Notes: generated by a model from the sequence alone, not told the origin. A stretch of DNA of 64,000 nucleotides from Myxococcota bacterium (GCA_965228475.1 OZ245817.1:3264001-3328000), one strand, 5' to 3'. Shown: positions 1 through 64,000, counted from the first letter of the stretch. Translations and numbers: made by a program.

Positions 1-1
1 C

Positions 2-355
2 TCGGGCGGCCGCGGCCTCGGCGCCCCGGAGAAGTTCCCGGAGATCGTGCAGCCCCTCGCCGACGCCCTCGGCGGCGCGATGGGTGCCTCCCGCCCGGTG
101 GTCGACGCCGGCTGGCTCCCGCACGAGTACCAGGTCGGCTCCTCGGGCCAGGTGGTTACGCCGAAGCTCTACATCGCGGTCGGCATCTCGGGTGCGATCC
201 AGCACCTCGTCGGCATGAAGGGTTCGAACTTCATCATCGCGATCAACAAGGATCCGGATGCACCGATCTTCGAGGTCGCGGACCTCGGGGTCGTCGCCGA
301 CCTGTTCGAGATCGTGCCGGCGCTGACCTCGGCGGTGGCCGCCGCCAAGGGCTGA
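2..355 (+). CDS. etfA: Electron transfer flavoprotein alpha subunit, C-terminal part (5' end outside window)
   Basis: [56 protein letters not shown], the FAD-binding signature of ETF-alpha. Confidence 0.95.
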
Positions 356-385
356 ACGCCCGGACCCGAGGCTGAACGCCCGGAC
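350..385. repeat. 16-bp direct repeat GGCTGAACGCCCGGAC x2 spanning the etfA stop
   Basis: Copies at 350-365 and 370-385. Confidence 0.8.
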
Positions 386-445
386 AGAAGGCGAACCCGG
401 TTCCCTCGACGGGGAAACGAAACGGGTTTCGCTTTCGCAACCTCG

Positions 446-482
446 ACGGGGCGCTGCGTTGGACGCAGCGCCCCGTTTCGTT
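446..482 (+). terminator. Perfect 14-bp hairpin, probable terminator after etfA
   Basis: ACGGGGCGCTGCGT-TGG-ACGCAGCGCCCCGT followed by TTCGTT. Confidence 0.6.
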
Positions 483-726
483 GCGCACTCGACGCCAGAT
501 CGCCGTTGACCGGCGCCCGGCCTTGCGACAACTTCAAGCGAGTGAGAGGTCGTCCGCAGGTCGTACCGGAACCCCCTCCCGGTCCTTGTGCATCGTTTCC
601 TTGAGATTCGTTCGACGCGCTCGTTCTTGAACTCACGCTGTCTCCGCCGTGCATCGGACGCCCTCTCGGCGCCGAAGCACGCCACGTCGGGCGGAAGAAC
701 CGCTCGGCAGTTCGAAAGGAATCGTC

Positions 727-1623
727 ATTCCCCGCCGGATCGCGTTCATCAATGAAAAAGGGGGAAGCGCCAAGACGACGCTGGTGGCGAACCTCGGCGC
801 GTACCTCGCGCGCTCGCGCGGACGGCGCGTGCTGGCCATCGACATGGACCCCCAGGGCCAGCTCGGCAAGGTGTTCGGCATCGACGTGCGGCGAACGACC
901 CGCTCCTCGATCGACCTGCTGCTCGACAGCCTGCTCGACGACGCTTCGCTCGACGTGCCGGGGCCGCGGCCCGGGACCGGGGGCACCGAGCCGCCCGGGC
1001 TGCCGATCGTCGCGACGCGCATCCCGAACCTCGACCTGATCGTTGCGAACAAGGCGCTGTCGCTCTTCCCCTCCTGGGACGGCGGCGACGGCGACGCCAC
1101 GAACCGTCTCCGCGCGACCCTGCGCGCCTTCGCCGGCCTCGACGCCTACGACTTCGTGCTCTTCGACGCGCCGCCCTCCTTCGGCCCGCTCACGCTGAAC
1201 GTGCTGCGCGCCGCCGACGAGCTCGTCGTTCCCGTCCCGCTGACCTTCCTCGCCCTCGACGGCTGCGCGGAGCTCACGCGCAGCGTCTCGATGGTGCGCG
1301 CCCGCTACGGCCACCGGAGCCTGCGCATCTCGATGGTGATCCCCACGTTCTACCGGCGCACGCGCATGGCCCACGAAGTGCTCGAACAGCTGAAGCGCCG
1401 CTTCCCGAAGGAGCTCGCACAGACCGTCGTCGGCTACCACGTGAAGATCGACGAGGCGCAGTCCCGCGGGCTCTCGATCTTCGAGTACGCCCCGAACACG
1501 CGCGGTGCGCGCGCCATGGCGGCGCTCGCCGAAGAGCTCGAGAGCCGCGCGGTCGACTCGGAAGCAAGAACGCTCGAAGGAGCCGGCGCCGTCCCGCCGA
1601 CGACCGGCCGGAGCGCATCGTGA
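727..1623 (+). CDS. Orphan ParA/Soj-family ATPase (probable ATT start at 727; alternative GTG 649)
   Basis: Deviant Walker [31 protein letters not shown], Walker B region; AAAGGA SD 6 nt before ATT. Confidence 0.9.
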
Positions 1624-2810
1624 GCACGCCGAACCAGCCCGACGTGCTGTGGCTCGACGGCATGCCCGACGAGGCCGTCGTGCTTCCCTCCGGAGAGCCG
1701 CGCCGCGCCCTCGGGCGTGATCCCTTCGACGAGCCCGAGGGCCCGGACGCCTTCGAGAGCGCGCTCCGCGCACGCAGCGGGGCGCCGGCCGAGGCGCGCG
1801 GACCGGAGACTCCCGTGCCCGCCCCCGAGCCCGCGGCACTCGACGCCCCCGAGCCCGATGCGCCCGACGTCACCGAATCCGACGCGCTCGACGCACGGGA
1901 GGACGACCTCACCCGCGGACGGCGGCGCAGAGGCTACTGCCGGACGCCCCGGGTCGACGAAGTCGAACTCACCGCACCCGAGAGCCTCGCCGAACGCATG
2001 CTCTCCGAGGACGTCCGCCGGCGCCTCGGCGCGCTCACCCATCTCGTCGAGGGCGGCGCGCCCTACGACCGCTACGGCTTCTCCCCCGCCGCCGCCCAGA
2101 CGGCCTTCCCGTTCTTCCTCGCGCTCTATCGCCACTACTTCCGCGTCGAGAGCCGCGGCCACGAGAACATCCCCACCGAGGGCCCGGCCGTGCTCGCCGC
2201 GAACCACGGAGGCCTCCTGCCCTTCGACGGCGCGATGACCGTGGTCGACACCCTGCTGAACAGCGACCCGCCGCGCCTGCCGCGCGCGGTCGTCGACCGC
2301 TGGGCCGGCGCCCTCCCCTTCGTGAACGTCTTCTTCGCCCGGGTCGGCCAGGTGATCGGCACGCGCGAGAACGTGAACGACCTGCTCGACGACGGGCAGC
2401 TCCTGCTCGTCTTCCCCGAAGGCATGTCGGGCGTGCGCAAGCGCATCACCCAGCGCTACCGCGTGCAGCGCTTCTACAAGGGCTTCGTCGAGGCTGCTCT
2501 GCGCGCCGACGCCCCGATCGTCCCCATGGCGATCGTCGGCAGCGACGACCAGGCGCCGATCCTCTACGACTTCCAGGGGCTCGCCAAAGCCCTCGGCCTG
2601 CCCTCCTTCCCGATCACGCCGACCTTCCCGTGGCTCGGCCCGGCGGGGCTCCTGCCCTACCCGGTGCGCTACGAGATCGTCTACGGCGAGCCGCTCGCCT
2701 TCCACGAACGCTTCGGCCCCGAGGGCGCGGAGGACCCGCAGCTCGTCCGCTACCTCGCGAACCAGGTGCGGCGCGAGGTCCAGCGGCTCCTGGACCGTAA
2801 CCGGCGATGA
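1620..2810 (+). CDS. Lysophospholipid/glycerolipid acyltransferase (PlsC/DGAT-like) with long acidic N-terminal extension
   Basis: [10 protein letters not shown] (HxxxxD-type) and FPEG motifs, DRYGF motif; GTGA overlap with parA stop. Confidence 0.88.
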
Positions 2811-2820
2811 GGGAGCGGCG

Positions 2821-3837
2821 ATGAGCCCGCGCCGCGTCCTCGTGACCCACGCGGACGAGCCGATCGGCCGCCGGGTCGTGAAGCAGCTCCTCCACGACCC
2901 GGAGGTGGCGACGGTCCTCGGCATCGGGGACGGACAGGCGCCCCGGGCCTTCGACCGCTTCATCGCCGAGACCCCGAGCCGCTTCGCCTACGCGCGGGTC
3001 GATCTCGCACGACACCGCTCGGCGACGGACTTCTTCCACTCGAGCCGCTTCAGGGAGATCGGCGTCGACGCGGTCGTCCACGTCCCGGGCCACGCGGCGC
3101 GCGAAGCGGGCCCGCCCGTGGTGGCCGGGCTCCCGGTGCGGACCGCCGAAGCGCGCATGGTGCTTCAGCACGCCCTCGCGACGCCCTCGGTCGAGAGCCT
3201 GCTCGCGCTGGGAAGCGCCTTCGTCTACCGGATGGCACCCGGCAACGCGAACCGACTCGAGGAAACGAGCGAACTCAACCTCGACCCGGATCTCTCCCCC
3301 GAGCTCCGCTCCTGGATCGACTGCGACATGATCTTCCACGGCGAGATCGGCAGCGACCGCCTGCGCGTCGCCCTCCTCCGGGTGCCGACGGTCGTCGCCT
3401 CGGGCGGGTACGTGTATTGGAACCCGTGGCTCTCGGGCCCGCCGGGCCCGCGGCCGCGGCCCCTCGGCTTCGACCCGATGTGTCCGCTGCTCTGCGACAA
3501 GGACGTCGCGAAGGCCATCCAGAGCGCCCTCCACAGCCAGGCGTCCGGGGTCTACAACGTCGCGGGGCGCGAATCCGTCCCGCTCTCGGTGCTCGGCCAA
3601 TGGACGGGCCGCCCCGGCGTTCCGCTGCCGGGGCCGACGCTCGGCTGGCTCGCCGGCGCCGCGCGGCTGCTCGGCGGCAAGGCCTTCCCGGCCGGGCTCG
3701 ACGGCGCGGAGCTGCGCTACGGCTTCTCCCTCGACACGCGCCGCATCGAGCGCGAGCTCGGCTTCCGGCCGCGCTACCACGTCGGCCTCGCCCAGGCCGG
3801 CGACGGGCGCCGGCGGCTCGAGACCTCCCCGGCCTGA
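2821..3837 (+). CDS. NAD-dependent epimerase/dehydratase-like (extended SDR) protein with degenerate motifs
   Basis: RVLVT start, LRVPTVV, DVAKAI..GVYNVAG, LDTRRIERELGFRP; GxxGxxG and YxxxK not conserved. Confidence 0.75.
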   Translation: MSPRRVLVTHADEPIGRRVVKQLLHDPEVATVLGIGDGQAPRAFDRFIAETPSRFAYARVDLARHRSATDFFHSSRFREIGVDAVVHVPGHAAREAGPPVVAGLPVRTAEARMVLQHALATPSVESLLALGSAFVYRMAPGNANRLEETSELNLDPDLSPELRSWIDCDMIFHGEIGSDRLRVALLRVPTVVASGGYVYWNPWLSGPPGPRPRPLGFDPMCPLLCDKDVAKAIQSALHSQASGVYNVAGRESVPLSVLGQWTGRPGVPLPGPTLGWLAGAARLLGGKAFPAGLDGAELRYGFSLDTRRIERELGFRPRYHVGLAQAGDGRRRLETSPA

Positions 3838-3937
3838 GCGCGGCGGCCTCGCCCGGCCGCGAAGGGCTCGCTATCCTGCGCGCTTCCCGAGGCCCGGCCG
3901 TCGCGGCCTCGTCCCCGAAAGCTCCGAGGTACCGAAC

Positions 3938-4504
3938 GTGGCGGTCGACACGTCCCAGTTCAAGAACGGTCTGCGCATCGAACTCGATGGCCAGCCCTTC
4001 ACCATCACCTACTTCCAGCACGTGAAGCCCGGCAAGGGCGGCGCCTTCGTCCGCACGAAGGTGAAGAACCTGCTGAACGGCAAGGTGCTCGACAAGACCT
4101 TCCGCGCCGGCGAGAAGGTCGACGAAGCCGACGTCGAGGACCGCAAGATGCAGTACCTCTACCAGGACGGCGAGAACCTCGTGTTCATGGACAACACGAG
4201 CTACGACCAGATTCCGATCCCCGCCGAGCAGGTGGGCGACGACGTGAAGTTCCTCAAGGAGAACGACGACGTCGACGTGCTCTTCTGGCGCGGGAAGCCC
4301 ACCAACGTGACGCTCCCGGCCTTCATCCAGGCGGTCATCACCCAGTGCGACCCGGGCCTGAAGGGCGACACGGCCAGCAACACGACCAAGCCGGCCACGA
4401 TCGAGACCGGCGCGGTGGTCCAGGTCCCGCTCTTCATCAAGGAAGGCGAGACCATCCGGGTCGACACCCGCACGCGGGCGTACGTGGAGCGCGTGGCGAG
4501 CTGA
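3938..4504 (+). CDS. efp: Translation elongation factor P
   Basis: HVKPGKGGAFVRTK, MQYLYQDG, KPATIETG..VQVPLFI..IRVDTR. Confidence 0.98.
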   Translation: MAVDTSQFKNGLRIELDGQPFTITYFQHVKPGKGGAFVRTKVKNLLNGKVLDKTFRAGEKVDEADVEDRKMQYLYQDGENLVFMDNTSYDQIPIPAEQVGDDVKFLKENDDVDVLFWRGKPTNVTLPAFIQAVITQCDPGLKGDTASNTTKPATIETGAVVQVPLFIKEGETIRVDTRTRAYVERVAS

Positions 4505-4575
4505 AGTGGAGATCGTGTCGCTTTCGTGACACGCACCGGTGCGCCGCGGCCACTCCCTCCAGGAGGTTCCGCCCG

Positions 4576-5550
4576 TTGCGCCGATTTCGCCGACTTCGAC
4601 TCCTGCTGACGTTTTGCCTGTTGTTTGCCTCTCCGGCCCTCGCCCGGGCCGGGAGCTTCACGGCCATGACCTACAACGTGGCCGGCCTCCCCACGCTTTT
4701 CGGCGGCGAGGGTGAGCTCAACAACATCCACGTCAGCCCGCTCCTGAACGGCTACGACATGGTCCTCATCCAGGAGGACTTCCTCTTCCACGACGATCTC
4801 ACGAGCGCGATCGACTACCCCTACGTCACGCCCAAGGACACGAGCGGCGTCATCGAATCCGGCGACGGCCTGATCCGGATGACCGAACACCCCTTCTCCG
4901 AGTTCCAGCGCGTGACCTGGGTCGAGTGCTTCGGCTTCACCACCAACGCGAGCGACTGCCTGACCCCCAAGGGTTTCTCCGTGGCGCGCCACGAGATCGA
5001 GCCCGGCGTCTTCCTCGACGTCTACAACCTCCACGCGGAAGCGGGCGGCGCCCAGGAGGACATCGACGCCCGGGTGGCCGGCCTGCGCCAGCTCGTCGAT
5101 TTCGCCGAGGTCTTCTCGGACGGCAACGCGATCGTGATGGGCGGCGACTGGAACAGCCGCTTCACCGACCCGACCGACATCCTGCCCGAGGTGATGGCCG
5201 ACCTCGGCCTCTCGGACGCCTGGGTCGAGTTCGTGCTCGGCGGGACGCTCCCGCCGCTCGGGCCGCGCATCGACGACTGCGTCGCCGACGGCTACTCGGG
5301 AGCCGACTGCGAGATCATCGACAAGTTCTTCTACCGCAGCAGCGCGGACCTCGAGCTCTCCGTCCTCGACTACGACGTGCCCCGCGACGCGTTCAGCGAC
5401 GCGAACGGCGTGCCGCTCTCGGACCACGATCCGATCGTCGTGACCTTCGGCTTCGAGGCCGTCCCCGAGCCCGCGCCCCTGGCGCTGCTCGGGCTCGCCG
5501 CCCTGGCCCTGCGCTCCCGCTCGGCCGTTCGCCTCCGCCGCACACGCTAG
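4576..5550 (+). CDS. Secreted endonuclease/exonuclease/phosphatase (sphingomyelinase-like) with PEP-CTERM sorting signal
   Basis: AGGAGG SD then TTG 4576; signal peptide; TYNVAGLP, IQEDF, YNLH, GDWN, IDK, SDH motifs; C-terminal VPEP-TM-basic tail. Confidence 0.85.
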   Translation: MRRFRRLRLLLTFCLLFASPALARAGSFTAMTYNVAGLPTLFGGEGELNNIHVSPLLNGYDMVLIQEDFLFHDDLTSAIDYPYVTPKDTSGVIESGDGLIRMTEHPFSEFQRVTWVECFGFTTNASDCLTPKGFSVARHEIEPGVFLDVYNLHAEAGGAQEDIDARVAGLRQLVDFAEVFSDGNAIVMGGDWNSRFTDPTDILPEVMADLGLSDAWVEFVLGGTLPPLGPRIDDCVADGYSGADCEIIDKFFYRSSADLELSVLDYDVPRDAFSDANGVPLSDHDPIVVTFGFEAVPEPAPLALLGLAALALRSRSAVRLRRTR

Positions 5551-5561
5551 ACTCCACCCCC

Positions 5562-6536
5562 ATGCGGGGGGACCAGCTCGCTCGCCAATGGCGCCTGATC
5601 CAACGCCTCGCCCACAGCCGCGTGGGCGCGACGCCGGACGACCTCGCCGAGGATCTCGGCTGCGTCCGCCGCACGGTCTACCGCGACCTCGACGCGCTCA
5701 TGTTCGCGGGCTTCCCGGTCGTCTCCGAGAAGCGCGACGGCCACGTCTACTACCGCTTCCTCGACAGCTTCGGCATGGGCGACGTGCCCTTCACGCCGGA
5801 CGAGATCCTCGCCCTCGCCTTCGGCGCGGACCTCCTGCGGACCCTCGAAGGCACGGTCTTCCACGACTCCGTGCAGTCGGCGCTCGGGAAGATCCGGGCG
5901 GGGCTCTCCCCGGAGCTCACGCGCTTCCTCGAGCAGCTCGGGGAATCATTCAAGATCCTGCCCGGCCCCCACAAGCGCTACGCCGACTACCGCGAAACCA
6001 TCCAGGTGCTGAACGACGCCGTGCTCGAGCGCGCGAGCGTCCGCATGCGCTACCGCACGGGCCGCACCGGCGAGACCGCCGAGCGCGGCCTCGACCCCTA
6101 CCGGGTCTGGTACCGGAGCGGCGGCCTCTACGTCGTCGGGCACGACCACCGCTCCGGGGAGATCCGCACCTTCGCCGTCGAGCGGATCGAGCGGATCGAG
6201 CCGAGCGGCGAGACGTTCCGCATCCGGGAGGACTTCGACTTCGAGGCCTACGTGGGCCAGGCCTTCGGCGTCATGTCCGAGCCCGCCCAGCGCGTGCGGA
6301 TCCGCTTCACCAAGACCTGGACGCCCCACGTCACCGAGCGCCAGTGGCACCCGAGCCAGAAGCTCGAACCCCTCCCCGACGGCGGCACCGAACTCACCAT
6401 GGAAGTCGGCGGCCTCCTCGAGCTCCAGAGCTGGGTCCTCTCCTTCGGAACCGGCGCCGAGGTCCTAGAACCCAAAACGCTCCGCGACGGCGTCCGCTCG
6501 TCCCTTCAGGAAGCTCTGTCCATCTACGAGACGTGA
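5562..6536 (+). CDS. HTH-WYL-WCX transcriptional regulator (PafB/DriD-like)
   Basis: RRTVYRDLDAL HTH; LDPYRV..GLYVVGHDH..EIRTFAVERI WYL; WVLSFGTGAEVLEP WCX. Confidence 0.93.
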   Translation: MRGDQLARQWRLIQRLAHSRVGATPDDLAEDLGCVRRTVYRDLDALMFAGFPVVSEKRDGHVYYRFLDSFGMGDVPFTPDEILALAFGADLLRTLEGTVFHDSVQSALGKIRAGLSPELTRFLEQLGESFKILPGPHKRYADYRETIQVLNDAVLERASVRMRYRTGRTGETAERGLDPYRVWYRSGGLYVVGHDHRSGEIRTFAVERIERIEPSGETFRIREDFDFEAYVGQAFGVMSEPAQRVRIRFTKTWTPHVTERQWHPSQKLEPLPDGGTELTMEVGGLLELQSWVLSFGTGAEVLEPKTLRDGVRSSLQEALSIYET

Positions 6537-6545
6537 CAACCATGA

Positions 6546-6649
6546 GGGCGGGGGCAGGACCCCCATCCGGCACCGTAAACCACGCCCAAGAGCCCGCGCC
6601 GAGCCAACGCCCAAAACGCCGGTGCCGGATGGGGGTCCTGCCCCCGCCC
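6546..6649. repeat. Perfect 30-bp inverted repeat with 44-nt spacer (REPIN/MITE-like)
   Basis: GGGCGGGGGCAGGACCCCCATCCGGCACCG at 6546-6575 and its exact reverse complement at 6620-6649. Confidence 0.85.
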
Positions 6650-6690
6650 GGCACCAAGCCACGGTCAAAGATCCTCGGAGTCAGCCGCCC

Positions 6691-7770
6691 CTAGGAGAGC
6701 GGCATCTGGAACCCCGTCTCCGGCAGCGTCTGCCGCTGCTTGCCCCAGAGCATCCCCAGGTCCCGGTACTTCTGCTCCGTCCGCTCCGTGACCAGCCCGA
6801 GGTTGCGCAGGTTCGGCATGACGGTGTGCATGTACATCAGGCTGTTCAGCTCGGCGAAGTTCGGCATCGACGTCGTCGCCATCACGATGTTCTTCGGGTC
6901 GATGTCGTACTTCGGACCGAGCAGCTGGAGCATGTCGAGCTGCTGGTTCGCGTTCAGCGCCTCGAGAATGCTGAAGGCGAAGTCCTCCATCTCTTCCATC
7001 TGCTCGGGCTCGGCTTCGCGCACGACGCGCCGCATGGTCAGCACGCCGAAGGCCGCGTGGCGCGCCTCGTCCTGCTCGACGCGGCGGAGCATGTCGCTGA
7101 AGAGCGGGTTCGCCGACTCCTGTCGCATGAAGTCGAAGATGCCGACCGCGACGCCCTCGAACAGGCACTGCATGCCGAGCGTCTTGGTCTGGGCGGAATC
7201 GGCCGCGAGCAGCGAATCGAGCAGCACCTTCAGCGTGGGCCCGATCGGGTAGATCGTCCCCATCTTGCGATGCTGGAACTTCGAGAGCGCTTCGATGTGG
7301 CGCGCCTCGTCGGCCACCTGGCTCGCCGCGTACCACTTCTCGTCCATCTTCTCGCACACGTTCGTGAGCTGACCGCAGAGCTGGAGCGCGGCCTGCTCGC
7401 CGTGCAGGAGCTGGGAGAGCGTGTAGTTCAGCTCGTCGAAGGCCGCGGCCTTCTGGGTCGCCTCGTCCTTGCCCATCATCTTGCAGATCTGGGCGAGCAT
7501 CGAGCCCTCGGGCTTCAGGACCCAATCGTCCTTGCTGACCGGGATCGACCAGTCGAGGTCGCTCTCGGCGTTCCACTGGTTGACCTTGCCCTTCTCGTAG
7601 AGGCGGCGCAGCTCCTCGACCTCGCTGCCGTACTCCCACGTCCAGTGGAGCTCGACCGGCGCGTCGACGTCCGTCTGGTTGCGCAGGGCTTGGATGCGGT
7701 CTTCATCGACGAACTCGATGACTTCGAAGTTGCCGAACTTCTGACGCTGCTCTTCCAGGATCTTCTTCAT
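6691..7770 (-). CDS. Ferritin-like diiron protein (AurF/acyl-desaturase-like superfamily)
   Basis: HGEQAAL, DEARH twice, EG(V)A diiron ligands; ATGA overlap with the upstream TetR stop. Confidence 0.85.
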   Translation of the reverse strand: MKKILEEQRQKFGNFEVIEFVDEDRIQALRNQTDVDAPVELHWTWEYGSEVEELRRLYEKGKVNQWNAESDLDWSIPVSKDDWVLKPEGSMLAQICKMMGKDEATQKAAAFDELNYTLSQLLHGEQAALQLCGQLTNVCEKMDEKWYAASQVADEARHIEALSKFQHRKMGTIYPIGPTLKVLLDSLLAADSAQTKTLGMQCLFEGVAVGIFDFMRQESANPLFSDMLRRVEQDEARHAAFGVLTMRRVVREAEPEQMEEMEDFAFSILEALNANQQLDMLQLLGPKYDIDPKNIVMATTSMPNFAELNSLMYMHTVMPNLRNLGLVTERTEQKYRDLGMLWGKQRQTLPETGFQMPLS

Positions 7771-8423
7771 GACGTTCCTTCTCCATGGGCGGCTTCGGGG
7801 TGCAACCCCGCACGCAAGAGTTGCTTGACTTCGTCGCGGCGCGCGCGCACCGCCTCCGCGGAAAGCAGCGGGCGGCCGAGCACGCCTTCGCCGAGATCCC
7901 CGGACGCGAAGTGGTAGACGGTCGCGCCGATCAAAGTCTGGATCGTGTGGCCGACGGAGACGGAACGAAGCTCCCCGTTCTCGACGCCGGCGCGGATCAA
8001 GTTCGAGATGCCGCCGAGGGCCGAGAGCAGCGCGCGTTCCGCCTGCTGGGCCTCCGGCAGGTCGTCCGCCTCGGGCGGGAGGCTCTCGTCTTCGACCAGG
8101 GCGCGCAGCAGGAGTCGGGCCGAGGGCGGATGCTCGGCGAGGCCGTCGATCAGGCCGTCGACCCAGCGGTCGAGCCGCTCGGGAACGGTGCCGGCGGAGT
8201 CGAGGGCCGGCTGCAGGTGGCCCTGGATCCGCGCCATCACGCGCTGCAGGACCTCGCAGTAGAGCTGGACCTTGCCCGGGAAGTGATGGAAGAGGGAGGA
8301 CTTCGAGAGCCCGGCCGACTGGGCGACCTCGCGCAGGCCCACCCCCGCGTAGCCGCGCCGGGCGAACAGCGCTTCGCCGACGTCGAGCAGCTTCTCGCGG
8401 GTGCTCTGGGGTTCTTGGCTCAA
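7767..8423 (-). CDS. TetR/AcrR family regulator
   Basis: REKLLDVGEALFARRGYAGVGLREVAQSAGLSKSSLFHHFPGK HTH. Confidence 0.93.
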   Translation of the reverse strand: MSQEPQSTREKLLDVGEALFARRGYAGVGLREVAQSAGLSKSSLFHHFPGKVQLYCEVLQRVMARIQGHLQPALDSAGTVPERLDRWVDGLIDGLAEHPPSARLLLRALVEDESLPPEADDLPEAQQAERALLSALGGISNLIRAGVENGELRSVSVGHTIQTLIGATVYHFASGDLGEGVLGRPLLSAEAVRARRDEVKQLLRAGLHPEAAHGEGTS

Positions 8424-8442
8424 CCGGGCCTCCGACGGGACT

Positions 8443-8487
8443 CGACCGATCGGTCGGGACGATACCGACCGATCGGTCGGACGTCAA
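8443..8487 (-). promoter_or_regulatory. sigma70 promoter of tetR (TTGACG-N17-TATCGT) overlapped by two palindromic operators
   Basis: -35 at 8487-8482, -10 at 8464-8459; CGACCGATCGGTCG at 8443-8456 and CCGACCGATCGGTCGG at 8465-8480. Confidence 0.8.
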
Positions 8488-8556
8488 GCCCGGGATGCTA
8501 TACTTAACGAACCCAACCGACCGGGAGTGATGGAAGTGCCTGATTCTTCGGCAGAA

Positions 8557-8706
8557 CTACCGACCGCGCTTGAGAGTGCCCTTTCCAGCGGTCTTGGAGG
8601 CCGGTTTCGTGGCGAGGAGCTTCCGGGCGACCTTCTCGAAGGGGATCGGGTCGCGTTGGGGCTCGTCGGCCTTCTCTTCCGGCTTGGGCTCGTCCGGCTT
8701 CGCCAT
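8557..8706 (-). CDS. Small 49-aa IS passenger protein (not in ORF track)
   Basis: MAKPDEPKPEEKADEPQRDPIPFEKVARKLLATKPASKTAGKGTLKRGR*, translated by hand; co-oriented with the transposase. Confidence 0.5.
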   Translation of the reverse strand: MAKPDEPKPEEKADEPQRDPIPFEKVARKLLATKPASKTAGKGTLKRGR

Positions 8707-8821
8707 GAGCCGGAGGGTAGCGAAGTCGTCACTGAGGCGATGGTGATGGCCGCCTACAGGGTCTTCTATGACGAGTGGGATTCGCTGGATCAGTACTTCA
8801 GTTGCGGCTACCGGGAAGGCT

Positions 8822-9331
8822 TCACTCAGATCTACTTGGCAATGCTTGGCGCAAGTCCTGAACGAATGCGCTCACCTCGTTCGTCAGAATCTCCGCCTCC
8901 CGTGCGAGCGCATAGAGCCCGTCCCGATCCGGCTCCTTGATGGCCGGCGCACCCTTCGACCGCGGCTTCCATGCCTTGAGCACCCCCGTGTCTTCATCGT
9001 GTTCCCAGAGGGAGTGGACGTAGTGGTTTCTCTCTTCAGAGACGTCGCGAATCCTCTGCTCAAGCTCGCTCCAGAGGACACGCCACTTGTCCCCTGGCTC
9101 TGTTCGGTTCTCCACCAAGCCCGCCATGATGTCGATCTTCGTTCGGAAGTTGAGGCGCGCAGTGAGCGCGAACGAGTCCTGATACGAGCCCAGCAGGATC
9201 GCAATCGACCATCCGACCCACGCGTCCAATTCCTGCGTCGAGATCGTCAGTGCGCCGAAGGCAGCAAGGTCTCGCGGCTCGAAGGTGTACCCGGTGAACG
9301 ACTTCCAGCGATCCTCGGCGTCGTCTTCCAC
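8822..9331 (-). CDS. IS passenger protein, putative HEPN-like RNase
   Basis: 169 aa, helical-looking, with ERNHYVHSLW (RxxxxH); starts 7 nt after the transposase stop. Confidence 0.65.
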   Translation of the reverse strand: MEDDAEDRWKSFTGYTFEPRDLAAFGALTISTQELDAWVGWSIAILLGSYQDSFALTARLNFRTKIDIMAGLVENRTEPGDKWRVLWSELEQRIRDVSEERNHYVHSLWEHDEDTGVLKAWKPRSKGAPAIKEPDRDGLYALAREAEILTNEVSAFVQDLRQALPSRSE

Positions 9332-9338
9332 GAGCTAC

Positions 9339-10313
9339 CTAGGCGGCCGAGTTCGCACGAGATTGCCGATACTGGAGCCGCTTGCCCTCGATGCCTCGCA
9401 GGGCTTCGTCGGCCCGCTCCCCGTCGGTGAGATCGCGGTGGTTGTAGCGGAAGTCGTACTCGCCGACGTAGCGCTTCAAGTGCTGGCGGCTGACATGCTG
9501 ATAGATCCCGTTGAGCCCGCGCTTGAGGATCGAGAAGTAGCCCTCGACGGTGTTCGTGTAGACCTCGCCGCGGACGTACTCGCCCATCGAGTGGTTCACC
9601 TTCTCGTGGCCGCCCATTTCGCGGCCGATCGCCGTGTAGTACGCGGCCTCGTCGGTCATGATCGTCGTGGCCGGGTGAAGCTGGCGGCGGATCTCTTCCT
9701 TCACGATCTGCGCCGTCACGTTCGGGACGTGGACGGAGCGCAGGCGCCCACCACGCTCGACGAGCGTGATGATCTTCTTCTTGTCCTGGCCGTAGCTGCC
9801 CCACCGCTTGCGGTTCTTTGTCTCGCCTTCGCGGAGCTTGCGCTTGCTCGCAGGCGCGCGGTGGGGGCGGCGTCGCTTGCCGCCGATGTAGACCTCATCG
9901 ACCTCGACGACCTTGCCCGGGCCGCCCATCGGATCGCCGCCCTCGTCCCGCATCGCCTCCCGGATGCGGTGGGCCATGAACCAAGCCGTCTTGTAGGTGA
10001 CGCCGAGCGTGCGGTGGAGCTGGTGGCTGCTGATCCCCTTCTTCGAGGAGCAGAGCAGGTACGCGGCGAGCAGCCACTTGTCGAGGCCGACCTTGGACCG
10101 CTCGAAGACCGTTCCCACGGTCACGCTGTACTGCTTGCGGCAGCCCGCGCACTTGTAGAGGCCGGGCCGGTGGGCCTTGCCCTTCAGCTCGTAGGCGCCG
10201 TCGGCGCTGCCACAGTGCGGGCAGACCGGGCCGTTCGGCCAGCGGAGGGATTCGAGATATTCCCGAGCCTTTTCGGGGTCATGGAAGTGAGGGGCCTGGA
10301 TTTCGCTGCTCAT
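9339..10313 (-). CDS. IS1595-family (ISXO2-like) DDE transposase
   Basis: CPHC..YKCAGCRKQYSVTVGTVFE Zn ribbon; EVDEVYIGG, MTDEAAYY, NTVEGYFSILKR, YVGEYDFRYN. Confidence 0.96.
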   Translation of the reverse strand: MSSEIQAPHFHDPEKAREYLESLRWPNGPVCPHCGSADGAYELKGKAHRPGLYKCAGCRKQYSVTVGTVFERSKVGLDKWLLAAYLLCSSKKGISSHQLHRTLGVTYKTAWFMAHRIREAMRDEGGDPMGGPGKVVEVDEVYIGGKRRRPHRAPASKRKLREGETKNRKRWGSYGQDKKKIITLVERGGRLRSVHVPNVTAQIVKEEIRRQLHPATTIMTDEAAYYTAIGREMGGHEKVNHSMGEYVRGEVYTNTVEGYFSILKRGLNGIYQHVSRQHLKRYVGEYDFRYNHRDLTDGERADEALRGIEGKRLQYRQSRANSAA

Positions 10314-10419
10314 GGCCCCATTGTCCCTCGACGGGGTGGGTTCGTCAAGTATACAGTCGTCGTCAAGCCGGGCTGAGGCCCGCGAGCTGCCCCGCGGGGC
10401 GTGGATGTTCCGGGGCCGG

Positions 10420-11901
10420 CTAGGGCTGAACGACCTCGATCGGGCCGAGACCTGCCAGGGCCTCCTGGAGGGCCTCGGCGGGCCCGACCGCCACGATGGC
10501 GGCCCGCCCCGGCGCCAGGCGGGTCTTCGCCGCCCGGGCCGCGTCCTCGGAGGTCACGGCGGCCACCCGGGCGCGGTAGGTGTCGAGCCCGTCCCGAGGC
10601 AGCCCGTAGAGGTCGAGATCGACCAGGGAGCCGAGGATCGCCGTCGAGGTCTCGAGGCCGAGGGCGAAGCCGCCGGCCGCGTAGGTCTTGGCGTGGGCGA
10701 GCTCCTCGGCGGTCGGGGGATTCGTCTGGATGCCTTCGAGCTCGGCGAGGATGAAGTCGATGGTCCGCCGCGCCTGGGCCACGCGCGTCGCCGTCCCCAC
10801 CTGGAACGGCCCGGGCGCGCGGCGCAGGGAGAAGCCGGAGCGGACGCCGTAGGCCAGGCCCTCGCGCTCGCGGATCACCGTCATCAGGCGTGAGGAGAAG
10901 CCGCCGGCGCCGAGGGTGCTGTTCATCAGGGCGATCCCGATGCGCTCCGGGTCCTCGCGGCGCATGCCGTCGTGGCCCACGCGGATCTGGACCTGCCCGA
11001 GATCCGGCCGGTCGACGATGACGACCTTGCGCGCCGCCGGCGCGGGCGAGGCCGGGAGCGGCCCGGGCGCGGGAACCGGCCCCGTGGCCCAATCGCCGAA
11101 GGCCGCCTTCGCGCGCTCGACGAAATCCTTCGGGTCGACGTCGCCCGCGGCGTAGAGGATCGCGTTCGCGGGAACGAACACCCGGGCGTGGAAGGCGCGG
11201 GCCTTCTCCGCGTCCAGGGTCGCGACGCTCTCGGGCGTGCCGGACAGCGGCAGCCCGAAGCGATGCTCGCCGTAGAGAGCCTTCGCGAAGTTCCACGAGG
11301 CGAGCGTCGCCGGTTGATCCTTCGCGCGCTCGAGGGCGGCGAGCGTCTGACTCCGGAGCTTCTCGGCTTCGTCCGGTGCGAGGTTCGGGCGGAGGACGAG
11401 GTCCGCCAGCACGCCGAACAGCGCGTCGAGATCCCGGGAGAGGCCGGAGACGCTGGCTTCGACCGAATCCCACCCCGCGCCGACTCCGAAGGAAGCGCCG
11501 AGGCCATCGACCGCCTTGGCCAGGGCGAGGGCGTCGCGGCCTCCCGCGCCGCGCTCCATCAAGGAGGCGAGGAAGCTCGCGGTCCCCGCCTCGGACGGCG
11601 GCTCGACCGCCCCACCCCGCCGCACCGCCAGCCCGAGGTCCACCTGCGGCAGCCCGTGGTCTTCGTAGACCATGACGCGCAGGCCGTTCTCGAGCGTCGA
11701 GACGTGCAGGCGCTCGCCGTCGACGATGGGGCCGGTCTCGATCTCGGGCTTCGGATCCTTCCAGCTCTGGTAGGGCTCCGGGGCAGGAGCCGACGCCATC
11801 GGCGAGGGAACGGGCGGCATCCCGGAACCGCCGACGTCGTCGGCGACGAGGGCGGGAGCGAAACCCAGGAGGCCCGCGGCGACGATCGCGCGCAGCATCA
11901 T
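10420..11901 (-). CDS. M16 (pitrilysin-family) peptidase, non-catalytic subunit, secreted
   Basis: Signal peptide; LENGLRV, GTASFLASLMERG (HxxEH absent), FSSRLM..IREREGLAYG. Confidence 0.9.
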   Translation of the reverse strand: MMLRAIVAAGLLGFAPALVADDVGGSGMPPVPSPMASAPAPEPYQSWKDPKPEIETGPIVDGERLHVSTLENGLRVMVYEDHGLPQVDLGLAVRRGGAVEPPSEAGTASFLASLMERGAGGRDALALAKAVDGLGASFGVGAGWDSVEASVSGLSRDLDALFGVLADLVLRPNLAPDEAEKLRSQTLAALERAKDQPATLASWNFAKALYGEHRFGLPLSGTPESVATLDAEKARAFHARVFVPANAILYAAGDVDPKDFVERAKAAFGDWATGPVPAPGPLPASPAPAARKVVIVDRPDLGQVQIRVGHDGMRREDPERIGIALMNSTLGAGGFSSRLMTVIREREGLAYGVRSGFSLRRAPGPFQVGTATRVAQARRTIDFILAELEGIQTNPPTAEELAHAKTYAAGGFALGLETSTAILGSLVDLDLYGLPRDGLDTYRARVAAVTSEDAARAAKTRLAPGRAAIVAVGPAEALQEALAGLGPIEVVQP

Positions 11902-13310
11902 TTCGAGCCTCCTTCCGCCGGCGCCTCGGGCGCCGCGGCTTCTGCGGATTCCTCGGCGGCCGGTGCCTCCGCGGGTTCCTCGGCGGGCGGGGGCACCACG
12001 TGCACCACCGTGCGTTTCTCCGGAACGAGGTAGGTCTGGATCACGCGCTGGACGTCTTCCCCGGTCACGGCCTGGAACTGGGCCAGGAGCTCCGGCAGCG
12101 GACGGATGCGGCCGAAGGTCACCCAGTCGCGGCCGATCCGGGAAGCCAGGGAGTGGGCGGTCTCGAGCCCGCCGATGAAGGCGACCTCGATCTTGCGCTT
12201 GGCCTTGTCGAGTTCCTCGGCGGTCGGCGGCTCGCTGCCGAGCTTCGCGAGCTCCTCGAAGAACATCGCCTCGACCTCGTCGATCGAACCGCCCGGGCGC
12301 ACGCTCGCGAAGGCGTAGAAGACCCCGGCGTCCTTGAGTTCCCACCAGGCGCCGCTGGCCGAGAGCGCCTTTTCCTCTTCGTAGACGAGGCGGCGGTAGA
12401 GGCGGCTCGAACGGCCCGAAGAGAGGATCTCCGCGGCGACGTCGAGGGCCGGCCCGTCCGGGTGCCCGCTCGGCGGCGCGTGGAAGGCCGCGGCGAGGAT
12501 CGGCGCGCGCACGTCGAAGTGCACCGTGGCCCGGCGCTCGCCCTTCTGCTCGGGCTCCGTCGTCGGGTTGCGCGGGATCGTGGCCGCCGGCTCGAGCTTC
12601 GCGAAGGCGCCGCGGATGCGCGCGAGCGTGGCTTCGAGCGGGAAGTTCCCGGCCACGGCGAGCACCAGGTTGTTCGGCGCGTAGTAGGCGTCGAAGAACT
12701 CCTGGCAGGCCTCCACCGTCACCTGCTCGACGTCGCTGCGCCAGCCGATCACGGGCCAGCGGTAAGGGTGCGCGTGGAAGGCCGTCGCGAGCAACGCCTC
12801 GAAGGCGCGGCCCTGGGGCGAGTCCTCGGTGCGCATGCGGCGCTCTTCGAGCACGACCTCGCGCTCGCTCGTGAGCATCTCTTCGGTGACGACGAGGTTC
12901 GCGAAGCGCTCCGCCTCGAGGTCGATCACGAGCGGCAGGGCATCCGGCGTGACGTCCTCGAAGTAGACCGTGACGTCCTTGCTGGTGAAGGCGTTGATGC
13001 GGCCGCCGCGCTCCTCGACGTACTGCGCGTGCTCCTCGGGCGCGATGTTCTTCGAGCCCTTGAACATCATGTGCTCGAAGAGGTGGGCGATGCCCGTGTA
13101 GCGGCTCTCGTCGCGGGCGCCGGCCTTGACCCAGATCTGGAGCGAGACGACGGGCGTGCTCGGGTCCGGCAGGGCCAGCACGGTGAGGCCGTTCTCGAGC
13201 ACCTCGACGTGGGTGCCGAGGGCGACGTCTTCGATCTCGGCCGTGGCGGCCGGAGCGAAGGAGATGACGAGAAAGAGAAGGAACAGCGAACGACGGGCCG
13301 TTTCGAGCAT
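11898..13310 (-). CDS. M16 zinc peptidase, catalytic subunit, secreted
   Basis: Signal peptide; GIAHLFEHMMFKGS inverted zinc motif; EREVVLEERR; ATGA coupling to partner. Confidence 0.93.
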   Translation of the reverse strand: MLETARRSLFLLFLVISFAPAATAEIEDVALGTHVEVLENGLTVLALPDPSTPVVSLQIWVKAGARDESRYTGIAHLFEHMMFKGSKNIAPEEHAQYVEERGGRINAFTSKDVTVYFEDVTPDALPLVIDLEAERFANLVVTEEMLTSEREVVLEERRMRTEDSPQGRAFEALLATAFHAHPYRWPVIGWRSDVEQVTVEACQEFFDAYYAPNNLVLAVAGNFPLEATLARIRGAFAKLEPAATIPRNPTTEPEQKGERRATVHFDVRAPILAAAFHAPPSGHPDGPALDVAAEILSSGRSSRLYRRLVYEEEKALSASGAWWELKDAGVFYAFASVRPGGSIDEVEAMFFEELAKLGSEPPTAEELDKAKRKIEVAFIGGLETAHSLASRIGRDWVTFGRIRPLPELLAQFQAVTGEDVQRVIQTYLVPEKRTVVHVVPPPAEEPAEAPAAEESAEAAAPEAPAEGGSK

Positions 13311-13361
13311 GGCGGCGTAACGTATCCGCCGGCCCCGGGTCTGTCGAGCGAAGGAGAGGTC

Positions 13362-13781
13362 TTGGAAGACGATGCCTTGCGCGAGCTGTTCGCTGCGACG
13401 AAGACGATCGCGGTGCTCGGCATCAAAGCCGACCCGGCGGAAGACGCCTTCCGCGTCGCGGACTATCTGGCTCGAACCGGCCATCGGATCCTCCCGGTGA
13501 ATCCCAAGCTCGACACCGTGCTCGGCCAGCCCTGCGTGCCGGACCTGGCCGCCCTCGCCGAACCGGCGGACCTCGTCGACGTCTTCCGTGCGCCCGCCCA
13601 CCTGCCGGGGCACGTCGACGAGATCCTCGAGCTAGCGACCCCGCCGCGCGCGGTCTGGTTCCAGCTCGGGATCCGGGACGACGCCTCGGCGGAACGCCTG
13701 CGCGCCGCGGGCATCGACGTCGTCCAGGACCGCTGTCTGATGGTCGAACACCGCCGGCTGCTCGGAGCGCCCTCCCAGTGA
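13362..13781 (+). CDS. CoA-binding protein (YccU-like)
   Basis: AAGGAG SD then TTG; TIAVLG, PVNP, DLVDVFR, VWFQLGI, VVQDRCLMVEH. Confidence 0.9.
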   Translation: MEDDALRELFAATKTIAVLGIKADPAEDAFRVADYLARTGHRILPVNPKLDTVLGQPCVPDLAALAEPADLVDVFRAPAHLPGHVDEILELATPPRAVWFQLGIRDDASAERLRAAGIDVVQDRCLMVEHRRLLGAPSQ

Positions 13782-14155
13782 GCCGCAACGACCGCAGGGC
13801 GGCCGGGAACGACCGCACCGTCTACTCCTCCCACGCGGGCCGCGTCTGCCCCGGCTGCAACATGCCCACCGCCCAGTGCCAGTGTCGGCGCAAGCGCGAC
13901 GCCGCGCCGGCGGGCGACGGCGTCGTCCGCGTGCGCCGCGAGGTGAAGGGGCGCCGGGGGAAGCCGGTGACGACGATCTCGGGAGTCCCGCTCGGCGCGG
14001 ATGCGCTGCGGGACCTGGCCGGCGAGCTGAAGCGCCGCTGCGGGAGCGGCGGCTCCGCCAAGGACGGCGTGATCGAGATCCAGGGCGACCATCGGGAGAC
14101 CGTGATCCCGCTGCTCGAAGCCGAGGGCTACACGGTCAAGCGCGCCGGCGGCTGA
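13778..14155 (+). CDS. yciH: SUI1/eIF1-like translation factor
   Basis: VRVRREVKGRRGKPVT..LKRRCGSGGSAKDGVIEIQGDHR. Confidence 0.93.
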   Translation: MSRNDRRAAGNDRTVYSSHAGRVCPGCNMPTAQCQCRRKRDAAPAGDGVVRVRREVKGRRGKPVTTISGVPLGADALRDLAGELKRRCGSGGSAKDGVIEIQGDHRETVIPLLEAEGYTVKRAGG

Positions 14156-14162
14156 GCCCCGA

Positions 14163-14915
14163 TCAGTCCGCATCTCCGCGCGCGTCGCGCGACTCCCAGC
14201 GCTCGTGGCGCCGCTGCATCCAGCGCACGGCGAAGGTGTCGACGAGACCCACGAACAGGCGGTTCCCGATCCCGTACTTCGACTCGCCGTAGCGGCGCGG
14301 CCGGTGCGCCACGGGCATCTCGATCACCCGCGCGCCTTCGAGGCGCAGGAGCGTCGGCAGGAAGCGGTGCATGCCGCGGAACATCTTCACGCGCTTGGCG
14401 TGTTCGGCGCGCACCACGCGCAGGGCACAGCCGACGTCGGTGACCGTCTCCTCGGTCATCCAGTTGCGGAATCCGTTGGCGATCTTCGAGGACATGCGCC
14501 GGACCCAGTCGTCCTGGCGCTCGGCGCGGACGCCGTTCACGCAGTCGGCCTCGTCGAGGCGCGCCATCAGCTTCGGAATGTCGGCCGGATCGTTCTGGAG
14601 GTCCGCATCGAGGGTGGCGATGATCTCGCCGCGGGCCGCGTGGAAGCCCGCCTCGAAGGCCGCGGACTGGCCGTGGTTCGCCTCGAGGGCGACGGGCACG
14701 ACGCGCGGGTCCTTCGCGGAGAGCCGCCGCATCACGGCGAGGCTCGCGTCCCGGCTGCCGTCGTCCACCAACACGAACTCGACGCCGCCCTCGACGCCCG
14801 AGAGCGCCGCATCGAGCTCCCGGTGCAGGGGCTCGAGGGAATCCTCTTCGTTGTAGACGGGCACCACCACCGACAGCCGCGGCGGCGACGCTTCGCTTCT
14901 CGGGTCCAACGGCAT
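14163..14915 (-). CDS. GT2 glycosyltransferase (polyprenol-phosphate sugar synthase, DPM1/ArnC-like)
   Basis: SVVVPVYNEE, VDDGSRD, NHGQSAA, TLDADLQNDPADIP, HRFLP, GESKYG. Confidence 0.92.
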   Translation of the reverse strand: MPLDPRSEASPPRLSVVVPVYNEEDSLEPLHRELDAALSGVEGGVEFVLVDDGSRDASLAVMRRLSAKDPRVVPVALEANHGQSAAFEAGFHAARGEIIATLDADLQNDPADIPKLMARLDEADCVNGVRAERQDDWVRRMSSKIANGFRNWMTEETVTDVGCALRVVRAEHAKRVKMFRGMHRFLPTLLRLEGARVIEMPVAHRPRRYGESKYGIGNRLFVGLVDTFAVRWMQRRHERWESRDARGDAD

Positions 14916-15026
14916 TCCCCCTCGATCCACGGGCACGGCCCGACGGCGGAAGGTAACGTCCCGCCGCCCGCGCAGGCAGCCCCTGCGCGCCCGGAACCCC
15001 CGGAGCCGAACGAAGGAGCGAGCCTC

Positions 15027-16682
15027 GTGGAGAATTCGAGCTGGAACCGCGCACGCGCCGCGCTCCTCGCTGCGGCCCTCCTGCTGTTCCTGCCGAACGT
15101 CGCCTCGCTCGGGCTCTGGGCCCCCGACGAGCCCCGGGCCGCCGCCGTCACGCGCGAGATGTTCGCCATGAAGCACGGCGCCGAGAGCCTCGTCCTCCTG
15201 CGCCTGAACGAAGAGCCGTACACGCAGAAGCCGCCGCTCTACTACTGGATGGCCTCGGCCGTCTCGCTGCTGCCCGGCGAGGTCACCGAGTGGAGCGCGC
15301 GGACGCCTTCGATCCTCGCGGGGCTGGCGACGCTCTGGCTCACCCTCGCCTTCGGCCGACGGCTGTTCGACGCGCCAACCGCGCTCCTCGGCGCCGCGAT
15401 CCTGCTGACGACGTTCTCCTTCGCCGAGCTCTCGCGCCGCGTGCAGTTCGACGTGGTGCTGACCTTCTTCGAGCTCGGCGCCCTGGCCGCGTTCTGGCGC
15501 ATGGACCGCGGCGCGGGCGACCCGAACCGGAACCGGCTGCTCGCCCACGCGAGCATGGGGCTCGCGCTGCTCGTGAAGGGGCCGGTCGGGTTCCTCCTGC
15601 CCGTGCTCTCCTGGGCCGGCTTCCTCTGGGCCGACGGCCGCCTGCGCGAGATCGGGCGGATCTTCTCGCCCGGCGCGCTGCTGCTCTCGCTCGGGCCGAT
15701 CCTCGCCTGGCTCGGCGGCGCGGTCGCCCTGGCCCCGCCGGGTTTCTTCGGCACCGCCGTCGGCGGCGGCGTCGTCTCCCGCTTCTTCGAAGGCACCTCC
15801 CACGCGCGGCCCTTCTACTACTTCCTCTACCAGTTCCCGGTCGAGTTCCTGCCCTGGACCCTGCTCGCTCCGGCCGTGGTGAGCGTCGGCCGGCGGGAGG
15901 TCTTCGGCTCGGACGAATCGAACGGCGACAGGCGCCGGGCCTGGCGCTTCGCCCTGGCCTGCCTGGCCGTGACCTTCGTCTTCTTCAGCCTCTCGGCGGG
16001 CAAGCGCGGGCTCTACGTCCTCCCCTGCTTCCCGGTGCTCGCCCTGCTCTGCGCGGACGCGCTGCGCGGCCTGCTCGCGCGCAGCGGCGCGCCCCCGCGC
16101 TGGCTCGGTGTGACGTTCGGCGCACTCGGGCTGGCGCTCGCGGCGCTCGGCGTGTGGTCGCTCACCCAGGACGACGTGGCGGGAGCGCACGTCCCGCTCG
16201 TCGTCAGCCTCGGGCTCGTCGCGATCCCCGTCGCCGCGGCGGTCGGCTGGCTCCGCGTGGTGCGCCGGAATCGGCCGCTCGCGATCGCCGCCGTACTCGT
16301 CCTCGCCGCCTGGGCCGTGCTCGCCGTCGTCTTCGGACGCCTCTACCCCGCCCTCGACCCGGTGCGCTCGATGAAGCTCGTGGCGGAAGCGGCAAGACGC
16401 CACACCCCGAGCGAGCAACCCCTCGCGCTGCTCGGCTCACGCCCGATGATCGGCGGCCTCTCCTACTACGCCGAGGGCCCGATCCATTGGATCGACGACC
16501 TCGAGGACGTCCCCGCGTACTTCGAAAGTGGCGGCGTCGCGTTGATCACCAAGGCGAGCAAGCTCGAACGCCTTCAGGCGATCGCACCCGTGACCGTTCG
16601 CGAGACCGTGCGCGAAGGCGATCGCGCACTGCTGATCGTTCGGTACACGCCCGACGGCGAAGCCCCCCCAGGGAGGCAATAG
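15027..16682 (+). CDS. ArnT/GT83-family membrane glycosyltransferase
   Basis: AAGGAG SD then GTG; LWAPDEPR, KPPLYYW, LVKGPVG, GKRGLYVLP; many TM helices. Confidence 0.9.
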   Translation: MENSSWNRARAALLAAALLLFLPNVASLGLWAPDEPRAAAVTREMFAMKHGAESLVLLRLNEEPYTQKPPLYYWMASAVSLLPGEVTEWSARTPSILAGLATLWLTLAFGRRLFDAPTALLGAAILLTTFSFAELSRRVQFDVVLTFFELGALAAFWRMDRGAGDPNRNRLLAHASMGLALLVKGPVGFLLPVLSWAGFLWADGRLREIGRIFSPGALLLSLGPILAWLGGAVALAPPGFFGTAVGGGVVSRFFEGTSHARPFYYFLYQFPVEFLPWTLLAPAVVSVGRREVFGSDESNGDRRRAWRFALACLAVTFVFFSLSAGKRGLYVLPCFPVLALLCADALRGLLARSGAPPRWLGVTFGALGLALAALGVWSLTQDDVAGAHVPLVVSLGLVAIPVAAAVGWLRVVRRNRPLAIAAVLVLAAWAVLAVVFGRLYPALDPVRSMKLVAEAARRHTPSEQPLALLGSRPMIGGLSYYAEGPIHWIDDLEDVPAYFESGGVALITKASKLERLQAIAPVTVRETVREGDRALLIVRYTPDGEAPPGRQ

Positions 16683-16784
16683 AGCGCCGTTTGAGCTAGT
16701 TTTCCGTTCGTCCCGCGCTCATCCGAAGCTCCGACGGGACAACGCCCAAAGCCCGGCAGTCCGCAGCGAGAGGAGGCAGGAAGC

Positions 16785-18068
16785 ATGTCCAAGACGGCAG
16801 AATTGCGATTCGACGACGAAACGGTCGAACTCCCCATGATCGAGGGGACCGAAGGCGAACGCGCCATCGACATCGGCAAGCTCCGCGGCCAGACGGGCCT
16901 GATCACCCTCGACCCGGGCTACGTCAACACCGGCTCCTGCACGAGCGCGATCACCTTCATCGACGGCGAGAAGGGCATCCTGCGCTACCGCGGATACTCG
17001 ATCGAGGAGCTCTCGGAGAAGAGCACGTTCCTCGAGGTCGCGTACCTGCTCATGTACGGCGAGCTGCCGAAGCGCGAGGAGCTCCACGCCTTCGTCGATT
17101 CCATCCGCCGGCACACCATGCTCCACGAGGACTTCAAGAAGTTCTTCAACGCCCTTCCGAAGGACGCCCATCCGATGGCGGCCTGCGCGGCAGCGGTCGG
17201 CGCGCTCTCGACGTTCTACCCGGACTCTCTCGACCCGGCCGACCCCCAGCAGCTCGAGGTCTCGACCCACCGGCTGATCGCGAAGCTGCCGACGCTGGCG
17301 TCCTACGCCTACAAGCACTCGATCGGTCAGCCCTTCATGTACCCGGACAACCGGCTCTCCTACGTCGGGAACTTCCTGCACATGATGTTCGCGACGCCGT
17401 GCGAGGCCTTCGAGGTCGATCCGGTCGTGCGCAAGGCCATCGACCTTCTGCTGATCCTCCACGCGGACCACGAGCAGAACTGCTCGGCGAGCACCGTGCG
17501 GCTGGTCGGCTCCTCGATGGCGAACCTGTTCGCTTCGATCTCGGCCGGCATCACCGCGCTCTGGGGCCCGCGCCACGGCGGCGCCAACCAGGACGTGATC
17601 GAGATGCTGATCGCGATCCGCGACGAAGGCATCACGGCGAGCGAGTTCGTCGACCGCGCCAAGCAGGGCGACCCCTCGGCGCGGCTGACGGGCTTCGGCC
17701 ACCGCGTCTACAAGAACTACGACCCGCGCGCGAAGGTCATCAAGAAGGCCTGCACGGACGTGCTCGAGAAGCTCGGCATCCACTCGAAGCTGCTCGAGAT
17801 CGGCATGGAGCTCGAGGAGATCGCGCTCAAGGACGACTACTTCGTCGAGCGCAAGCTCTATCCGAACGTCGACTTCTACTCGGGCATCATCTACAACGCG
17901 ATCGGCACGCCGGCGAACATGTTCACGGCGATGTTCGCCATCGGCCGCCTGCCGGGCTGGATCGCCCAGTGGATGGAGATGCACGACGACAAGCACAAGA
18001 TCGGCCGCCCGCGGCAGATCTACGTCGGCGCGAACCAGCGCGACTACGTCGAGCTCGAAGATCGCTAG
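16785..18068 (+). CDS. gltA: Citrate synthase (type II)
   Basis: DPGYVNT, ILHADHEQN, WGPRHGGAN, GFGHRVY, YPNVDFYSG. Confidence 0.97.
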   Translation: MSKTAELRFDDETVELPMIEGTEGERAIDIGKLRGQTGLITLDPGYVNTGSCTSAITFIDGEKGILRYRGYSIEELSEKSTFLEVAYLLMYGELPKREELHAFVDSIRRHTMLHEDFKKFFNALPKDAHPMAACAAAVGALSTFYPDSLDPADPQQLEVSTHRLIAKLPTLASYAYKHSIGQPFMYPDNRLSYVGNFLHMMFATPCEAFEVDPVVRKAIDLLLILHADHEQNCSASTVRLVGSSMANLFASISAGITALWGPRHGGANQDVIEMLIAIRDEGITASEFVDRAKQGDPSARLTGFGHRVYKNYDPRAKVIKKACTDVLEKLGIHSKLLEIGMELEEIALKDDYFVERKLYPNVDFYSGIIYNAIGTPANMFTAMFAIGRLPGWIAQWMEMHDDKHKIGRPRQIYVGANQRDYVELEDR

Positions 18069-18801
18069 CGAGCCGCTCGAGGGCTGCTTCACCACGGCGC
18101 GCTGGACCGGCGCGGGCATCGCGTTCCTCGAGCGCCACGCGGCGCGCGTCGTCCGCGACGCCGCCCGGCTCCGGCTCGCGTGCCCGGAGCCGGAGCGCAT
18201 CGCCGAAGCGCTCGCGCGGGGCGGGGCCGAGACCTTCGGCAGCGAGCCGGGGATCGTGCGGCTCGCCCTCCTTCCGGGCAGCGAACTCGAAGTCCACACC
18301 CGCGCCCTCGGCGAAGACCCGCCCGCCTGGCGGGCCGTCATCGCCCCCTTCACTCACGAGGACGACCCCGCGCCCGGCGGCGCCAAGCTCCAGAGCCGCC
18401 CGCTCTACTCCCGCGCCACCGGCTTCGCCGACGCGGCGGGCGTCGAGGAAGCGATCCTGTTCGACACCGAGGAGCGGCTCGTCGAGGGCGCGCGCACGAC
18501 GCTCGTCTTCGTCGATGCGGACGGCGCCGCATCGCCGCCGGCTGCACGTGGCGGCGTCACGAGCATCGCGCTCGGCGTGCTCGAAGACGAAGACCTCGTC
18601 GCCCGGCGCGACTGCACGCGGGAGGAACTCGAAGGGCTCTCGGAGCTCATCGCCATCAACGCCGTGCGAGGCGCCCGCGCGATCACCGAGCTCGACGGCC
18701 AGCCCGTCGGCGACGGCGGCATCGGGCCGGCGGCGGAGCGGCTCGGCCGGGTGCTCGAGGAGCAGGCCGGGGCCTCCGCCACCGCCCCTTCAACTGCGTG
18801 A
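18061..18801 (+). CDS. Class IV PLP aminotransferase / PabC-like protein (start uncertain; no canonical start upstream of conserved N-terminus)
   Basis: GCFTTAR..FLERHAARV, GAK (PLP Lys), EEAILFD..LVEGART, INAVRG, LDG..G. Confidence 0.7.
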   Translation: MASEPLEGCFTTARWTGAGIAFLERHAARVVRDAARLRLACPEPERIAEALARGGAETFGSEPGIVRLALLPGSELEVHTRALGEDPPAWRAVIAPFTHEDDPAPGGAKLQSRPLYSRATGFADAAGVEEAILFDTEERLVEGARTTLVFVDADGAASPPAARGGVTSIALGVLEDEDLVARRDCTREELEGLSELIAINAVRGARAITELDGQPVGDGGIGPAAERLGRVLEEQAGASATAPSTA

Positions 18802-18911
18802 GATCCTTAGGCTTTCTGACCCACCGTTGCAGCCCCTCGCACCGGCCGCCGGTGGTAGGATGAGGTTGGCCCTGGGATGCGGAGCCAGCGAGAGCTGGGC
18901 CGGAGCCTCCC

Positions 18912-19145
18912 ATGGTTCGATCCCTCCACCGCAACGCATTCACGCTGATCGCCGCCGGAGCGCTGCTGCTCGGAGGCGCGGCCCAGGCCGCGCCGGTCGC
19001 GACGAACATCGTCATGGAGATTCGCATCGGCGACGTCGCCCATTTCTCGTTCTCCGGTGCGGGCACCGTTTCCGTCACCGGAAGTACGGTCTCGATCGGG
19101 CCGGGCGCGATCCTCAGCCTCCGAAGGAGACGAAACGATGCGTAG
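18912..19145 (+). pseudogene. Truncated third paralog of the adjacent PEP-CTERM proteins
   Basis: Signal peptide + AAPVATNIV..FSFSGAGTVSVTGSTVSIGPGA matches the N-termini of the next two genes, then runs into their SD and stops. Confidence 0.75.
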
Positions 19146-19875
19146 CCTCTTCACGATCCTCGCGTCGAGCCTCATTCTGCTCGGCGGTTCGGCCCAGGCC
19201 GCGCCGGTGGCGGGAAACATCATCGTCACGGTCTCGATCCAGGGCCTTGCGCCGATCTCGTTCTCGGGCGCGGGGGTGGTCTCGGTGAGCGGGAGCACGC
19301 TCTCGATCGCGGCGGGCGCCGTTTCGCTCCCGGCACCCATCGTCGTACCGGTGACGGCGACGACGGCGGTCACGTCGATCACGGCGATGACGGTCAGCAA
19401 CCAGGCCGGGACGTTCTCGGCAGGCGGGGTGACGGCCCAGGCCCCCTCCGAGCTCTGCGGCGCTGGCCCGGCGGCCGGGACCGCCTGCAACACGGGCGGC
19501 GGCATCGGGGGCGTGATGGGGCTCTCGGGCTTCATCAACGTCCACGTGATCCCGAACGTCGTGGTGATCCCCGTGGATCTGAACGCGGCGCTGCTCGGCC
19601 AGGGCGGCGCTACCGCTTCCCCGTTCACGATCGACGCGGCGGTCTTCAGCACGGGGGCCGGCGCCGTGAACACGGGCACGAACGTCCTGACCGCCGCCGG
19701 GAGCGGGGCGCCGATCACCCTGGTCTCACCGACCTTCGTCCTGGCCCTCGGCAACCTGCTCCCGATCTTCACGTCGCTCACGATCTCGGGCCTGCAGCCG
19801 ATCCCGGAGCCGAACGGCCTGCTGCTGATCCTGACGGCGCTCGCCGGAACCCTCGCAGCGACCCGACACCGCTAG
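19138..19875 (+). CDS. PEP-CTERM surface protein
   Basis: AAGGAG SD; signal peptide ending AQA; IPEP-hydrophobic-basic C-terminus. Confidence 0.88.
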   Translation: MRSLFTILASSLILLGGSAQAAPVAGNIIVTVSIQGLAPISFSGAGVVSVSGSTLSIAAGAVSLPAPIVVPVTATTAVTSITAMTVSNQAGTFSAGGVTAQAPSELCGAGPAAGTACNTGGGIGGVMGLSGFINVHVIPNVVVIPVDLNAALLGQGGATASPFTIDAAVFSTGAGAVNTGTNVLTAAGSGAPITLVSPTFVLALGNLLPIFTSLTISGLQPIPEPNGLLLILTALAGTLAATRHR

Positions 19876-20072
19876 GACGCGGGGTCCGCTCCGGACCGCG
19901 CGTTCCGCGGCGCACACGTTCAGCAGAGGGCCGCCGAGGCGCCACGTACGCCTCGCCTCGGTCCGCCGGGCGCAGGCCGAACGCGCGCCATGATACGGTG
20001 AACGCATCGGAGGGCCGTCTGCGCAGCGACCGCTGCCTGGGAAGGGGGCCACTCCCGACGAAGGAGTGCGAT

Positions 20073-20837
20073 ATGCGTAACCCGTTCATGGATCTGCGTA
20101 CGTTGTGTTCACTGCTGGCCGCGAGTTCTCTTCTCACAGGAGGAATGGCGCAGGCGGCACCCGTCGCGACGAACATCGTCATCACCGTCACGATCCAAGG
20201 CCTCGGACCGATCTCGTTCTCGAGCGCCGGCTCGGTTTCCGTGACCGGGAGCAGCGTCTCGATCGCGGCCGGCGCCGTGTCCCTGCCCGCCCCGGTCGTC
20301 GTTCCCGTCACGGCGACGACGGCGGTAGCGTCGCTCACTGCCATGACGATCAGCAATCAAGCGGGGACGTTCTCGGTCGGTGGCGTCACGGCACAGGCTC
20401 CCACGGAGATCTGTGGCGGCGGGCCGGCCGCGGGGACCGCGTGCAACACCGGGGGCGGAGTCGGCGGCGCCATGGGCGTCTCGGGCACCATCAACGTCCA
20501 CATCATTCCGAACATCACCGTGATCCCCGTCGATCTCAACCTCGCCCTGCTCGGCCAGGGAGGCGCAACGAGCGTGCCGTTCACGATCGACGCCGCGTTG
20601 TTCAGCACGGGCGCGGGGCTGGTGAACACCGGAGCGAACATCGCGAGCACCGCGGGCAGCCCGGGCCCGCTCACCCTGGTCACGCCGACGTTCCTGCAGG
20701 CCCTGGGGAACGTGCTGCCGATCTTCACGTCGATCACGTTCACCAACGTGTCCCTGCCCGTACCGGAGCCGAGCCCCTGGCTCCTCATCGGCGCCGGCGC
20801 CCTGGGCATCGCCTTCTTCGGACTTCGGCGGTCCTAG
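20073..20837 (+). CDS. PEP-CTERM surface protein, paralog of 19138-19875
   Basis: AAGGAG SD; signal peptide; colinear with the upstream gene; VPEP..LRRS tail. Confidence 0.88.
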   Translation: MRNPFMDLRTLCSLLAASSLLTGGMAQAAPVATNIVITVTIQGLGPISFSSAGSVSVTGSSVSIAAGAVSLPAPVVVPVTATTAVASLTAMTISNQAGTFSVGGVTAQAPTEICGGGPAAGTACNTGGGVGGAMGVSGTINVHIIPNITVIPVDLNLALLGQGGATSVPFTIDAALFSTGAGLVNTGANIASTAGSPGPLTLVTPTFLQALGNVLPIFTSITFTNVSLPVPEPSPWLLIGAGALGIAFFGLRRS

Positions 20838-20928
20838 GTCGGCGAGGCGTCTCGTCGAGTCGCTGTCGGGGAGCGCTCGCTCCCCGACAGCCTGGACGCC
20901 GGGGCCGCAGTGGTTAGGCTGCTCGCGT

Positions 20929-21840
20929 ATGAGCGAACCCATCGTCCTCTCTGGCGGCACTGGCCTGATCGGCGGAGCGCTGCTGCGGCGGCGTAGCGAG
21001 CGCGGCGAGGGCACGCGCGCGCTCGTGCGGCGGGCGGGGAAGCTCGCGGGCATTCCACACGTCGAAGAAGTCGAGTGGGACGGCGTCCGGCCGCCGGCCG
21101 GTGCGCTCTCGGGCGCGCGGGGCGTGGTCCACCTCTCCGGGGAGCCGGTCTTCGGCGGGATCCCGACGGCCGCGCGGAAGAAGCGGCTCTACGACAGCCG
21201 GATCGATTCCACGAAGGCGCTGGTCGCCGCCATGGCTGCCGAGCCGCCCGAGCAGCGGCCCGCGTTCTTCGTGTGCGCCTCCGCCGTCGGCTACTACGGC
21301 GATCGGGGCGACGAGGTCCTCGACGAAGCGGCGGCGCCCGGCGAAGGGCTCCTGGCCGACCTCTGCGTCGACTGGGAAGCCGCGGCCGCGGAGGCGGAAG
21401 GCCTCGGCGTGCGCGTCTGTTCGGTCCGGATCGGCATCGTGCTCGCCGGCGCGGGCGGCGCCCTCCCCTTGATGGCCCAGCCCTTCCGCTTCGGCCTCGG
21501 CGGAAAGCTCGGGAGCGGCAAGCAGTGGTTCCCGTGGATCCACCAGGACGACGTGGTCGGCATCCTCGAGGGCGCCATCGCCGGCGAGGACTGGCGCGGC
21601 TCGGTGAATGCCGTGGCGCCGGAGTCGGTGCGCAACGAGGAGCTGACGAAGACCCTCGGCCGCGTGCTCGGCCGGCCGACGTTCATGGCGGTGCCGGGCT
21701 TCGCCGTGAAGGCCGCGCTCGGCGAACTCTCGGCGGAGCTGCTCGGGAGCCGGCGGGTCGAGCCGAAGCGGGCGAAGGCCCTCGGCTACGCGTTCGCGGT
21801 GCCCGGCCTCGAAGAGGCCCTTCGCCGCGAACTCGCCTAG
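20929..21840 (+). CDS. TIGR01777-family NAD-dependent epimerase (YfcH-like)
   Basis: SGGTGLIG, VHLSGEP, ASAVGYYG, WE, GLGGKLGSGKQWFPWIH. Confidence 0.93.
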   Translation: MSEPIVLSGGTGLIGGALLRRRSERGEGTRALVRRAGKLAGIPHVEEVEWDGVRPPAGALSGARGVVHLSGEPVFGGIPTAARKKRLYDSRIDSTKALVAAMAAEPPEQRPAFFVCASAVGYYGDRGDEVLDEAAAPGEGLLADLCVDWEAAAAEAEGLGVRVCSVRIGIVLAGAGGALPLMAQPFRFGLGGKLGSGKQWFPWIHQDDVVGILEGAIAGEDWRGSVNAVAPESVRNEELTKTLGRVLGRPTFMAVPGFAVKAALGELSAELLGSRRVEPKRAKALGYAFAVPGLEEALRRELA

Positions 21841-22669
21841 CGGCGCCGGCGCCGGAGCAGGCCCGCGCCGGCGAGCCCCGCCATCGCGAACGCCGCCGGC
21901 GACGGCTCGGGCACGAGCTCGAACCCGTAGATCAGCGCAAGCTCCTCCTGCACGACGGTGATCTCGTCGGGCGAGAGCGCGCGCTCGTAGACGAGCACCT
22001 CGGCGAGATCGCCGTGGAAGAAGTAGCTGCTACCGAAGGCGCGGAAGTTCCCGAGGGTCGTGCCGGCGTTCGAGAGCAAGGGTGCGGTGCTCGTATCCGT
22101 CGCCACCTGCTCGCCGTTGTGGAAGATCCCGCGTCCGGCGGCCTGATCGAAGACGAAGCCGTCGAGGGAAGCGATCGGCGCCTCGTCACCGATCTCGACG
22201 ACCGCGTCGAGGTCGTTGCTGAAGTGGGCCTGGCGGAGCCGGCGCGAGCTCTGGTAGCCGAGCACGAGGTTCTGGTGTTCGTCGCCCGGGTCTCGCCCGC
22301 GAGGTAGAAGTTCGCGAGCTCCACGCCCTGGCGCGTGTTCACGACGAAGACGGTGTAGTCCGAGCCGGCGAGAAAGGCGAGGTCGAGCTCGAGGGCATTC
22401 GCGTTGGCGAAGTGCACGCTCGCCCGTCCGCCGAGCAGCGGGTTCGCCGCATCGTAGGTCGGTGCGAGCTCGCCGTAGGCGTTCGCCGGGTCGTGGCGGG
22501 CGTCGATGCCATTCCCGATGCGGTTCGTCCAGACCTCGACGTCCTGCCCTTCCGCGAGGGCGAGGTCCGAGGCGCGGAGCCAGACCGCGAGCCCGTCCGT
22601 GACGGGCACCGCCGCGGCCGGGCCGGCGGCGAGGAAGAATCCGAGGGCGAGCAGGCAGCGCATCCACAT
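21837..22669 (-). pseudogene. PEP-CTERM protein with LamG/concanavalin-like domain, frameshifted near 22275-22290
   Basis: Signal peptide + GLAVWLRASD in one frame; GDLAEVLVYERALS..VPEP..RRRRR in another; frames switch at GAGACCCGGGCGACGAACACCAG. Confidence 0.8.
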
Positions 22670-22855
22670 CGTGGGCTCCGGAGCGTTCGTTCCGCGCCGG
22701 GAAGCCCACGCACGCGGCGCCCCCACGGCGTCGCGGCCACTTCCCAGGGCAGAACCCTTGCCCCCGAGTTACACGCGAATGAGAACACTTGCAATCAAAA
22801 GGAGAGCGATCGTCCCGATCTATCTGCGAAACCGGATCACAAATGCTTGAATTAG

Positions 22856-22910
22856 TTTGATATTTTATTTTTCTCTTCGGTCGTTTCAGTGAGATCTTTT
22901 GATATCAAAA
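22856..22910. promoter_or_regulatory. AT-rich divergent promoter region with palindrome TTTTGATATCAAAA
   Basis: 14-bp perfect palindrome at 22897-22910 and a half-copy TTTGATAT at 22856-22863. Confidence 0.55.
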
Positions 22911-22957
22911 TCACCCCGGCAGCGATCCTGATACGATGCGGGCCTCTGGAGGTCCCG

Positions 22958-23659
22958 ATGTTCCGTCCGCTGCTCGCCGTCCTGCTCCTGCTGCTCGCCA
23001 CCCCCCTCGCCCGCGCCGACAACGGGCGCCTCGAGATCAACCAGGCCTGCGCCACCGGCGCCGGCTGCTTCGCGGGCGACAACCCCGGGCTCCCCGTCTC
23101 GATCTCGACTTCGGGCAGCTACGTCCTGACGAGCGACATCGACCAGCCGACGGCGAACCAGGCGGTCATCGTCGTCAGCGCCGACGCCGTGGATCTCGAC
23201 CTCAACGGCTTCACCGTCGGCTACTGCCTGAATGCGTTTTGCATTCGATCGACGGCCGGTGCGGGAATCAGCGGCTCCGGCGCGGACGACGTGCGCGTCC
23301 GCAACGGCCGGGTCGTGAGCATGGGCTCTCACGGCATCGCCCTCGGCGAGCGCGCCCGTGTGACGGACGTCCATGCGACGAACAACGGCTTCGACGGGAT
23401 CCGCCTCGACGGCGACAGCCTGGTCGATCGCTGCACCGTCGCCAACAACGGCGACAACGGGGTCCACCTCCAGGGCGGAAACAGCATGCTGCTGAACAGC
23501 ATCGTCGTCGACAACGCGGATTGGGGCCTGATCGGCCTGAACATCACCCTCTATCGGGGCAACGTCTTCCGCGGGAACAACGACGGCCTGGAGCAGCAGG
23601 TCAGCCAGGCCAACGACGGCGGCGGGAACTACTGCGGCTCCTCGTCGGCCTGCCCGTGA
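22958..23659 (+). CDS. Secreted right-handed beta-helix protein
   Basis: GGAGG SD; signal peptide; EINQAC..GCF.GD.PG.PV.I..SGSY.LTSD, DLDLNGF, repeated NNGxxG(I/V). Confidence 0.8.
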   Translation: MFRPLLAVLLLLLATPLARADNGRLEINQACATGAGCFAGDNPGLPVSISTSGSYVLTSDIDQPTANQAVIVVSADAVDLDLNGFTVGYCLNAFCIRSTAGAGISGSGADDVRVRNGRVVSMGSHGIALGERARVTDVHATNNGFDGIRLDGDSLVDRCTVANNGDNGVHLQGGNSMLLNSIVVDNADWGLIGLNITLYRGNVFRGNNDGLEQQVSQANDGGGNYCGSSSACP

Positions 23660-23663
23660 GGCG

Positions 23664-25013
23664 CTAGCGCCCCCGCCGCAGCCGCTGCACGTCGACGAAG
23701 CGCCGCAGGTCGCCCTTCTTGGGCATGGTCCCGTGGGAATCCCAGAAGTCGAGGCGGTTGCCCGTGCCGGTCTGCACGTTGGCGATGGATTCGGAGACGA
23801 CGCGCAGGTCCCGCGGCGCATCGACGCCCTTCCACGCCGGGTACCAATCGCGCGCCTTGATCTCTCCGAGGTCGTCCTCGCTCCAGCGGTGGTTGTGCAG
23901 GATGATCTTCCAGAGGGAGCCGGAGCGGTCCCAGGCGAACGAGTAGAGCGGGCTCATCGTCTGGCGATCGAGCCAGATCTCCTTCTTCTGGTACGGATGC
24001 ATCTCGTCCTTCGGGACCATCTCGATGCGCACCGCGTCGCGGACCTCCCACCGATCGCTCGCGTAGGAGAAGCCGCGCGGGCCGTAGTTGCCCTTCTCCT
24101 CGCCGGGGGCGAGGTACGGGAAGCCGAGCTTCACGGTGTTGGTCGGCGCGAGCACCGGCTGCTCGCCGAGACACTTCCACTTGTACTGCGCGGGCAGGCC
24201 CGAGAAGGAGAAGAGGTCGTCGAAGCTGAAGTCCGTGCCGGCGACGGCGGCGCTCCGCTGGGTTTCGGAGACCTTGCGGATGCGGCGCAGGTCGCGCAGG
24301 TAGACCCAGGTTTCCTCGGGCTTGGCCGTCGCGCGCGGGCCGAGCGATTTGGCGTAGCGGTTGGTCAGCGTGCGCGTGCCTTCGGCCTCCTTGGGCCGAT
24401 CCACCTCGAAGCCGATCACGACGAAGCGCGTCTCGGAGGGAAAGACGTCGCCCTCCGACGCCGCGAACTGCGGCTCGGGGCGGTGCTTCAGGTAGTAGGC
24501 GGAGGTCCGGCCCTGGTAGTCGAGGGGGAGCTGCTCGCCGCGGTCCCAGTAGGTGTACCGGAAGCTCGCCCGGGCCCCGAAGCCCTGCCAGCGGTAGTTG
24601 AAGTTCCAGATGATCTTGGTGCCGGCCTCGGGGTCGTTCTGGCAGTCGATCCCGTCCATCGGGAAGGGCCGGCCGGCGACGTAGCCGTCGAGCGAGCCGT
24701 CGAGGCCGATCCGGGCCTTGCCGGCGTTCGCGCGGGTCGCGGCCTGGTAGACCTCGGCCGGGGAGTAGTCGCGCCGCGCCGGGCCGATCGTCATCTCCAT
24801 GCCGTCGTAGAAGTAGATGTCCCGGTGCGCCCAGAACTCCTTGGGAAGCCACGGCTTGAGCTGCTTCGTCCCGGCGCGGTCGACCTTGGCCCCTTCCGGA
24901 AAGGGGAACTCGGCAGCCGAGGCTCCGAAGGCGAGCCACGCCAGGGAGGCGACGGTCAGAAAACGGGCGGAACGGAGCACGGAGCCGAAGCGCGGGAAAT
25001 GGGGTGCAAGCAT
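23664..25013 (-). CDS. DUF1329-family secreted protein
   Basis: GRPFP..DPEAGTKIIWNF, WVYLRDLRRIRKVS, GTDFSFDD, HPYQKKEIWLD, WDRSGSLWK; start uncertain. Confidence 0.8.
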   Translation of the reverse strand: MLAPHFPRFGSVLRSARFLTVASLAWLAFGASAAEFPFPEGAKVDRAGTKQLKPWLPKEFWAHRDIYFYDGMEMTIGPARRDYSPAEVYQAATRANAGKARIGLDGSLDGYVAGRPFPMDGIDCQNDPEAGTKIIWNFNYRWQGFGARASFRYTYWDRGEQLPLDYQGRTSAYYLKHRPEPQFAASEGDVFPSETRFVVIGFEVDRPKEAEGTRTLTNRYAKSLGPRATAKPEETWVYLRDLRRIRKVSETQRSAAVAGTDFSFDDLFSFSGLPAQYKWKCLGEQPVLAPTNTVKLGFPYLAPGEEKGNYGPRGFSYASDRWEVRDAVRIEMVPKDEMHPYQKKEIWLDRQTMSPLYSFAWDRSGSLWKIILHNHRWSEDDLGEIKARDWYPAWKGVDAPRDLRVVSESIANVQTGTGNRLDFWDSHGTMPKKGDLRRFVDVQRLRRGR

Positions 25014-25145
25014 CAAGGGCTTTCGACGTCCGGTGGGGGCGGCGGGTTTCGCGAGCAGGCGGAGCATACCCCGTGGACGCGGCATCGCCCTCGAAAATTC
25101 AATGGTTCCGGTGGCTTCAGGGCGCCGGCGCGCCCCGCGGGCGCG

Positions 25146-25571
25146 CTAGCGGCGCGGCGGGAAGGCGTCGAGCAGGACGTCGCGAAGCTGCGGCGGACGC
25201 GGGCCGGCGGGCACCTCGGCGAAGCCGAGCTCGACCGGCGGCGGCTCGGGCAGCGCGACCTCGTTCGCGAAGGATTCGAGCAGCCGCATGACCACGGTGT
25301 GGGCGCGGTCCGTATCGACGTCGGCGAGGAAGAGGACCGAGCGCTCGCGGGTCATGCGGAAGATCGCGTCCTCCATGCGCAGGGCGCTCTCGACGTAGTC
25401 CATGAACTCGGAGATCTGGGGGTCGCCGTCGCGTCCGGCGACGCCGACCACGATGGTCGCCAGGCCGTGCTCGGTGGCGGTCGCGGTGGCGCGGTCCATC
25501 AACTCGCGCAGGCGGCGGGGGTCGGACTTGGCGGCAGCTTCTCGGCGGGCTTCGGCGGTCGGCGTCATCAC
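25146..25571 (-). CDS. Small stand-alone degenerate GGDEF-like protein
   Basis: SALRMEDAIFRMTRERSVLFLADVD..A..VV.RL..VELGFA pattern; GGDEF replaced by TRERS. Confidence 0.5.
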   Translation of the reverse strand: MMTPTAEARREAAAKSDPRRLRELMDRATATATEHGLATIVVGVAGRDGDPQISEFMDYVESALRMEDAIFRMTRERSVLFLADVDTDRAHTVVMRLLESFANEVALPEPPPVELGFAEVPAGPRPPQLRDVLLDAFPPRR

Positions 25572-25686
25572 CCCTCCGGTTTCGGCGGAACGGCCCGGGC
25601 GCTGAAGATCGGCGGCCGGGAGGGCCGCGCCCCCGGAGCCTAACCCGTCACCGGCCTGCTAGGTTGCGCGGCCGGAGGAAACCGCC

Positions 25687-26592
25687 ATTTCGACCTCGGA
25701 CGCCTCACAGCGGGAGAAGGCCCGCCGCCTGGCCCACGGCTTCGGCGCCCTGCTCGCCACCACGGTCGGGCTCATGACCCTGGGCGCCCTGGTCCGGGCC
25801 CACGAGGCGGGTCTGGCCTGCCCGGATTGGCCCCTGTGTTTCGGGGAGGTCATCCCGGAGTTCGACCTCAAGGTGGCTTTCGAGTGGAGCCACCGGGCCC
25901 TGGCCGGCGCGATCAGCCTGGTCTTCGCGGGCCTGGCCGTCGCCACCCTCCGGCACCCGGGCCTCGGGCCGGCGCTGCGCGGGCACCTGATCGTGGCCGC
26001 CGTGCTGCTCGGCGTGCAGATCCTCCTCGGCGCGCTCACGGTCTGGGAGCTCCTGGCGGCCTGGACCGTGACGTCCCACCTGATGACGGGCAGCGCCTTC
26101 GCCGTCGCCCTGCTCTTCACGGCGCTCCGGCTCCGCGAGCTCTCCCGGGAGGAACCGGCCGGCCGCCCCGCGCCGACCGCCGGCGAGCGCGCGGTGATCA
26201 CGGCGACGGCGGCCCTGCTCGTCCTCCAGATCGCGATCGGCGGTCTCGTTTCCTCCACCTTCGCGGGCCTGGCCTGCCCCGAGTGGCCGACCTGCAACGG
26301 CGGCCAGTGGTTCCCCTCCTGGGCCGGCTCGGTCGGCCTCCACCTCATCCACCGCACGAACGGCTACCTGGTCCTGGGCATGCTCGCGGCAAGCTTCGCC
26401 GTCGCGCGGCGGACGACCGGCCTCCGCGGGCTCACCGCCGCCGCGGCCGCGATCGGGCTCGTGCAGGTGCTGGTCGGGATCAGCAACGTCGTGCTCGCCC
26501 TGCCCGTCGAGGTGACGGGGCTCCATTCGTTCCTGGCCGCGGTGCTCCTGCTCACGACGGCGGCCGCCACGCGCGCCGCCTGGCGCCGCTAG
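25687..26592 (+). CDS. ctaA: Heme A synthase COX15/CtaA (probable ATT start)
   Basis: GLACPDWPLC, EWSHR, second repeat GLACPEWPTC..HLIHR; GGAGGA SD 7 nt before ATT 25687. Confidence 0.9.
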   Translation: MSTSDASQREKARRLAHGFGALLATTVGLMTLGALVRAHEAGLACPDWPLCFGEVIPEFDLKVAFEWSHRALAGAISLVFAGLAVATLRHPGLGPALRGHLIVAAVLLGVQILLGALTVWELLAAWTVTSHLMTGSAFAVALLFTALRLRELSREEPAGRPAPTAGERAVITATAALLVLQIAIGGLVSSTFAGLACPEWPTCNGGQWFPSWAGSVGLHLIHRTNGYLVLGMLAASFAVARRTTGLRGLTAAAAAIGLVQVLVGISNVVLALPVEVTGLHSFLAAVLLLTTAAATRAAWRR

Positions 26593-26673
26593 CCCACCCC
26601 GCCACGGCCGTGGCCGCGGGCACGCGCGCCAAGCGCGGCGGAGGGTGCTACCCACTTCCGCCGAGGAGAGACC

Positions 26674-27156
26674 ATGCGCGCCTATCAAGTCTTCGCAGCC
26701 ATGCCGGCCGACGCCGCCGAGATGATCTTCAAGGCCCTCGCGGAGACCGCGCCCGGGGCCACGGCGTCCGCCATCGGCGTCGCCGCCGGCGCCATGAACG
26801 CGCGGCCCCAGTACCTGCGCAAGATGCCCGCCGACAAGCGCATCTCCGCCATGCGGCGCGGCCTCGCGCGCGTGAAGGCCAACGAGATCGCCGAGGAGAT
26901 CCTCGCGGTCTACTTCCTCGAGTGCCGCAAGGAGCTGCTCGGCGAATGGCTGGGCCTCCTGGGCCTCGAGCACGAGGACGGTGTGCTGAAGGACGACGCG
27001 CCGGAGTGCCCGCCGGCCGAGGACCTCGCGAAGGCCGTCAAGAGCTTCCGCGACGCCGGGGACGACCTCGACCGGGAGGTCCTGCTGCAGGCCTTCGCCG
27101 CCCAGACCTCGATCGACTGGCCCGAACTCGACGCGCTGATCACGCCCGAAGGCTGA
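26674..27156 (+). CDS. Hypothetical protein (160 aa)
   Basis: GAGGAG SD, natural composition and high-GC3 codon use. Confidence 0.75.
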   Translation: MRAYQVFAAMPADAAEMIFKALAETAPGATASAIGVAAGAMNARPQYLRKMPADKRISAMRRGLARVKANEIAEEILAVYFLECRKELLGEWLGLLGLEHEDGVLKDDAPECPPAEDLAKAVKSFRDAGDDLDREVLLQAFAAQTSIDWPELDALITPEG

Positions 27157-27856
27157 AGGACGCAGGGCCCTCCGGCGGCTCGTTCGTCAGGTAGGCATAC
27201 GCCATGGCGGCGAGTTCGCGCGCGAGGTCGTCGTCCGCGATGGGCGGGGCGTCCGGGTACTGCTCCGGGGTCTGCACGAAGGTGCGGAGCACCGTGCTGA
27301 GCGTCCCGAGCGCCACCAGCGCGGCGAGGCCGGCCTGCGGGTGCCGAACCTCCCCGGAGTCCATCACGATCCCGACCACGTACTGCATCGCCTCGCGACC
27401 GACCTGGTGGTGGGCCTCGCGCAGCAGCGCATCGTCGCGCTGGGCGAGCTGGAAGGCGCGGTAGAAACCGGGCCGCGCCCGCACCTCGGAGATGTAGACC
27501 GCGCTCATCCGGTAGAGGCTCTCGTAGAGCGTCTTGCCCGGCAGCACGCCGCCCTCGCGCAGCTCGGCGACCACGTCACGCATGCGCGCGTTGTGCTCCT
27601 TGTGCAGGTGGTGGAGGATCGCCTCCTTGGTCGGGAAGCGCGCGTAGACCGAGCTCAGGGAAACGCCGGCGCCGTCGGCGATCTCGCGCAGCGTCACGTC
27701 CCGGAACTCTTTGTGCTCGAGCAGGTCGCCGGCCACGGCGACGATGCGTTCGAGGGTCTTGCGGCTGCGCGCCTGCTTCGGCGCGCGCAGCTGCTCCCCC
27801 GGAGAGCGCGACGGCTCGCCCGGAAGGCGCGGCTTCTCCCGCGGTGCGTCGGACAT
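27140..27856 (-). CDS. TetR/AcrR family regulator
   Basis: PKQARSRKTLERIV..TLREIADGAGVSLSSVYARFPTKEAIL. Confidence 0.92.
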   Translation of the reverse strand: MSDAPREKPRLPGEPSRSPGEQLRAPKQARSRKTLERIVAVAGDLLEHKEFRDVTLREIADGAGVSLSSVYARFPTKEAILHHLHKEHNARMRDVVAELREGGVLPGKTLYESLYRMSAVYISEVRARPGFYRAFQLAQRDDALLREAHHQVGREAMQYVVGIVMDSGEVRHPQAGLAALVALGTLSTVLRTFVQTPEQYPDAPPIADDDLARELAAMAYAYLTNEPPEGPASFSLRA

Positions 27857-28018
27857 CGGATGCTCCGATGGAACCCTTGGGAAACTTGCGCCAGAAGGCG
27901 CGTGGCGCCAAGGAAGGCGCGAAAAGGCGGCCCTGAGCCGCACGCGAGCGGCGTGCGGCCCAGGACCGGAGCGTTGGTTCCCGTTCCCCGGGCGTACCCG
28001 GGCGGCCGGGAGGCGGCG

Positions 28019-28924
28019 CTAGCCCTGGAAGGCCTTCATCAGCGCCTGCATCTCGCCCGCGATCGAGTCCGGGATCGTGTAGTCGGCCGTGTCGCGGATG
28101 GCGTCGATGTTCGCCGCGATCTCCTCGACCGTGGCCGCCTCGCCCGGCGCCTTCACCCAGCCCGGGGTCATCCCGATGAAGATGCGCGCGTAGCGCCCGC
28201 CCGCGACGTCGTAGATCTCGTGGGTCTGCTCGCACTTCTCGCTCACGAGATAGACACTGAGCGGCGTCACGCACTCGGGGTCGAGCTTGTCGGCCATCGG
28301 CCCGAGCAGCTGCTCGGTGAGGCGCGTCTTCGCGATCGGCGCGATGACGTTGCTCTTGATGTTGTACTTCGCGCCTTCCTGGGCGAGCACGTTCGAGAGG
28401 CCGACGAGGCCCATCTTGGCGGCGCCGTAGTTGGTCTGGCCGAAGTTGCCGAAGATGCCCGCACCCGAGGCCGTGAAGAGCAGCCGGCCGTAGCCGTTCT
28501 CCTTCATGATGCGGAACGCGGGCTGGGAGACGTAGAAGGCGCCCTTCAGGTGGACGTCGATCACGATCTCGAGGTCCGCGGGCTCGAGCTTGACGAAGGT
28601 CTTGTCCCGCAGGATGCCGGCGTTGTTGATGACGATGTCGACCTTGCCGAAGTTGTCGACGGCGGTCTTGACGATCGCCTCGCCGCCTTCGGGCGTGGCC
28701 ACGGAGTCGTAGTTGGCGACGGCCTTGCCGCCGGCCTCGTTGATCGTCTTCACGACTTCGTCGGCCATGGCCGAGCCGCCGCCGGTGCCGTCGGACGAGC
28801 CGCCGAGGTCGTTCACGACCACGGAGCAGCCGCGCCGGCCGAGTTCGAGGGCGTAGGTCTTGCCGAGGCCGCCGCCGGCGCCGGTCACGATCGCGACGCG
28901 GTCGTCGAATCGAATGTCGGACAT
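28019..28924 (-). CDS. SDR oxidoreductase, (3R)-hydroxyacyl-CoA dehydrogenase / MFE-2 N-domain-like
   Basis: TGAGGGLG, VVVNDLGG, NNAGILRD, GNFGQTNYGAAK. Confidence 0.92.
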   Translation of the reverse strand: MSDIRFDDRVAIVTGAGGGLGKTYALELGRRGCSVVVNDLGGSSDGTGGGSAMADEVVKTINEAGGKAVANYDSVATPEGGEAIVKTAVDNFGKVDIVINNAGILRDKTFVKLEPADLEIVIDVHLKGAFYVSQPAFRIMKENGYGRLLFTASGAGIFGNFGQTNYGAAKMGLVGLSNVLAQEGAKYNIKSNVIAPIAKTRLTEQLLGPMADKLDPECVTPLSVYLVSEKCEQTHEIYDVAGGRYARIFIGMTPGWVKAPGEAATVEEIAANIDAIRDTADYTIPDSIAGEMQALMKAFQG

Positions 28925-29063
28925 GGAGATTCTCCTTTGATTCTCGCGGGGTTCGCGGATGTCAGGGGAGCCGCCCCGCGCGCGGCCGGCGGCAGCATAG
29001 CGCGCCGCCCGGGCAGACTGACCCGAAAATCAACCCGCCCGGGGCCCCGGCCGGGAGCCGGAT

Positions 29064-29873
29064 TCAGCCCTCCCCGAGCTGCCGCTTCATGAAGAGGCCC
29101 ATGGCCCGGCGCACGAGGCTGCGCGGCAGGGCCGAGGCGACGTTGGCCGTGGCCTGGTTCGCGAGACCGGGGACGACGACCGCCTCGCCGCCCGCCAGCG
29201 CCTTCAGCGAGGCCGCGACCACCTCGTCGGGCTCCTGCCAGGCGGCGTCCGGGAGGCCCGTATCCTCCACCCCGGCGACGTCCTGGAACTCGGTCCGCGT
29301 GAAGCCCGGGCAGAGCGCCTGAACGGTCACGCCGGTGCCGCGCAGCTCCTCGTAGAGCCCTTCACTGAAAGACGTAACGAAAGCCTTGGTCGCGGCGTAG
29401 GTGGTCGTGAACGGCAACGGCGTGAAGCTTGCCATCGAGGAGACGTTGATGACCCCGCCCCGGCCCCGCTCGATCATGCCCGGCAGCGCCGCCCGCGCGA
29501 GCCGGACGAGCGCCAGCACGTTCAGGCGGATCTCCGACTCCTCCCGGTCCGGGTCGAGCCCGGCGAAGGCCCCGCTCGTCCCGAAGCCGGCGTTGTTCAC
29601 GAGCAGTTCCAGTGTGGGATCCGTCGCGAGCAGACCCTCGACGGAGGCGAGCTCGCCGGCGGAGGTGAGATCCGCGGGAAAGACCTCGACCTCGGCGCCG
29701 TGCTCCTGCTCGAGCTGCTTCGCGATCGCTTCCAGGCGCTCCGCCCGGCGCGCGACGAGCACGAGCCGCCACTTCTCGCGGGCGAGCTGCTGGCAGAAGG
29801 CGTGGCCGATGCCGGAGGAGGCGCCGGTGACGAGGGCGGTTCGGACGGGGACGGGGGCGGGGGTTTCGGCCAT
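29064..29873 (-). CDS. SDR oxidoreductase (DltE-like)
   Basis: TGASSGIG, NNAGFG, YAATK, CPGFTRTEF. Confidence 0.92.
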   Translation of the reverse strand: MAETPAPVPVRTALVTGASSGIGHAFCQQLAREKWRLVLVARRAERLEAIAKQLEQEHGAEVEVFPADLTSAGELASVEGLLATDPTLELLVNNAGFGTSGAFAGLDPDREESEIRLNVLALVRLARAALPGMIERGRGGVINVSSMASFTPLPFTTTYAATKAFVTSFSEGLYEELRGTGVTVQALCPGFTRTEFQDVAGVEDTGLPDAAWQEPDEVVAASLKALAGGEAVVVPGLANQATANVASALPRSLVRRAMGLFMKRQLGEG

Positions 29874-30044
29874 GGGTTCTCCGGGGTGGGCGCTCGGGGC
29901 CGTGAGAGAATCGCACAACGCCCCGGAGATTCCCGCGGCGGGCCAGGAAGGGCCCACCCCCGGGCCCCGATGGACGGAACCCGGGCCGTCGGCCAGCATC
30001 CAACCGCCCGGACGACGGCATGCGGGCGCCCTCGAGGAGAAATC

Positions 30045-30788
30045 ATGAGCGAACCCACCGCCGAAGGCATCGAAACGGCCCCCGCCGAGGCCCGCAGCAG
30101 CCGCCTGCGAACCGTCGGCCTGCTGCTGGCCGTGGTGGCGCTCATCGCCCTCGGCAGCCAGGCCGGCCCCTACCTCGAACGCTTCCGCGACTGGGTCGCG
30201 AGCCTGGGCCCGCTCGGGCCGCTCGTCTTCATCGCGGGCTACGCGACCGCGACGGTCTTCGGCATGCCGGGGGCGATCCTCACCCTGGCGGCCGGCCCGA
30301 TCTTCGGTGTCCTGTTCGGCTCCATCTACGTCTTCATCGGCGCGACCCTCGGCGCCTCCGGCGCGTTCCTCGCCGCACGCCACGTCGTGCGCAGCTCGAT
30401 CGAGCAGCGCGTCGCCGGCAACGCGCGCTTCGATGCGATCGACCGAGCGATCGCCCGGGACGGCCGGAAGATCGTCCTCCTGCTCCGCCTGTCCCCGGTC
30501 TTCCCCTTCAACCTGCTGAACTACTCGCTCGGCCTGACGCGCATCGGCTTTCTCGACTACGTCGTCGCCTCGGTCGGGATGATCCCGGGCACCGTGCTCT
30601 ACGTGTACATCGGCGCGCTCGGCGGAAACGCCGCCGTGGCCGCTTCGGGCGGTGGCGAGGCCGACACGGCAAAGCTCGCGGCCCAGGTGATCGGCTTCGC
30701 CGCGACCCTCGTGGTCACCCTGCTCGTGACGCGGACCGCGCGCCGGGCCCTCGCCGAAGCGGCCCTCACCGACGAAGCCAGCGAATAG
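30045..30788 (+). CDS. TVP38/TMEM64 (DedA superfamily) membrane protein
   Basis: GAGGAG SD; GATLGASGAF, LLRLSPVFPFNLLNYSLGLT, GMIPGT. Confidence 0.92.
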   Translation: MSEPTAEGIETAPAEARSSRLRTVGLLLAVVALIALGSQAGPYLERFRDWVASLGPLGPLVFIAGYATATVFGMPGAILTLAAGPIFGVLFGSIYVFIGATLGASGAFLAARHVVRSSIEQRVAGNARFDAIDRAIARDGRKIVLLLRLSPVFPFNLLNYSLGLTRIGFLDYVVASVGMIPGTVLYVYIGALGGNAAVAASGGGEADTAKLAAQVIGFAATLVVTLLVTRTARRALAEAALTDEASE

Positions 30789-30819
30789 ACCCGCCACGAA
30801 CGAACGAGGAATCGACCCC

Positions 30820-32349
30820 ATGACCGCCAACCCGAGCACGGTCCCCGGCGACCCCCACGACGAAACCCTCCTCGCGAACGTCGCGCCCGAGGACTGGAAG
30901 AATCCGGAGCCGGCCGGCCGCTACAACCTCGTGGTGCTCGGTGCCGGAACGGCCGGTCTGATCACCGCCGCCGTGGCCGCCGGAATCGGCGCCCGGGTCG
31001 CCCTCGTCGAGCGCCACATGATGGGCGGCGACTGCCTGAACGTCGGCTGCGTCCCCTCGAAGGGCGTGATCCGCGAAGGCCGCCGGGCGGCGGAAGCGCG
31101 CAGCGCGGCGGCGATCGGCCTGCCCGCCTCGGAGCCCGGCGACGTCGACTTCGCCGCCGCCATGGACCGCATGCGCGCGAAGCGGGCCCACATCAGCGAA
31201 GAGGACTCCGCGGCCCGCTACCAGAACGAGCTCGGCGTGGACGTCTACCGCGGCGAGGCCCGCTTCGTCGGCGGCGACGAGGTCGAGGTCGCGGGGACGC
31301 GGCTGCGCTTCAAGAAGGCCGTGATCTGCACGGGCGCGCGCGCGGCGGCGCCGCCGATCGACGGCCTCGCCGAGACCGGGTACGTCGACAACGAGACGGT
31401 CTTCGCGCTCACCGAGCGGCCGAAGCGGCTCGGCGTGATCGGCTCGGGCCCGATCGGCTGCGAGCTCGCCCAGGCCTTCCGGCGCCTCGGCAGCGAGGTC
31501 GTGCTGTTCGAGCAGGCGAGCCGCATCATGACCCGCGAAGACGCCGGCGCCGCCGAGATCGTCCAGCGCCAGTTCGAGGCCGACGGCGTCGAACTCGTGC
31601 TCGGCGCCCAGATCCAGCGCGTCTCCGCCCGCGACGGCCGCAAGATCATCCACGCGAAGGACGGCGAAGGCCGCGAGCACGAGTTCCCCGTCGACGAGAT
31701 CCTCGTCGGCGTCGGCCGCGCGCCGAACATCGACGGCCTCGGGCTCGAGACTGTCGGCGTCGAAACGACGCGCCACGGCGTCGTCGTCGACGACGCCCTG
31801 CGCACGAGCAACCCGAAGATCTACGCCGCCGGCGACGTCTGCATGCGCTGGAAGTTCACCCACGCGGCCGACGCCGCGGCCAAGATCGTCGTGCGCAACG
31901 CGCTCTTCCCGTTCCTGCCCAAGCAGAAGGTCTCGAGCCTGGTGATGCCCTGGTGCACGTACACCGAGCCCGAGGTCGCCCACGTCGGCCTCTACGCCCA
32001 CGACGCCGCCGAGCAGGGGATCGAGATCGACACGATCGAGATGCCCCTCGAGAAGGTGAACCGCGCCGTGCTCGACGGCGAGAGCGAGGGCTTCGTGAAG
32101 GTCCACCTGCGCAAGGGCAAGGACGAGATCCTCGGCGCGACCATCGTGGCGAGCCACGCCGGCGAGATGATCAGCGAGATCACGCTCGCCATGGTCGGCA
32201 AGCTCGGCCTCGGCACGATCCTTAACGTGATCCACCCCTACCCGACCCAGGCCGAGGCGATCAAGCGGGTGGCCGGCGAACACGCGCGCCGCCGCCTGAC
32301 CCCGACCGCGGCGAAGATCCTCGGTCGCATCATGGCCTGGAGCCGTTAG
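30820..32349 (+). CDS. Pyridine nucleotide-disulfide oxidoreductase (MerA/LpdA-like)
   Basis: GAGTAG, GGDCLNVGCVPSK, GSGPIG, IYAAGD, HPYPTQAE; no C-terminal Cys pair. Confidence 0.9.
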   Translation: MTANPSTVPGDPHDETLLANVAPEDWKNPEPAGRYNLVVLGAGTAGLITAAVAAGIGARVALVERHMMGGDCLNVGCVPSKGVIREGRRAAEARSAAAIGLPASEPGDVDFAAAMDRMRAKRAHISEEDSAARYQNELGVDVYRGEARFVGGDEVEVAGTRLRFKKAVICTGARAAAPPIDGLAETGYVDNETVFALTERPKRLGVIGSGPIGCELAQAFRRLGSEVVLFEQASRIMTREDAGAAEIVQRQFEADGVELVLGAQIQRVSARDGRKIIHAKDGEGREHEFPVDEILVGVGRAPNIDGLGLETVGVETTRHGVVVDDALRTSNPKIYAAGDVCMRWKFTHAADAAAKIVVRNALFPFLPKQKVSSLVMPWCTYTEPEVAHVGLYAHDAAEQGIEIDTIEMPLEKVNRAVLDGESEGFVKVHLRKGKDEILGATIVASHAGEMISEITLAMVGKLGLGTILNVIHPYPTQAEAIKRVAGEHARRRLTPTAAKILGRIMAWSR

Positions 32350-32367
32350 GCTCCGGGTGGAGGTTCC

Positions 32368-33663
32368 ATGTCCGACACCGACGTCTTCCAGGATGCTCTC
32401 TCCCGGCTCGAGCGGATCGGCAAGGCGGCCGACATCGCGCCGAACGTGCTCGACGCACTTCGCCAGCCGAAGGCGCTCATGACGGCTTCGATCCCCGTCC
32501 GCAAGGACGACGGCAGCCTCCAGTACTTCACCGCCTTCCGCTGCCGCTACAACGACGCGCGCGGCCCGGCCAAGGGCGGCATCCGCTACCACCCGGACGT
32601 CTCGCGCGAAGAGGTCCAGGCCCTCGCGTTCTGGATGACGGTGAAGTGTGCGGTCGTCGGCATCCCCTACGGCGGTGGCAAGGGCGGCGTGATCGTCGAT
32701 CCGAAGTCGCTTTCGCCGATGGAGCTCGAGCGCCTCTCGCGCGGCTACATGCGCGCGATGGCGGACTTCGTCGGCCCCGAGACGGACATCCCTGCCCCCG
32801 ACGTCTACACCAACGCCCGCATCATGGGCTGGATGGCCGACGAGTACGAGACGATCCACCGCCGCAAGGCGCCGGGCGTCATCACGGGAAAGCCGATCGA
32901 GCTCGGCGGGAGCCAGGGCCGGAGCGAGGCGACCGGCCGCGGGGCCTACCACGTGATCCAACGCTACGCCGAGCGCACGGGGCTCGACCCGAAGAAGACC
33001 CGGGTCGCGGTCCAGGGTTTCGGCAACGCGGGCTACCACGTCGCGCGGCTGCTCCAGCAGGACGGGTACAAGATCGTCGCCGCCTCGGATTCGAAGGGCG
33101 CGATCTACTCCGAGGACGGCTTCGACGTCGAGAGCCTCTACCAGCAGAAGCAGGAGACGCGCGTCCTCGAGGGCGTCTACTGCAACGGCTCGGTCTGCGA
33201 GCTCGTCGACCACGAGGACATCACCAACGAGGCCCTGCTCGAGCTCGACGTGGACATCCTGATCCCGGCCGCGCTCGAAGGCGTGATCACCTCGAAGAAC
33301 GCGAAGAACATCCGGGCCCGGGCGATCGCCGAGGTGGCCAACGGCCCGGTCAGCGGCGATGCCGACGACATCCTCGCCGATGCGGGCGTCACCGTCCTCC
33401 CGGACGTCCTGGTCAACGCCGGCGGCGTGACCGTGAGCTACTTCGAGTGGGTCCAGAACCGCGAGGGCTACCCGTGGACGCTCGAGACCGTCCGCGAACG
33501 GCTCGCGCGCACCATGAACGAATCCTTCGATGCGATGTGGGACGCCATGGAAGCGGAGAAGCTCGACGCCCGGACCGCCGCCTACGCGGTGGCCCTGCGG
33601 CGGATCGGCGAGACCATCGGCGCCCAGGGCGACGCGGCCTACTTCCGCGGCGATGGCCGCTAG
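32368..33663 (+). CDS. gdhA: Glu/Leu/Phe/Val dehydrogenase (glutamate dehydrogenase)
   Basis: GPAKGGIRYH, GGGKGG, DIPAPDV, QGFGNAG, NAGGVTVSYFEWVQN. Confidence 0.92.
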   Translation: MSDTDVFQDALSRLERIGKAADIAPNVLDALRQPKALMTASIPVRKDDGSLQYFTAFRCRYNDARGPAKGGIRYHPDVSREEVQALAFWMTVKCAVVGIPYGGGKGGVIVDPKSLSPMELERLSRGYMRAMADFVGPETDIPAPDVYTNARIMGWMADEYETIHRRKAPGVITGKPIELGGSQGRSEATGRGAYHVIQRYAERTGLDPKKTRVAVQGFGNAGYHVARLLQQDGYKIVAASDSKGAIYSEDGFDVESLYQQKQETRVLEGVYCNGSVCELVDHEDITNEALLELDVDILIPAALEGVITSKNAKNIRARAIAEVANGPVSGDADDILADAGVTVLPDVLVNAGGVTVSYFEWVQNREGYPWTLETVRERLARTMNESFDAMWDAMEAEKLDARTAAYAVALRRIGETIGAQGDAAYFRGDGR

Positions 33664-33672
33664 CCGCCCGGC

Positions 33673-34662
33673 GTGCCGCGGCTAGCGCGCTCGCCGCTCC
33701 TGCACTTTCTTCTCCTCGGCGGCCTGGCGTTCCTCGTCGTCCCGGAGGCGAAGCCGGTCCTCCAGGTCGACCCGGACGCCGTCGCCCGAACCTTCGCCGC
33801 GGAGGCCGGGCGCCCGCCGACTCCCGCCGAGCTCGAGCGCAACGTCGAACGGGAGATCGATGCCCGCGTCCTCGAGGCCGAAGCCTGGCGGCGGGGCCTC
33901 GACCGCCACGACTCGGCCGTGGCCACCCGCCTGGCGCGAATCGGGGACTTCGTGGACCCGGACGCCCCCGCTTCGGAACGCGCAGCCCGGGTGCGCGCGA
34001 TCGGGGCGGACCGGAGCGATCCGGTGCTCCGCGCGTACCTCGCCGAGCGCATGCGCAAGCTCCTGCTCGAGGACGTCGAAGCCGAAGCCGCCTCCGACGC
34101 GGTCCTGGCCGTGCACCTCGCCGCCCACCCGGAGCGCTTCGCGCGGACCGAGCGGCTCGTCGTCGAGCACGTGTTCCGCCGCGGCCCCGGCTCTCCCGAG
34201 GCGGACGACGCGTTCGCGGAGAGGCTGGCCGGGCTCACGCCGGCCGAGGCCGCGCGCCACGCGGACCCCTTCCCGCTGCCCAGCCGCATCGCCGGCTCGC
34301 GCGCCGAGATCGAGCGCGAGCTCGGCCCGGGCGCCACGCGCGGGCTCGACCCGGGCGCTCTCGAGCGCTGGCAGGGCCCGCTGCGCGGAACCCTCGGGCG
34401 CCACTGGATGTGGGTCTCGGCGTACGACCCGCCCCACGCCCCGACCCTCGAGGCCGTGCGCGCGGAGGTCGAAGCGGATTGGCGAGCGGCCCGCCGCGGC
34501 GCGCATCTGGCGCGGAGGCTGGCGGAGCTGCGCGAGCGCTACGAGGTGCGGCGCGCCGAGAGGATCGCCGCCACGAGCGCCTCGGGAACGTCCTCGGGGA
34601 TCGGCGCATCCTCGCCGCAGTCGCGGCAGATCGACTTGCCGAGTTCGACGGTGCGGCGGTAG
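33673..34662 (+). CDS. PpiC/rotamase-like membrane-anchored chaperone
   Basis: SPLLHFLLLGG N-terminus, GLDRHD, HPERF, EHVF, WQGPLRGTLGRH. Confidence 0.7.
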   Translation: MPRLARSPLLHFLLLGGLAFLVVPEAKPVLQVDPDAVARTFAAEAGRPPTPAELERNVEREIDARVLEAEAWRRGLDRHDSAVATRLARIGDFVDPDAPASERAARVRAIGADRSDPVLRAYLAERMRKLLLEDVEAEAASDAVLAVHLAAHPERFARTERLVVEHVFRRGPGSPEADDAFAERLAGLTPAEAARHADPFPLPSRIAGSRAEIERELGPGATRGLDPGALERWQGPLRGTLGRHWMWVSAYDPPHAPTLEAVRAEVEADWRAARRGAHLARRLAELRERYEVRRAERIAATSASGTSSGIGASSPQSRQIDLPSSTVRR

Positions 34663-34787
34663 GTGTCGAGGTAGACCTCGCACGGCGGGCAGTCGGCGAG
34701 ATGCGCTTCGAAGTGGGCGCGCTGCTCGGCCGGCAGCTCGGCGTCGAGGTACGCCATCAGGAAGTCCACCATCTCCTTGCAGGTCAT
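34539..34787 (-). CDS. zf-HC2 (ZAS) soluble anti-sigma factor
   Basis: MTC..YLDAEL..HLADCPPC (HxxxCxxC); ATGA-coupled to the sigma gene. Confidence 0.88.
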   Translation of the reverse strand: MTCKEMVDFLMAYLDAELPAEQRAHFEAHLADCPPCEVYLDTYRRTVELGKSICRDCGEDAPIPEDVPEALVAAILSARRTS

Positions 34788-35389
34788 CCGCTCTCCTCCT
34801 GCACGAGATCGGGCTCGAGCAGCGTCCGCAGCGCCTGTCGCGCCCGGTGCAGGCGCGTCTTCACCGCTCCCGTGCTGAGCGAGAGCGCCTCGGCCGTCTC
34901 CTCCGTGTCGAGCCCTTCCACGTCCCTTAGAAGCAGGATCGTCCGATAGGTTTCGGGGAGTTCGTGAATCCGGTCGAAGACGAGCTGCCGGAGTTCCCGG
35001 CGCTCGAGGGCCTCGTCCCCGGGCGCGGCCCAGGCCGGGGTCGGCTTCTCCATGTGGCCGTCCTCGATGAACTTCGGGAGGAGCGCGTCGATCGGCTCCT
35101 CGGGCTTGCGGCGGCGCGTGCGCATCTTCATCAGCGCGGCGTTCACGACGATGCGGTGCAGCCAGGTCCCGAGCTGGGAGCCGCCCTCGAAGCGGTCGAT
35201 GGCCTTGAAGGCGGAGAGGAACGCGTCCTGGACGGCGTCGCCGGCGTCGTCGTCGCTGCGCAGCATGCGCTTGGCGACGGCGAACATGCGGCCGCCGTGG
35301 GTGCGGACGAGCTGTTCGTAGGCCGCCTCGTCTCCCGCGCGCAGCCCCTCGAGCAGCTTGCCCTCGTCCGGCGGCGGGGGCGCGCTCAC
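34784..35389 (-). CDS. ECF sigma-70 factor
   Basis: DAVQDAFLSA, FEG.SQLGTWLHRIVVN, LRDVEGL..ETA..VKTRLHRAR. Confidence 0.95.
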   Translation of the reverse strand: MSAPPPPDEGKLLEGLRAGDEAAYEQLVRTHGGRMFAVAKRMLRSDDDAGDAVQDAFLSAFKAIDRFEGGSQLGTWLHRIVVNAALMKMRTRRRKPEEPIDALLPKFIEDGHMEKPTPAWAAPGDEALERRELRQLVFDRIHELPETYRTILLLRDVEGLDTEETAEALSLSTGAVKTRLHRARQALRTLLEPDLVQEESG

Positions 35390-35452
35390 GGGGCGGCGGG
35401 ATCCGGCGGCGACGGAGGCGTGCTCACGGGGCGGAGGTTACCATGGGCCGCG

Positions 35453-35980
35453 ATGTCCGCCCTGCTCCGCTTCCTCGGGATCCGCCCCGCCACCCCCGCC
35501 GAGAGCCGTGACGCCGAGACCGATTCGGTCCGCCGGATCGCCGCCCGGCTCGACCAGCTCGACCCGCAGATCGCGAAGTACCTCGCGGCCTTCGCCTACG
35601 TGCTCGCGCGCGTCGCCCACGCCGATCTCGAGATCGACGAAGCGGAGACCGAGAAGATGCAGGACGTGGTGGCGCGGGTCGGCAAGCTCTCGGAGGACGA
35701 GGCCGTGCTCGCGGTGGAGATCGCGAAGTCCCAGGCGCGCGTCCTCGGCGGCACCGAGAACTACGTCGTCACGCGGGAGTTCCGACGCATCTCGAGCCCG
35801 ACCCAGCGGAGCCAGCTGCTCGAGTGCCTCTACGCGGTGGCCGCGGCCGACGGGGCGATCTCGAGCGTCGAGTCCCAGGAGATCCGCAGCATCGCCGAGG
35901 AGCTCGGATTCACGCGCGACGAGGCGAACGCCCTGCGCTCCCAGTACCGAGATCAGATCTCGGTACTGAAGAAGGACTGA
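35453..35980 (+). CDS. TerB-family protein
   Basis: RVAHADLEIDEAE and AVAAADGAISSVE repeats. Confidence 0.8.
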   Translation: MSALLRFLGIRPATPAESRDAETDSVRRIAARLDQLDPQIAKYLAAFAYVLARVAHADLEIDEAETEKMQDVVARVGKLSEDEAVLAVEIAKSQARVLGGTENYVVTREFRRISSPTQRSQLLECLYAVAAADGAISSVESQEIRSIAEELGFTRDEANALRSQYRDQISVLKKD

Positions 35981-35989
35981 GCGGCTGCC

Positions 35990-36673
35990 TCAGTTCCGGA
36001 TCAGGAGCAGCGACTGCGGGTCGAGCGCGACGTGCAGCGCGGAGACGTCCGGGTTGTCGTGATCCTTGAGGGCCCGGAGCACGACGGCGTCCTGGCCGGG
36101 CTCGAGGGCCAGTACCACGCTCACCTCACCCTGGGCCGGCCCGAGCCGGTCCGGCAGGCCCGCGACCTTCTCCTCACCGCCCGCGACGGCCAGCCAGAGC
36201 TCGAGGCCGTGCTCCGCGGCGAGCTCCCGCAGGGCCTTCACGTCCGTCGCCGCCAGCACCTCGGCACCGTCGACGATCACCACGTTCGGCTTCTTGCCGG
36301 CCTCCGCCTCGAGGCCGAGCGCTTCCCGGAGCTTGCCCACGTGGAAGCCTTCGGAGGCGTAGACGCGGATGCTGCGGCGGCTGTCGGCCTCGGCGTGCAC
36401 CGTGGCCGCGTCCTCGAGCTTGCTCTGCTGGGAGAGTTCGTCGAAGACGGTGTCGTAGTAGGTCCGGATGTGATCGACGGTCTGATCGAGGCCGACGTGG
36501 AGCACGTTGTGGTCGCGCAGCAGGTGGTCGAGCGCCATCCCGACCAGGAAGGAAGACTTGCCGACGCCGTGGCCCGCCAGGACCACGCCGAGGTTCCCCG
36601 CGCCGAGGCCGCCGTGGAGGCCTTTCTCGAGCATGCGGATCGGGCTTCGGGCCGTCAGATACTCGCGGTACAT
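35990..36673 (-). CDS. RecA/KaiC/DnaB-like P-loop ATPase
   Basis: GGLGAGNLGVVLAGHGVGKS Walker A; VVIVDG Walker B. Confidence 0.75.
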   Translation of the reverse strand: MYREYLTARSPIRMLEKGLHGGLGAGNLGVVLAGHGVGKSSFLVGMALDHLLRDHNVLHVGLDQTVDHIRTYYDTVFDELSQQSKLEDAATVHAEADSRRSIRVYASEGFHVGKLREALGLEAEAGKKPNVVIVDGAEVLAATDVKALRELAAEHGLELWLAVAGGEEKVAGLPDRLGPAQGEVSVVLALEPGQDAVVLRALKDHDNPDVSALHVALDPQSLLLIRN

Positions 36674-36733
36674 CGCTCCCCCTGAAACTCGCGGGCGTCA
36701 CGCACCCGCGAAGACTGGGCGTCTCTTGCCAGT

Positions 36734-38833
<2,100 letters not shown>

Positions 38834-39114
38834 GTCGTCACCGCCTGGCTGGTGATCCCCCGGCCCACGGGCCTCGGGATCTAGGGCCCCCACTCCCCCT
38901 CCCCAGGGGGAAACAGCGAAGAGCCCGTCACGTCAATGTGTTCGTTCGCGAATGCGTACGCCCACCTCCCGGCGTCCATCCGGGGGGCGGGCTTGAGCCC
39001 TTGTTTTTGGGCGGCGGCAATGTAGCGAGTGGGGGCGGAGGGGGCCACCGGGGGCCCGCCGCCGCCTGCTGGCGGGCGAAGCCGTATAGAATCGGCCCCA
39101 CGCGGAGGTTCCCC

Positions 39115-40065
39115 ATGCGCTGGCTCGTCCTGCCCCTGTCCTTGCTGCTCCTCACGGCCCCGGCCCACGCGGGCGACGGGGCGCTCGAGATCAACCAGGC
39201 CTGCGTGAACTCCGGCTGCTTCCCGGGAGATGCGCCGGGCTTCCCGGTCGAGATCACCTCACAGGCCAGCTATCGGCTGACCAGCAACCTGATCGGGACC
39301 AACGGGGGCACGGCCATCTCGATCCAGGCGAGTGGCGTGACGATCGACTTCGGCGGCTTCACGGTGGGCCCGTGCACCAACGTCTCGCAAATCTGCCCGA
39401 TCCTCCTGGAGCAGGACGGGATCTCGGGCAGCGCCTTCAACGACGTGACGCTCCGCAACGGTGTCGTCGAGTTCTTCCGGGGCGACGGCATCGACCTCGG
39501 CCAGCGCGCCCTCGTGGAAGACATGGTGATCCGGAACAACACGCGAAACGGTCTGCGCGTCCTCCAGAACTCCATCGTCCGGAAGAACCGCATCTCCAAC
39601 AACGGCGGCACCGGCGCCTCCTTGGGCGCGGGCACCTCCTGGGGTGGCAACGTCCTCACCCAGAATGGGCGCAACTTCGCGGGCAACGCTTTCGCGGCCC
39701 TCCCGAACGTCTGCGACGGCCGGTCCTGCAGCAAGTCGGACACCGGCCGGCGCTTCTACCTCACGAGTGATCTCGCGCAGTGGGCGGATGCGGACGCGGC
39801 GTGTGCCGACGGCTATCGCATGGCGTTCCAGGCGGAGCTGACGAACTCGGCCGCGCTCGTCTACCAGGAGGGGCTCGGCGAAGACCGCGCGACGGCGCTG
39901 CGTGCCGGGGGCGGTGGCCGAGGCTACATCGCCGACCGCTGCTTCGTCCTCGAGTTCGAGACCACGGGGGCCGCGAACGTCTTTGGCGAAGGGCAGTGGC
40001 TGGCCGACGACCCCGGAAGCTGCGTCTTCACCTCCGGGCGACCGGTTTGGTGCATCCAGGAGTAG
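39115..40065 (+). CDS. Secreted beta-helix protein with C-terminal Cys-containing lectin-like module; paralog of 22958-23659
   Basis: GGAGG SD; signal peptide; EINQAC..GCFPGDAPGFPVEI..SYRLTSNL; FYLT..AACADGYRMA..PVWC tail. Confidence 0.8.
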   Translation: MRWLVLPLSLLLLTAPAHAGDGALEINQACVNSGCFPGDAPGFPVEITSQASYRLTSNLIGTNGGTAISIQASGVTIDFGGFTVGPCTNVSQICPILLEQDGISGSAFNDVTLRNGVVEFFRGDGIDLGQRALVEDMVIRNNTRNGLRVLQNSIVRKNRISNNGGTGASLGAGTSWGGNVLTQNGRNFAGNAFAALPNVCDGRSCSKSDTGRRFYLTSDLAQWADADAACADGYRMAFQAELTNSAALVYQEGLGEDRATALRAGGGGRGYIADRCFVLEFETTGAANVFGEGQWLADDPGSCVFTSGRPVWCIQE

Positions 40066-40078
40066 CGCCGAGCGCGCC

Positions 40079-41296
40079 CTAGCCCGCCAGCATCGCCTCC
40101 GCGCTGCCCCGGAGCATGAGATCCCGGGCCACCGGGTCCTTCTCCGCCACGATCAGGATCTTCGCCAGGGTCGTGGCCAGGTGGTAGAAGGGCCAGTCGC
40201 TGCCGAAGATCAGGCGGTCGGCGCCGACGGCCTGCCAGGCGCGGTCGAGCTGCCGGAGGCCGAGCGAGGAGATCCCGAGCCAGACGTTGCGGTGCCGCTT
40301 CACGATCGGGATGGCGCCCTCGAGATCCCGGGCGCCGCCGTGGCCGTAGATGAAGCGGACCCCCGGGAACTCGGCCGCCGCAGGCTCGTAGTGCCGCATG
40401 AGCGCGTAGGGCCGCAGGCGCTCCCCCTCGATGCCCGAGCGGCCGGCGTGGAAGACGACCGGGAACCCGAGCCGCTCGCACTCGGCGTAGACCTCCATGG
40501 CCTCCGGGGAGTCCGGGAAGAAGCGCTGCATCTCGGGGTGGAGCTTGATGCCCTTCGCGCCGGCCGCGGCCAGGGCCCGGAGCCTCTCCGGGGCGCCCGG
40601 GCCGGGCTTCACGCTCGCGTAGGGGAGCAGGCGGTCCTCCCAGCCGTTCTCGCGGATCGCCCGGATCCAGCGCTCCGAGAGCGAGTCGCCGAAGGGCAGC
40701 CCGAACTCGATCGGCAACACCGCCGCCTGGGTGACGCCGGTGTCCTCCATCTCGGCGAGCAGGTTCGCCGCCGTGTGGGTGCGCGTGGCCTCGGAGAGCC
40801 CGAGGCCGCCGAGCAGGAACTCCTTCTGGAGCGCCGAGTGGGCCTCCTCGCTGAAGTTCCCGTTCACGTAGACGTCGAGGTCGAGCTCGCAGCCCGGGTC
40901 CGTGGCGTCGCAGTCGAGCAGGTGGTGGACGCGTTCGCTGCGGGCCGTCTGGTCGAGCTCGCCGCCGAACAGCACGGACATGCCGAAGTGCGTGTGGATG
41001 TCGATGATGCCCGGCAGCTCGACGGCGGTGCGCAGCCGACCCTCGGGCGTCAGTTCGAACCAGGGAAGCTCTGCGAGCCCCCGGTAGCCCCGGTAGACGT
41101 GGCGGCCGTGGGGCCCCCTCCCCGCCATCGCGGCCTCTTCGCGCTGCTGCTGCTCGAGCCGCGCGACGTCCTCCGCCGTGTACTGCTCCGGGTCCTTCGA
41201 GGGGTCCGCACCGCAGCCCGGCAGCGCCAGGGCCGCCGCCGTGCCGAGCAGCCCGCGCTGGAACTCCCGCCGCGTGAGCGCCTTGGGCAGCGTCAC
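40079..41296 (-). CDS. Tat-exported lipoprotein amidohydrolase (Amidohydro_2)
   Basis: LTRREF twin-Arg, LPGC lipobox, IDIHTH, GIKLHP, FHAG, GHGG, FGSDWP. Confidence 0.87.
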   Translation of the reverse strand: MTLPKALTRREFQRGLLGTAAALALPGCGADPSKDPEQYTAEDVARLEQQQREEAAMAGRGPHGRHVYRGYRGLAELPWFELTPEGRLRTAVELPGIIDIHTHFGMSVLFGGELDQTARSERVHHLLDCDATDPGCELDLDVYVNGNFSEEAHSALQKEFLLGGLGLSEATRTHTAANLLAEMEDTGVTQAAVLPIEFGLPFGDSLSERWIRAIRENGWEDRLLPYASVKPGPGAPERLRALAAAGAKGIKLHPEMQRFFPDSPEAMEVYAECERLGFPVVFHAGRSGIEGERLRPYALMRHYEPAAAEFPGVRFIYGHGGARDLEGAIPIVKRHRNVWLGISSLGLRQLDRAWQAVGADRLIFGSDWPFYHLATTLAKILIVAEKDPVARDLMLRGSAEAMLAG

Positions 41297-42252
41297 GACC
41301 CGAGCCGATCGCCGACGCGCAGGCCCGACTCCGCCGCCACGGCCTTGGGCGCCGAGCCGACCCGCGCCTTGCGCACCCGAAGCCGCCCGCCGGAGACGGC
41401 CACGAGCAGCGCCCCCTTCTCCCCCTCGGCGACCACGGTGCCCGGTTCCCCGTCCCCGGCCTCCGCCGGCAGGAGCCCGCCGCCGAACAGGCGGACCGTC
41501 TCCTCCCCGCGCAGGCCGAAGGCGCCGGGCTGGGGGTCGCAGCCGCGCACCAGGCGGTCGATCTCCTCGCCCGGGCGGCTCCAATCGATGCGGGCGACCT
41601 CGTCGTCGACCCGGCCCTGGAAGCTCGCCCCGTCTTCGCCCTGGGGCGTCGGCTTGGCGCTGCCGTCGGCGACGGCGGCCACGGCCTCGGCCATGGCCTC
41701 GAGGCCGAGCGGGTAGAGGTGGTCGAAGTAGAGGCTCGCGGCGGTCGCTTCGGGACCGATCGCCACACCTCCCTTCTGGACGACGATCGGGCCGGTATCG
41801 ACCCCCTCGTCGGGCTGAAAGACGGTGACGCCCGACACCGCCGCGCCATTGATGATCTGCCATGGAATGGCTGTCCCGCCCCGAAAGGCCGGCAGGAGCG
41901 ACGGATGGAAGCAGAGAGAGCCCAGGCGGGGCGCGTCGACGATCTCCGGCGGCAGGATCACCGTCGTGAAGGGCATGACGTTGAGATCGGCGCCGAGGGC
42001 GAGGAATTCCTCGACCTTCTCGGGGATCGCCTGCCCCTTGCGCCGGTAGGCCTTGTGCCGGAAGAGGGGGATGCCGCGCGCCTCGGCCTCGGCGGCCAGG
42101 GGGTCCGGGCGCCCGCCGCCGTCGGGCGGCACGGAGACGCCGACGATCGTGTGGCCGTCCTCGATGAGGCGGATCATCACGTCCTTGCCGAAGGGCGCCT
42201 GGCCGAAGATGGCGATGCGGAGCGAGGGGGTCGATTGCGGGTCGTGCGACAT
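41293..42252 (-). CDS. Formyltransferase-fold protein (Fmt / 10-formyl-THF hydrolase-like)
   Basis: FHPSLLPAFRG, DEGVDTG, ARIDW..RGCDPQPGA. Confidence 0.88.
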   Translation of the reverse strand: MSHDPQSTPSLRIAIFGQAPFGKDVMIRLIEDGHTIVGVSVPPDGGGRPDPLAAEAEARGIPLFRHKAYRRKGQAIPEKVEEFLALGADLNVMPFTTVILPPEIVDAPRLGSLCFHPSLLPAFRGGTAIPWQIINGAAVSGVTVFQPDEGVDTGPIVVQKGGVAIGPEATAASLYFDHLYPLGLEAMAEAVAAVADGSAKPTPQGEDGASFQGRVDDEVARIDWSRPGEEIDRLVRGCDPQPGAFGLRGEETVRLFGGGLLPAEAGDGEPGTVVAEGEKGALLVAVSGGRLRVRKARVGSAPKAVAAESGLRVGDRLGS

Positions 42253-42342
42253 GGCGCGCAGTGTATCGCGCGGGGTAGCGCCGCGCGGCGGCGCGAGACA
42301 ACATCCCGGGGATTCGCTCGGACCAAGGGGGGGTTCTTGGGT

Positions 42343-43203
42343 TTGCAACGACCGTTCTCGTTCCCGATGGCGTTGGCCATGGGCTGGCTGCTGCTCTCGG
42401 GCTGTGCGGCCGGGCCGGCGCCGCGGGCCGCGGACGCTGGCGCCGGCGCCCACGAAGGTCTGAACGCGACCCTCTGGCTGCAAACCGCCGCCGAGTACCG
42501 CGCGAACGTCCTGCAGGCGTTCACGGGGGCGACCGCCCACCTCGACCAGGCCCTCGCGGACCCCACGTGGACCGCGGCGGTCGAGCAGACCGGCGACTTC
42601 GGAGCCCTCCCGCCCGCCATCATCCTCGACATGGACGAGGCGATCATCCGCAGCGACCGCTTCCAGGCCCAGCTCGTGCGCGACGACGCCGCCTTCACCA
42701 TCGAAGACTGGAACGCCTGGGTGCGCACGGAGGTCTCCGAGGCCATGCCCGGCGCGCTCGAGTACGTGCGCCAGGCCAAGGCGCGCGGCATCACGATCTT
42801 CTACGTCACGAACCGGACGGGCACCGTCGAGCGGGAGACCTTCGAGACGCTGCGCAAGCTCGGCTTCCCCGTCGAGGGCGGGCTCGAGGCGCTGCTCACC
42901 CAGGACGAGCGGCCCGAGTGGCCGAGCGACAAGTCCTCGCGGCGCGCCCATCTCGCCCGGACCCACCGCATCCTGCAGATCGTCGGCGACAACCTGAACG
43001 ACTTCGTGAGCGGCGCCCACGTCGCGCCGGCCGCGCGCCGGGAGCTGGCCGAGTCCTACGGCGGGTACTGGGGCACGCGCTGGATCATCACGCCGAACCC
43101 GGCCTACGGCGGCTGGCACGGCGCCCTCTACGATTTCGACTACGGCCTCCCGGCCGACGAGAGACGCGAGCGGCTTCGCCAGCACCTCGAGTCCTGGAAG
43201 TAG
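42343..43203 (+). CDS. Class C acid phosphatase / 5'-nucleotidase lipoprotein (e(P4)-like HAD)
   Basis: LSGC lipobox, WLQTAAEY, LDMDE, YVTNR, GDNLNDF, PNPAYGGW; start uncertain. Confidence 0.88.
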   Translation: MQRPFSFPMALAMGWLLLSGCAAGPAPRAADAGAGAHEGLNATLWLQTAAEYRANVLQAFTGATAHLDQALADPTWTAAVEQTGDFGALPPAIILDMDEAIIRSDRFQAQLVRDDAAFTIEDWNAWVRTEVSEAMPGALEYVRQAKARGITIFYVTNRTGTVERETFETLRKLGFPVEGGLEALLTQDERPEWPSDKSSRRAHLARTHRILQIVGDNLNDFVSGAHVAPAARRELAESYGGYWGTRWIITPNPAYGGWHGALYDFDYGLPADERRERLRQHLESWK

Positions 43204-43890
43204 GTGCCGGTCCGGCCGCGCGTCCGGCACCCGTGGAACGTCTCCTTCCAGGAGGCCCGCGAGATCCAGCAGCGCCTCCGCGGCCGCGTCGAACGCAAGG
43301 ACCGGCTCGGGCCCGTTCGGCGGGTCGCGGGCGTGGACGTCTCCTACGACCGCGGAAGCCCCGTCCTCTACGCCGCCGTCGTCGTGCTCGACGCGCGCAC
43401 CGGCGAACGGCTCGAGACCGCCGGCGTGCGCCAGCGGACGGCCATCCCCTACGTGCCGGGATACCTCTCCTTCCGGGAGCTCCCTCCCCTGCTCGAGGCC
43501 TTCGCGCGGCTCTCCACCCGCCCGGACCTCGTGGTCTGCGACGGCCACGGCCGCGCCCACCCCCGGCGCTTCGGCATCGCCTGCCACCTCGGCGTGGTGC
43601 TCGACCTGCCCGCGATCGGCTGCGGGAAGAGCCGCCTCGTCGGCGAGCACGAAGAACCCGGGGCGGCGCGCGGGAGCCACACGCCCCTGCGCGACGGCCG
43701 CGAGGTGATCGGCAGCGTCGTGCGCACCCGTGAAGGCACGAAGCCCGTGTTCGTCTCGACGGGCCATCGCGTTTCGCTCGTGACGGCGCGACGGCAGGTC
43801 CTGCGCCTCGCGCCGCGGCTCCGCCTGCCCGAGACGACCCGCGCCGCCCACGAGGTCGTGAACGAACTCCGCCGCCGAGGCGAACCGTGA
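43204..43890 (+). CDS. nfi: Endonuclease V
   Basis: AGVDVS, PYVPGYLSFRE, DGHGRAHPRRFGIACHLG, PVFVSTGH, PETTRAAH. Confidence 0.96.
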   Translation: MPVRPRVRHPWNVSFQEAREIQQRLRGRVERKDRLGPVRRVAGVDVSYDRGSPVLYAAVVVLDARTGERLETAGVRQRTAIPYVPGYLSFRELPPLLEAFARLSTRPDLVVCDGHGRAHPRRFGIACHLGVVLDLPAIGCGKSRLVGEHEEPGAARGSHTPLRDGREVIGSVVRTREGTKPVFVSTGHRVSLVTARRQVLRLAPRLRLPETTRAAHEVVNELRRRGEP

Positions 43891-44171
43891 GTGAAACCGT
43901 TCGCCAGCGCATCGAGCGGGCCCTGCGCGAGAAGCCGCACACGGCGAAGGATCTCTCCAAGGCCGTCGGTGTCTCGGAGCGCGACGTGCCCCACCATCTC
44001 GAGCACCTCGCGAAGTCCCTGCGGAGCCGGGAGGGGAGCGTGCAGATGGAGCCCGTGCGCTGCCTCGGCTGCGGCTACGTCTTCGAGGACCGGCGGCGCT
44101 TCACGCGCCCGGGCCGGTGCCCCGAATGCCACGGGCGCCGCCTGACCCTGCCGCGCTACTCGATCGAATAG
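43887..44171 (+). CDS. HTH + Zn-ribbon transcriptional regulator (COG3357-like)
   Basis: HLEHLAKS, CLGCGYVF..PGRCPEC. Confidence 0.85.
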   Translation: MSETVRQRIERALREKPHTAKDLSKAVGVSERDVPHHLEHLAKSLRSREGSVQMEPVRCLGCGYVFEDRRRFTRPGRCPECHGRRLTLPRYSIE

Positions 44172-44185
44172 AGGGGCCGGGCGCG

Positions 44186-44848
44186 CTAGCGCGTGTTGCT
44201 CCGATCGCCGACCTCGCCGCGCAGGGTGGCCGGCGCGCCGAGCGCGACGCGGTGCGGGGGCACGTCCTTCGTCACCACCGAGCGCGCGCCGACGACGGCG
44301 TGGTCGCCGATCGTCACGCCCTTGAGCACCGTGCAATCGCTCGCGACCCATACGTGGTCTCCGATCGTGACCGGCGCCATGCGCTCGGGGGTCTCGGCGT
44401 CGAAGTCGTGCTGGTCCGCGTCGAAGAGCCGGGTGCCGGGGCCGAGCCAGGCCCGATGGCCGAGCGTCACCCGGGATTTGCAGCTCACGTGGGCCCCGTT
44501 CAGGAAGGCCTCGGGCCCGAGGGTGAGCTCCGCACCCTCGAAGACGGCGATCACAACCGGGCCGAGATCCGTGCGCAGCCAGGTCCCCGGCCCGATCGTG
44601 ACCCGGGCACCCGGCTCGAGCAGGAAGCGCAGGGCATCGGGCGTGCGCTCGGTGACGACGCCGGCACCGATCTCGAGCTGCGCACCGGCGCCGAGCTGGA
44701 AGCGCGCAACGGCCAAGGCACTGCTGGCATCGGGATGGATCGAGAGTCCGGGGTGCTGCCGCACGAGCCTCGAGAGCTCGCGGCGGTCGCGGCGGGCGAT
44801 GCGCCGCATGCGGCGGCGCAGCAGCGCCCCGCGCAGGCCCTCGGTCAC
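44186..44848 (-). CDS. Hexapeptide-repeat (LbH) acyltransferase
   Basis: DADQHD, APVTIGDHVWV..VLKGVTIGDHAVVGARSVVTKDVP..GAPA. Confidence 0.88.
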   Translation of the reverse strand: MTEGLRGALLRRRMRRIARRDRRELSRLVRQHPGLSIHPDASSALAVARFQLGAGAQLEIGAGVVTERTPDALRFLLEPGARVTIGPGTWLRTDLGPVVIAVFEGAELTLGPEAFLNGAHVSCKSRVTLGHRAWLGPGTRLFDADQHDFDAETPERMAPVTIGDHVWVASDCTVLKGVTIGDHAVVGARSVVTKDVPPHRVALGAPATLRGEVGDRSNTR

Positions 44849-45084
44849 GAGGGCGGCGGCTGACCCTCGCGCAGCCGGAAGGTGATGAAGCCGTGGGTCG
44901 GGTCGTAGGGCGAGAGCCCGACCTGGACCTTGTCCCCGGGAATCACCCGGATCCGGAAGCGGCGCATGCGTCCCGAGAGCTGGGCCGTCACGGTCTGGCC
45001 GGAGTCGAGCTCGATCTGATATCGGCCGCCTCCGAGAATCTTGTTCACGGTGCCGGTCGTCTGGATCAGGTCGTCTCGGGCCAA
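44845..45084 (-). CDS. infA: Translation initiation factor IF-1
   Basis: AQLSGRMRRFRIRVIPGDKVQVGLSPYDPTHGFITFR; TTG start. Confidence 0.93.
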   Translation of the reverse strand: MARDDLIQTTGTVNKILGGGRYQIELDSGQTVTAQLSGRMRRFRIRVIPGDKVQVGLSPYDPTHGFITFRLREGQPPPS

Positions 45085-45199
45085 GCTAGCGGGTCCTCGT
45101 CTGGGTCATGGCGGGGGAGACTAGCGCCAACCTCGCCGTGAGCCCAGCGTGTCCCTCCGCAGGGAGAGAGACGCGCGGAGGGGCTCCAAAATTCACGAC

Positions 45200-46456
45200 T
45201 CAGCTACAGGATCGGTGCACGTGGACCGTGAGGTCACCGAGCAGGTTCGTGTAGCTCCCGTACTCGTTGTCGTACCAGCCGAAGACCTTCGCGTGGGTCA
45301 CCGGAAGCTGGATCCGCGAGGAGGTCGCCTTGGCCGCCAGCTCCTTGCCGATGCCCGGGATCTGCCCGAGGTCGACGTCGAGGAAGCCCGTCCGGGTGTG
45401 GGTCTCCGCCCCTTCGATCACCACCGCGGCCTTCATGCCCATGACGTCGGCGGCGACGTTCTGCTCGGGCGAGAAGACGAGCAGGCCCTTCTGACTGCCC
45501 TCGGAGGCCTGCTGATAGATCCGGTTCACGAGCTCGCGGTCGATCGAGCTCTCACCGTCGTCTTCGATGGTGCTCTGGAAGGTCAGGTTCAGGATGATCA
45601 GCGACTCGGTCGCGAGCGGCACGCGGACCGCGTCGCCCATGAAGCCGATCTCGCGGATCTCGGGGATCACGACCTCGAGCGCGGCGCTCGCGTTGCTCGA
45701 CGTCAGGATCAGGCTGTTCAGCGCGCTGCGCGTGCGCCGCAGATCCTTGGCGTCGGCCTTCGGTACCGAATCGAGCAGGGTCTGCGAGTTGGTGACCGCG
45801 TGCACCGTGCTCATGCTGGCCGTCACGACCGTCGAATCCGGCAGGTGGTCGAGCAGCGGCTTCACCATGTGCGCGAGGCCGGTCGTCGTACAGGAAGCGG
45901 CCGACAGCACGTGATGCTGGGCCGGATCGAACAGGTCGTGGTTGATGCCGTAGATCAGGGTCGCGGCGTCGTCGGGCATCGCCTTGGTCTTGTCCTTGAT
46001 CTTGAAGGCCGAGCTGTTGATCACCTTCTCGGCGCCCGCGGCGAGGTGGCCGCGCAGGGAGCCGCGCCCGTCGTCGGCCGGACGCGTCGGGTCGCCGAAA
46101 GCGCCGGTCGCATCGACGACGACGCGCGCCCCGTGATCGCGCCACCCGATGTCGGCGGGGTTGCGCGCCTCCTGGAGGAGCTTCACCGGCACGCCGGCGA
46201 CGTCGAGCAGGCCAGCCTCGCGGTCGGCGATGCGGATGCAGGGCTCGGAGTTCACGCCGAACAGGAAGCGGTGCATGCTGCCGTAGGTGCTGTCCTTCTC
46301 GATGAGCTGGCAGACCGCCTCGAGGTCCTGGCCGATCTTGCGGCCGACGTTCACCACGATGCGCGAGAAGTACTTCCGCTCGACGTGGTGCCAGAGCGAG
46401 AGCTTGCCGATCCGGCCGAGGCTGTTGATGCCGAGGGTGCGTTCCGATTCCGTCAT
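45200..46456 (-). CDS. gap: Atypical glyceraldehyde-3-phosphate dehydrogenase-family protein (418 aa)
   Basis: GINSLGRIG, DSTYG, VVDATG, GIN, SAASCTTTGLA, TVHAVT, RVP, WYDNEYGSY. Confidence 0.85.
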   Translation of the reverse strand: MTESERTLGINSLGRIGKLSLWHHVERKYFSRIVVNVGRKIGQDLEAVCQLIEKDSTYGSMHRFLFGVNSEPCIRIADREAGLLDVAGVPVKLLQEARNPADIGWRDHGARVVVDATGAFGDPTRPADDGRGSLRGHLAAGAEKVINSSAFKIKDKTKAMPDDAATLIYGINHDLFDPAQHHVLSAASCTTTGLAHMVKPLLDHLPDSTVVTASMSTVHAVTNSQTLLDSVPKADAKDLRRTRSALNSLILTSSNASAALEVVIPEIREIGFMGDAVRVPLATESLIILNLTFQSTIEDDGESSIDRELVNRIYQQASEGSQKGLLVFSPEQNVAADVMGMKAAVVIEGAETHTRTGFLDVDLGQIPGIGKELAAKATSSRIQLPVTHAKVFGWYDNEYGSYTNLLGDLTVHVHRSCS

Positions 46457-46488
46457 GGTCGTCCAGGTCTCCGCTTCATGGGGTGCGC

Positions 46489-49400
46489 TCAGGCCAGCCG
46501 CTGGCGGCGCACGATCGTGCTGGGATGCTTTCCGAGATAGAGCGAGCCGTCCACCCCGTTGATCGAAATGAAATCCCCGGTCTCGAGGGTCCGTCCGGCC
46601 AGCACCGAACGCCTCCCCCGCTCGTCGACGGAGAGCTCCCGGCAGCCCACCACGCAGGTCTTCCCGAGCCGCAGGGCCGCCACCGCGGCGTGGCTCGTCG
46701 ACCCCCCGAGGGCAGTGACCATGCCGTCGGCCTCGACCATGAGCGGGAGGTCGTCCGGGACCGTATCCGGCCGCAGGAGGATGATGTGGTCGTCCGGGAA
46801 GCGGCGGCGCAGGAGCTCGACGTCCTCGACGTTGTGGGCGACGCGCCCGGAGAGCGCCCCGCCTCCGGCTCCGATGCCCGTGGCGAGCCAGGCCGCCTCG
46901 AGGCCTTCGCTCGGCAGGAAGGCCGGCACCGAGGCCACCTGCGACATCACCGTGTCGCGGCTCTGGAGGATGTAGAGGTCGGCCGGGTCGTCGCCCTCGA
47001 AGGTGAACTCGATCTCCTGATGGAACATGCCCTGCTCGTGCACGAGGGTCCGGGCGTGATGGAGAATCGCCTCGTAGAGCTTCGGGAAGTCCTTCTCGAG
47101 GGAGACGTCCGTGCCGGGCGCCTCGTTCACGCGCTGCTCCTCGCTCACCGGGTAGGTCTCGACGAGCCCGCTCACGACGTCGTCGCCCTGGGCCTGGACG
47201 ATGAAGTCGCCGTGCAGCCGAACGGCCGTGCTCGCCCGGCGCGGATCCGTCGTCATCACCACGCCCGTTCCCGAGCGGGCGTGCAGGTTCCCGTAGACCA
47301 TGCTCTGGATCACGACGGCCGTTCCCCATTCCTCGGCGATCTGGAGCTCGCGCCGATAGACCTGCGCCTTGGCCGAACCCCAGGAATCGAGCACGAGATC
47401 CACGCAGCGCAGGAGCTGCGGCCACGGATCGTCGAGGATCTCGACGCTGCGCGCCCGCAGCAGCTCACGGTAGCGCAGGGCCACGTCGCGCATCTGCGGG
47501 GCGCTGAGCTGCGCCTTCTTCTCCGCGCCGAAGTCCGTCTTGGAGTCGCGCATGAGTGCGTCGAAGTCGTCGCGCTCGAGCCCGTGGCCCATGCCCCAGA
47601 GCTGAAGGAAGCGGCGGTAGGCGTCCCAGGCGCCCCAGTCGCTGCCCGAGCGCGTCGCGAGGCCCGTCGCGATCTCCTCGTTGATGCCGACGTTCAGGAA
47701 GGTGTCGAGCATGCCGGGCATGCTGATGGCGGAGCCCGAGCGCACCGAGAGGAGCAGCGGCCGGTCCGGGTCGCCGAGGACGAGGCCCGTCGACGCTTCC
47801 AGGCGGTCGATCTGGCGCAGCAGCTCGCCCTCGACCTCGCGCCGCAGGTCCGGCCAGGCGCGGATGGCCTTCGAGCAGCGGAAGATCTCGCGCGTGAGGA
47901 TGAAACCCGGCGGCACGGGCAAGCCGTCGCCGGCCAGACGCTTCACCAGGAAGCCCTTGTTCCCGAGGTGGATCGGCCCGTCGAGCGGGTGGTCCTCCGG
48001 TTCGATCGGGACGCAGGCCCGCTCGGGGTCGTAGGACATGAGGAGCTCGAGGGTCTCCTCCGAGAGCGTCTCCCGGACCTGGACGAGGGAGCGCATCATC
48101 CGCCCGAGCAGCATGTCGAGCTGCTGCAGACCGAGACTCGATCCGATCAGATCCCGCAGGAAGGTCTCGGAGGCCTTCATCGCGGCTTCTTCCTGGCTCT
48201 CGCCCGGCTCGCGCGGGAGGATGCCCCGCTCGACGTAGCGGGGGAGCAGCTCGGAGAGGGCGCCCTCGTAGACCTCGAGGTACCGGATCCGCACGAGCTG
48301 CTCGACGCTTCGCGAGAGCACCTGGAAGACGTTCAGGTACTGATCGACGGTGGTGCCTTCGGTCGCGAGGGATTGGTCGAGCATCGAGAGGCCCATCGAG
48401 AGCCCCCTGCCCTTGCAGCCGTCGATCCGCACGGCGCGCAGCATCTGATGGAGCCAGCCGGATACGCGGCGCAGCGCCGCGCTGTGGATGCAGTCCGCCT
48501 GGTGGGAGTCGAGCAGCCGGTCGAAGAGCGTGTTCGCGAGCGAGCCGGCCCGGAAGGTCAGCCCCGCGGCGTCGAACTTCTGCTCGCGATAGCGGCCGTA
48601 GAGGCTCGGAATGCCGACGGCGATGTGGCGCTTGCGGTAGATGTCCTCGACGGCCTCCGTGCGCTCCTCGCGCGTCATGATCTCCTTCAGCGCCTCGAGG
48701 ATGCCGAGCGTCGCATCGAGCGCGTCCTCGACGTCGTCGGTGTCGAGGGCTTCCCGCAGTCGCTGCACCTCGGCGGCGTCGAGCGCGGTGAAAGCCGCGA
48801 GGCGGTCGAGCAGATCGTCGTGGTCGAAGCCGTATTTCTGGACGAGCAGGCGGCGGAGGCGGAAGAGCAGCCCGACCTTCTCCCGCTCCTCGGGGCGCCC
48901 CGCGGTGACGCCGGCGAGGCGCGCTTCGATGGCCTCGGGCTCCTCGTCGAGCAGCTTCGTCCAGGGGGCGCCCGCCACGAGCGCCTCCATGACCGCCCCC
49001 ATGCCCTCGCGCGCGGGGTCGGTCTCGAGCGCCGCGTAGAGCGGGCCGGGCAGGTAGGGCCGCAGCGGCTCGCGCTCCGCCGTCGCCCAGTAGCCGGCCA
49101 CGGCCTCGACGAAGTCGGCGAGCTTCGGGTTCGACTCCACGTGGCACTGTTTGCGGAGGAAGTGGCAGAGCGCGTCGCGCCTCCCCTCGATCTCGTCGAG
49201 CCGGGAGGACACCTGACGCAGGTCGCCCTCGGCGCCGATCTCGTCGTAGTAGACGGGGAAGGTGCGCAGCAGGTGCTTCACCGAGTGGAAGACGGGCTCC
49301 ATGCCGCCGTTCAGGAGCTGGCTGACGTCGCGCTGGAAGAGGTCCGTGTCCGCGATCATCACGCCGCCGACGCGCAGGTGGATCACGAGCGCGGCGACGA

Positions 49401-50637
49401 GCTCGCGCGCCCCGGCCGGGTGGGCCTCGATCGCGGCCAGGTAGCTGCGGATGCCGCGCAGGTGCGCCGGGTTGACCCGGATCTGCCACTCGTCGGAGAA
49501 GCCCGAGAAGTCCGGCGTCGCGAAGTCGCAGAGCAGGAGCTCCTCGATGAAAGCTGCGGCGGTCTCCGGCTCGCCCGCGCGCAGGACCTCGGAGCCGAGC
49601 CGCGCGACGAGCGCCGTCGACGCGTGGGTCTCGAAGACGCCGGCGCCGCGCAGGGCGGCGAACACGTCGCGCACGAAGCGCTCGCCCTCCGCGGGGGACG
49701 CGCCAGCCGCCACCTCGCTGGCCAGGTGCGAGAGTTCCGCGACGGCGGGCTCGTGGAGCGCCGCCAGTCCGTCGTCCGAGAGCAGGTGGACGAGCCACGC
49801 CGTGCGGGCGCCGCGGTCGCCGAGCTGGCCGGCGACGTCGAGGTAGGCCCGGGCGATCTCGCTCTCGTCGGGCAGGGCGCAGAGCGGCTCCGTCGCTTCC
49901 GGCGACTCGGGGGCGAGGGCCGCGAGCGCCTCGCGCTGGCTCCGCAGGGTCGCATGGCCGAGCACGGCCATCGCATCGTTCACCTCGGCCCGGCCCGCGT
50001 CCGACGGGGCGAGCCAGGCGTTCGGGTCCTCGCGCTCGAGCCAGCTCGCGTAGGTCGCATCCAGGGACGCCGCCAAGAGGCCGCGCGCGCGGGCGCCGGC
50101 CGGGCCTCCGTCGCCGAGCGCCCGCACCAATCGCCCGAGGGCCGGCGAGAGCGCCGGAGGCGTCCCAGGGCCCCAGCCCGCGGCCAGCGCCTCGAGCCCG
50201 GTCTCGAGCACGGGCAGCATCGTCTCGAGGTGCGCGCCCGACGCGCTCGCCACCTTCTCGGCGTAGGCGAGCCCCTGGCGGGCCGCGGCCGCGCGCAGCG
50301 TCTGCGGGTGGGCCTCCCGCACGGCCCGTGCGTACAGCGAGAAGACCACGCCGATCGCCTCGGCGGCCCGCAGGTGATCGACGTGATAGGGGAAGTCCGC
50401 CATCGCGCGGCGGTGCAGCTCGGCCAGGGCTTCGGCCCAGCCGACGAACTCGTGGTTGATCTCGTGCAGGAGGCGGCGCGTGTTCTCGTGAATGCCGCGG
50501 AACTCGGCCGTGACCTCGAGCAGGACCTCCTGCTCGGGCGGGATCGTGACGGGCACCGCCGTCCGCGCGAGGTTGACCTCGAGCGCGCTCGGACCCGGCG
50601 CAGCGGGGTCCGCAGGGCTGGCTTCGTCCCGGGCCAT
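46489..50637 (-). CDS. PPDK-related dikinase with large unknown N-terminal region; lacks PEP/pyruvate-binding barrel
   Basis: LGNKG..LPVPPGFILT, LLLSVRSGSAISMPGMLDT, QSMVYGN..SGTGV, QGDDVVSG, QEIEFT, GGSTSHAAV; stops about 65 aa after the His. Confidence 0.85.
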   Translation of the reverse strand: MARDEASPADPAAPGPSALEVNLARTAVPVTIPPEQEVLLEVTAEFRGIHENTRRLLHEINHEFVGWAEALAELHRRAMADFPYHVDHLRAAEAIGVVFSLYARAVREAHPQTLRAAAARQGLAYAEKVASASGAHLETMLPVLETGLEALAAGWGPGTPPALSPALGRLVRALGDGGPAGARARGLLAASLDATYASWLEREDPNAWLAPSDAGRAEVNDAMAVLGHATLRSQREALAALAPESPEATEPLCALPDESEIARAYLDVAGQLGDRGARTAWLVHLLSDDGLAALHEPAVAELSHLASEVAAGASPAEGERFVRDVFAALRGAGVFETHASTALVARLGSEVLRAGEPETAAAFIEELLLCDFATPDFSGFSDEWQIRVNPAHLRGIRSYLAAIEAHPAGARELVAALVIHLRVGGVMIADTDLFQRDVSQLLNGGMEPVFHSVKHLLRTFPVYYDEIGAEGDLRQVSSRLDEIEGRRDALCHFLRKQCHVESNPKLADFVEAVAGYWATAEREPLRPYLPGPLYAALETDPAREGMGAVMEALVAGAPWTKLLDEEPEAIEARLAGVTAGRPEEREKVGLLFRLRRLLVQKYGFDHDDLLDRLAAFTALDAAEVQRLREALDTDDVEDALDATLGILEALKEIMTREERTEAVEDIYRKRHIAVGIPSLYGRYREQKFDAAGLTFRAGSLANTLFDRLLDSHQADCIHSAALRRVSGWLHQMLRAVRIDGCKGRGLSMGLSMLDQSLATEGTTVDQYLNVFQVLSRSVEQLVRIRYLEVYEGALSELLPRYVERGILPREPGESQEEAAMKASETFLRDLIGSSLGLQQLDMLLGRMMRSLVQVRETLSEETLELLMSYDPERACVPIEPEDHPLDGPIHLGNKGFLVKRLAGDGLPVPPGFILTREIFRCSKAIRAWPDLRREVEGELLRQIDRLEASTGLVLGDPDRPLLLSVRSGSAISMPGMLDTFLNVGINEEIATGLATRSGSDWGAWDAYRRFLQLWGMGHGLERDDFDALMRDSKTDFGAEKKAQLSAPQMRDVALRYRELLRARSVEILDDPWPQLLRCVDLVLDSWGSAKAQVYRRELQIAEEWGTAVVIQSMVYGNLHARSGTGVVMTTDPRRASTAVRLHGDFIVQAQGDDVVSGLVETYPVSEEQRVNEAPGTDVSLEKDFPKLYEAILHHARTLVHEQGMFHQEIEFTFEGDDPADLYILQSRDTVMSQVASVPAFLPSEGLEAAWLATGIGAGGGALSGRVAHNVEDVELLRRRFPDDHIILLRPDTVPDDLPLMVEADGMVTALGGSTSHAAVAALRLGKTCVVGCRELSVDERGRRSVLAGRTLETGDFISINGVDGSLYLGKHPSTIVRRQRLA

Positions 50638-50678
50638 CGGGCCTCCCAAAGGTGCCGGCCCAAGGTACCGAAAGGCCC

Positions 50679-52853
50679 CTACTTTCGGGCGGACAGCCCC
50701 TGGATGCGGCGCTTGCGCAGGCGGGTCGCATCGCGGTGGCGTCGCTCCGCCCACTCGACCTGCGCCTCGTGGCTCGCGCGGCCCTTGCGCCCCTTCGCTT
50801 CGCCGCTGCGCTGGACGTAGCTGCCGTCCGGTCGCATGTCCCAGGCGCTGCGCTGGTCCCCGAGCTGGGTATCGAGGACGTGGCGCAGCTCGGCCTGGAG
50901 TTCGGGCTTCTCGACCGGAGCCAGCACCTCGACCCGGCTCTCGAGGTTGCGCTTCATGGCGTCCGCCGAGCCGATGTAGTACTCGGGCTCCCCGCCGTTC
51001 GCGAAGTAGTAGATCCGGGCGTGTTCGAGGAAGCGGCCGACGACGCTGATCACCCGGGCGCTCTCGGAGAGCCCCTCGATCCCCGGCCGCAGGCGGCAGG
51101 TATCCCGGACGATCAGATCGACCTTCACCCCGGCCTGGGACGCCCGGTAGAGCGCCTGGGTCACGTCCGCATCCTCGAGCGCGTTCATCTTCATCTGGAT
51201 GTGGCCGTTCTGCGTGCTCGACTGATGCCGGATCTCGCGCTCGATCTTCCCGAGGATGGCCGGCTTCAACACCGTCGGCGCCGGCAGCAGCTTCCGGTAC
51301 GTGCGGCGCGGCTTGTACCCGGTCGTCAGGTAGTTGAAGAGCTCGGTCGCGTCCTGACCGATCTCTTCGTCGGCGGTGAGCAGGCCGTGGTCCGAGTAGA
51401 TGCGCGACGTCTGGGCGTTGTAGTTCCCCGTCCCGATGTGGCAGTAGCGGCGCAGGCCGTCGTAGTCCTGCCGGACCACGAGGATGACCTTGCAGTGCGT
51501 CTTCAAGCCGACGACGCCGTAGGTGACGTGGATCCCGCGCTCCTCGAGGCGGTTCGCGAAACGGATGTTCGCGTCCTCGTCGAAGCGCGCCTTCAGCTCG
51601 ACCACCACCGCGACCTGCTTGCCGTTGCGCGCGGCGCGGATGAGGTGCTCGACGATGCCCGAGTCGTCCGAGGTGCGATAGATCGTCATCTTGATCGCGC
51701 GCACCTTCGGGTCGTCGGCCGCTTCACGCAGGAAGCGCTCGACGGAGGCGCCGAAGGATTCGTAGGGGTGGTGGAGCAGGATCGAGCCCTCGTCCCGCAC
51801 CACGTGGAAGACGTTCCGGTCCGTCACGAGGGCCGGCGGGGCGACCGGCGCGTGCTTCGGGTCGCGCAGCTCCGGGATCGGCAGGAAGGCGAGTTCCATC
51901 AGATCGGCCATGCCGAGCATGCCGTCCACGTCCTGGACGTCGGAGACCTCGTCGAGGCCGAGCTCCGCCGCGAGCATGCCGCGGTGGAGCGCCGCCATGC
52001 CCTTCTCCACCTGCAGCCGGACGATCGGCGCGAACTGGCGCGCGCGCAGCTCGGTCTCGATCAGCGCCATCAGGTCTTCCGCGCCCTCTTCGTCCTGCTC
52101 GGTGTTCGCGTTCCGCGTCACCCGGAAGAGCTCGCAGCCGTCGATCTCCATGCCGGGGAAGAGCAGGTCGAGGTTCGCGGCCATCACCTCCTCGAGCGGG
52201 ACGAAGCGGTGGCCGACGCCGACCTGCAGGAACCGCGGGACGCCCTTGCCGACGGGCACCTTGACCCGGGCCAGCATGGACGCCGGATCCTTCGGGTGAT
52301 GGAGCGTGACGAGGAGGTTCAGCGAGAGGTTCGAGATGAACGGAAACGGATGCGCCGGGTCCATCGCCTGGGGCGTGACCAGCGGGAAGATGCTCGAGAA
52401 GTAGAGCTCGCGAACGGCCTCCCGCTCGCGCTCGCCGAGATCCGCATGATGCACCAGCTCGACGCCGTTCTCCGCCAGCAGGCCGAGCACCGTCGAGAGC
52501 TCCTTGCGCTTGCGGGCTTCGATGTCGCGGACGATCTCCTCGCACTCGACGATCTGCTCTTCCGGCGTGCGTCCGTCGACGGTGCGCGTTCCGATGCCGG
52601 CACCCACCTGCTGCTTCAGACCGCCGATGCGCTTCTGGAAGAACTCGTCGAGGTTCGAAGAGACGATGGCGATGAACTTGAGCCGGTCGAGCAGCGGCGT
52701 CCGCTCGTCTTCCGCCTCGGCCAGGACGCGGCGATTGAAGGCCAGCCACGTGAACTCACGGTTCAGGTAGAGCTCGGGCGCCCGCAGGTCCCGGCCGGGC
52801 TCCTGGGCCGAGAGGGCCTCCGCCTCGAGCTGTTCGCGCATCTCTTTCTTCAT
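50679..52853 (-). CDS. ppk1: Polyphosphate kinase 1
   Basis: NREFTWLAFNRRV, NLDEFF, HPFPFISN, HHPYESF, ELKARFDE, KTHCK, GRFLEH. Confidence 0.97.
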   Translation of the reverse strand: MKKEMREQLEAEALSAQEPGRDLRAPELYLNREFTWLAFNRRVLAEAEDERTPLLDRLKFIAIVSSNLDEFFQKRIGGLKQQVGAGIGTRTVDGRTPEEQIVECEEIVRDIEARKRKELSTVLGLLAENGVELVHHADLGEREREAVRELYFSSIFPLVTPQAMDPAHPFPFISNLSLNLLVTLHHPKDPASMLARVKVPVGKGVPRFLQVGVGHRFVPLEEVMAANLDLLFPGMEIDGCELFRVTRNANTEQDEEGAEDLMALIETELRARQFAPIVRLQVEKGMAALHRGMLAAELGLDEVSDVQDVDGMLGMADLMELAFLPIPELRDPKHAPVAPPALVTDRNVFHVVRDEGSILLHHPYESFGASVERFLREAADDPKVRAIKMTIYRTSDDSGIVEHLIRAARNGKQVAVVVELKARFDEDANIRFANRLEERGIHVTYGVVGLKTHCKVILVVRQDYDGLRRYCHIGTGNYNAQTSRIYSDHGLLTADEEIGQDATELFNYLTTGYKPRRTYRKLLPAPTVLKPAILGKIEREIRHQSSTQNGHIQMKMNALEDADVTQALYRASQAGVKVDLIVRDTCRLRPGIEGLSESARVISVVGRFLEHARIYYFANGGEPEYYIGSADAMKRNLESRVEVLAPVEKPELQAELRHVLDTQLGDQRSAWDMRPDGSYVQRSGEAKGRKGRASHEAQVEWAERRHRDATRLRKRRIQGLSARK

Positions 52854-52869
52854 GCCTTCTCCTGCCACC

Positions 52870-54339
52870 TCAAAGCGCCCGTTCGAGCTGCTTCGCCAGC
52901 GTCTTCACGATCTCGACGCGTGCGTACCGCTTGTCGTTTCCGGGGATGATCGTCCAGGGCGCGGCGCTCGTGCTCGTGCGCTCGATCATGTCGTGCACGG
53001 CCCGGGCGTATTCGTCCCACCGCTCCCGGTTGCGCCAGTCCTCGTCCGTGAGCTTCCACGCCTTGTGCGGAATCATCTTCCGCTCCTCGAAGCGGCGGAG
53101 CTGCTCGTCGGCGTCGATGTGGACCCAGAACTTCGCCAGGACGATCCCCCGATCGACGAGCTGGCGCTCGAAGAGGTTGATCTCCTTGTAGGCGCGCTCC
53201 CATTCTTCTTCGGAAGCGAAGCCTTCCACGCGCTCGACCAGGACCCGCCCGTACCAGGAACGGTCGAACAGGGCGACCTCGCCGGCCCCCGGCACGTGGC
53301 GCCAGAAGCGCCACAGGTAGTGGTGCGCGCGCTCCTCGTCGGTCGGAGCCGCGAAGGGGTAGACCCGGACGGAGGACACGTCGAGGGCCCGCACGACGCG
53401 CCGGATCGCCCCGCCCTTCCCCGCCGCGTCCCAGCCCTCGAACACCCCGAGCATCGCGGTGCCCTTCTTCTGGGCCGCGCGGTGGGCCTGGTTGAGCCGT
53501 GCCTGGGCCTTCTTGAGCTGGCTCTTGTACTCGCCGCTCTCGAGCTTCTTCGAAACGTCGACGGCGTCGAGCACCGTGACGCTGTTCGAGGTCGAGACCG
53601 CCTCGATCTTCTTCTCGGCGCGCTCCGCCGGTTTGGCCGCCAGGCGCTCCCGGATGGACGCGAGCAACAGCTCTCCGACCCGGAGGCTGCGGTAGCGCTC
53701 GTTCTCGCCTTCGACGATGTGCCAGGGCGCGCGCCCCGTGCTCGTGCGCGAGATGATCGTCTCGGCGGTCGCGATGAACGAGTCGTACCGCTTCCAGTGG
53801 TCCCAATCCTTCTTCGTCACCCGCCAGCGCTGGAGCGGATCCTTCTCGAGCTTCTTGAAGCGCCGCTTCTGGGCGTCGCGAGAGAGATGCATCCAGAACT
53901 TCAGGATCAGCGTCCCGTCGTTGGCGAGCATGCGCTCGAAGGCCTCGATCTCGTCGAGGGCGCGTTCGAGATCGGCGTCCTTGCCGCCCTTCGCATGGTC
54001 GAGAAGCGGGCGCGAGTACCAGGCCGAAAGCAGGATGCCGATCTGCCCCCGCGGCGGCAGCGCACGCCAGAAGCGCCAGAAGCGCGGGCGTTCGCGCGAC
54101 GCCTGCATCGGCGCCTTGAAGGCGCGCGTCATGATCCAGCGCGGGTCCATCCACTCGTTGAGGAGCTGCGCCGTCTCGCTCTTGCCCCCGCCGTCGACGC
54201 CGCCGAAGAGGATGATGACGGGGAAGTTCGCGCTCTTGAGTTCCTGCTGGACCATCAGCAGCGCCGTGCGGAGCTTCTCCTCCCGTTCGCGGTACTCGTC
54301 CTTGCCGACCCTGCGGCCCAGCTCCGCCGTCTCGAACAC
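52870..54339 (-). CDS. pap: Two-domain PPK2, polyphosphate:AMP phosphotransferase (class II)
   Basis: GGAGG SD then GTG; FETAELG start; two PPK2 domains (GVDGGGKS; EGWDAAGKGG, DRSWY). Confidence 0.92.
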   Translation of the reverse strand: MFETAELGRRVGKDEYREREEKLRTALLMVQQELKSANFPVIILFGGVDGGGKSETAQLLNEWMDPRWIMTRAFKAPMQASRERPRFWRFWRALPPRGQIGILLSAWYSRPLLDHAKGGKDADLERALDEIEAFERMLANDGTLILKFWMHLSRDAQKRRFKKLEKDPLQRWRVTKKDWDHWKRYDSFIATAETIISRTSTGRAPWHIVEGENERYRSLRVGELLLASIRERLAAKPAERAEKKIEAVSTSNSVTVLDAVDVSKKLESGEYKSQLKKAQARLNQAHRAAQKKGTAMLGVFEGWDAAGKGGAIRRVVRALDVSSVRVYPFAAPTDEERAHHYLWRFWRHVPGAGEVALFDRSWYGRVLVERVEGFASEEEWERAYKEINLFERQLVDRGIVLAKFWVHIDADEQLRRFEERKMIPHKAWKLTDEDWRNRERWDEYARAVHDMIERTSTSAAPWTIIPGNDKRYARVEIVKTLAKQLERAL

Positions 54340-54489
54340 GTCGCCTCCCTGGCACGGGGGCAGAGGCCCCCGCACGAACGGTATCGTCGAAGCGGCGCTT
54401 CGGCTTGCCTCGGAATCGCCCCAACGGCCCGGCTCCGGGGCCCGCACTGTGCGCTCGCGCGCGGTCCGGGACAGAATGCCTCGTGGCCG

Positions 54490-55971
54490 CTAACGGATCC
54501 CTCGCTCGCGCAGGGCCTCCTGGATCTCGAGAACGCGCCCGCGATCGAGGTCGTAGCGGCGGAAGTAGACGAGGGACGCGGTCACGAGCACGGCGAGCGA
54601 GAGCGCGCTCGCGAGGCCGAGATCGTGCACGACGTCGATGTGGACCTCGGCCGGGTCCGTGCCCGGCACGAGGCCGACGACGTCGAGGATCACGCCCGCG
54701 ATCTGCGCGCCCAACCCGAAGACGAGCTTCGCGGCGAAGGAAGACGCGCCGAAGAAGACCCCCTCCCGGCGCCGGCCGAAGCGGAGCGCATCTTCTTCCG
54801 CGACGTCGGCCATCATCGACTGCCCCGTCACCATCGCCGAAGCCAGGAAGAAGTGCGCGATGCCCCCCGTCACGACCACCCAGAGCGCGATGCTCGCCGG
54901 CCCCCCGAGCTCGGGCCAGAACCCGGCGATCACCAGCAGGTAGGGAATGACGACGAAGACCACATAGCCCGTCATGCCCGAGATGAAGACGGGCTTCTTG
55001 TCCGTCCGGGCCGCGCGGCGCGTCCAGTAGACCAGCCCGGAGAAGATGCCGACTCCCGTCGCGACGCCCCACACCACCATCTGGTCCGTCGACGCCTTCC
55101 AGAAGTACGTCCCGGTGTGGAGGCCGAGCGTCACCGCCACGCCCCAGGCGGTGAAGAGCAAGGCCGTGCCGAAGAAGAGCGCGCGGAAGGAGGCGAGCGT
55201 GAGCGCCTCGCGCGTGTCCGTCCAGACCGAGCGCCACACGCTCTGGGTCTGCACGACCGGCTCGCGCAGGTAGGGCACCCGGTCGCGCGTCTTCCACGCC
55301 GTCCCGAAGACGAGCACCACCATGGCGACGCTGCACAGGAGTGCGTAGGTCGGGTAGGCGGCGGGGTCGAAGCGCCCGTCCGGGAAGGCCTCGCTCGGGC
55401 GCATCAGTACGAGGAAGGCGAAGCCTGGGAAGATCGCCGCGCTGCGCGCGAAGGCGTGGCGCAGGGTCACGAGCAGCGTGCGCTCTTCGTAGTCGTCGGT
55501 CAGCTCGGCGCCGAGGGAGAGGTGCGGCACGTGGAAGAGCGTCACGGAGCCACGGCAGAGCACCGTGAAGGTCAAGAGCCAGGCGAACAGGCCGTAGTCC
55601 CCGAGCCCCTCCGGCGGCGAGAAGGCCAGGTAGAACGTCAGACCGAGCGGGATCGCCGAGGCGAACAGGTAGGGGTGCCGCCGGCCGAGCCGCGAGCGCG
55701 TGCGGTCCGAGAGCACCCCGACCAGCGGGTCCGTGACGGCGTCGAAGACCAGGGAGATCAGGATGGCGAGGCCCGCGAGCGAGCCCGGCATCCCGAGGAC
55801 CTGGTTGTAGTAGAAGAGCAGGAACGTCGCGAAGGACTCGTTCTTGATGCCCTCGGCCATCTGGCCGCTCGCGTACCAGAGGCGCGTGGCCCGGGAGAGC
55901 GGCGGCGCGGCGGGCACCGCGCCGGGAGCGGGCGCTGTCGTGGCTTCGGCGGGGGTCACGGGCCCGGGCAT
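54490..55971 (-). CDS. MFS transporter, GPH (glycoside-pentoside-hexuronide) family
   Basis: DAVTDPLVGVLSDRTRSRLGRRHPY, ELTDDYEERT, SMMADV..RREGVF. Confidence 0.9.
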   Translation of the reverse strand: MPGPVTPAEATTAPAPGAVPAAPPLSRATRLWYASGQMAEGIKNESFATFLLFYYNQVLGMPGSLAGLAILISLVFDAVTDPLVGVLSDRTRSRLGRRHPYLFASAIPLGLTFYLAFSPPEGLGDYGLFAWLLTFTVLCRGSVTLFHVPHLSLGAELTDDYEERTLLVTLRHAFARSAAIFPGFAFLVLMRPSEAFPDGRFDPAAYPTYALLCSVAMVVLVFGTAWKTRDRVPYLREPVVQTQSVWRSVWTDTREALTLASFRALFFGTALLFTAWGVAVTLGLHTGTYFWKASTDQMVVWGVATGVGIFSGLVYWTRRAARTDKKPVFISGMTGYVVFVVIPYLLVIAGFWPELGGPASIALWVVVTGGIAHFFLASAMVTGQSMMADVAEEDALRFGRRREGVFFGASSFAAKLVFGLGAQIAGVILDVVGLVPGTDPAEVHIDVVHDLGLASALSLAVLVTASLVYFRRYDLDRGRVLEIQEALRERGIR

Positions 55972-56030
55972 ATTGGGACCCCGCCCCGCGAGCGGCAACC
56001 CATCGTCGTGCTAAATTCGCCGACCGCCGC

Positions 56031-56122
56031 GGAGGGGTGGCGGAGTCCGGTTGAACGTGCCTGACTCGAAATCAGGTGAGGGGGCAACTCCTCCGTGGGT
56101 TCGAATCCCACCCCCTCCGCCA
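56031..56122 (+). tRNA. tRNA-Ser (anticodon CGA)
   Basis: Acceptor GGAGGGG/CCCCTCC, anticodon arm CCTGA-CTCGAAA-TCAGG, long variable arm, GGTTCGAATCC, G-CCA end; TGCTAAATT extended -10 upstream. Confidence 0.96.
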
Positions 56123-56270
56123 GCTCGCGGGCGTTCCTGCCCGGGACCTCGCTGCGACCTTCCATGCCCCTACGCGCGGGAAACCGCTGGCCAGGTGTGC
56201 GGCAAGGGTCTGCTAGGGTCGGCCGGCCGGTCGGCTGCGGACGCATCGCGCCGACGACGAGGAACGAGCG

Positions 56271-57881
56271 ATGAGTTCGGCTGAGCCGTTCGATCCAGAT
56301 TCATTGTTGTCCCTGCTCGACGGGCTCTATCCCCGTTTCATGGGCCAGATCGACCGCGACCCGGATTCGCCCACCTACGGCTCCTGTGACCGCGGCTTCT
56401 GGATGTACCGCCTGCACGACTTCGATTCGGGCGTGGTTCAGCAGGCCAGCCTTGCGCTCGCCGCGCTGCATGCCCTGGCAGAGCACACGGACTTCGCCGG
56501 CTGCCGCTACCTCGATCGGAAGCAGGCGCCGTACTGGAAGGAACTGGCAGAGGCCGTCAACCGCAGGAACGTTGCGGTGATGGACAAGCGGGGACTGCTC
56601 GACGAGTACTACCCGGGCGAGCGCTCGTTCCCTGCCAGCGTGTTCGCGAGCTACGCGACGCTGAAATCCGCCGCGATGCTCGGACAGCAGACGATCGTCG
56701 AACACGGCCGACTCGACGCCACCGCCCGGGACTTCGCCCAACGCGAGCCGTCGCCGGCGGGGAACCAGGATTCCGCGGCAGCGGCCTTCCTGGCCCTGCG
56801 CGTGGCCCTCGGGCGGGATCCGAGCGGTGAAGCGCAAGCGGCTGCACGGCGCCTGGTGGAGCGCAAGCGCTTTGCCGGCCGCTTCCTCGAGTACGGGGGT
56901 GCGGACCTCGGCTACCTGACCGTGACCCTGAACTATCTCGGCTACCTCCATGCCGACGGCGGCATCGACGTCTCGGGCCCGCTTGTCGAGACCGCCCGAT
57001 TCATCGCCGACTTCATCACGCCGTCTGGACACCTGGGCGGCGAGTACGCGTCGCGCAGCACGACCTATGCCCTCCCCTTCGGAGTCCTGGCCGCGGCGCG
57101 GTGCGATCCTGCATTGGCCGCCCGACTCGCGCCCCTCGACGTGGCGGACGTATTCGCGCGCTTCGACGACCGCTATCTCATGCACTACAGCCTGGCATCC
57201 CTGGCGATGACGGTGCTCGACCTCCATCGGCAGGGCCGGCCGGAGGTGGCCCCCACCGAGACATCAGGCGAATGGTCCATCCGCAACGACGAAGCCGTGG
57301 GACTCCTGCTCGCGCGGCGCGGGCGTTCCTTCCTCGCCGCGGCGCCGCACAAGGGCGGCTCGCTCCAGGTCGACGGACCCGAGGGCGTCGTCGTCGATTG
57401 CGGCTACCGGATCGAACGCGACGGAGCGACCTACGCGACCTGCGTCTTGGACGACGGTGCCGAGACCCGCTTCGAGGAGCAACCCGGCGCCATCGAGCTA
57501 TCCGTGGACGCGCGCTTTCTCCGATACAAGGAGTTGGTCGCAAGCCCGTTGAAGACCATCGTGCTCCGCCTTCTGGGTCTACTCGGTCCGTGGCTCAACG
57601 CCTACTTCAAGCGCGTCCTCATCCAGGACGCCCAGGTTCTGGACGGCGTCCGGCTACGACGGAAGGTGCGGCTCGACCTCGAGCGAGGCGAGTTGACGGT
57701 GGCGGACGACGTCGAGGGAATGTCGGCGGGCGACCGGCTGTCGATCGCGCCCGCGGCCAGCCTCCGCCTGGTACCCAGCGCGAAGTTTCACCAGGCCGGC
57801 GAGGCCGAAGCCCATGTTGCGCGCGGGGAATCCGGCGCACCCTCCATGCCGCGGCGTCGGCGCTTCCGACTGCCCGCCTAG
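56271..57881 (+). CDS. Hypothetical protein of glycan cluster (possible alpha-toroid + beta-sandwich glycan-modifying enzyme)
   Basis: GAGGA SD; DRDPDSPTYGSCDRGFW, EYGGADLGY, GGEYASRST conserved-looking blocks. Confidence 0.65.
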   Translation: MSSAEPFDPDSLLSLLDGLYPRFMGQIDRDPDSPTYGSCDRGFWMYRLHDFDSGVVQQASLALAALHALAEHTDFAGCRYLDRKQAPYWKELAEAVNRRNVAVMDKRGLLDEYYPGERSFPASVFASYATLKSAAMLGQQTIVEHGRLDATARDFAQREPSPAGNQDSAAAAFLALRVALGRDPSGEAQAAARRLVERKRFAGRFLEYGGADLGYLTVTLNYLGYLHADGGIDVSGPLVETARFIADFITPSGHLGGEYASRSTTYALPFGVLAAARCDPALAARLAPLDVADVFARFDDRYLMHYSLASLAMTVLDLHRQGRPEVAPTETSGEWSIRNDEAVGLLLARRGRSFLAAAPHKGGSLQVDGPEGVVVDCGYRIERDGATYATCVLDDGAETRFEEQPGAIELSVDARFLRYKELVASPLKTIVLRLLGLLGPWLNAYFKRVLIQDAQVLDGVRLRRKVRLDLERGELTVADDVEGMSAGDRLSIAPAASLRLVPSAKFHQAGEAEAHVARGESGAPSMPRRRRFRLPA

Positions 57882-58004
57882 CCCGCTTGCGCAATCCATG
57901 CGCAGCGGCGGTGCGGCGCGCGTTCGCGATCGAGTGCACCTTGCACCGAGAGCGTTTGCGATAGAGTGTGCGCCGGCTCGCAAGGGCCTGTGCAGAGGTG
58001 GAGC

Positions 58005-59420
58005 ATGAAGCAGACGCAGCAAACGCCCGCGTCGTCCTACTGGAGTCGTTTTCTCTCCGAGGTCATCGAGCCTGGCAATTGCATGCACTGCGGTGCGTGC
58101 GTCGGCCTCAACCCGCAGCTCCTGGAGTTCACGGAGACCGAACGCGGCCCGCTCCCGCGCCCGAAGCGGCCCCTCTCGCAGGAGGAGGATCGGTCACTGC
58201 GATTGGCGTGGGCCGTATGCTCCGGACGCGGCGCGCCCTACCCCGAGCTGTTCGAGTTCATGGGCAGCCCGGCCCAAGACCTCATGCTCGGCCCTTACCG
58301 CAAGGTCTACACCGGCTTCGCCGCAGACGAAGCGATCCGGCGACGGGGCGCTTCCGGCGGTGTGATCAGCCGAACCCTGATTCACCTGCTCGAGAACGGT
58401 CACGTCGATGGCGCGGTGATCCTCCGCCAGGGACGCTTCCGCCCTGACGAGGCCGCCCCGCTGATCGCCACGACTCCGGAGGAGGTATTGGCGTCCGCCC
58501 AGAGTGTCTACGCGGTGACGCCGATGCTGACGGCGCTTCCCGAGATGGAGACCTTCCAGGGCCGGCTCGCCTTCGTGGGCCTGCCGGAGCAGGTCTCGGT
58601 GCTGCGCATGCTTCAAGCGGCCGGCCATCCCGCGGCGACCAAGGTCGAGTTCGTTGCCGGGCCCTACACCGGTACGAACATGTACGCCGGCGCGGTGCGC
58701 GCCTTCCTCCGCGGCCATGGCGTCCGTGACGACGTCGCCATCACCTCGCTGCAGTGGCGGGCGGGGGAGTGGCCCGGCTACCTGCGCGTGGAGACCGAGG
58801 ATGGGCGAGTCTTCAAGGCCGAGAAGTTCTACTACAACTATTTGATTCCCTTCTACGTCTCGCGCCACTGCCAGATCATCCCCGACTTCGCCAACGAACT
58901 GACGGATCTCTCCATCGGCGATGCCTGGTCGCCGAAGTTCGAGAGCATGGGCGGTGGCCACTCGGTGGTCGTGGCACGAACTACCTTCTGCCAGGAGCTG
59001 ATGGAGAAGATGCGCGCCCAGGGCGAGCTCGAGCTCGACGACGTACCGGTCGACCAGGCACTCGCCATGCACGGCCACATGATCGACTTCAAGAAGCGAG
59101 GCTCCTTCCTCCGACTCGACGGCCAGCGCCGTCGGGGCCTGCCGGTCCCGGACAACGGCTACCGGCCCGTCGGCATCCCCTTCTCCCGCCGCTTCGTGGA
59201 GAGCATCATCAGCTCCTTCTTTTGGATTGGCCGCCAGCGCTGGGCGCGCTGGCTGATCTCGGCGCTGCCGCTCTCTCTCGTCGGCCCCACCTTCGACTTC
59301 ATGCGCAAGAGCTGGAAGGGCATCTCGAAGCCCACCAAGCGCAAGGGGCTGGCCGAGGCCAGTTTCCGCACGTGGGACAACCCCGAGCGGTGGAAGGAGA
59401 TCGCGCGGGTCGACCCGTGA
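58005..59420 (+). CDS. FrhB/FdhB-family (F420 dehydrogenase beta-like) Fe-S flavoprotein
   Basis: [45 protein letters not shown]. Confidence 0.85.
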
Positions 59421-60883
59421 GCGCCTCCGACGACGCGGGCGAGGCGAAGCGCGGGACGATCTGGCTGACGGTCGCGCAGCTCTGGCACGCCGTGTCCGGC
59501 TACGTCGTCTTCGTGACTGCGGCTCGAATCCTCGGCCCGGAGGACTTCGGCGACTTCGGCCTGATCTCCTGGACCATGACGGCGCTCGAGGTGTTCGTGG
59601 TGACCGGCGTCCCGCGGGCGGTTTCGTACTTCGTGGCGAGTCGACCCGAGGAGTCGCGGGGGATCGCACTGCGGGGCCTGCGGGTGACCCTCGCCCTCGG
59701 GGGCGGGATGGCCGTCCTGCTCTTGGCGCTCGCACCGACGCTGGCGGCCCTCTGGGGCGACCCGAAGCTGGCGACCGCCACACGGATCTCGGCGCTCGAC
59801 TTCGTCGCCTTCGCGACCTTCGCCGTCCTGGTCCAGGCCGTGAACGGTCTCCGCCTGTTCGGCCGCCAAGCCGCGATCTGGATGCTCTACAGCTCGGCGA
59901 AGGTCGCCTTCGTGGTCGGCTTCATCGCGATGGGCGGCGGCATCACGGGCGGAATCCTCGGCTACGTACTCGCTTCGACCTTCGCGAGCATGGTGGCGGT
60001 GTTGCTGGCCCGCCTCCCGGTGGGCGCGGGGCGAGTTCCGACTCGCCTCGCTCCCGCGCGCTTCCTCTCCTTCGGAGTGGCCATGGCGTGCCAGGCCCTC
60101 TCTCTCATGCTGATGCTCACGCTCGACTTGTGGGCGACGAAGTGGGCCACGGACGATCGGACGACCGAGGGCGCCTACGTTGCCGCCAGCACCCTGGCGC
60201 GCGTCCTGTACTTCGTATTCGTGGCCGTTGCAGAGGTGGCGTTGCCGACCGTCGTGCACCGATGGCAGTCAGGGCGCCGGCATGAGGCCACCGAGACCGC
60301 GCGGGACGTCCTCCGCCTGCTGCTTTGCGTCCTCCTACCTGCCACGGGCCTGGCGACCGGAGCTGCCCCCGGAGTCCTCGAATTCGTCTACGGCGCTGGC
60401 CAGGGCTACGGCGCGGCGGCCCCTTTCCTCCTGCTTCTCGCGCCGGCTGCCGCCGCCCTGACCCTTGCGGGCGTCCTGGCTTCGCTGGTGGTCGCTTCCG
60501 GCCGCGCAAATTCCGCCGCGCTGCTGCTCCTGACCTTCCTCGCTCTCGACGCAGCGGCGGTGTTCATCCTCGCGGAGAGGAACGGCGCACAGGGTGCCGC
60601 CTTGGGCACACTGGTCGTGTCGGGTCTCGCCATGGTCGCCTTGGCCGTGGCCACGGCGCGCATCTACGGTGCGGCCTTGCTGCCCTGGCGGACCGCTCTC
60701 CCGGCCGCCGCCGTTGCGCTCGCGATTCACATGGCGCTCGCCGCCTGGGCACCGAGCGGCTGGCTGCTTCTCCCGGCCGGAGCTCTGCTCGGCATCCTTG
60801 GCGTGGGCATCCTGGCCGCCGTCGGCGCCTTCTCACTCCGCGGCCTCCGTGGGTCGACCCCGGGCTCGACCGGCAGCGGATGA
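59417..60883 (+). CDS. Wzx-like oligosaccharide flippase (MOP superfamily)
   Basis: [19 protein letters not shown]; about 12-14 TM helices; GTGA overlap. Confidence 0.85.
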
Positions 60884-61004
60884 GCAGCCCTTCACCCTTG
60901 GGAATCCGCTTCCGAGGCGCCCTTGGGTTGACGCCACCCCCCTGGGGATGAGAGACTCGCCCGGTCCACGTCTGCTGTAGAAGCCGCGAAGGAGATCCTC
61001 CAAC

Positions 61005-61961
61005 ATGACTGCTCACATCAGTGTCGTCATTCCCCTGCTCGACGAGGAGGGGACCCTCGAGAAGCTCCACGCCCAACTCTCCGAGGTCCTCGGCGAACTC
61101 GGAAACCCTTACGAAATCCTGTTCATCGACGACGGCAGCACGGATCGCAGCGGCAGCATCCTGGACCAGCTCGCGGAGGAGGACCCCCACGTGGGCGTCA
61201 TCCATTTCCGCAGGAACTTCGGCAAGGCAGCCGCCCTCGACGCCGGATTCCGCGAGGCCACGGGCGACATCATCCTGACCATGGACGCCGACCTCCAGGA
61301 TGACCCCCACGAGATCCCCAAGTTCCTGGCGGAGATCGAGAAGGGTGCGGATCTCGTGAGCGGCTGGAAGCAGCACCGCCACGACCCGCTCGACAAGACG
61401 CTGCCCTCGAAGGTCTTCAACGCGATCCTGAGCAAGGTCTCGGGCCTCCAACTCAACGACTTCAACTGCGGCTTCAAGGCCTACCGGGCCGAGGTCGCCC
61501 AGGCCGTGAATCTCTATGGCGAGCTCCACCGGTTCGTTCCGGTGCTGGCCTTCTGGAGGGGCTTCCGCGTCTCCGAGATCGCCGTCCAGCACCATCCCCG
61601 CACCAGCGGCGTATCCAAGTACGGCGTGGAGCGGATGGCCAAGGGCTTCTTCGACCTCCTGACCGTGCTTCTCAACACGCGCTATCGGAGCCGCCCCCTC
61701 CACCTGTTCGGTGGCGCTGGGACCGTGCTGGGCCTGCTGGGCGGCTCGATGCTCTTCTACCTGTTCGCCGCATCCGTGTTCGGCATCGATGCGATGCGAC
61801 CGCGGCCCCTGCTCTACATGGGCTTGATGCTCCTGACGGTGGGCGTCCAGCTGGTCAGCACGGGGCTCCTGGCGGAGCTCGTCAACCGGACCGGCGAGGA
61901 TTCTCAGGCGCGCTACGCAGTCCGCCGCTTCATGGCTCCGCAGCAGCGCAAGCAGCAGTAG
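61005..61961 (+). CDS. GT2 polyprenol-phosphate glycosyltransferase with C-terminal TMs (ArnC/GtrB-like)
   Basis: IDDGSTD, RNFGKAAAL, MDADLQDDP, DFNCGFKAY, HRFVP, GVSKYG. Confidence 0.92.
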   Translation: MTAHISVVIPLLDEEGTLEKLHAQLSEVLGELGNPYEILFIDDGSTDRSGSILDQLAEEDPHVGVIHFRRNFGKAAALDAGFREATGDIILTMDADLQDDPHEIPKFLAEIEKGADLVSGWKQHRHDPLDKTLPSKVFNAILSKVSGLQLNDFNCGFKAYRAEVAQAVNLYGELHRFVPVLAFWRGFRVSEIAVQHHPRTSGVSKYGVERMAKGFFDLLTVLLNTRYRSRPLHLFGGAGTVLGLLGGSMLFYLFAASVFGIDAMRPRPLLYMGLMLLTVGVQLVSTGLLAELVNRTGEDSQARYAVRRFMAPQQRKQQ

Positions 61962-61980
61962 TCGCGCCTCACCTGCGCCC

Positions 61981-63264
61981 ATGACCACGGGTTCCTCTCT
62001 GGGCAAGCGCTTGGCTGGGTACGCGATCCTCGTCGCGATCGCGCTGCTGTTCGTCCGGATCTTCGACACGGAGAAGCACGCGGACTGGGGGCTCATGGTC
62101 CCCTTCCTGAGCGGTGCGGCGAACTACGAACTGGGGAAGGGCTGGCGCTTCAACGAGGCGGACATTGCCACCTTCTCGGCGCTCCCCTCGCGCGAGGCGC
62201 AGCAGAACTACCGCTTCGAGCCCTCCGACGAGTCGACCCTCGAGCCCTACAACTTCTCTTCCAGAGGCTTCTTGTTCGTCGTGCTGGCGGCCCGCACCCT
62301 GTTTCCGTGGCAGGGAGATCTGCAGGCCACCGAGTCGCTACAGGCGGCCGTCCACATCCTCATCTCGATCCTGATGATCTCCCTGCTGTCGTCCCCCACC
62401 AGCCGGGCCCTGTTCTTCGTGCTGTACACGGTGAACCCGCTCATCCTCATGGTGACGACGGCGCCTTACTACTACTTCTGGCAGGTGGTCCCGTCCGCGT
62501 GCCTCCTTCCCATGCTCTGGGATCGAGACCTCCGCTACGGCCGGTGGCTGGTCGCGATCGCGGTGATCCTTGCCGCCAGCTACGCGATCCGACCCACGAC
62601 ACTCTTCCCTGCCATGTTCTTCTTCGCGCTGGCGTTTTTGCGCGATTCCAAGCCGTTGGCCGTCGGAGCGCTCGTGCTCTACTTCGTGCTGGCGATTCCG
62701 GTCTTCGGCGGGAACCTGGCAAGCAAGGACCCTTGGCACACTGCCTACATCGGCCTCGGCGCCTGGCCGAACCCGCACGTCCCGGCCTTCGAAGACACCT
62801 TTGCATTCGTGTTGTACGAGGAAGAACACGGCGAACGCGTGCGAGTCGGCGCGGGCGGGAACTATCGCGACCCAGAGGTCCGGGCGGAGATGAGCCGGCT
62901 GGCTCGGGATGCGTACATGGAGATCGCGCGCGAGGAGCCGCTGATGATCGTGCGCAACGCCGCGCTGAACTTCTTCCAATCGTACTCGGTCGGCTACATC
63001 TCCGACAGCCAGCTGCTGAGCTATGCGAGTGCGCTGATCGGCCTCGGGACGATCGGCGTCCTTCTCTTCTTCGGCAAGTTCGCGTTCCTGATCGCCATCG
63101 GCCTCTCGACGATCGCCACGGTACCGCTCGCGCCGCCCAACCACGTCTACGGCTTCTCGAACTACCTGCTCCTCGTGGGGGCGTTCATCCACCTGGTCCG
63201 GCAGTTCGGGGTATCCGATCGGGTGGACGCCTTCATCCATGCGCGGATGCCGAACCGGGGATGA
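61981..63264 (+). CDS. Polytopic membrane protein, possible GT-C glycosyltransferase
   Basis: Many TMs with large external loops; DW near N-terminus, IRP, WH..YIGLG..N. Confidence 0.6.
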   Translation: MTTGSSLGKRLAGYAILVAIALLFVRIFDTEKHADWGLMVPFLSGAANYELGKGWRFNEADIATFSALPSREAQQNYRFEPSDESTLEPYNFSSRGFLFVVLAARTLFPWQGDLQATESLQAAVHILISILMISLLSSPTSRALFFVLYTVNPLILMVTTAPYYYFWQVVPSACLLPMLWDRDLRYGRWLVAIAVILAASYAIRPTTLFPAMFFFALAFLRDSKPLAVGALVLYFVLAIPVFGGNLASKDPWHTAYIGLGAWPNPHVPAFEDTFAFVLYEEEHGERVRVGAGGNYRDPEVRAEMSRLARDAYMEIAREEPLMIVRNAALNFFQSYSVGYISDSQLLSYASALIGLGTIGVLLFFGKFAFLIAIGLSTIATVPLAPPNHVYGFSNYLLLVGAFIHLVRQFGVSDRVDAFIHARMPNRG

Positions 63265-63424
63265 CCCGGAGGAAGCGGCCGAGCATGCGGACCTCGGCGT
63301 CGATGCGCACCGCGGATCCGAGCCTGACGATTCGCTGGGCCTGAGCCCAGCCGTGGGGACCTCTCCGCCCTGAGGTGACTGGCTCGCCAAGGGCTCCATG
63401 CCCGGACGCGAATCAATAGACCGA

Positions 63425-63589
63425 GTGAAATATTTTTCCCTGATTGGGTCCTGCATGAACGTCGCTTGCAGAGCTCTTCGGAGGTCTCGCCCGAGCCCTC
63501 CAAGACACCTCGGATTTTCAGTGACTTACAGACCTCCCCGCGCGGAGGAGCGTGGCATGGCGATTGCAAATAGATCGATCAGTCTATTT
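63425..63589 (+). promoter_or_regulatory. sigma54 promoter with IHF-like site and candidate enhancer
   Basis: TGGCATGGCGATTGCA at 63553-63568 (GG-N10-GC); TTTCAGTGACTTA at 63516-63528; GTGAAATATTTTTC at 63425-63438. Confidence 0.75.
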
Positions 63590-63606
63590 CATCAAGGAGC
63601 TTCACC

Positions 63607-64000
63607 ATGCGCTCGGCTCTCTCCTTGCGTTCGACCACGGCGCTTGCGGCAGCGACGACCTTCCTTCTGGCAGGTCGGGCCGACGCTCTGACCATCGATT
63701 GGAGTGCACTCCCCGACCAGACCTCCCCCACCACGATCTCCCAGGTCGATCAGGAAACGGGCACGACGGTCACGGCGACGGCGTCTGCCTGGCTGGCGAA
63801 CGGCTCGGTCACGTCGCTCGACCCCAATGATCCCATCGGTTCTGGGTTCACCCCTCTGGGAGTCAACATCGGTGGCGCCAACCCGGGCTCGCCGGGCTCC
63901 TCCACCCACGGTCTCGGCTGCCACGCAACCATCGACACGGAATGCGAAGAGCACCCGGTCTTCGAGGGTGGTGTCGACACCCTGGCGGAGGTCCTGCTGA
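63607..64000 (+). CDS. Secreted protein, 5' part (runs off window; probably PEP-CTERM)
   Basis: AAGGAG SD; MRSALSLRSTTALAAATTFLLAGRADA signal peptide; frame open to the window end (not in ORF track). Confidence 0.75.
   Translation, partial: MRSALSLRSTTALAAATTFLLAGRADALTIDWSALPDQTSPTTISQVDQETGTTVTATASAWLANGSVTSLDPNDPIGSGFTPLGVNIGGANPGSPGSSTHGLGCHATIDTECEEHPVFEGGVDTLAEVLL

What the first reader, a model, noticed from the sequence alone, without database searches (positions are those of the whole stretch)
45200..55971. Polyphosphate-linked module: PAP + PPK1 + barrel-less dikinase + atypical GAPDH (+ GPH transporter)
Seen: four co-oriented genes with gaps of only 16, 41 and 32 bp, preceded 150 bp upstream by a GPH-family sugar transporter. 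Established: PPDK-superfamily dikinases release AMP; class II PPK2 (PAP) converts AMP to ADP with polyP; PPK1 interconverts ADP/ATP and polyP. Inference: the two kinases form an AMP-to-ATP recycling loop for the dikinase, which phosphorylates an unknown acceptor that feeds or regulates the divergent GAPDH. This would be a polyP-powered carbon/energy pathway that I do not recognise as characterised.
Basis: partly seen in the sequence, partly recalled or inferred. Interest (0 to 1): 0.8.

Follow-up and report, generated by a model that had tools for sequence, protein, structure and literature searches.

The report
Barrel-less dikinase with its own GAPDH
The five genes are real, but they are two separate units sitting side by side: ordinary polyphosphate kinases, and a widely conserved, uncharacterised pair (a giant dikinase with a helical domain of no matched fold plus a special glyceraldehyde-3-phosphate dehydrogenase) that most likely adds an AMP/pyrophosphate-linked bypass of the phosphoglycerate kinase step.

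Summary
Genes, orientation and gaps (150/16/41/32 bp) are exactly as described, and contigs bridge the ppk1-dikinase junction. The polyphosphate module fails its own test: 0 of 92 other dikinase loci carry ppk1, pap or the transporter; in a same-genus genome ppk1 and the dikinase have other neighbours; ppk1 is in 6 of 10 genomes with the pair versus 92 of 141 without. The block fills the tRNA-Ser/infA gap, which is short in 14 of 28 relatives: an accretion site. What is conserved is the dikinase plus a distinct GAPDH clade (79 of 92 loci). The dikinase keeps PPDK's ATP-grasp and phospho-His residues; an 885-residue helical domain with invariant basic and acidic residues and no fold match replaces the pyruvate barrel. 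The GAPDH keeps its catalytic set and has an NADP-type loop. Best guess (0.45): a reversible 3-phosphoglycerate/1,3-bisphosphoglycerate dikinase coupled to that GAPDH; main rival, a VadK-like regulatory kinase. The scan noted this pair six times before on other DNA; I found no paper on it in nine searches.

The parts
46489..50637 (-). Barrel-less PPDK-like dikinase, 1382 aa (core of the conserved unit)
47983..50637 (-). N-terminal ~885-aa nearly all-helical region; conserved core ~340-850 with invariant H392, D430, R474, D481, R495, Q497, H499, S502, K601, Y602, K669, R670, H671, S678, R696, R828, D841 (58 of 58); inferred acceptor site
   Evidence: no fold match
46948..47967 (-). ATP-grasp (PPDK-type) domain, residues ~891-1230; K894, R966, E1210, Q1225, R1227 in 58 of 58, E1208 in 57 of 58
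46525..46890 (-). Swivelling phospho-histidine domain, residues ~1250-1371; H1316 (codon 46690-46692) in 58 of 58, T1314 in 57 of 58
45200..46456 (-). Divergent GAPDH (GAP'), 418 aa; C189, H219, T222, R240, R278, N397 in 66 of 66; Asp32 position replaced by N-x-G-R (G and R 66 of 66; Asp in 10 of 10 canonical GAPDHs)
50679..52853 (-). Polyphosphate kinase 1; ordinary; neighbour, not a conserved part of the pair
52870..54339 (-). Two-domain PPK2, polyphosphate:AMP phosphotransferase; forms its own pap-ppk1 pair in some relatives, without the dikinase
54490..55971 (-). GPH-like MFS transporter, one of at least 7 paralogues in the genome; absent from 92 dikinase loci
56031..56122 (+). tRNA-Ser(CGA), divergent; one boundary of the accreted block
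44845..45093 (-). infA (IF-1); other boundary; sits next to tRNA-Ser(CGA) in 14 of 28 other relatives

Best explanation
Two unrelated units lie side by side in the tRNA-Ser/infA gap (about 0.85 for this part). pap and ppk1 are housekeeping polyphosphate enzymes. The conserved unit is the dikinase plus GAP'. Shown by sequence: an intact PPDK-type ATP-grasp site and swivelling His; a helical domain with an invariant cluster of Arg/Lys/His/Asp in place of the pyruvate barrel; a GAPDH with its full thioester and phosphate-site residues and no Asp32. Inferred: ATP plus Pi phosphorylates H1316 with release of AMP and PPi; the His domain swings to the helical domain and phosphorylates the carboxylate of 3-phosphoglycerate; the labile 1,3-bisphosphoglycerate is reduced at once by GAP' with NADPH to glyceraldehyde 3-phosphate. 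This is a second, more strongly driven gluconeogenic route beside PGK/GAPDH, which are kept; run backwards it would make ATP from AMP and PPi in glycolysis. PAP and PPK1 could recycle that AMP here, but as general housekeeping.
For: GAP' adjacent in 79 of 92 loci, 62 co-directional and 17 convergent, so the link survives rearrangement; all 10 GAP'-bearing genomes of 151 in the order have the dikinase next to it. Two more loci have a canonical gap divergent from the dikinase instead (L048, L055). The other recurring neighbours are pgk (7 loci) and tpi (9), including gap-dikinase-GAP'-pgk-tpi-secG (L049, L057), and Wood-Ljungdahl acs genes (9 loci in the clustering, 11 by the looser search; families). 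Catalytic residues of both proteins are invariant. The nucleotide half is PPDK-like rather than PEP-synthase-like (TIGR01828 342 bits, TIGR01418 57 bits). The genome keeps canonical gap, pgk and a full PPDK and has an H+-pyrophosphatase while family I PPase was not found, which fits PPi-conserving metabolism. Precedent for an all-helical acceptor domain: glucan water dikinase (PMC13553574, passages).
Against: No substrate is shown; the acceptor is inferred from gene context only. 7 of 92 loci with >=1 kb downstream have no GAPDH of either kind nearby, and G191 (96% complete) has the dikinase and only a canonical GAPDH. PGK is retained, so the step would be redundant. Loss of Asp32 is a hint, not proof, of NADP use; NADPH-using plastid GapA keeps Asp32 (PMC3728087, passages). 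A hemerythrin-like domain on 48 of 120 close homologues fits a regulatory protein as well. The loci are the best 80 of 758+ metagenome hits and are related to each other (38 distinct at 70% identity among 58).
Confidence: 0.45

Rival explanations
1. Regulatory kinase: like mycobacterial VadK, the barrel-less dikinase autophosphorylates and controls a partner enzyme, here GAP'; the helical region is a docking and sensing scaffold.
For: VadK is a PPDK-derived, barrel-less, autophosphorylating regulator (PMC13400623, abstract and passages). N-terminal hemerythrin-like domain with conserved His/Glu in 48 of 120 homologues. Residues 1-340 are helical repeats.
Against: VadK has no replacement domain, whereas this family has a 500-residue core with 17 or more invariant polar residues, typical of an active site. 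The partner can be a canonical GAPDH (L048, L055). A dedicated GAPDH clade that keeps full catalytic residues beside a canonical copy is easier to explain as a pathway step.
Confidence: 0.2
2. Same chemistry, other acid: the pair activates and reduces a different carboxylic acid (for example 4-phosphoerythronate or glycerate) through an acyl phosphate, as aspartokinase/Asd or ArgB/ArgC do (recalled analogy).
For: GAP' is only about 30% identical to the genome's canonical GAPDH, forms its own clade and differs at the S-loop (T-[NG]-[ST]-Q against T-N-D-Q).
Against: All G3P phosphate-site residues are kept; no pathway gene for another acid recurs in 90 loci, while pgk, tpi and gap do.
Confidence: 0.15
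3. One reading: a dedicated polyphosphate-powered module in which PAP and PPK1 recycle the dikinase's AMP and the transporter supplies the substrate.
For: Gaps of 16, 41 and 32 bp, no terminator-like site between the genes; chemistry is compatible; ppk1 lies near the same tRNA in the congener, so some proximity may predate this species.
Against: 0 of 92 loci. pap-ppk1 adjacent in 6 of 29 other pap loci, none followed by the dikinase in the stretches read (two of them run to a contig end or have ppk1 divergent). ppk1 6 of 10 against 92 of 141; pap 5 of 10 against 44 of 141, Fisher p 0.29, kin not independent. Adenylate kinase is present. The block fills a variable intergenic site.
Confidence: 0.07
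4. A pyruvate dikinase in which an unrelated helical domain binds pyruvate/PEP, as the database names suggest.
For: Sources name members 'pyruvate, orthophosphate dikinase'; the nucleotide half is PPDK-like.
Against: The names follow the shared half; no barrel family match; the genome has a full PPDK; recurring neighbours are gap, pgk and tpi.
Confidence: 0.08

Closest known systems
Pyruvate, phosphate dikinase (PPDK, EC 2.7.9.1; TIGR01828; PDB 1kbl, 5jvj)
   Same: ATP-grasp and His domains, 35% identical to the genome's own PPDK over 513 columns, with matching catalytic motifs
   Different: No pyruvate/PEP barrel; 885-residue helical N-terminal region; below the family cut-off (342 < 843); tied to a GAPDH
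VadK (Rv1127c; PMC13400623; PRK05878-type barrel-less PPDK)
   Same: PPDK-derived, lacks the pyruvate domain, keeps the catalytic His
   Different: VadK is only the two shared domains; this protein adds a large conserved domain; NF004531 score 290 < 456
Glucan water dikinase (PMC13553574) and rifampin phosphotransferase
   Same: Swivelling-His dikinases whose acceptor domain was exchanged; the GWD central domain is all-helical
   Different: Domain order here is acceptor, ATP-grasp, His; the nucleotide domain is PPDK-type; no sequence or fold match to these was returned
Type I GAPDH, NADP-using gluconeogenic forms such as Bacillus GapB (recalled)
   Same: Cys/His catalysis, phosphate sites, loss of Asp32
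   Different: Own clade with insertions, 418 aa, below TIGR01534 and PRK07729 cut-offs
PPK1 (TIGR03705) and polyphosphate:AMP phosphotransferase (TIGR03708)
   Same: Both pass their curated cut-offs
   Different: Nothing unusual found

Membership tests
PPDK (EC 2.7.9.1) | N-terminal-type ATP-grasp domain with nucleotide-site Lys, Arg, Glu, Gln, Arg | tested here: met
   K894, R966, E1210, Q1225, R1227 in 58 of 58; aligned to own PPDK; roles recalled
PPDK (EC 2.7.9.1) | Swivelling domain with phospho-His in GGxTSHAA | tested here: met
   H1316 58 of 58; PF00391
PPDK (EC 2.7.9.1) | C-terminal pyruvate/PEP-binding barrel | tested here: not met
   Protein ends 11 residues after the His domain; PDB PPDK matches stop at chain residue ~510; no barrel family hit
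PPDK (EC 2.7.9.1) | Pi-dependent, AMP- and PPi-forming turnover | not testable with these tools
   Needs an assay
VadK-type regulatory kinase | Only ATP-grasp plus His domain, no acceptor domain | tested here: not met
   885-residue conserved extra region
VadK-type regulatory kinase | Acts on or binds a metabolic enzyme | not testable with these tools
   Needs a binding or phosphotransfer assay
Glucan water dikinase | Helical central domain homologous to StGWD1 | tested here: inconclusive
   Not listed in fold searches; whether entries 9HA9/9QVI are in the libraries was not established
Type I phosphorylating GAPDH | Catalytic Cys and His, Pi and Ps site residues | tested here: met
   66 of 66 for C189, H219, T222, R240, R278, N397; T252 65 of 66
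Type I phosphorylating GAPDH | TIGR01534 curated cut-off | tested here: not met
   272.6 < 367.2
Type I phosphorylating GAPDH | G3P oxidation and cofactor preference | not testable with these tools
   Only the N-x-G-R signature
Polyphosphate:AMP phosphotransferase (class II PPK2) | Two PPK2 domains; TIGR03708 cut-off | tested here: met
   678 > 547.65; two PF03976 stretches
PPK1 | Four PPK1 domains; TIGR03705 cut-off | tested here: met
   756 > 465.85
   0 of 92 loci; congener broken

The most novel reading that the evidence does not exclude
The pair is an undescribed enzyme step in central carbon metabolism: a 3-phosphoglycerate, phosphate dikinase with a new acceptor fold that hands 1,3-bisphosphoglycerate to a dedicated NADP-type GAPDH, giving anaerobes and acetyl-CoA-pathway bacteria an AMP/PPi-linked alternative to phosphoglycerate kinase; in this organism its AMP may additionally be recharged from polyphosphate by co-transcribed kinases.
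Probability: 0.4. Interest if true: 0.85.

Novelty: new variant of a known kind. Interest (0 to 1): 0.6.

Why it matters
If the pair does what its context suggests, lower glycolysis/gluconeogenesis has an unrecognised step, now filed under the wrong name (PPDK) in Desulfotignum, Desulfobacterium, Thermodesulfobacterium, Bacteroidales, Cloacimonadota, Acidobacteriota and Myxococcota records. Metabolic models of these anaerobes would be mis-wired and their ATP budgets wrong. It would be a dikinase acting on a carboxylate of a glycolytic intermediate, with a large domain that matched no solved fold here, and a cultured thermophile carries a member, so it can be tested directly. The polyphosphate link, the reason the finding was flagged, adds little.

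Tried and rejected
Fold searches of the N-terminal region: residues 20-886 (pLDDT 84) and 340-880 (pLDDT 90.5) gave only generic helical-bundle matches (best Z 10.2-10.8 over ~95-135 residues; Foldseek best E 1e-3 with TM 0.11, and 0.02); the part holding most invariant residues (about 380-600) was barely covered by any row, and it was not folded alone, so this is no proof of a new fold. Pfam, PDB sequence profile and the protein atlas (best 0.84, unnamed clusters) gave nothing usable. Complex prediction of the core with GAP': no answer, controls not folded; used neither for nor against. No RNA holder listed, so co-transcription is untested. Promoter/terminator scan at chance level; repeats are chance-like and give no att site; GC and GC3 of the block match the host. 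Plasmid search empty. GAP' not found in 113 genomes of G191's class (no positive control in that set). A second barrel-less dikinase in the genome (L107) shows no likeness to the core. Distance matrices of the two proteins correlate (Spearman 0.66), which shared ancestry alone would give; not counted. Paper searches with no relevant result: 0 papers; one rice proteomics paper, listing only, not read; listings only, unrelated by title. Paywalled papers and all supplements were not seen and could hold a description of this family.

Full report
Observation. The five ORFs lie on the minus strand at 55971-54490 (GPH-like MFS), 54339-52870 (PAP), 52853-50679 (PPK1), 50637-46489 (dikinase) and 46456-45200 (GAPDH-like), with gaps of 150, 16, 41 and 32 bp. 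PAP and PPK1 pass their curated cut-offs; the dikinase and the GAPDH do not. Contigs of two runs cross the ppk1-dikinase junction without a difference; they may be the source sample. The genome (96% complete, one contig) also has canonical gap and pgk side by side, a full PPDK, adenylate kinase and an H+-pyrophosphatase; family I pyrophosphatase was not found.

Test of the polyphosphate link. I gathered 92 other dikinase loci: 8 from the genome scan, 79 from the metagenome scan, which kept the best 80 of 758+ relatives, and 5 from relatives (three further fetched loci were left out as duplicates). None has a match to PPK1, PAP or the transporter; 73 have at least 1 kb and 54 at least 4 kb upstream. 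In the same-genus genome G301 the order dikinase-GAP'-infA-acetyltransferase is kept, but other genes lie upstream of the dikinase, and the 80% identical ppk1 is on another contig followed by other genes. Among 151 genomes of the order (searches show the same family tallies and are taken as one set), GAP' is in 10, ppk1 in 98 and PAP in 49. ppk1 is in 6 of the 10 and 92 of the other 141 (the four without are 68-90% complete); PAP is in 5 of 10 and 44 of 141 (Fisher p 0.29, kin not independent). pap and ppk1 are adjacent in 6 of the 29 best other pap loci, and no dikinase was seen in the wider stretches read for them.

Why they are neighbours here. A tRNA-Ser(CGA) gene lies 60 bp beyond the transporter, pointing away, and infA follows GAP'. 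In 14 of 28 other relatives' infA loci (30 best of 58 matches fetched, own genome and G301 set aside) the same tRNA is divergent from infA within 1.5 kb, 13 of them within about 400 bp. G203 and G303, which carry the dikinase pair elsewhere, keep tRNA and infA together. In G301 the tRNA is followed by a glycosyltransferase, a methyltransferase and two unassigned genes, then ppk1. The 10.8-kb block is therefore what has gathered in a variable gap. Against this: ppk1 near the tRNA in G301 means some proximity may be genus-old, and a 48% identical transporter lies 4.4 kb from ppk1 in G203, so transporter and ppk genes may have travelled together; neither involves the dikinase.

The conserved unit. 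GAP' is next to the dikinase in 79 of 92 loci, 62 co-directional and 17 convergent; 2 have only a canonical gap, divergent; 7 with room have neither; 4 are cut short. All 10 GAP' genomes of the order have the dikinase beside it. pgk occurs in 7 loci and tpi in 9, for example gap-dikinase-GAP'-pgk-tpi-secG; acetyl-CoA synthase genes precede it in 9-11. Named members come from Acidobacteriota, Desulfotignum, Desulfobacterium, Bacteroidales, Cloacimonadota and Thermodesulfobacterium geofontis (10 proteins looked up); the profile of the N-terminal region finds 243 representatives at E <= 1e-30. In the window's own phylum it is sparse, 4 clear matches in 301 genomes.

Anatomy. Residues 891-1371 match PPDK's ATP-grasp and His domains and nothing matches its barrel. 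K894, R966, E1210, Q1225, R1227 and H1316 are invariant in 58 sequences and align with the genome's PPDK; their roles are recalled from PPDK work. No fold search gave more than generic bundle matches. GAP' is one side of a starred branch against 10 canonical GAPDHs in a fast tree (33 of the GAP' rows used). It keeps the catalytic Cys and His and the phosphate-site residues in 66 of 66, and has N-x-G-R where 10 of 10 canonical neighbours have N-D. Asp32 contacts the 2'-hydroxyl of NAD, but NADPH-using plastid enzymes keep it (PMC3728087, passages), so NADP use is likely, not shown.

Mechanism. Shown: intact phospho-His machinery, an exchanged acceptor domain, a catalytically complete GAPDH, tight linkage to it and looser linkage to pgk, tpi and gap. 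Inferred: ATP + Pi + 3-phosphoglycerate to 1,3-bisphosphoglycerate + AMP + PPi, with GAP' reducing the labile product by NADPH. Spending two phosphoanhydride equivalents would pull a step that is unfavourable through PGK (textbook reasoning, no numbers computed); the reverse would conserve PPi in glycolysis, which suits the loci with a canonical gap. I give this 0.45. Rivals: VadK-like regulation 0.20, another acid 0.15, pyruvate 0.08, the dedicated polyP module 0.07.

Known systems. Barrel-less PPDK derivatives exist: VadK (PMC13400623; abstract and passages) and dikinases with exchanged acceptor domains such as glucan water dikinase, whose central domain is all-helical (PMC13553574; passages). 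The protein works like these but fails PPDK membership on the barrel and VadK membership on the extra domain. Nine paper searches found no description of this pair; paywalled papers and supplements were not seen. The scan's own notes list the pair six times in other genomes with a similar reading; my reading was recorded before seeing them, and a search for a polyphosphate link in those notes was empty. They are not independent evidence.

Verdict. Observation confirmed; interpretation partly supported. The polyphosphate module is a local juxtaposition; the dikinase-GAP' pair is a real, uncharacterised variant of the swivelling-His dikinases. Interest 0.6.

Noticed in passing
P0009, P0121 and others (homologues, residues ~1-150): 48 of the 120 closest homologues carry an N-terminal extension; those scanned match hemerythrin (PF01814), with H24, H57, E61, H88, H127, E131 in 41-45 of 48. 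The window's protein lacks it and no free copy was found in the genome. Possible oxygen or metal sensing on the dikinase.
   Followed up: partly
L107:5186-8233 (-), G000:C1 ~1,391-1,394 kb: A second barrel-less dikinase, 1015 aa, with another order (unassigned N-terminal part with a possible signal-like stretch, SHxxL His motif, C-terminal PEP-synthase-type ATP-grasp), reminiscent of glucan water dikinases; unrelated to the core studied here.
   Followed up: partly
window 56031-56122 and 44845-45093: tRNA-Ser(CGA) and infA-hexapeptide acetyltransferase form a conserved divergent pair in the order; the gap collects different genes in different genomes.
   Followed up: yes
window 44186-44848: Hexapeptide-repeat acetyltransferase follows infA in 27 of 29 relatives' loci fetched; an odd, stable partner for IF-1.
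   Followed up: no
window 56271-63264 (+): Polysaccharide-type cluster with lower GC3 (0.84-0.90): an unassigned 536-aa protein, an FrhB-like protein, a flippase, a GT2 and a membrane protein.
   Followed up: no
L104:4103-5504 (G301:C176): The only two-domain PAP match in the congener is 50-52% identical and split over two frames, so it is probably not the orthologue of the window's pap.
   Followed up: partly
L049, L057 (downstream): The gap-dikinase-GAP'-pgk-tpi-secG run is followed by genes that look like sat and aprBA by their sequence starts (recalled, not scanned), i.e. sulfate reducers, where AMP and PPi are major fluxes.
   Followed up: no
window 38938-43890: Secreted beta-helix-like protein, amidohydrolase, formyltransferase, HAD IIIB phosphatase and endonuclease V; mostly syntenic with L001.
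   Followed up: no
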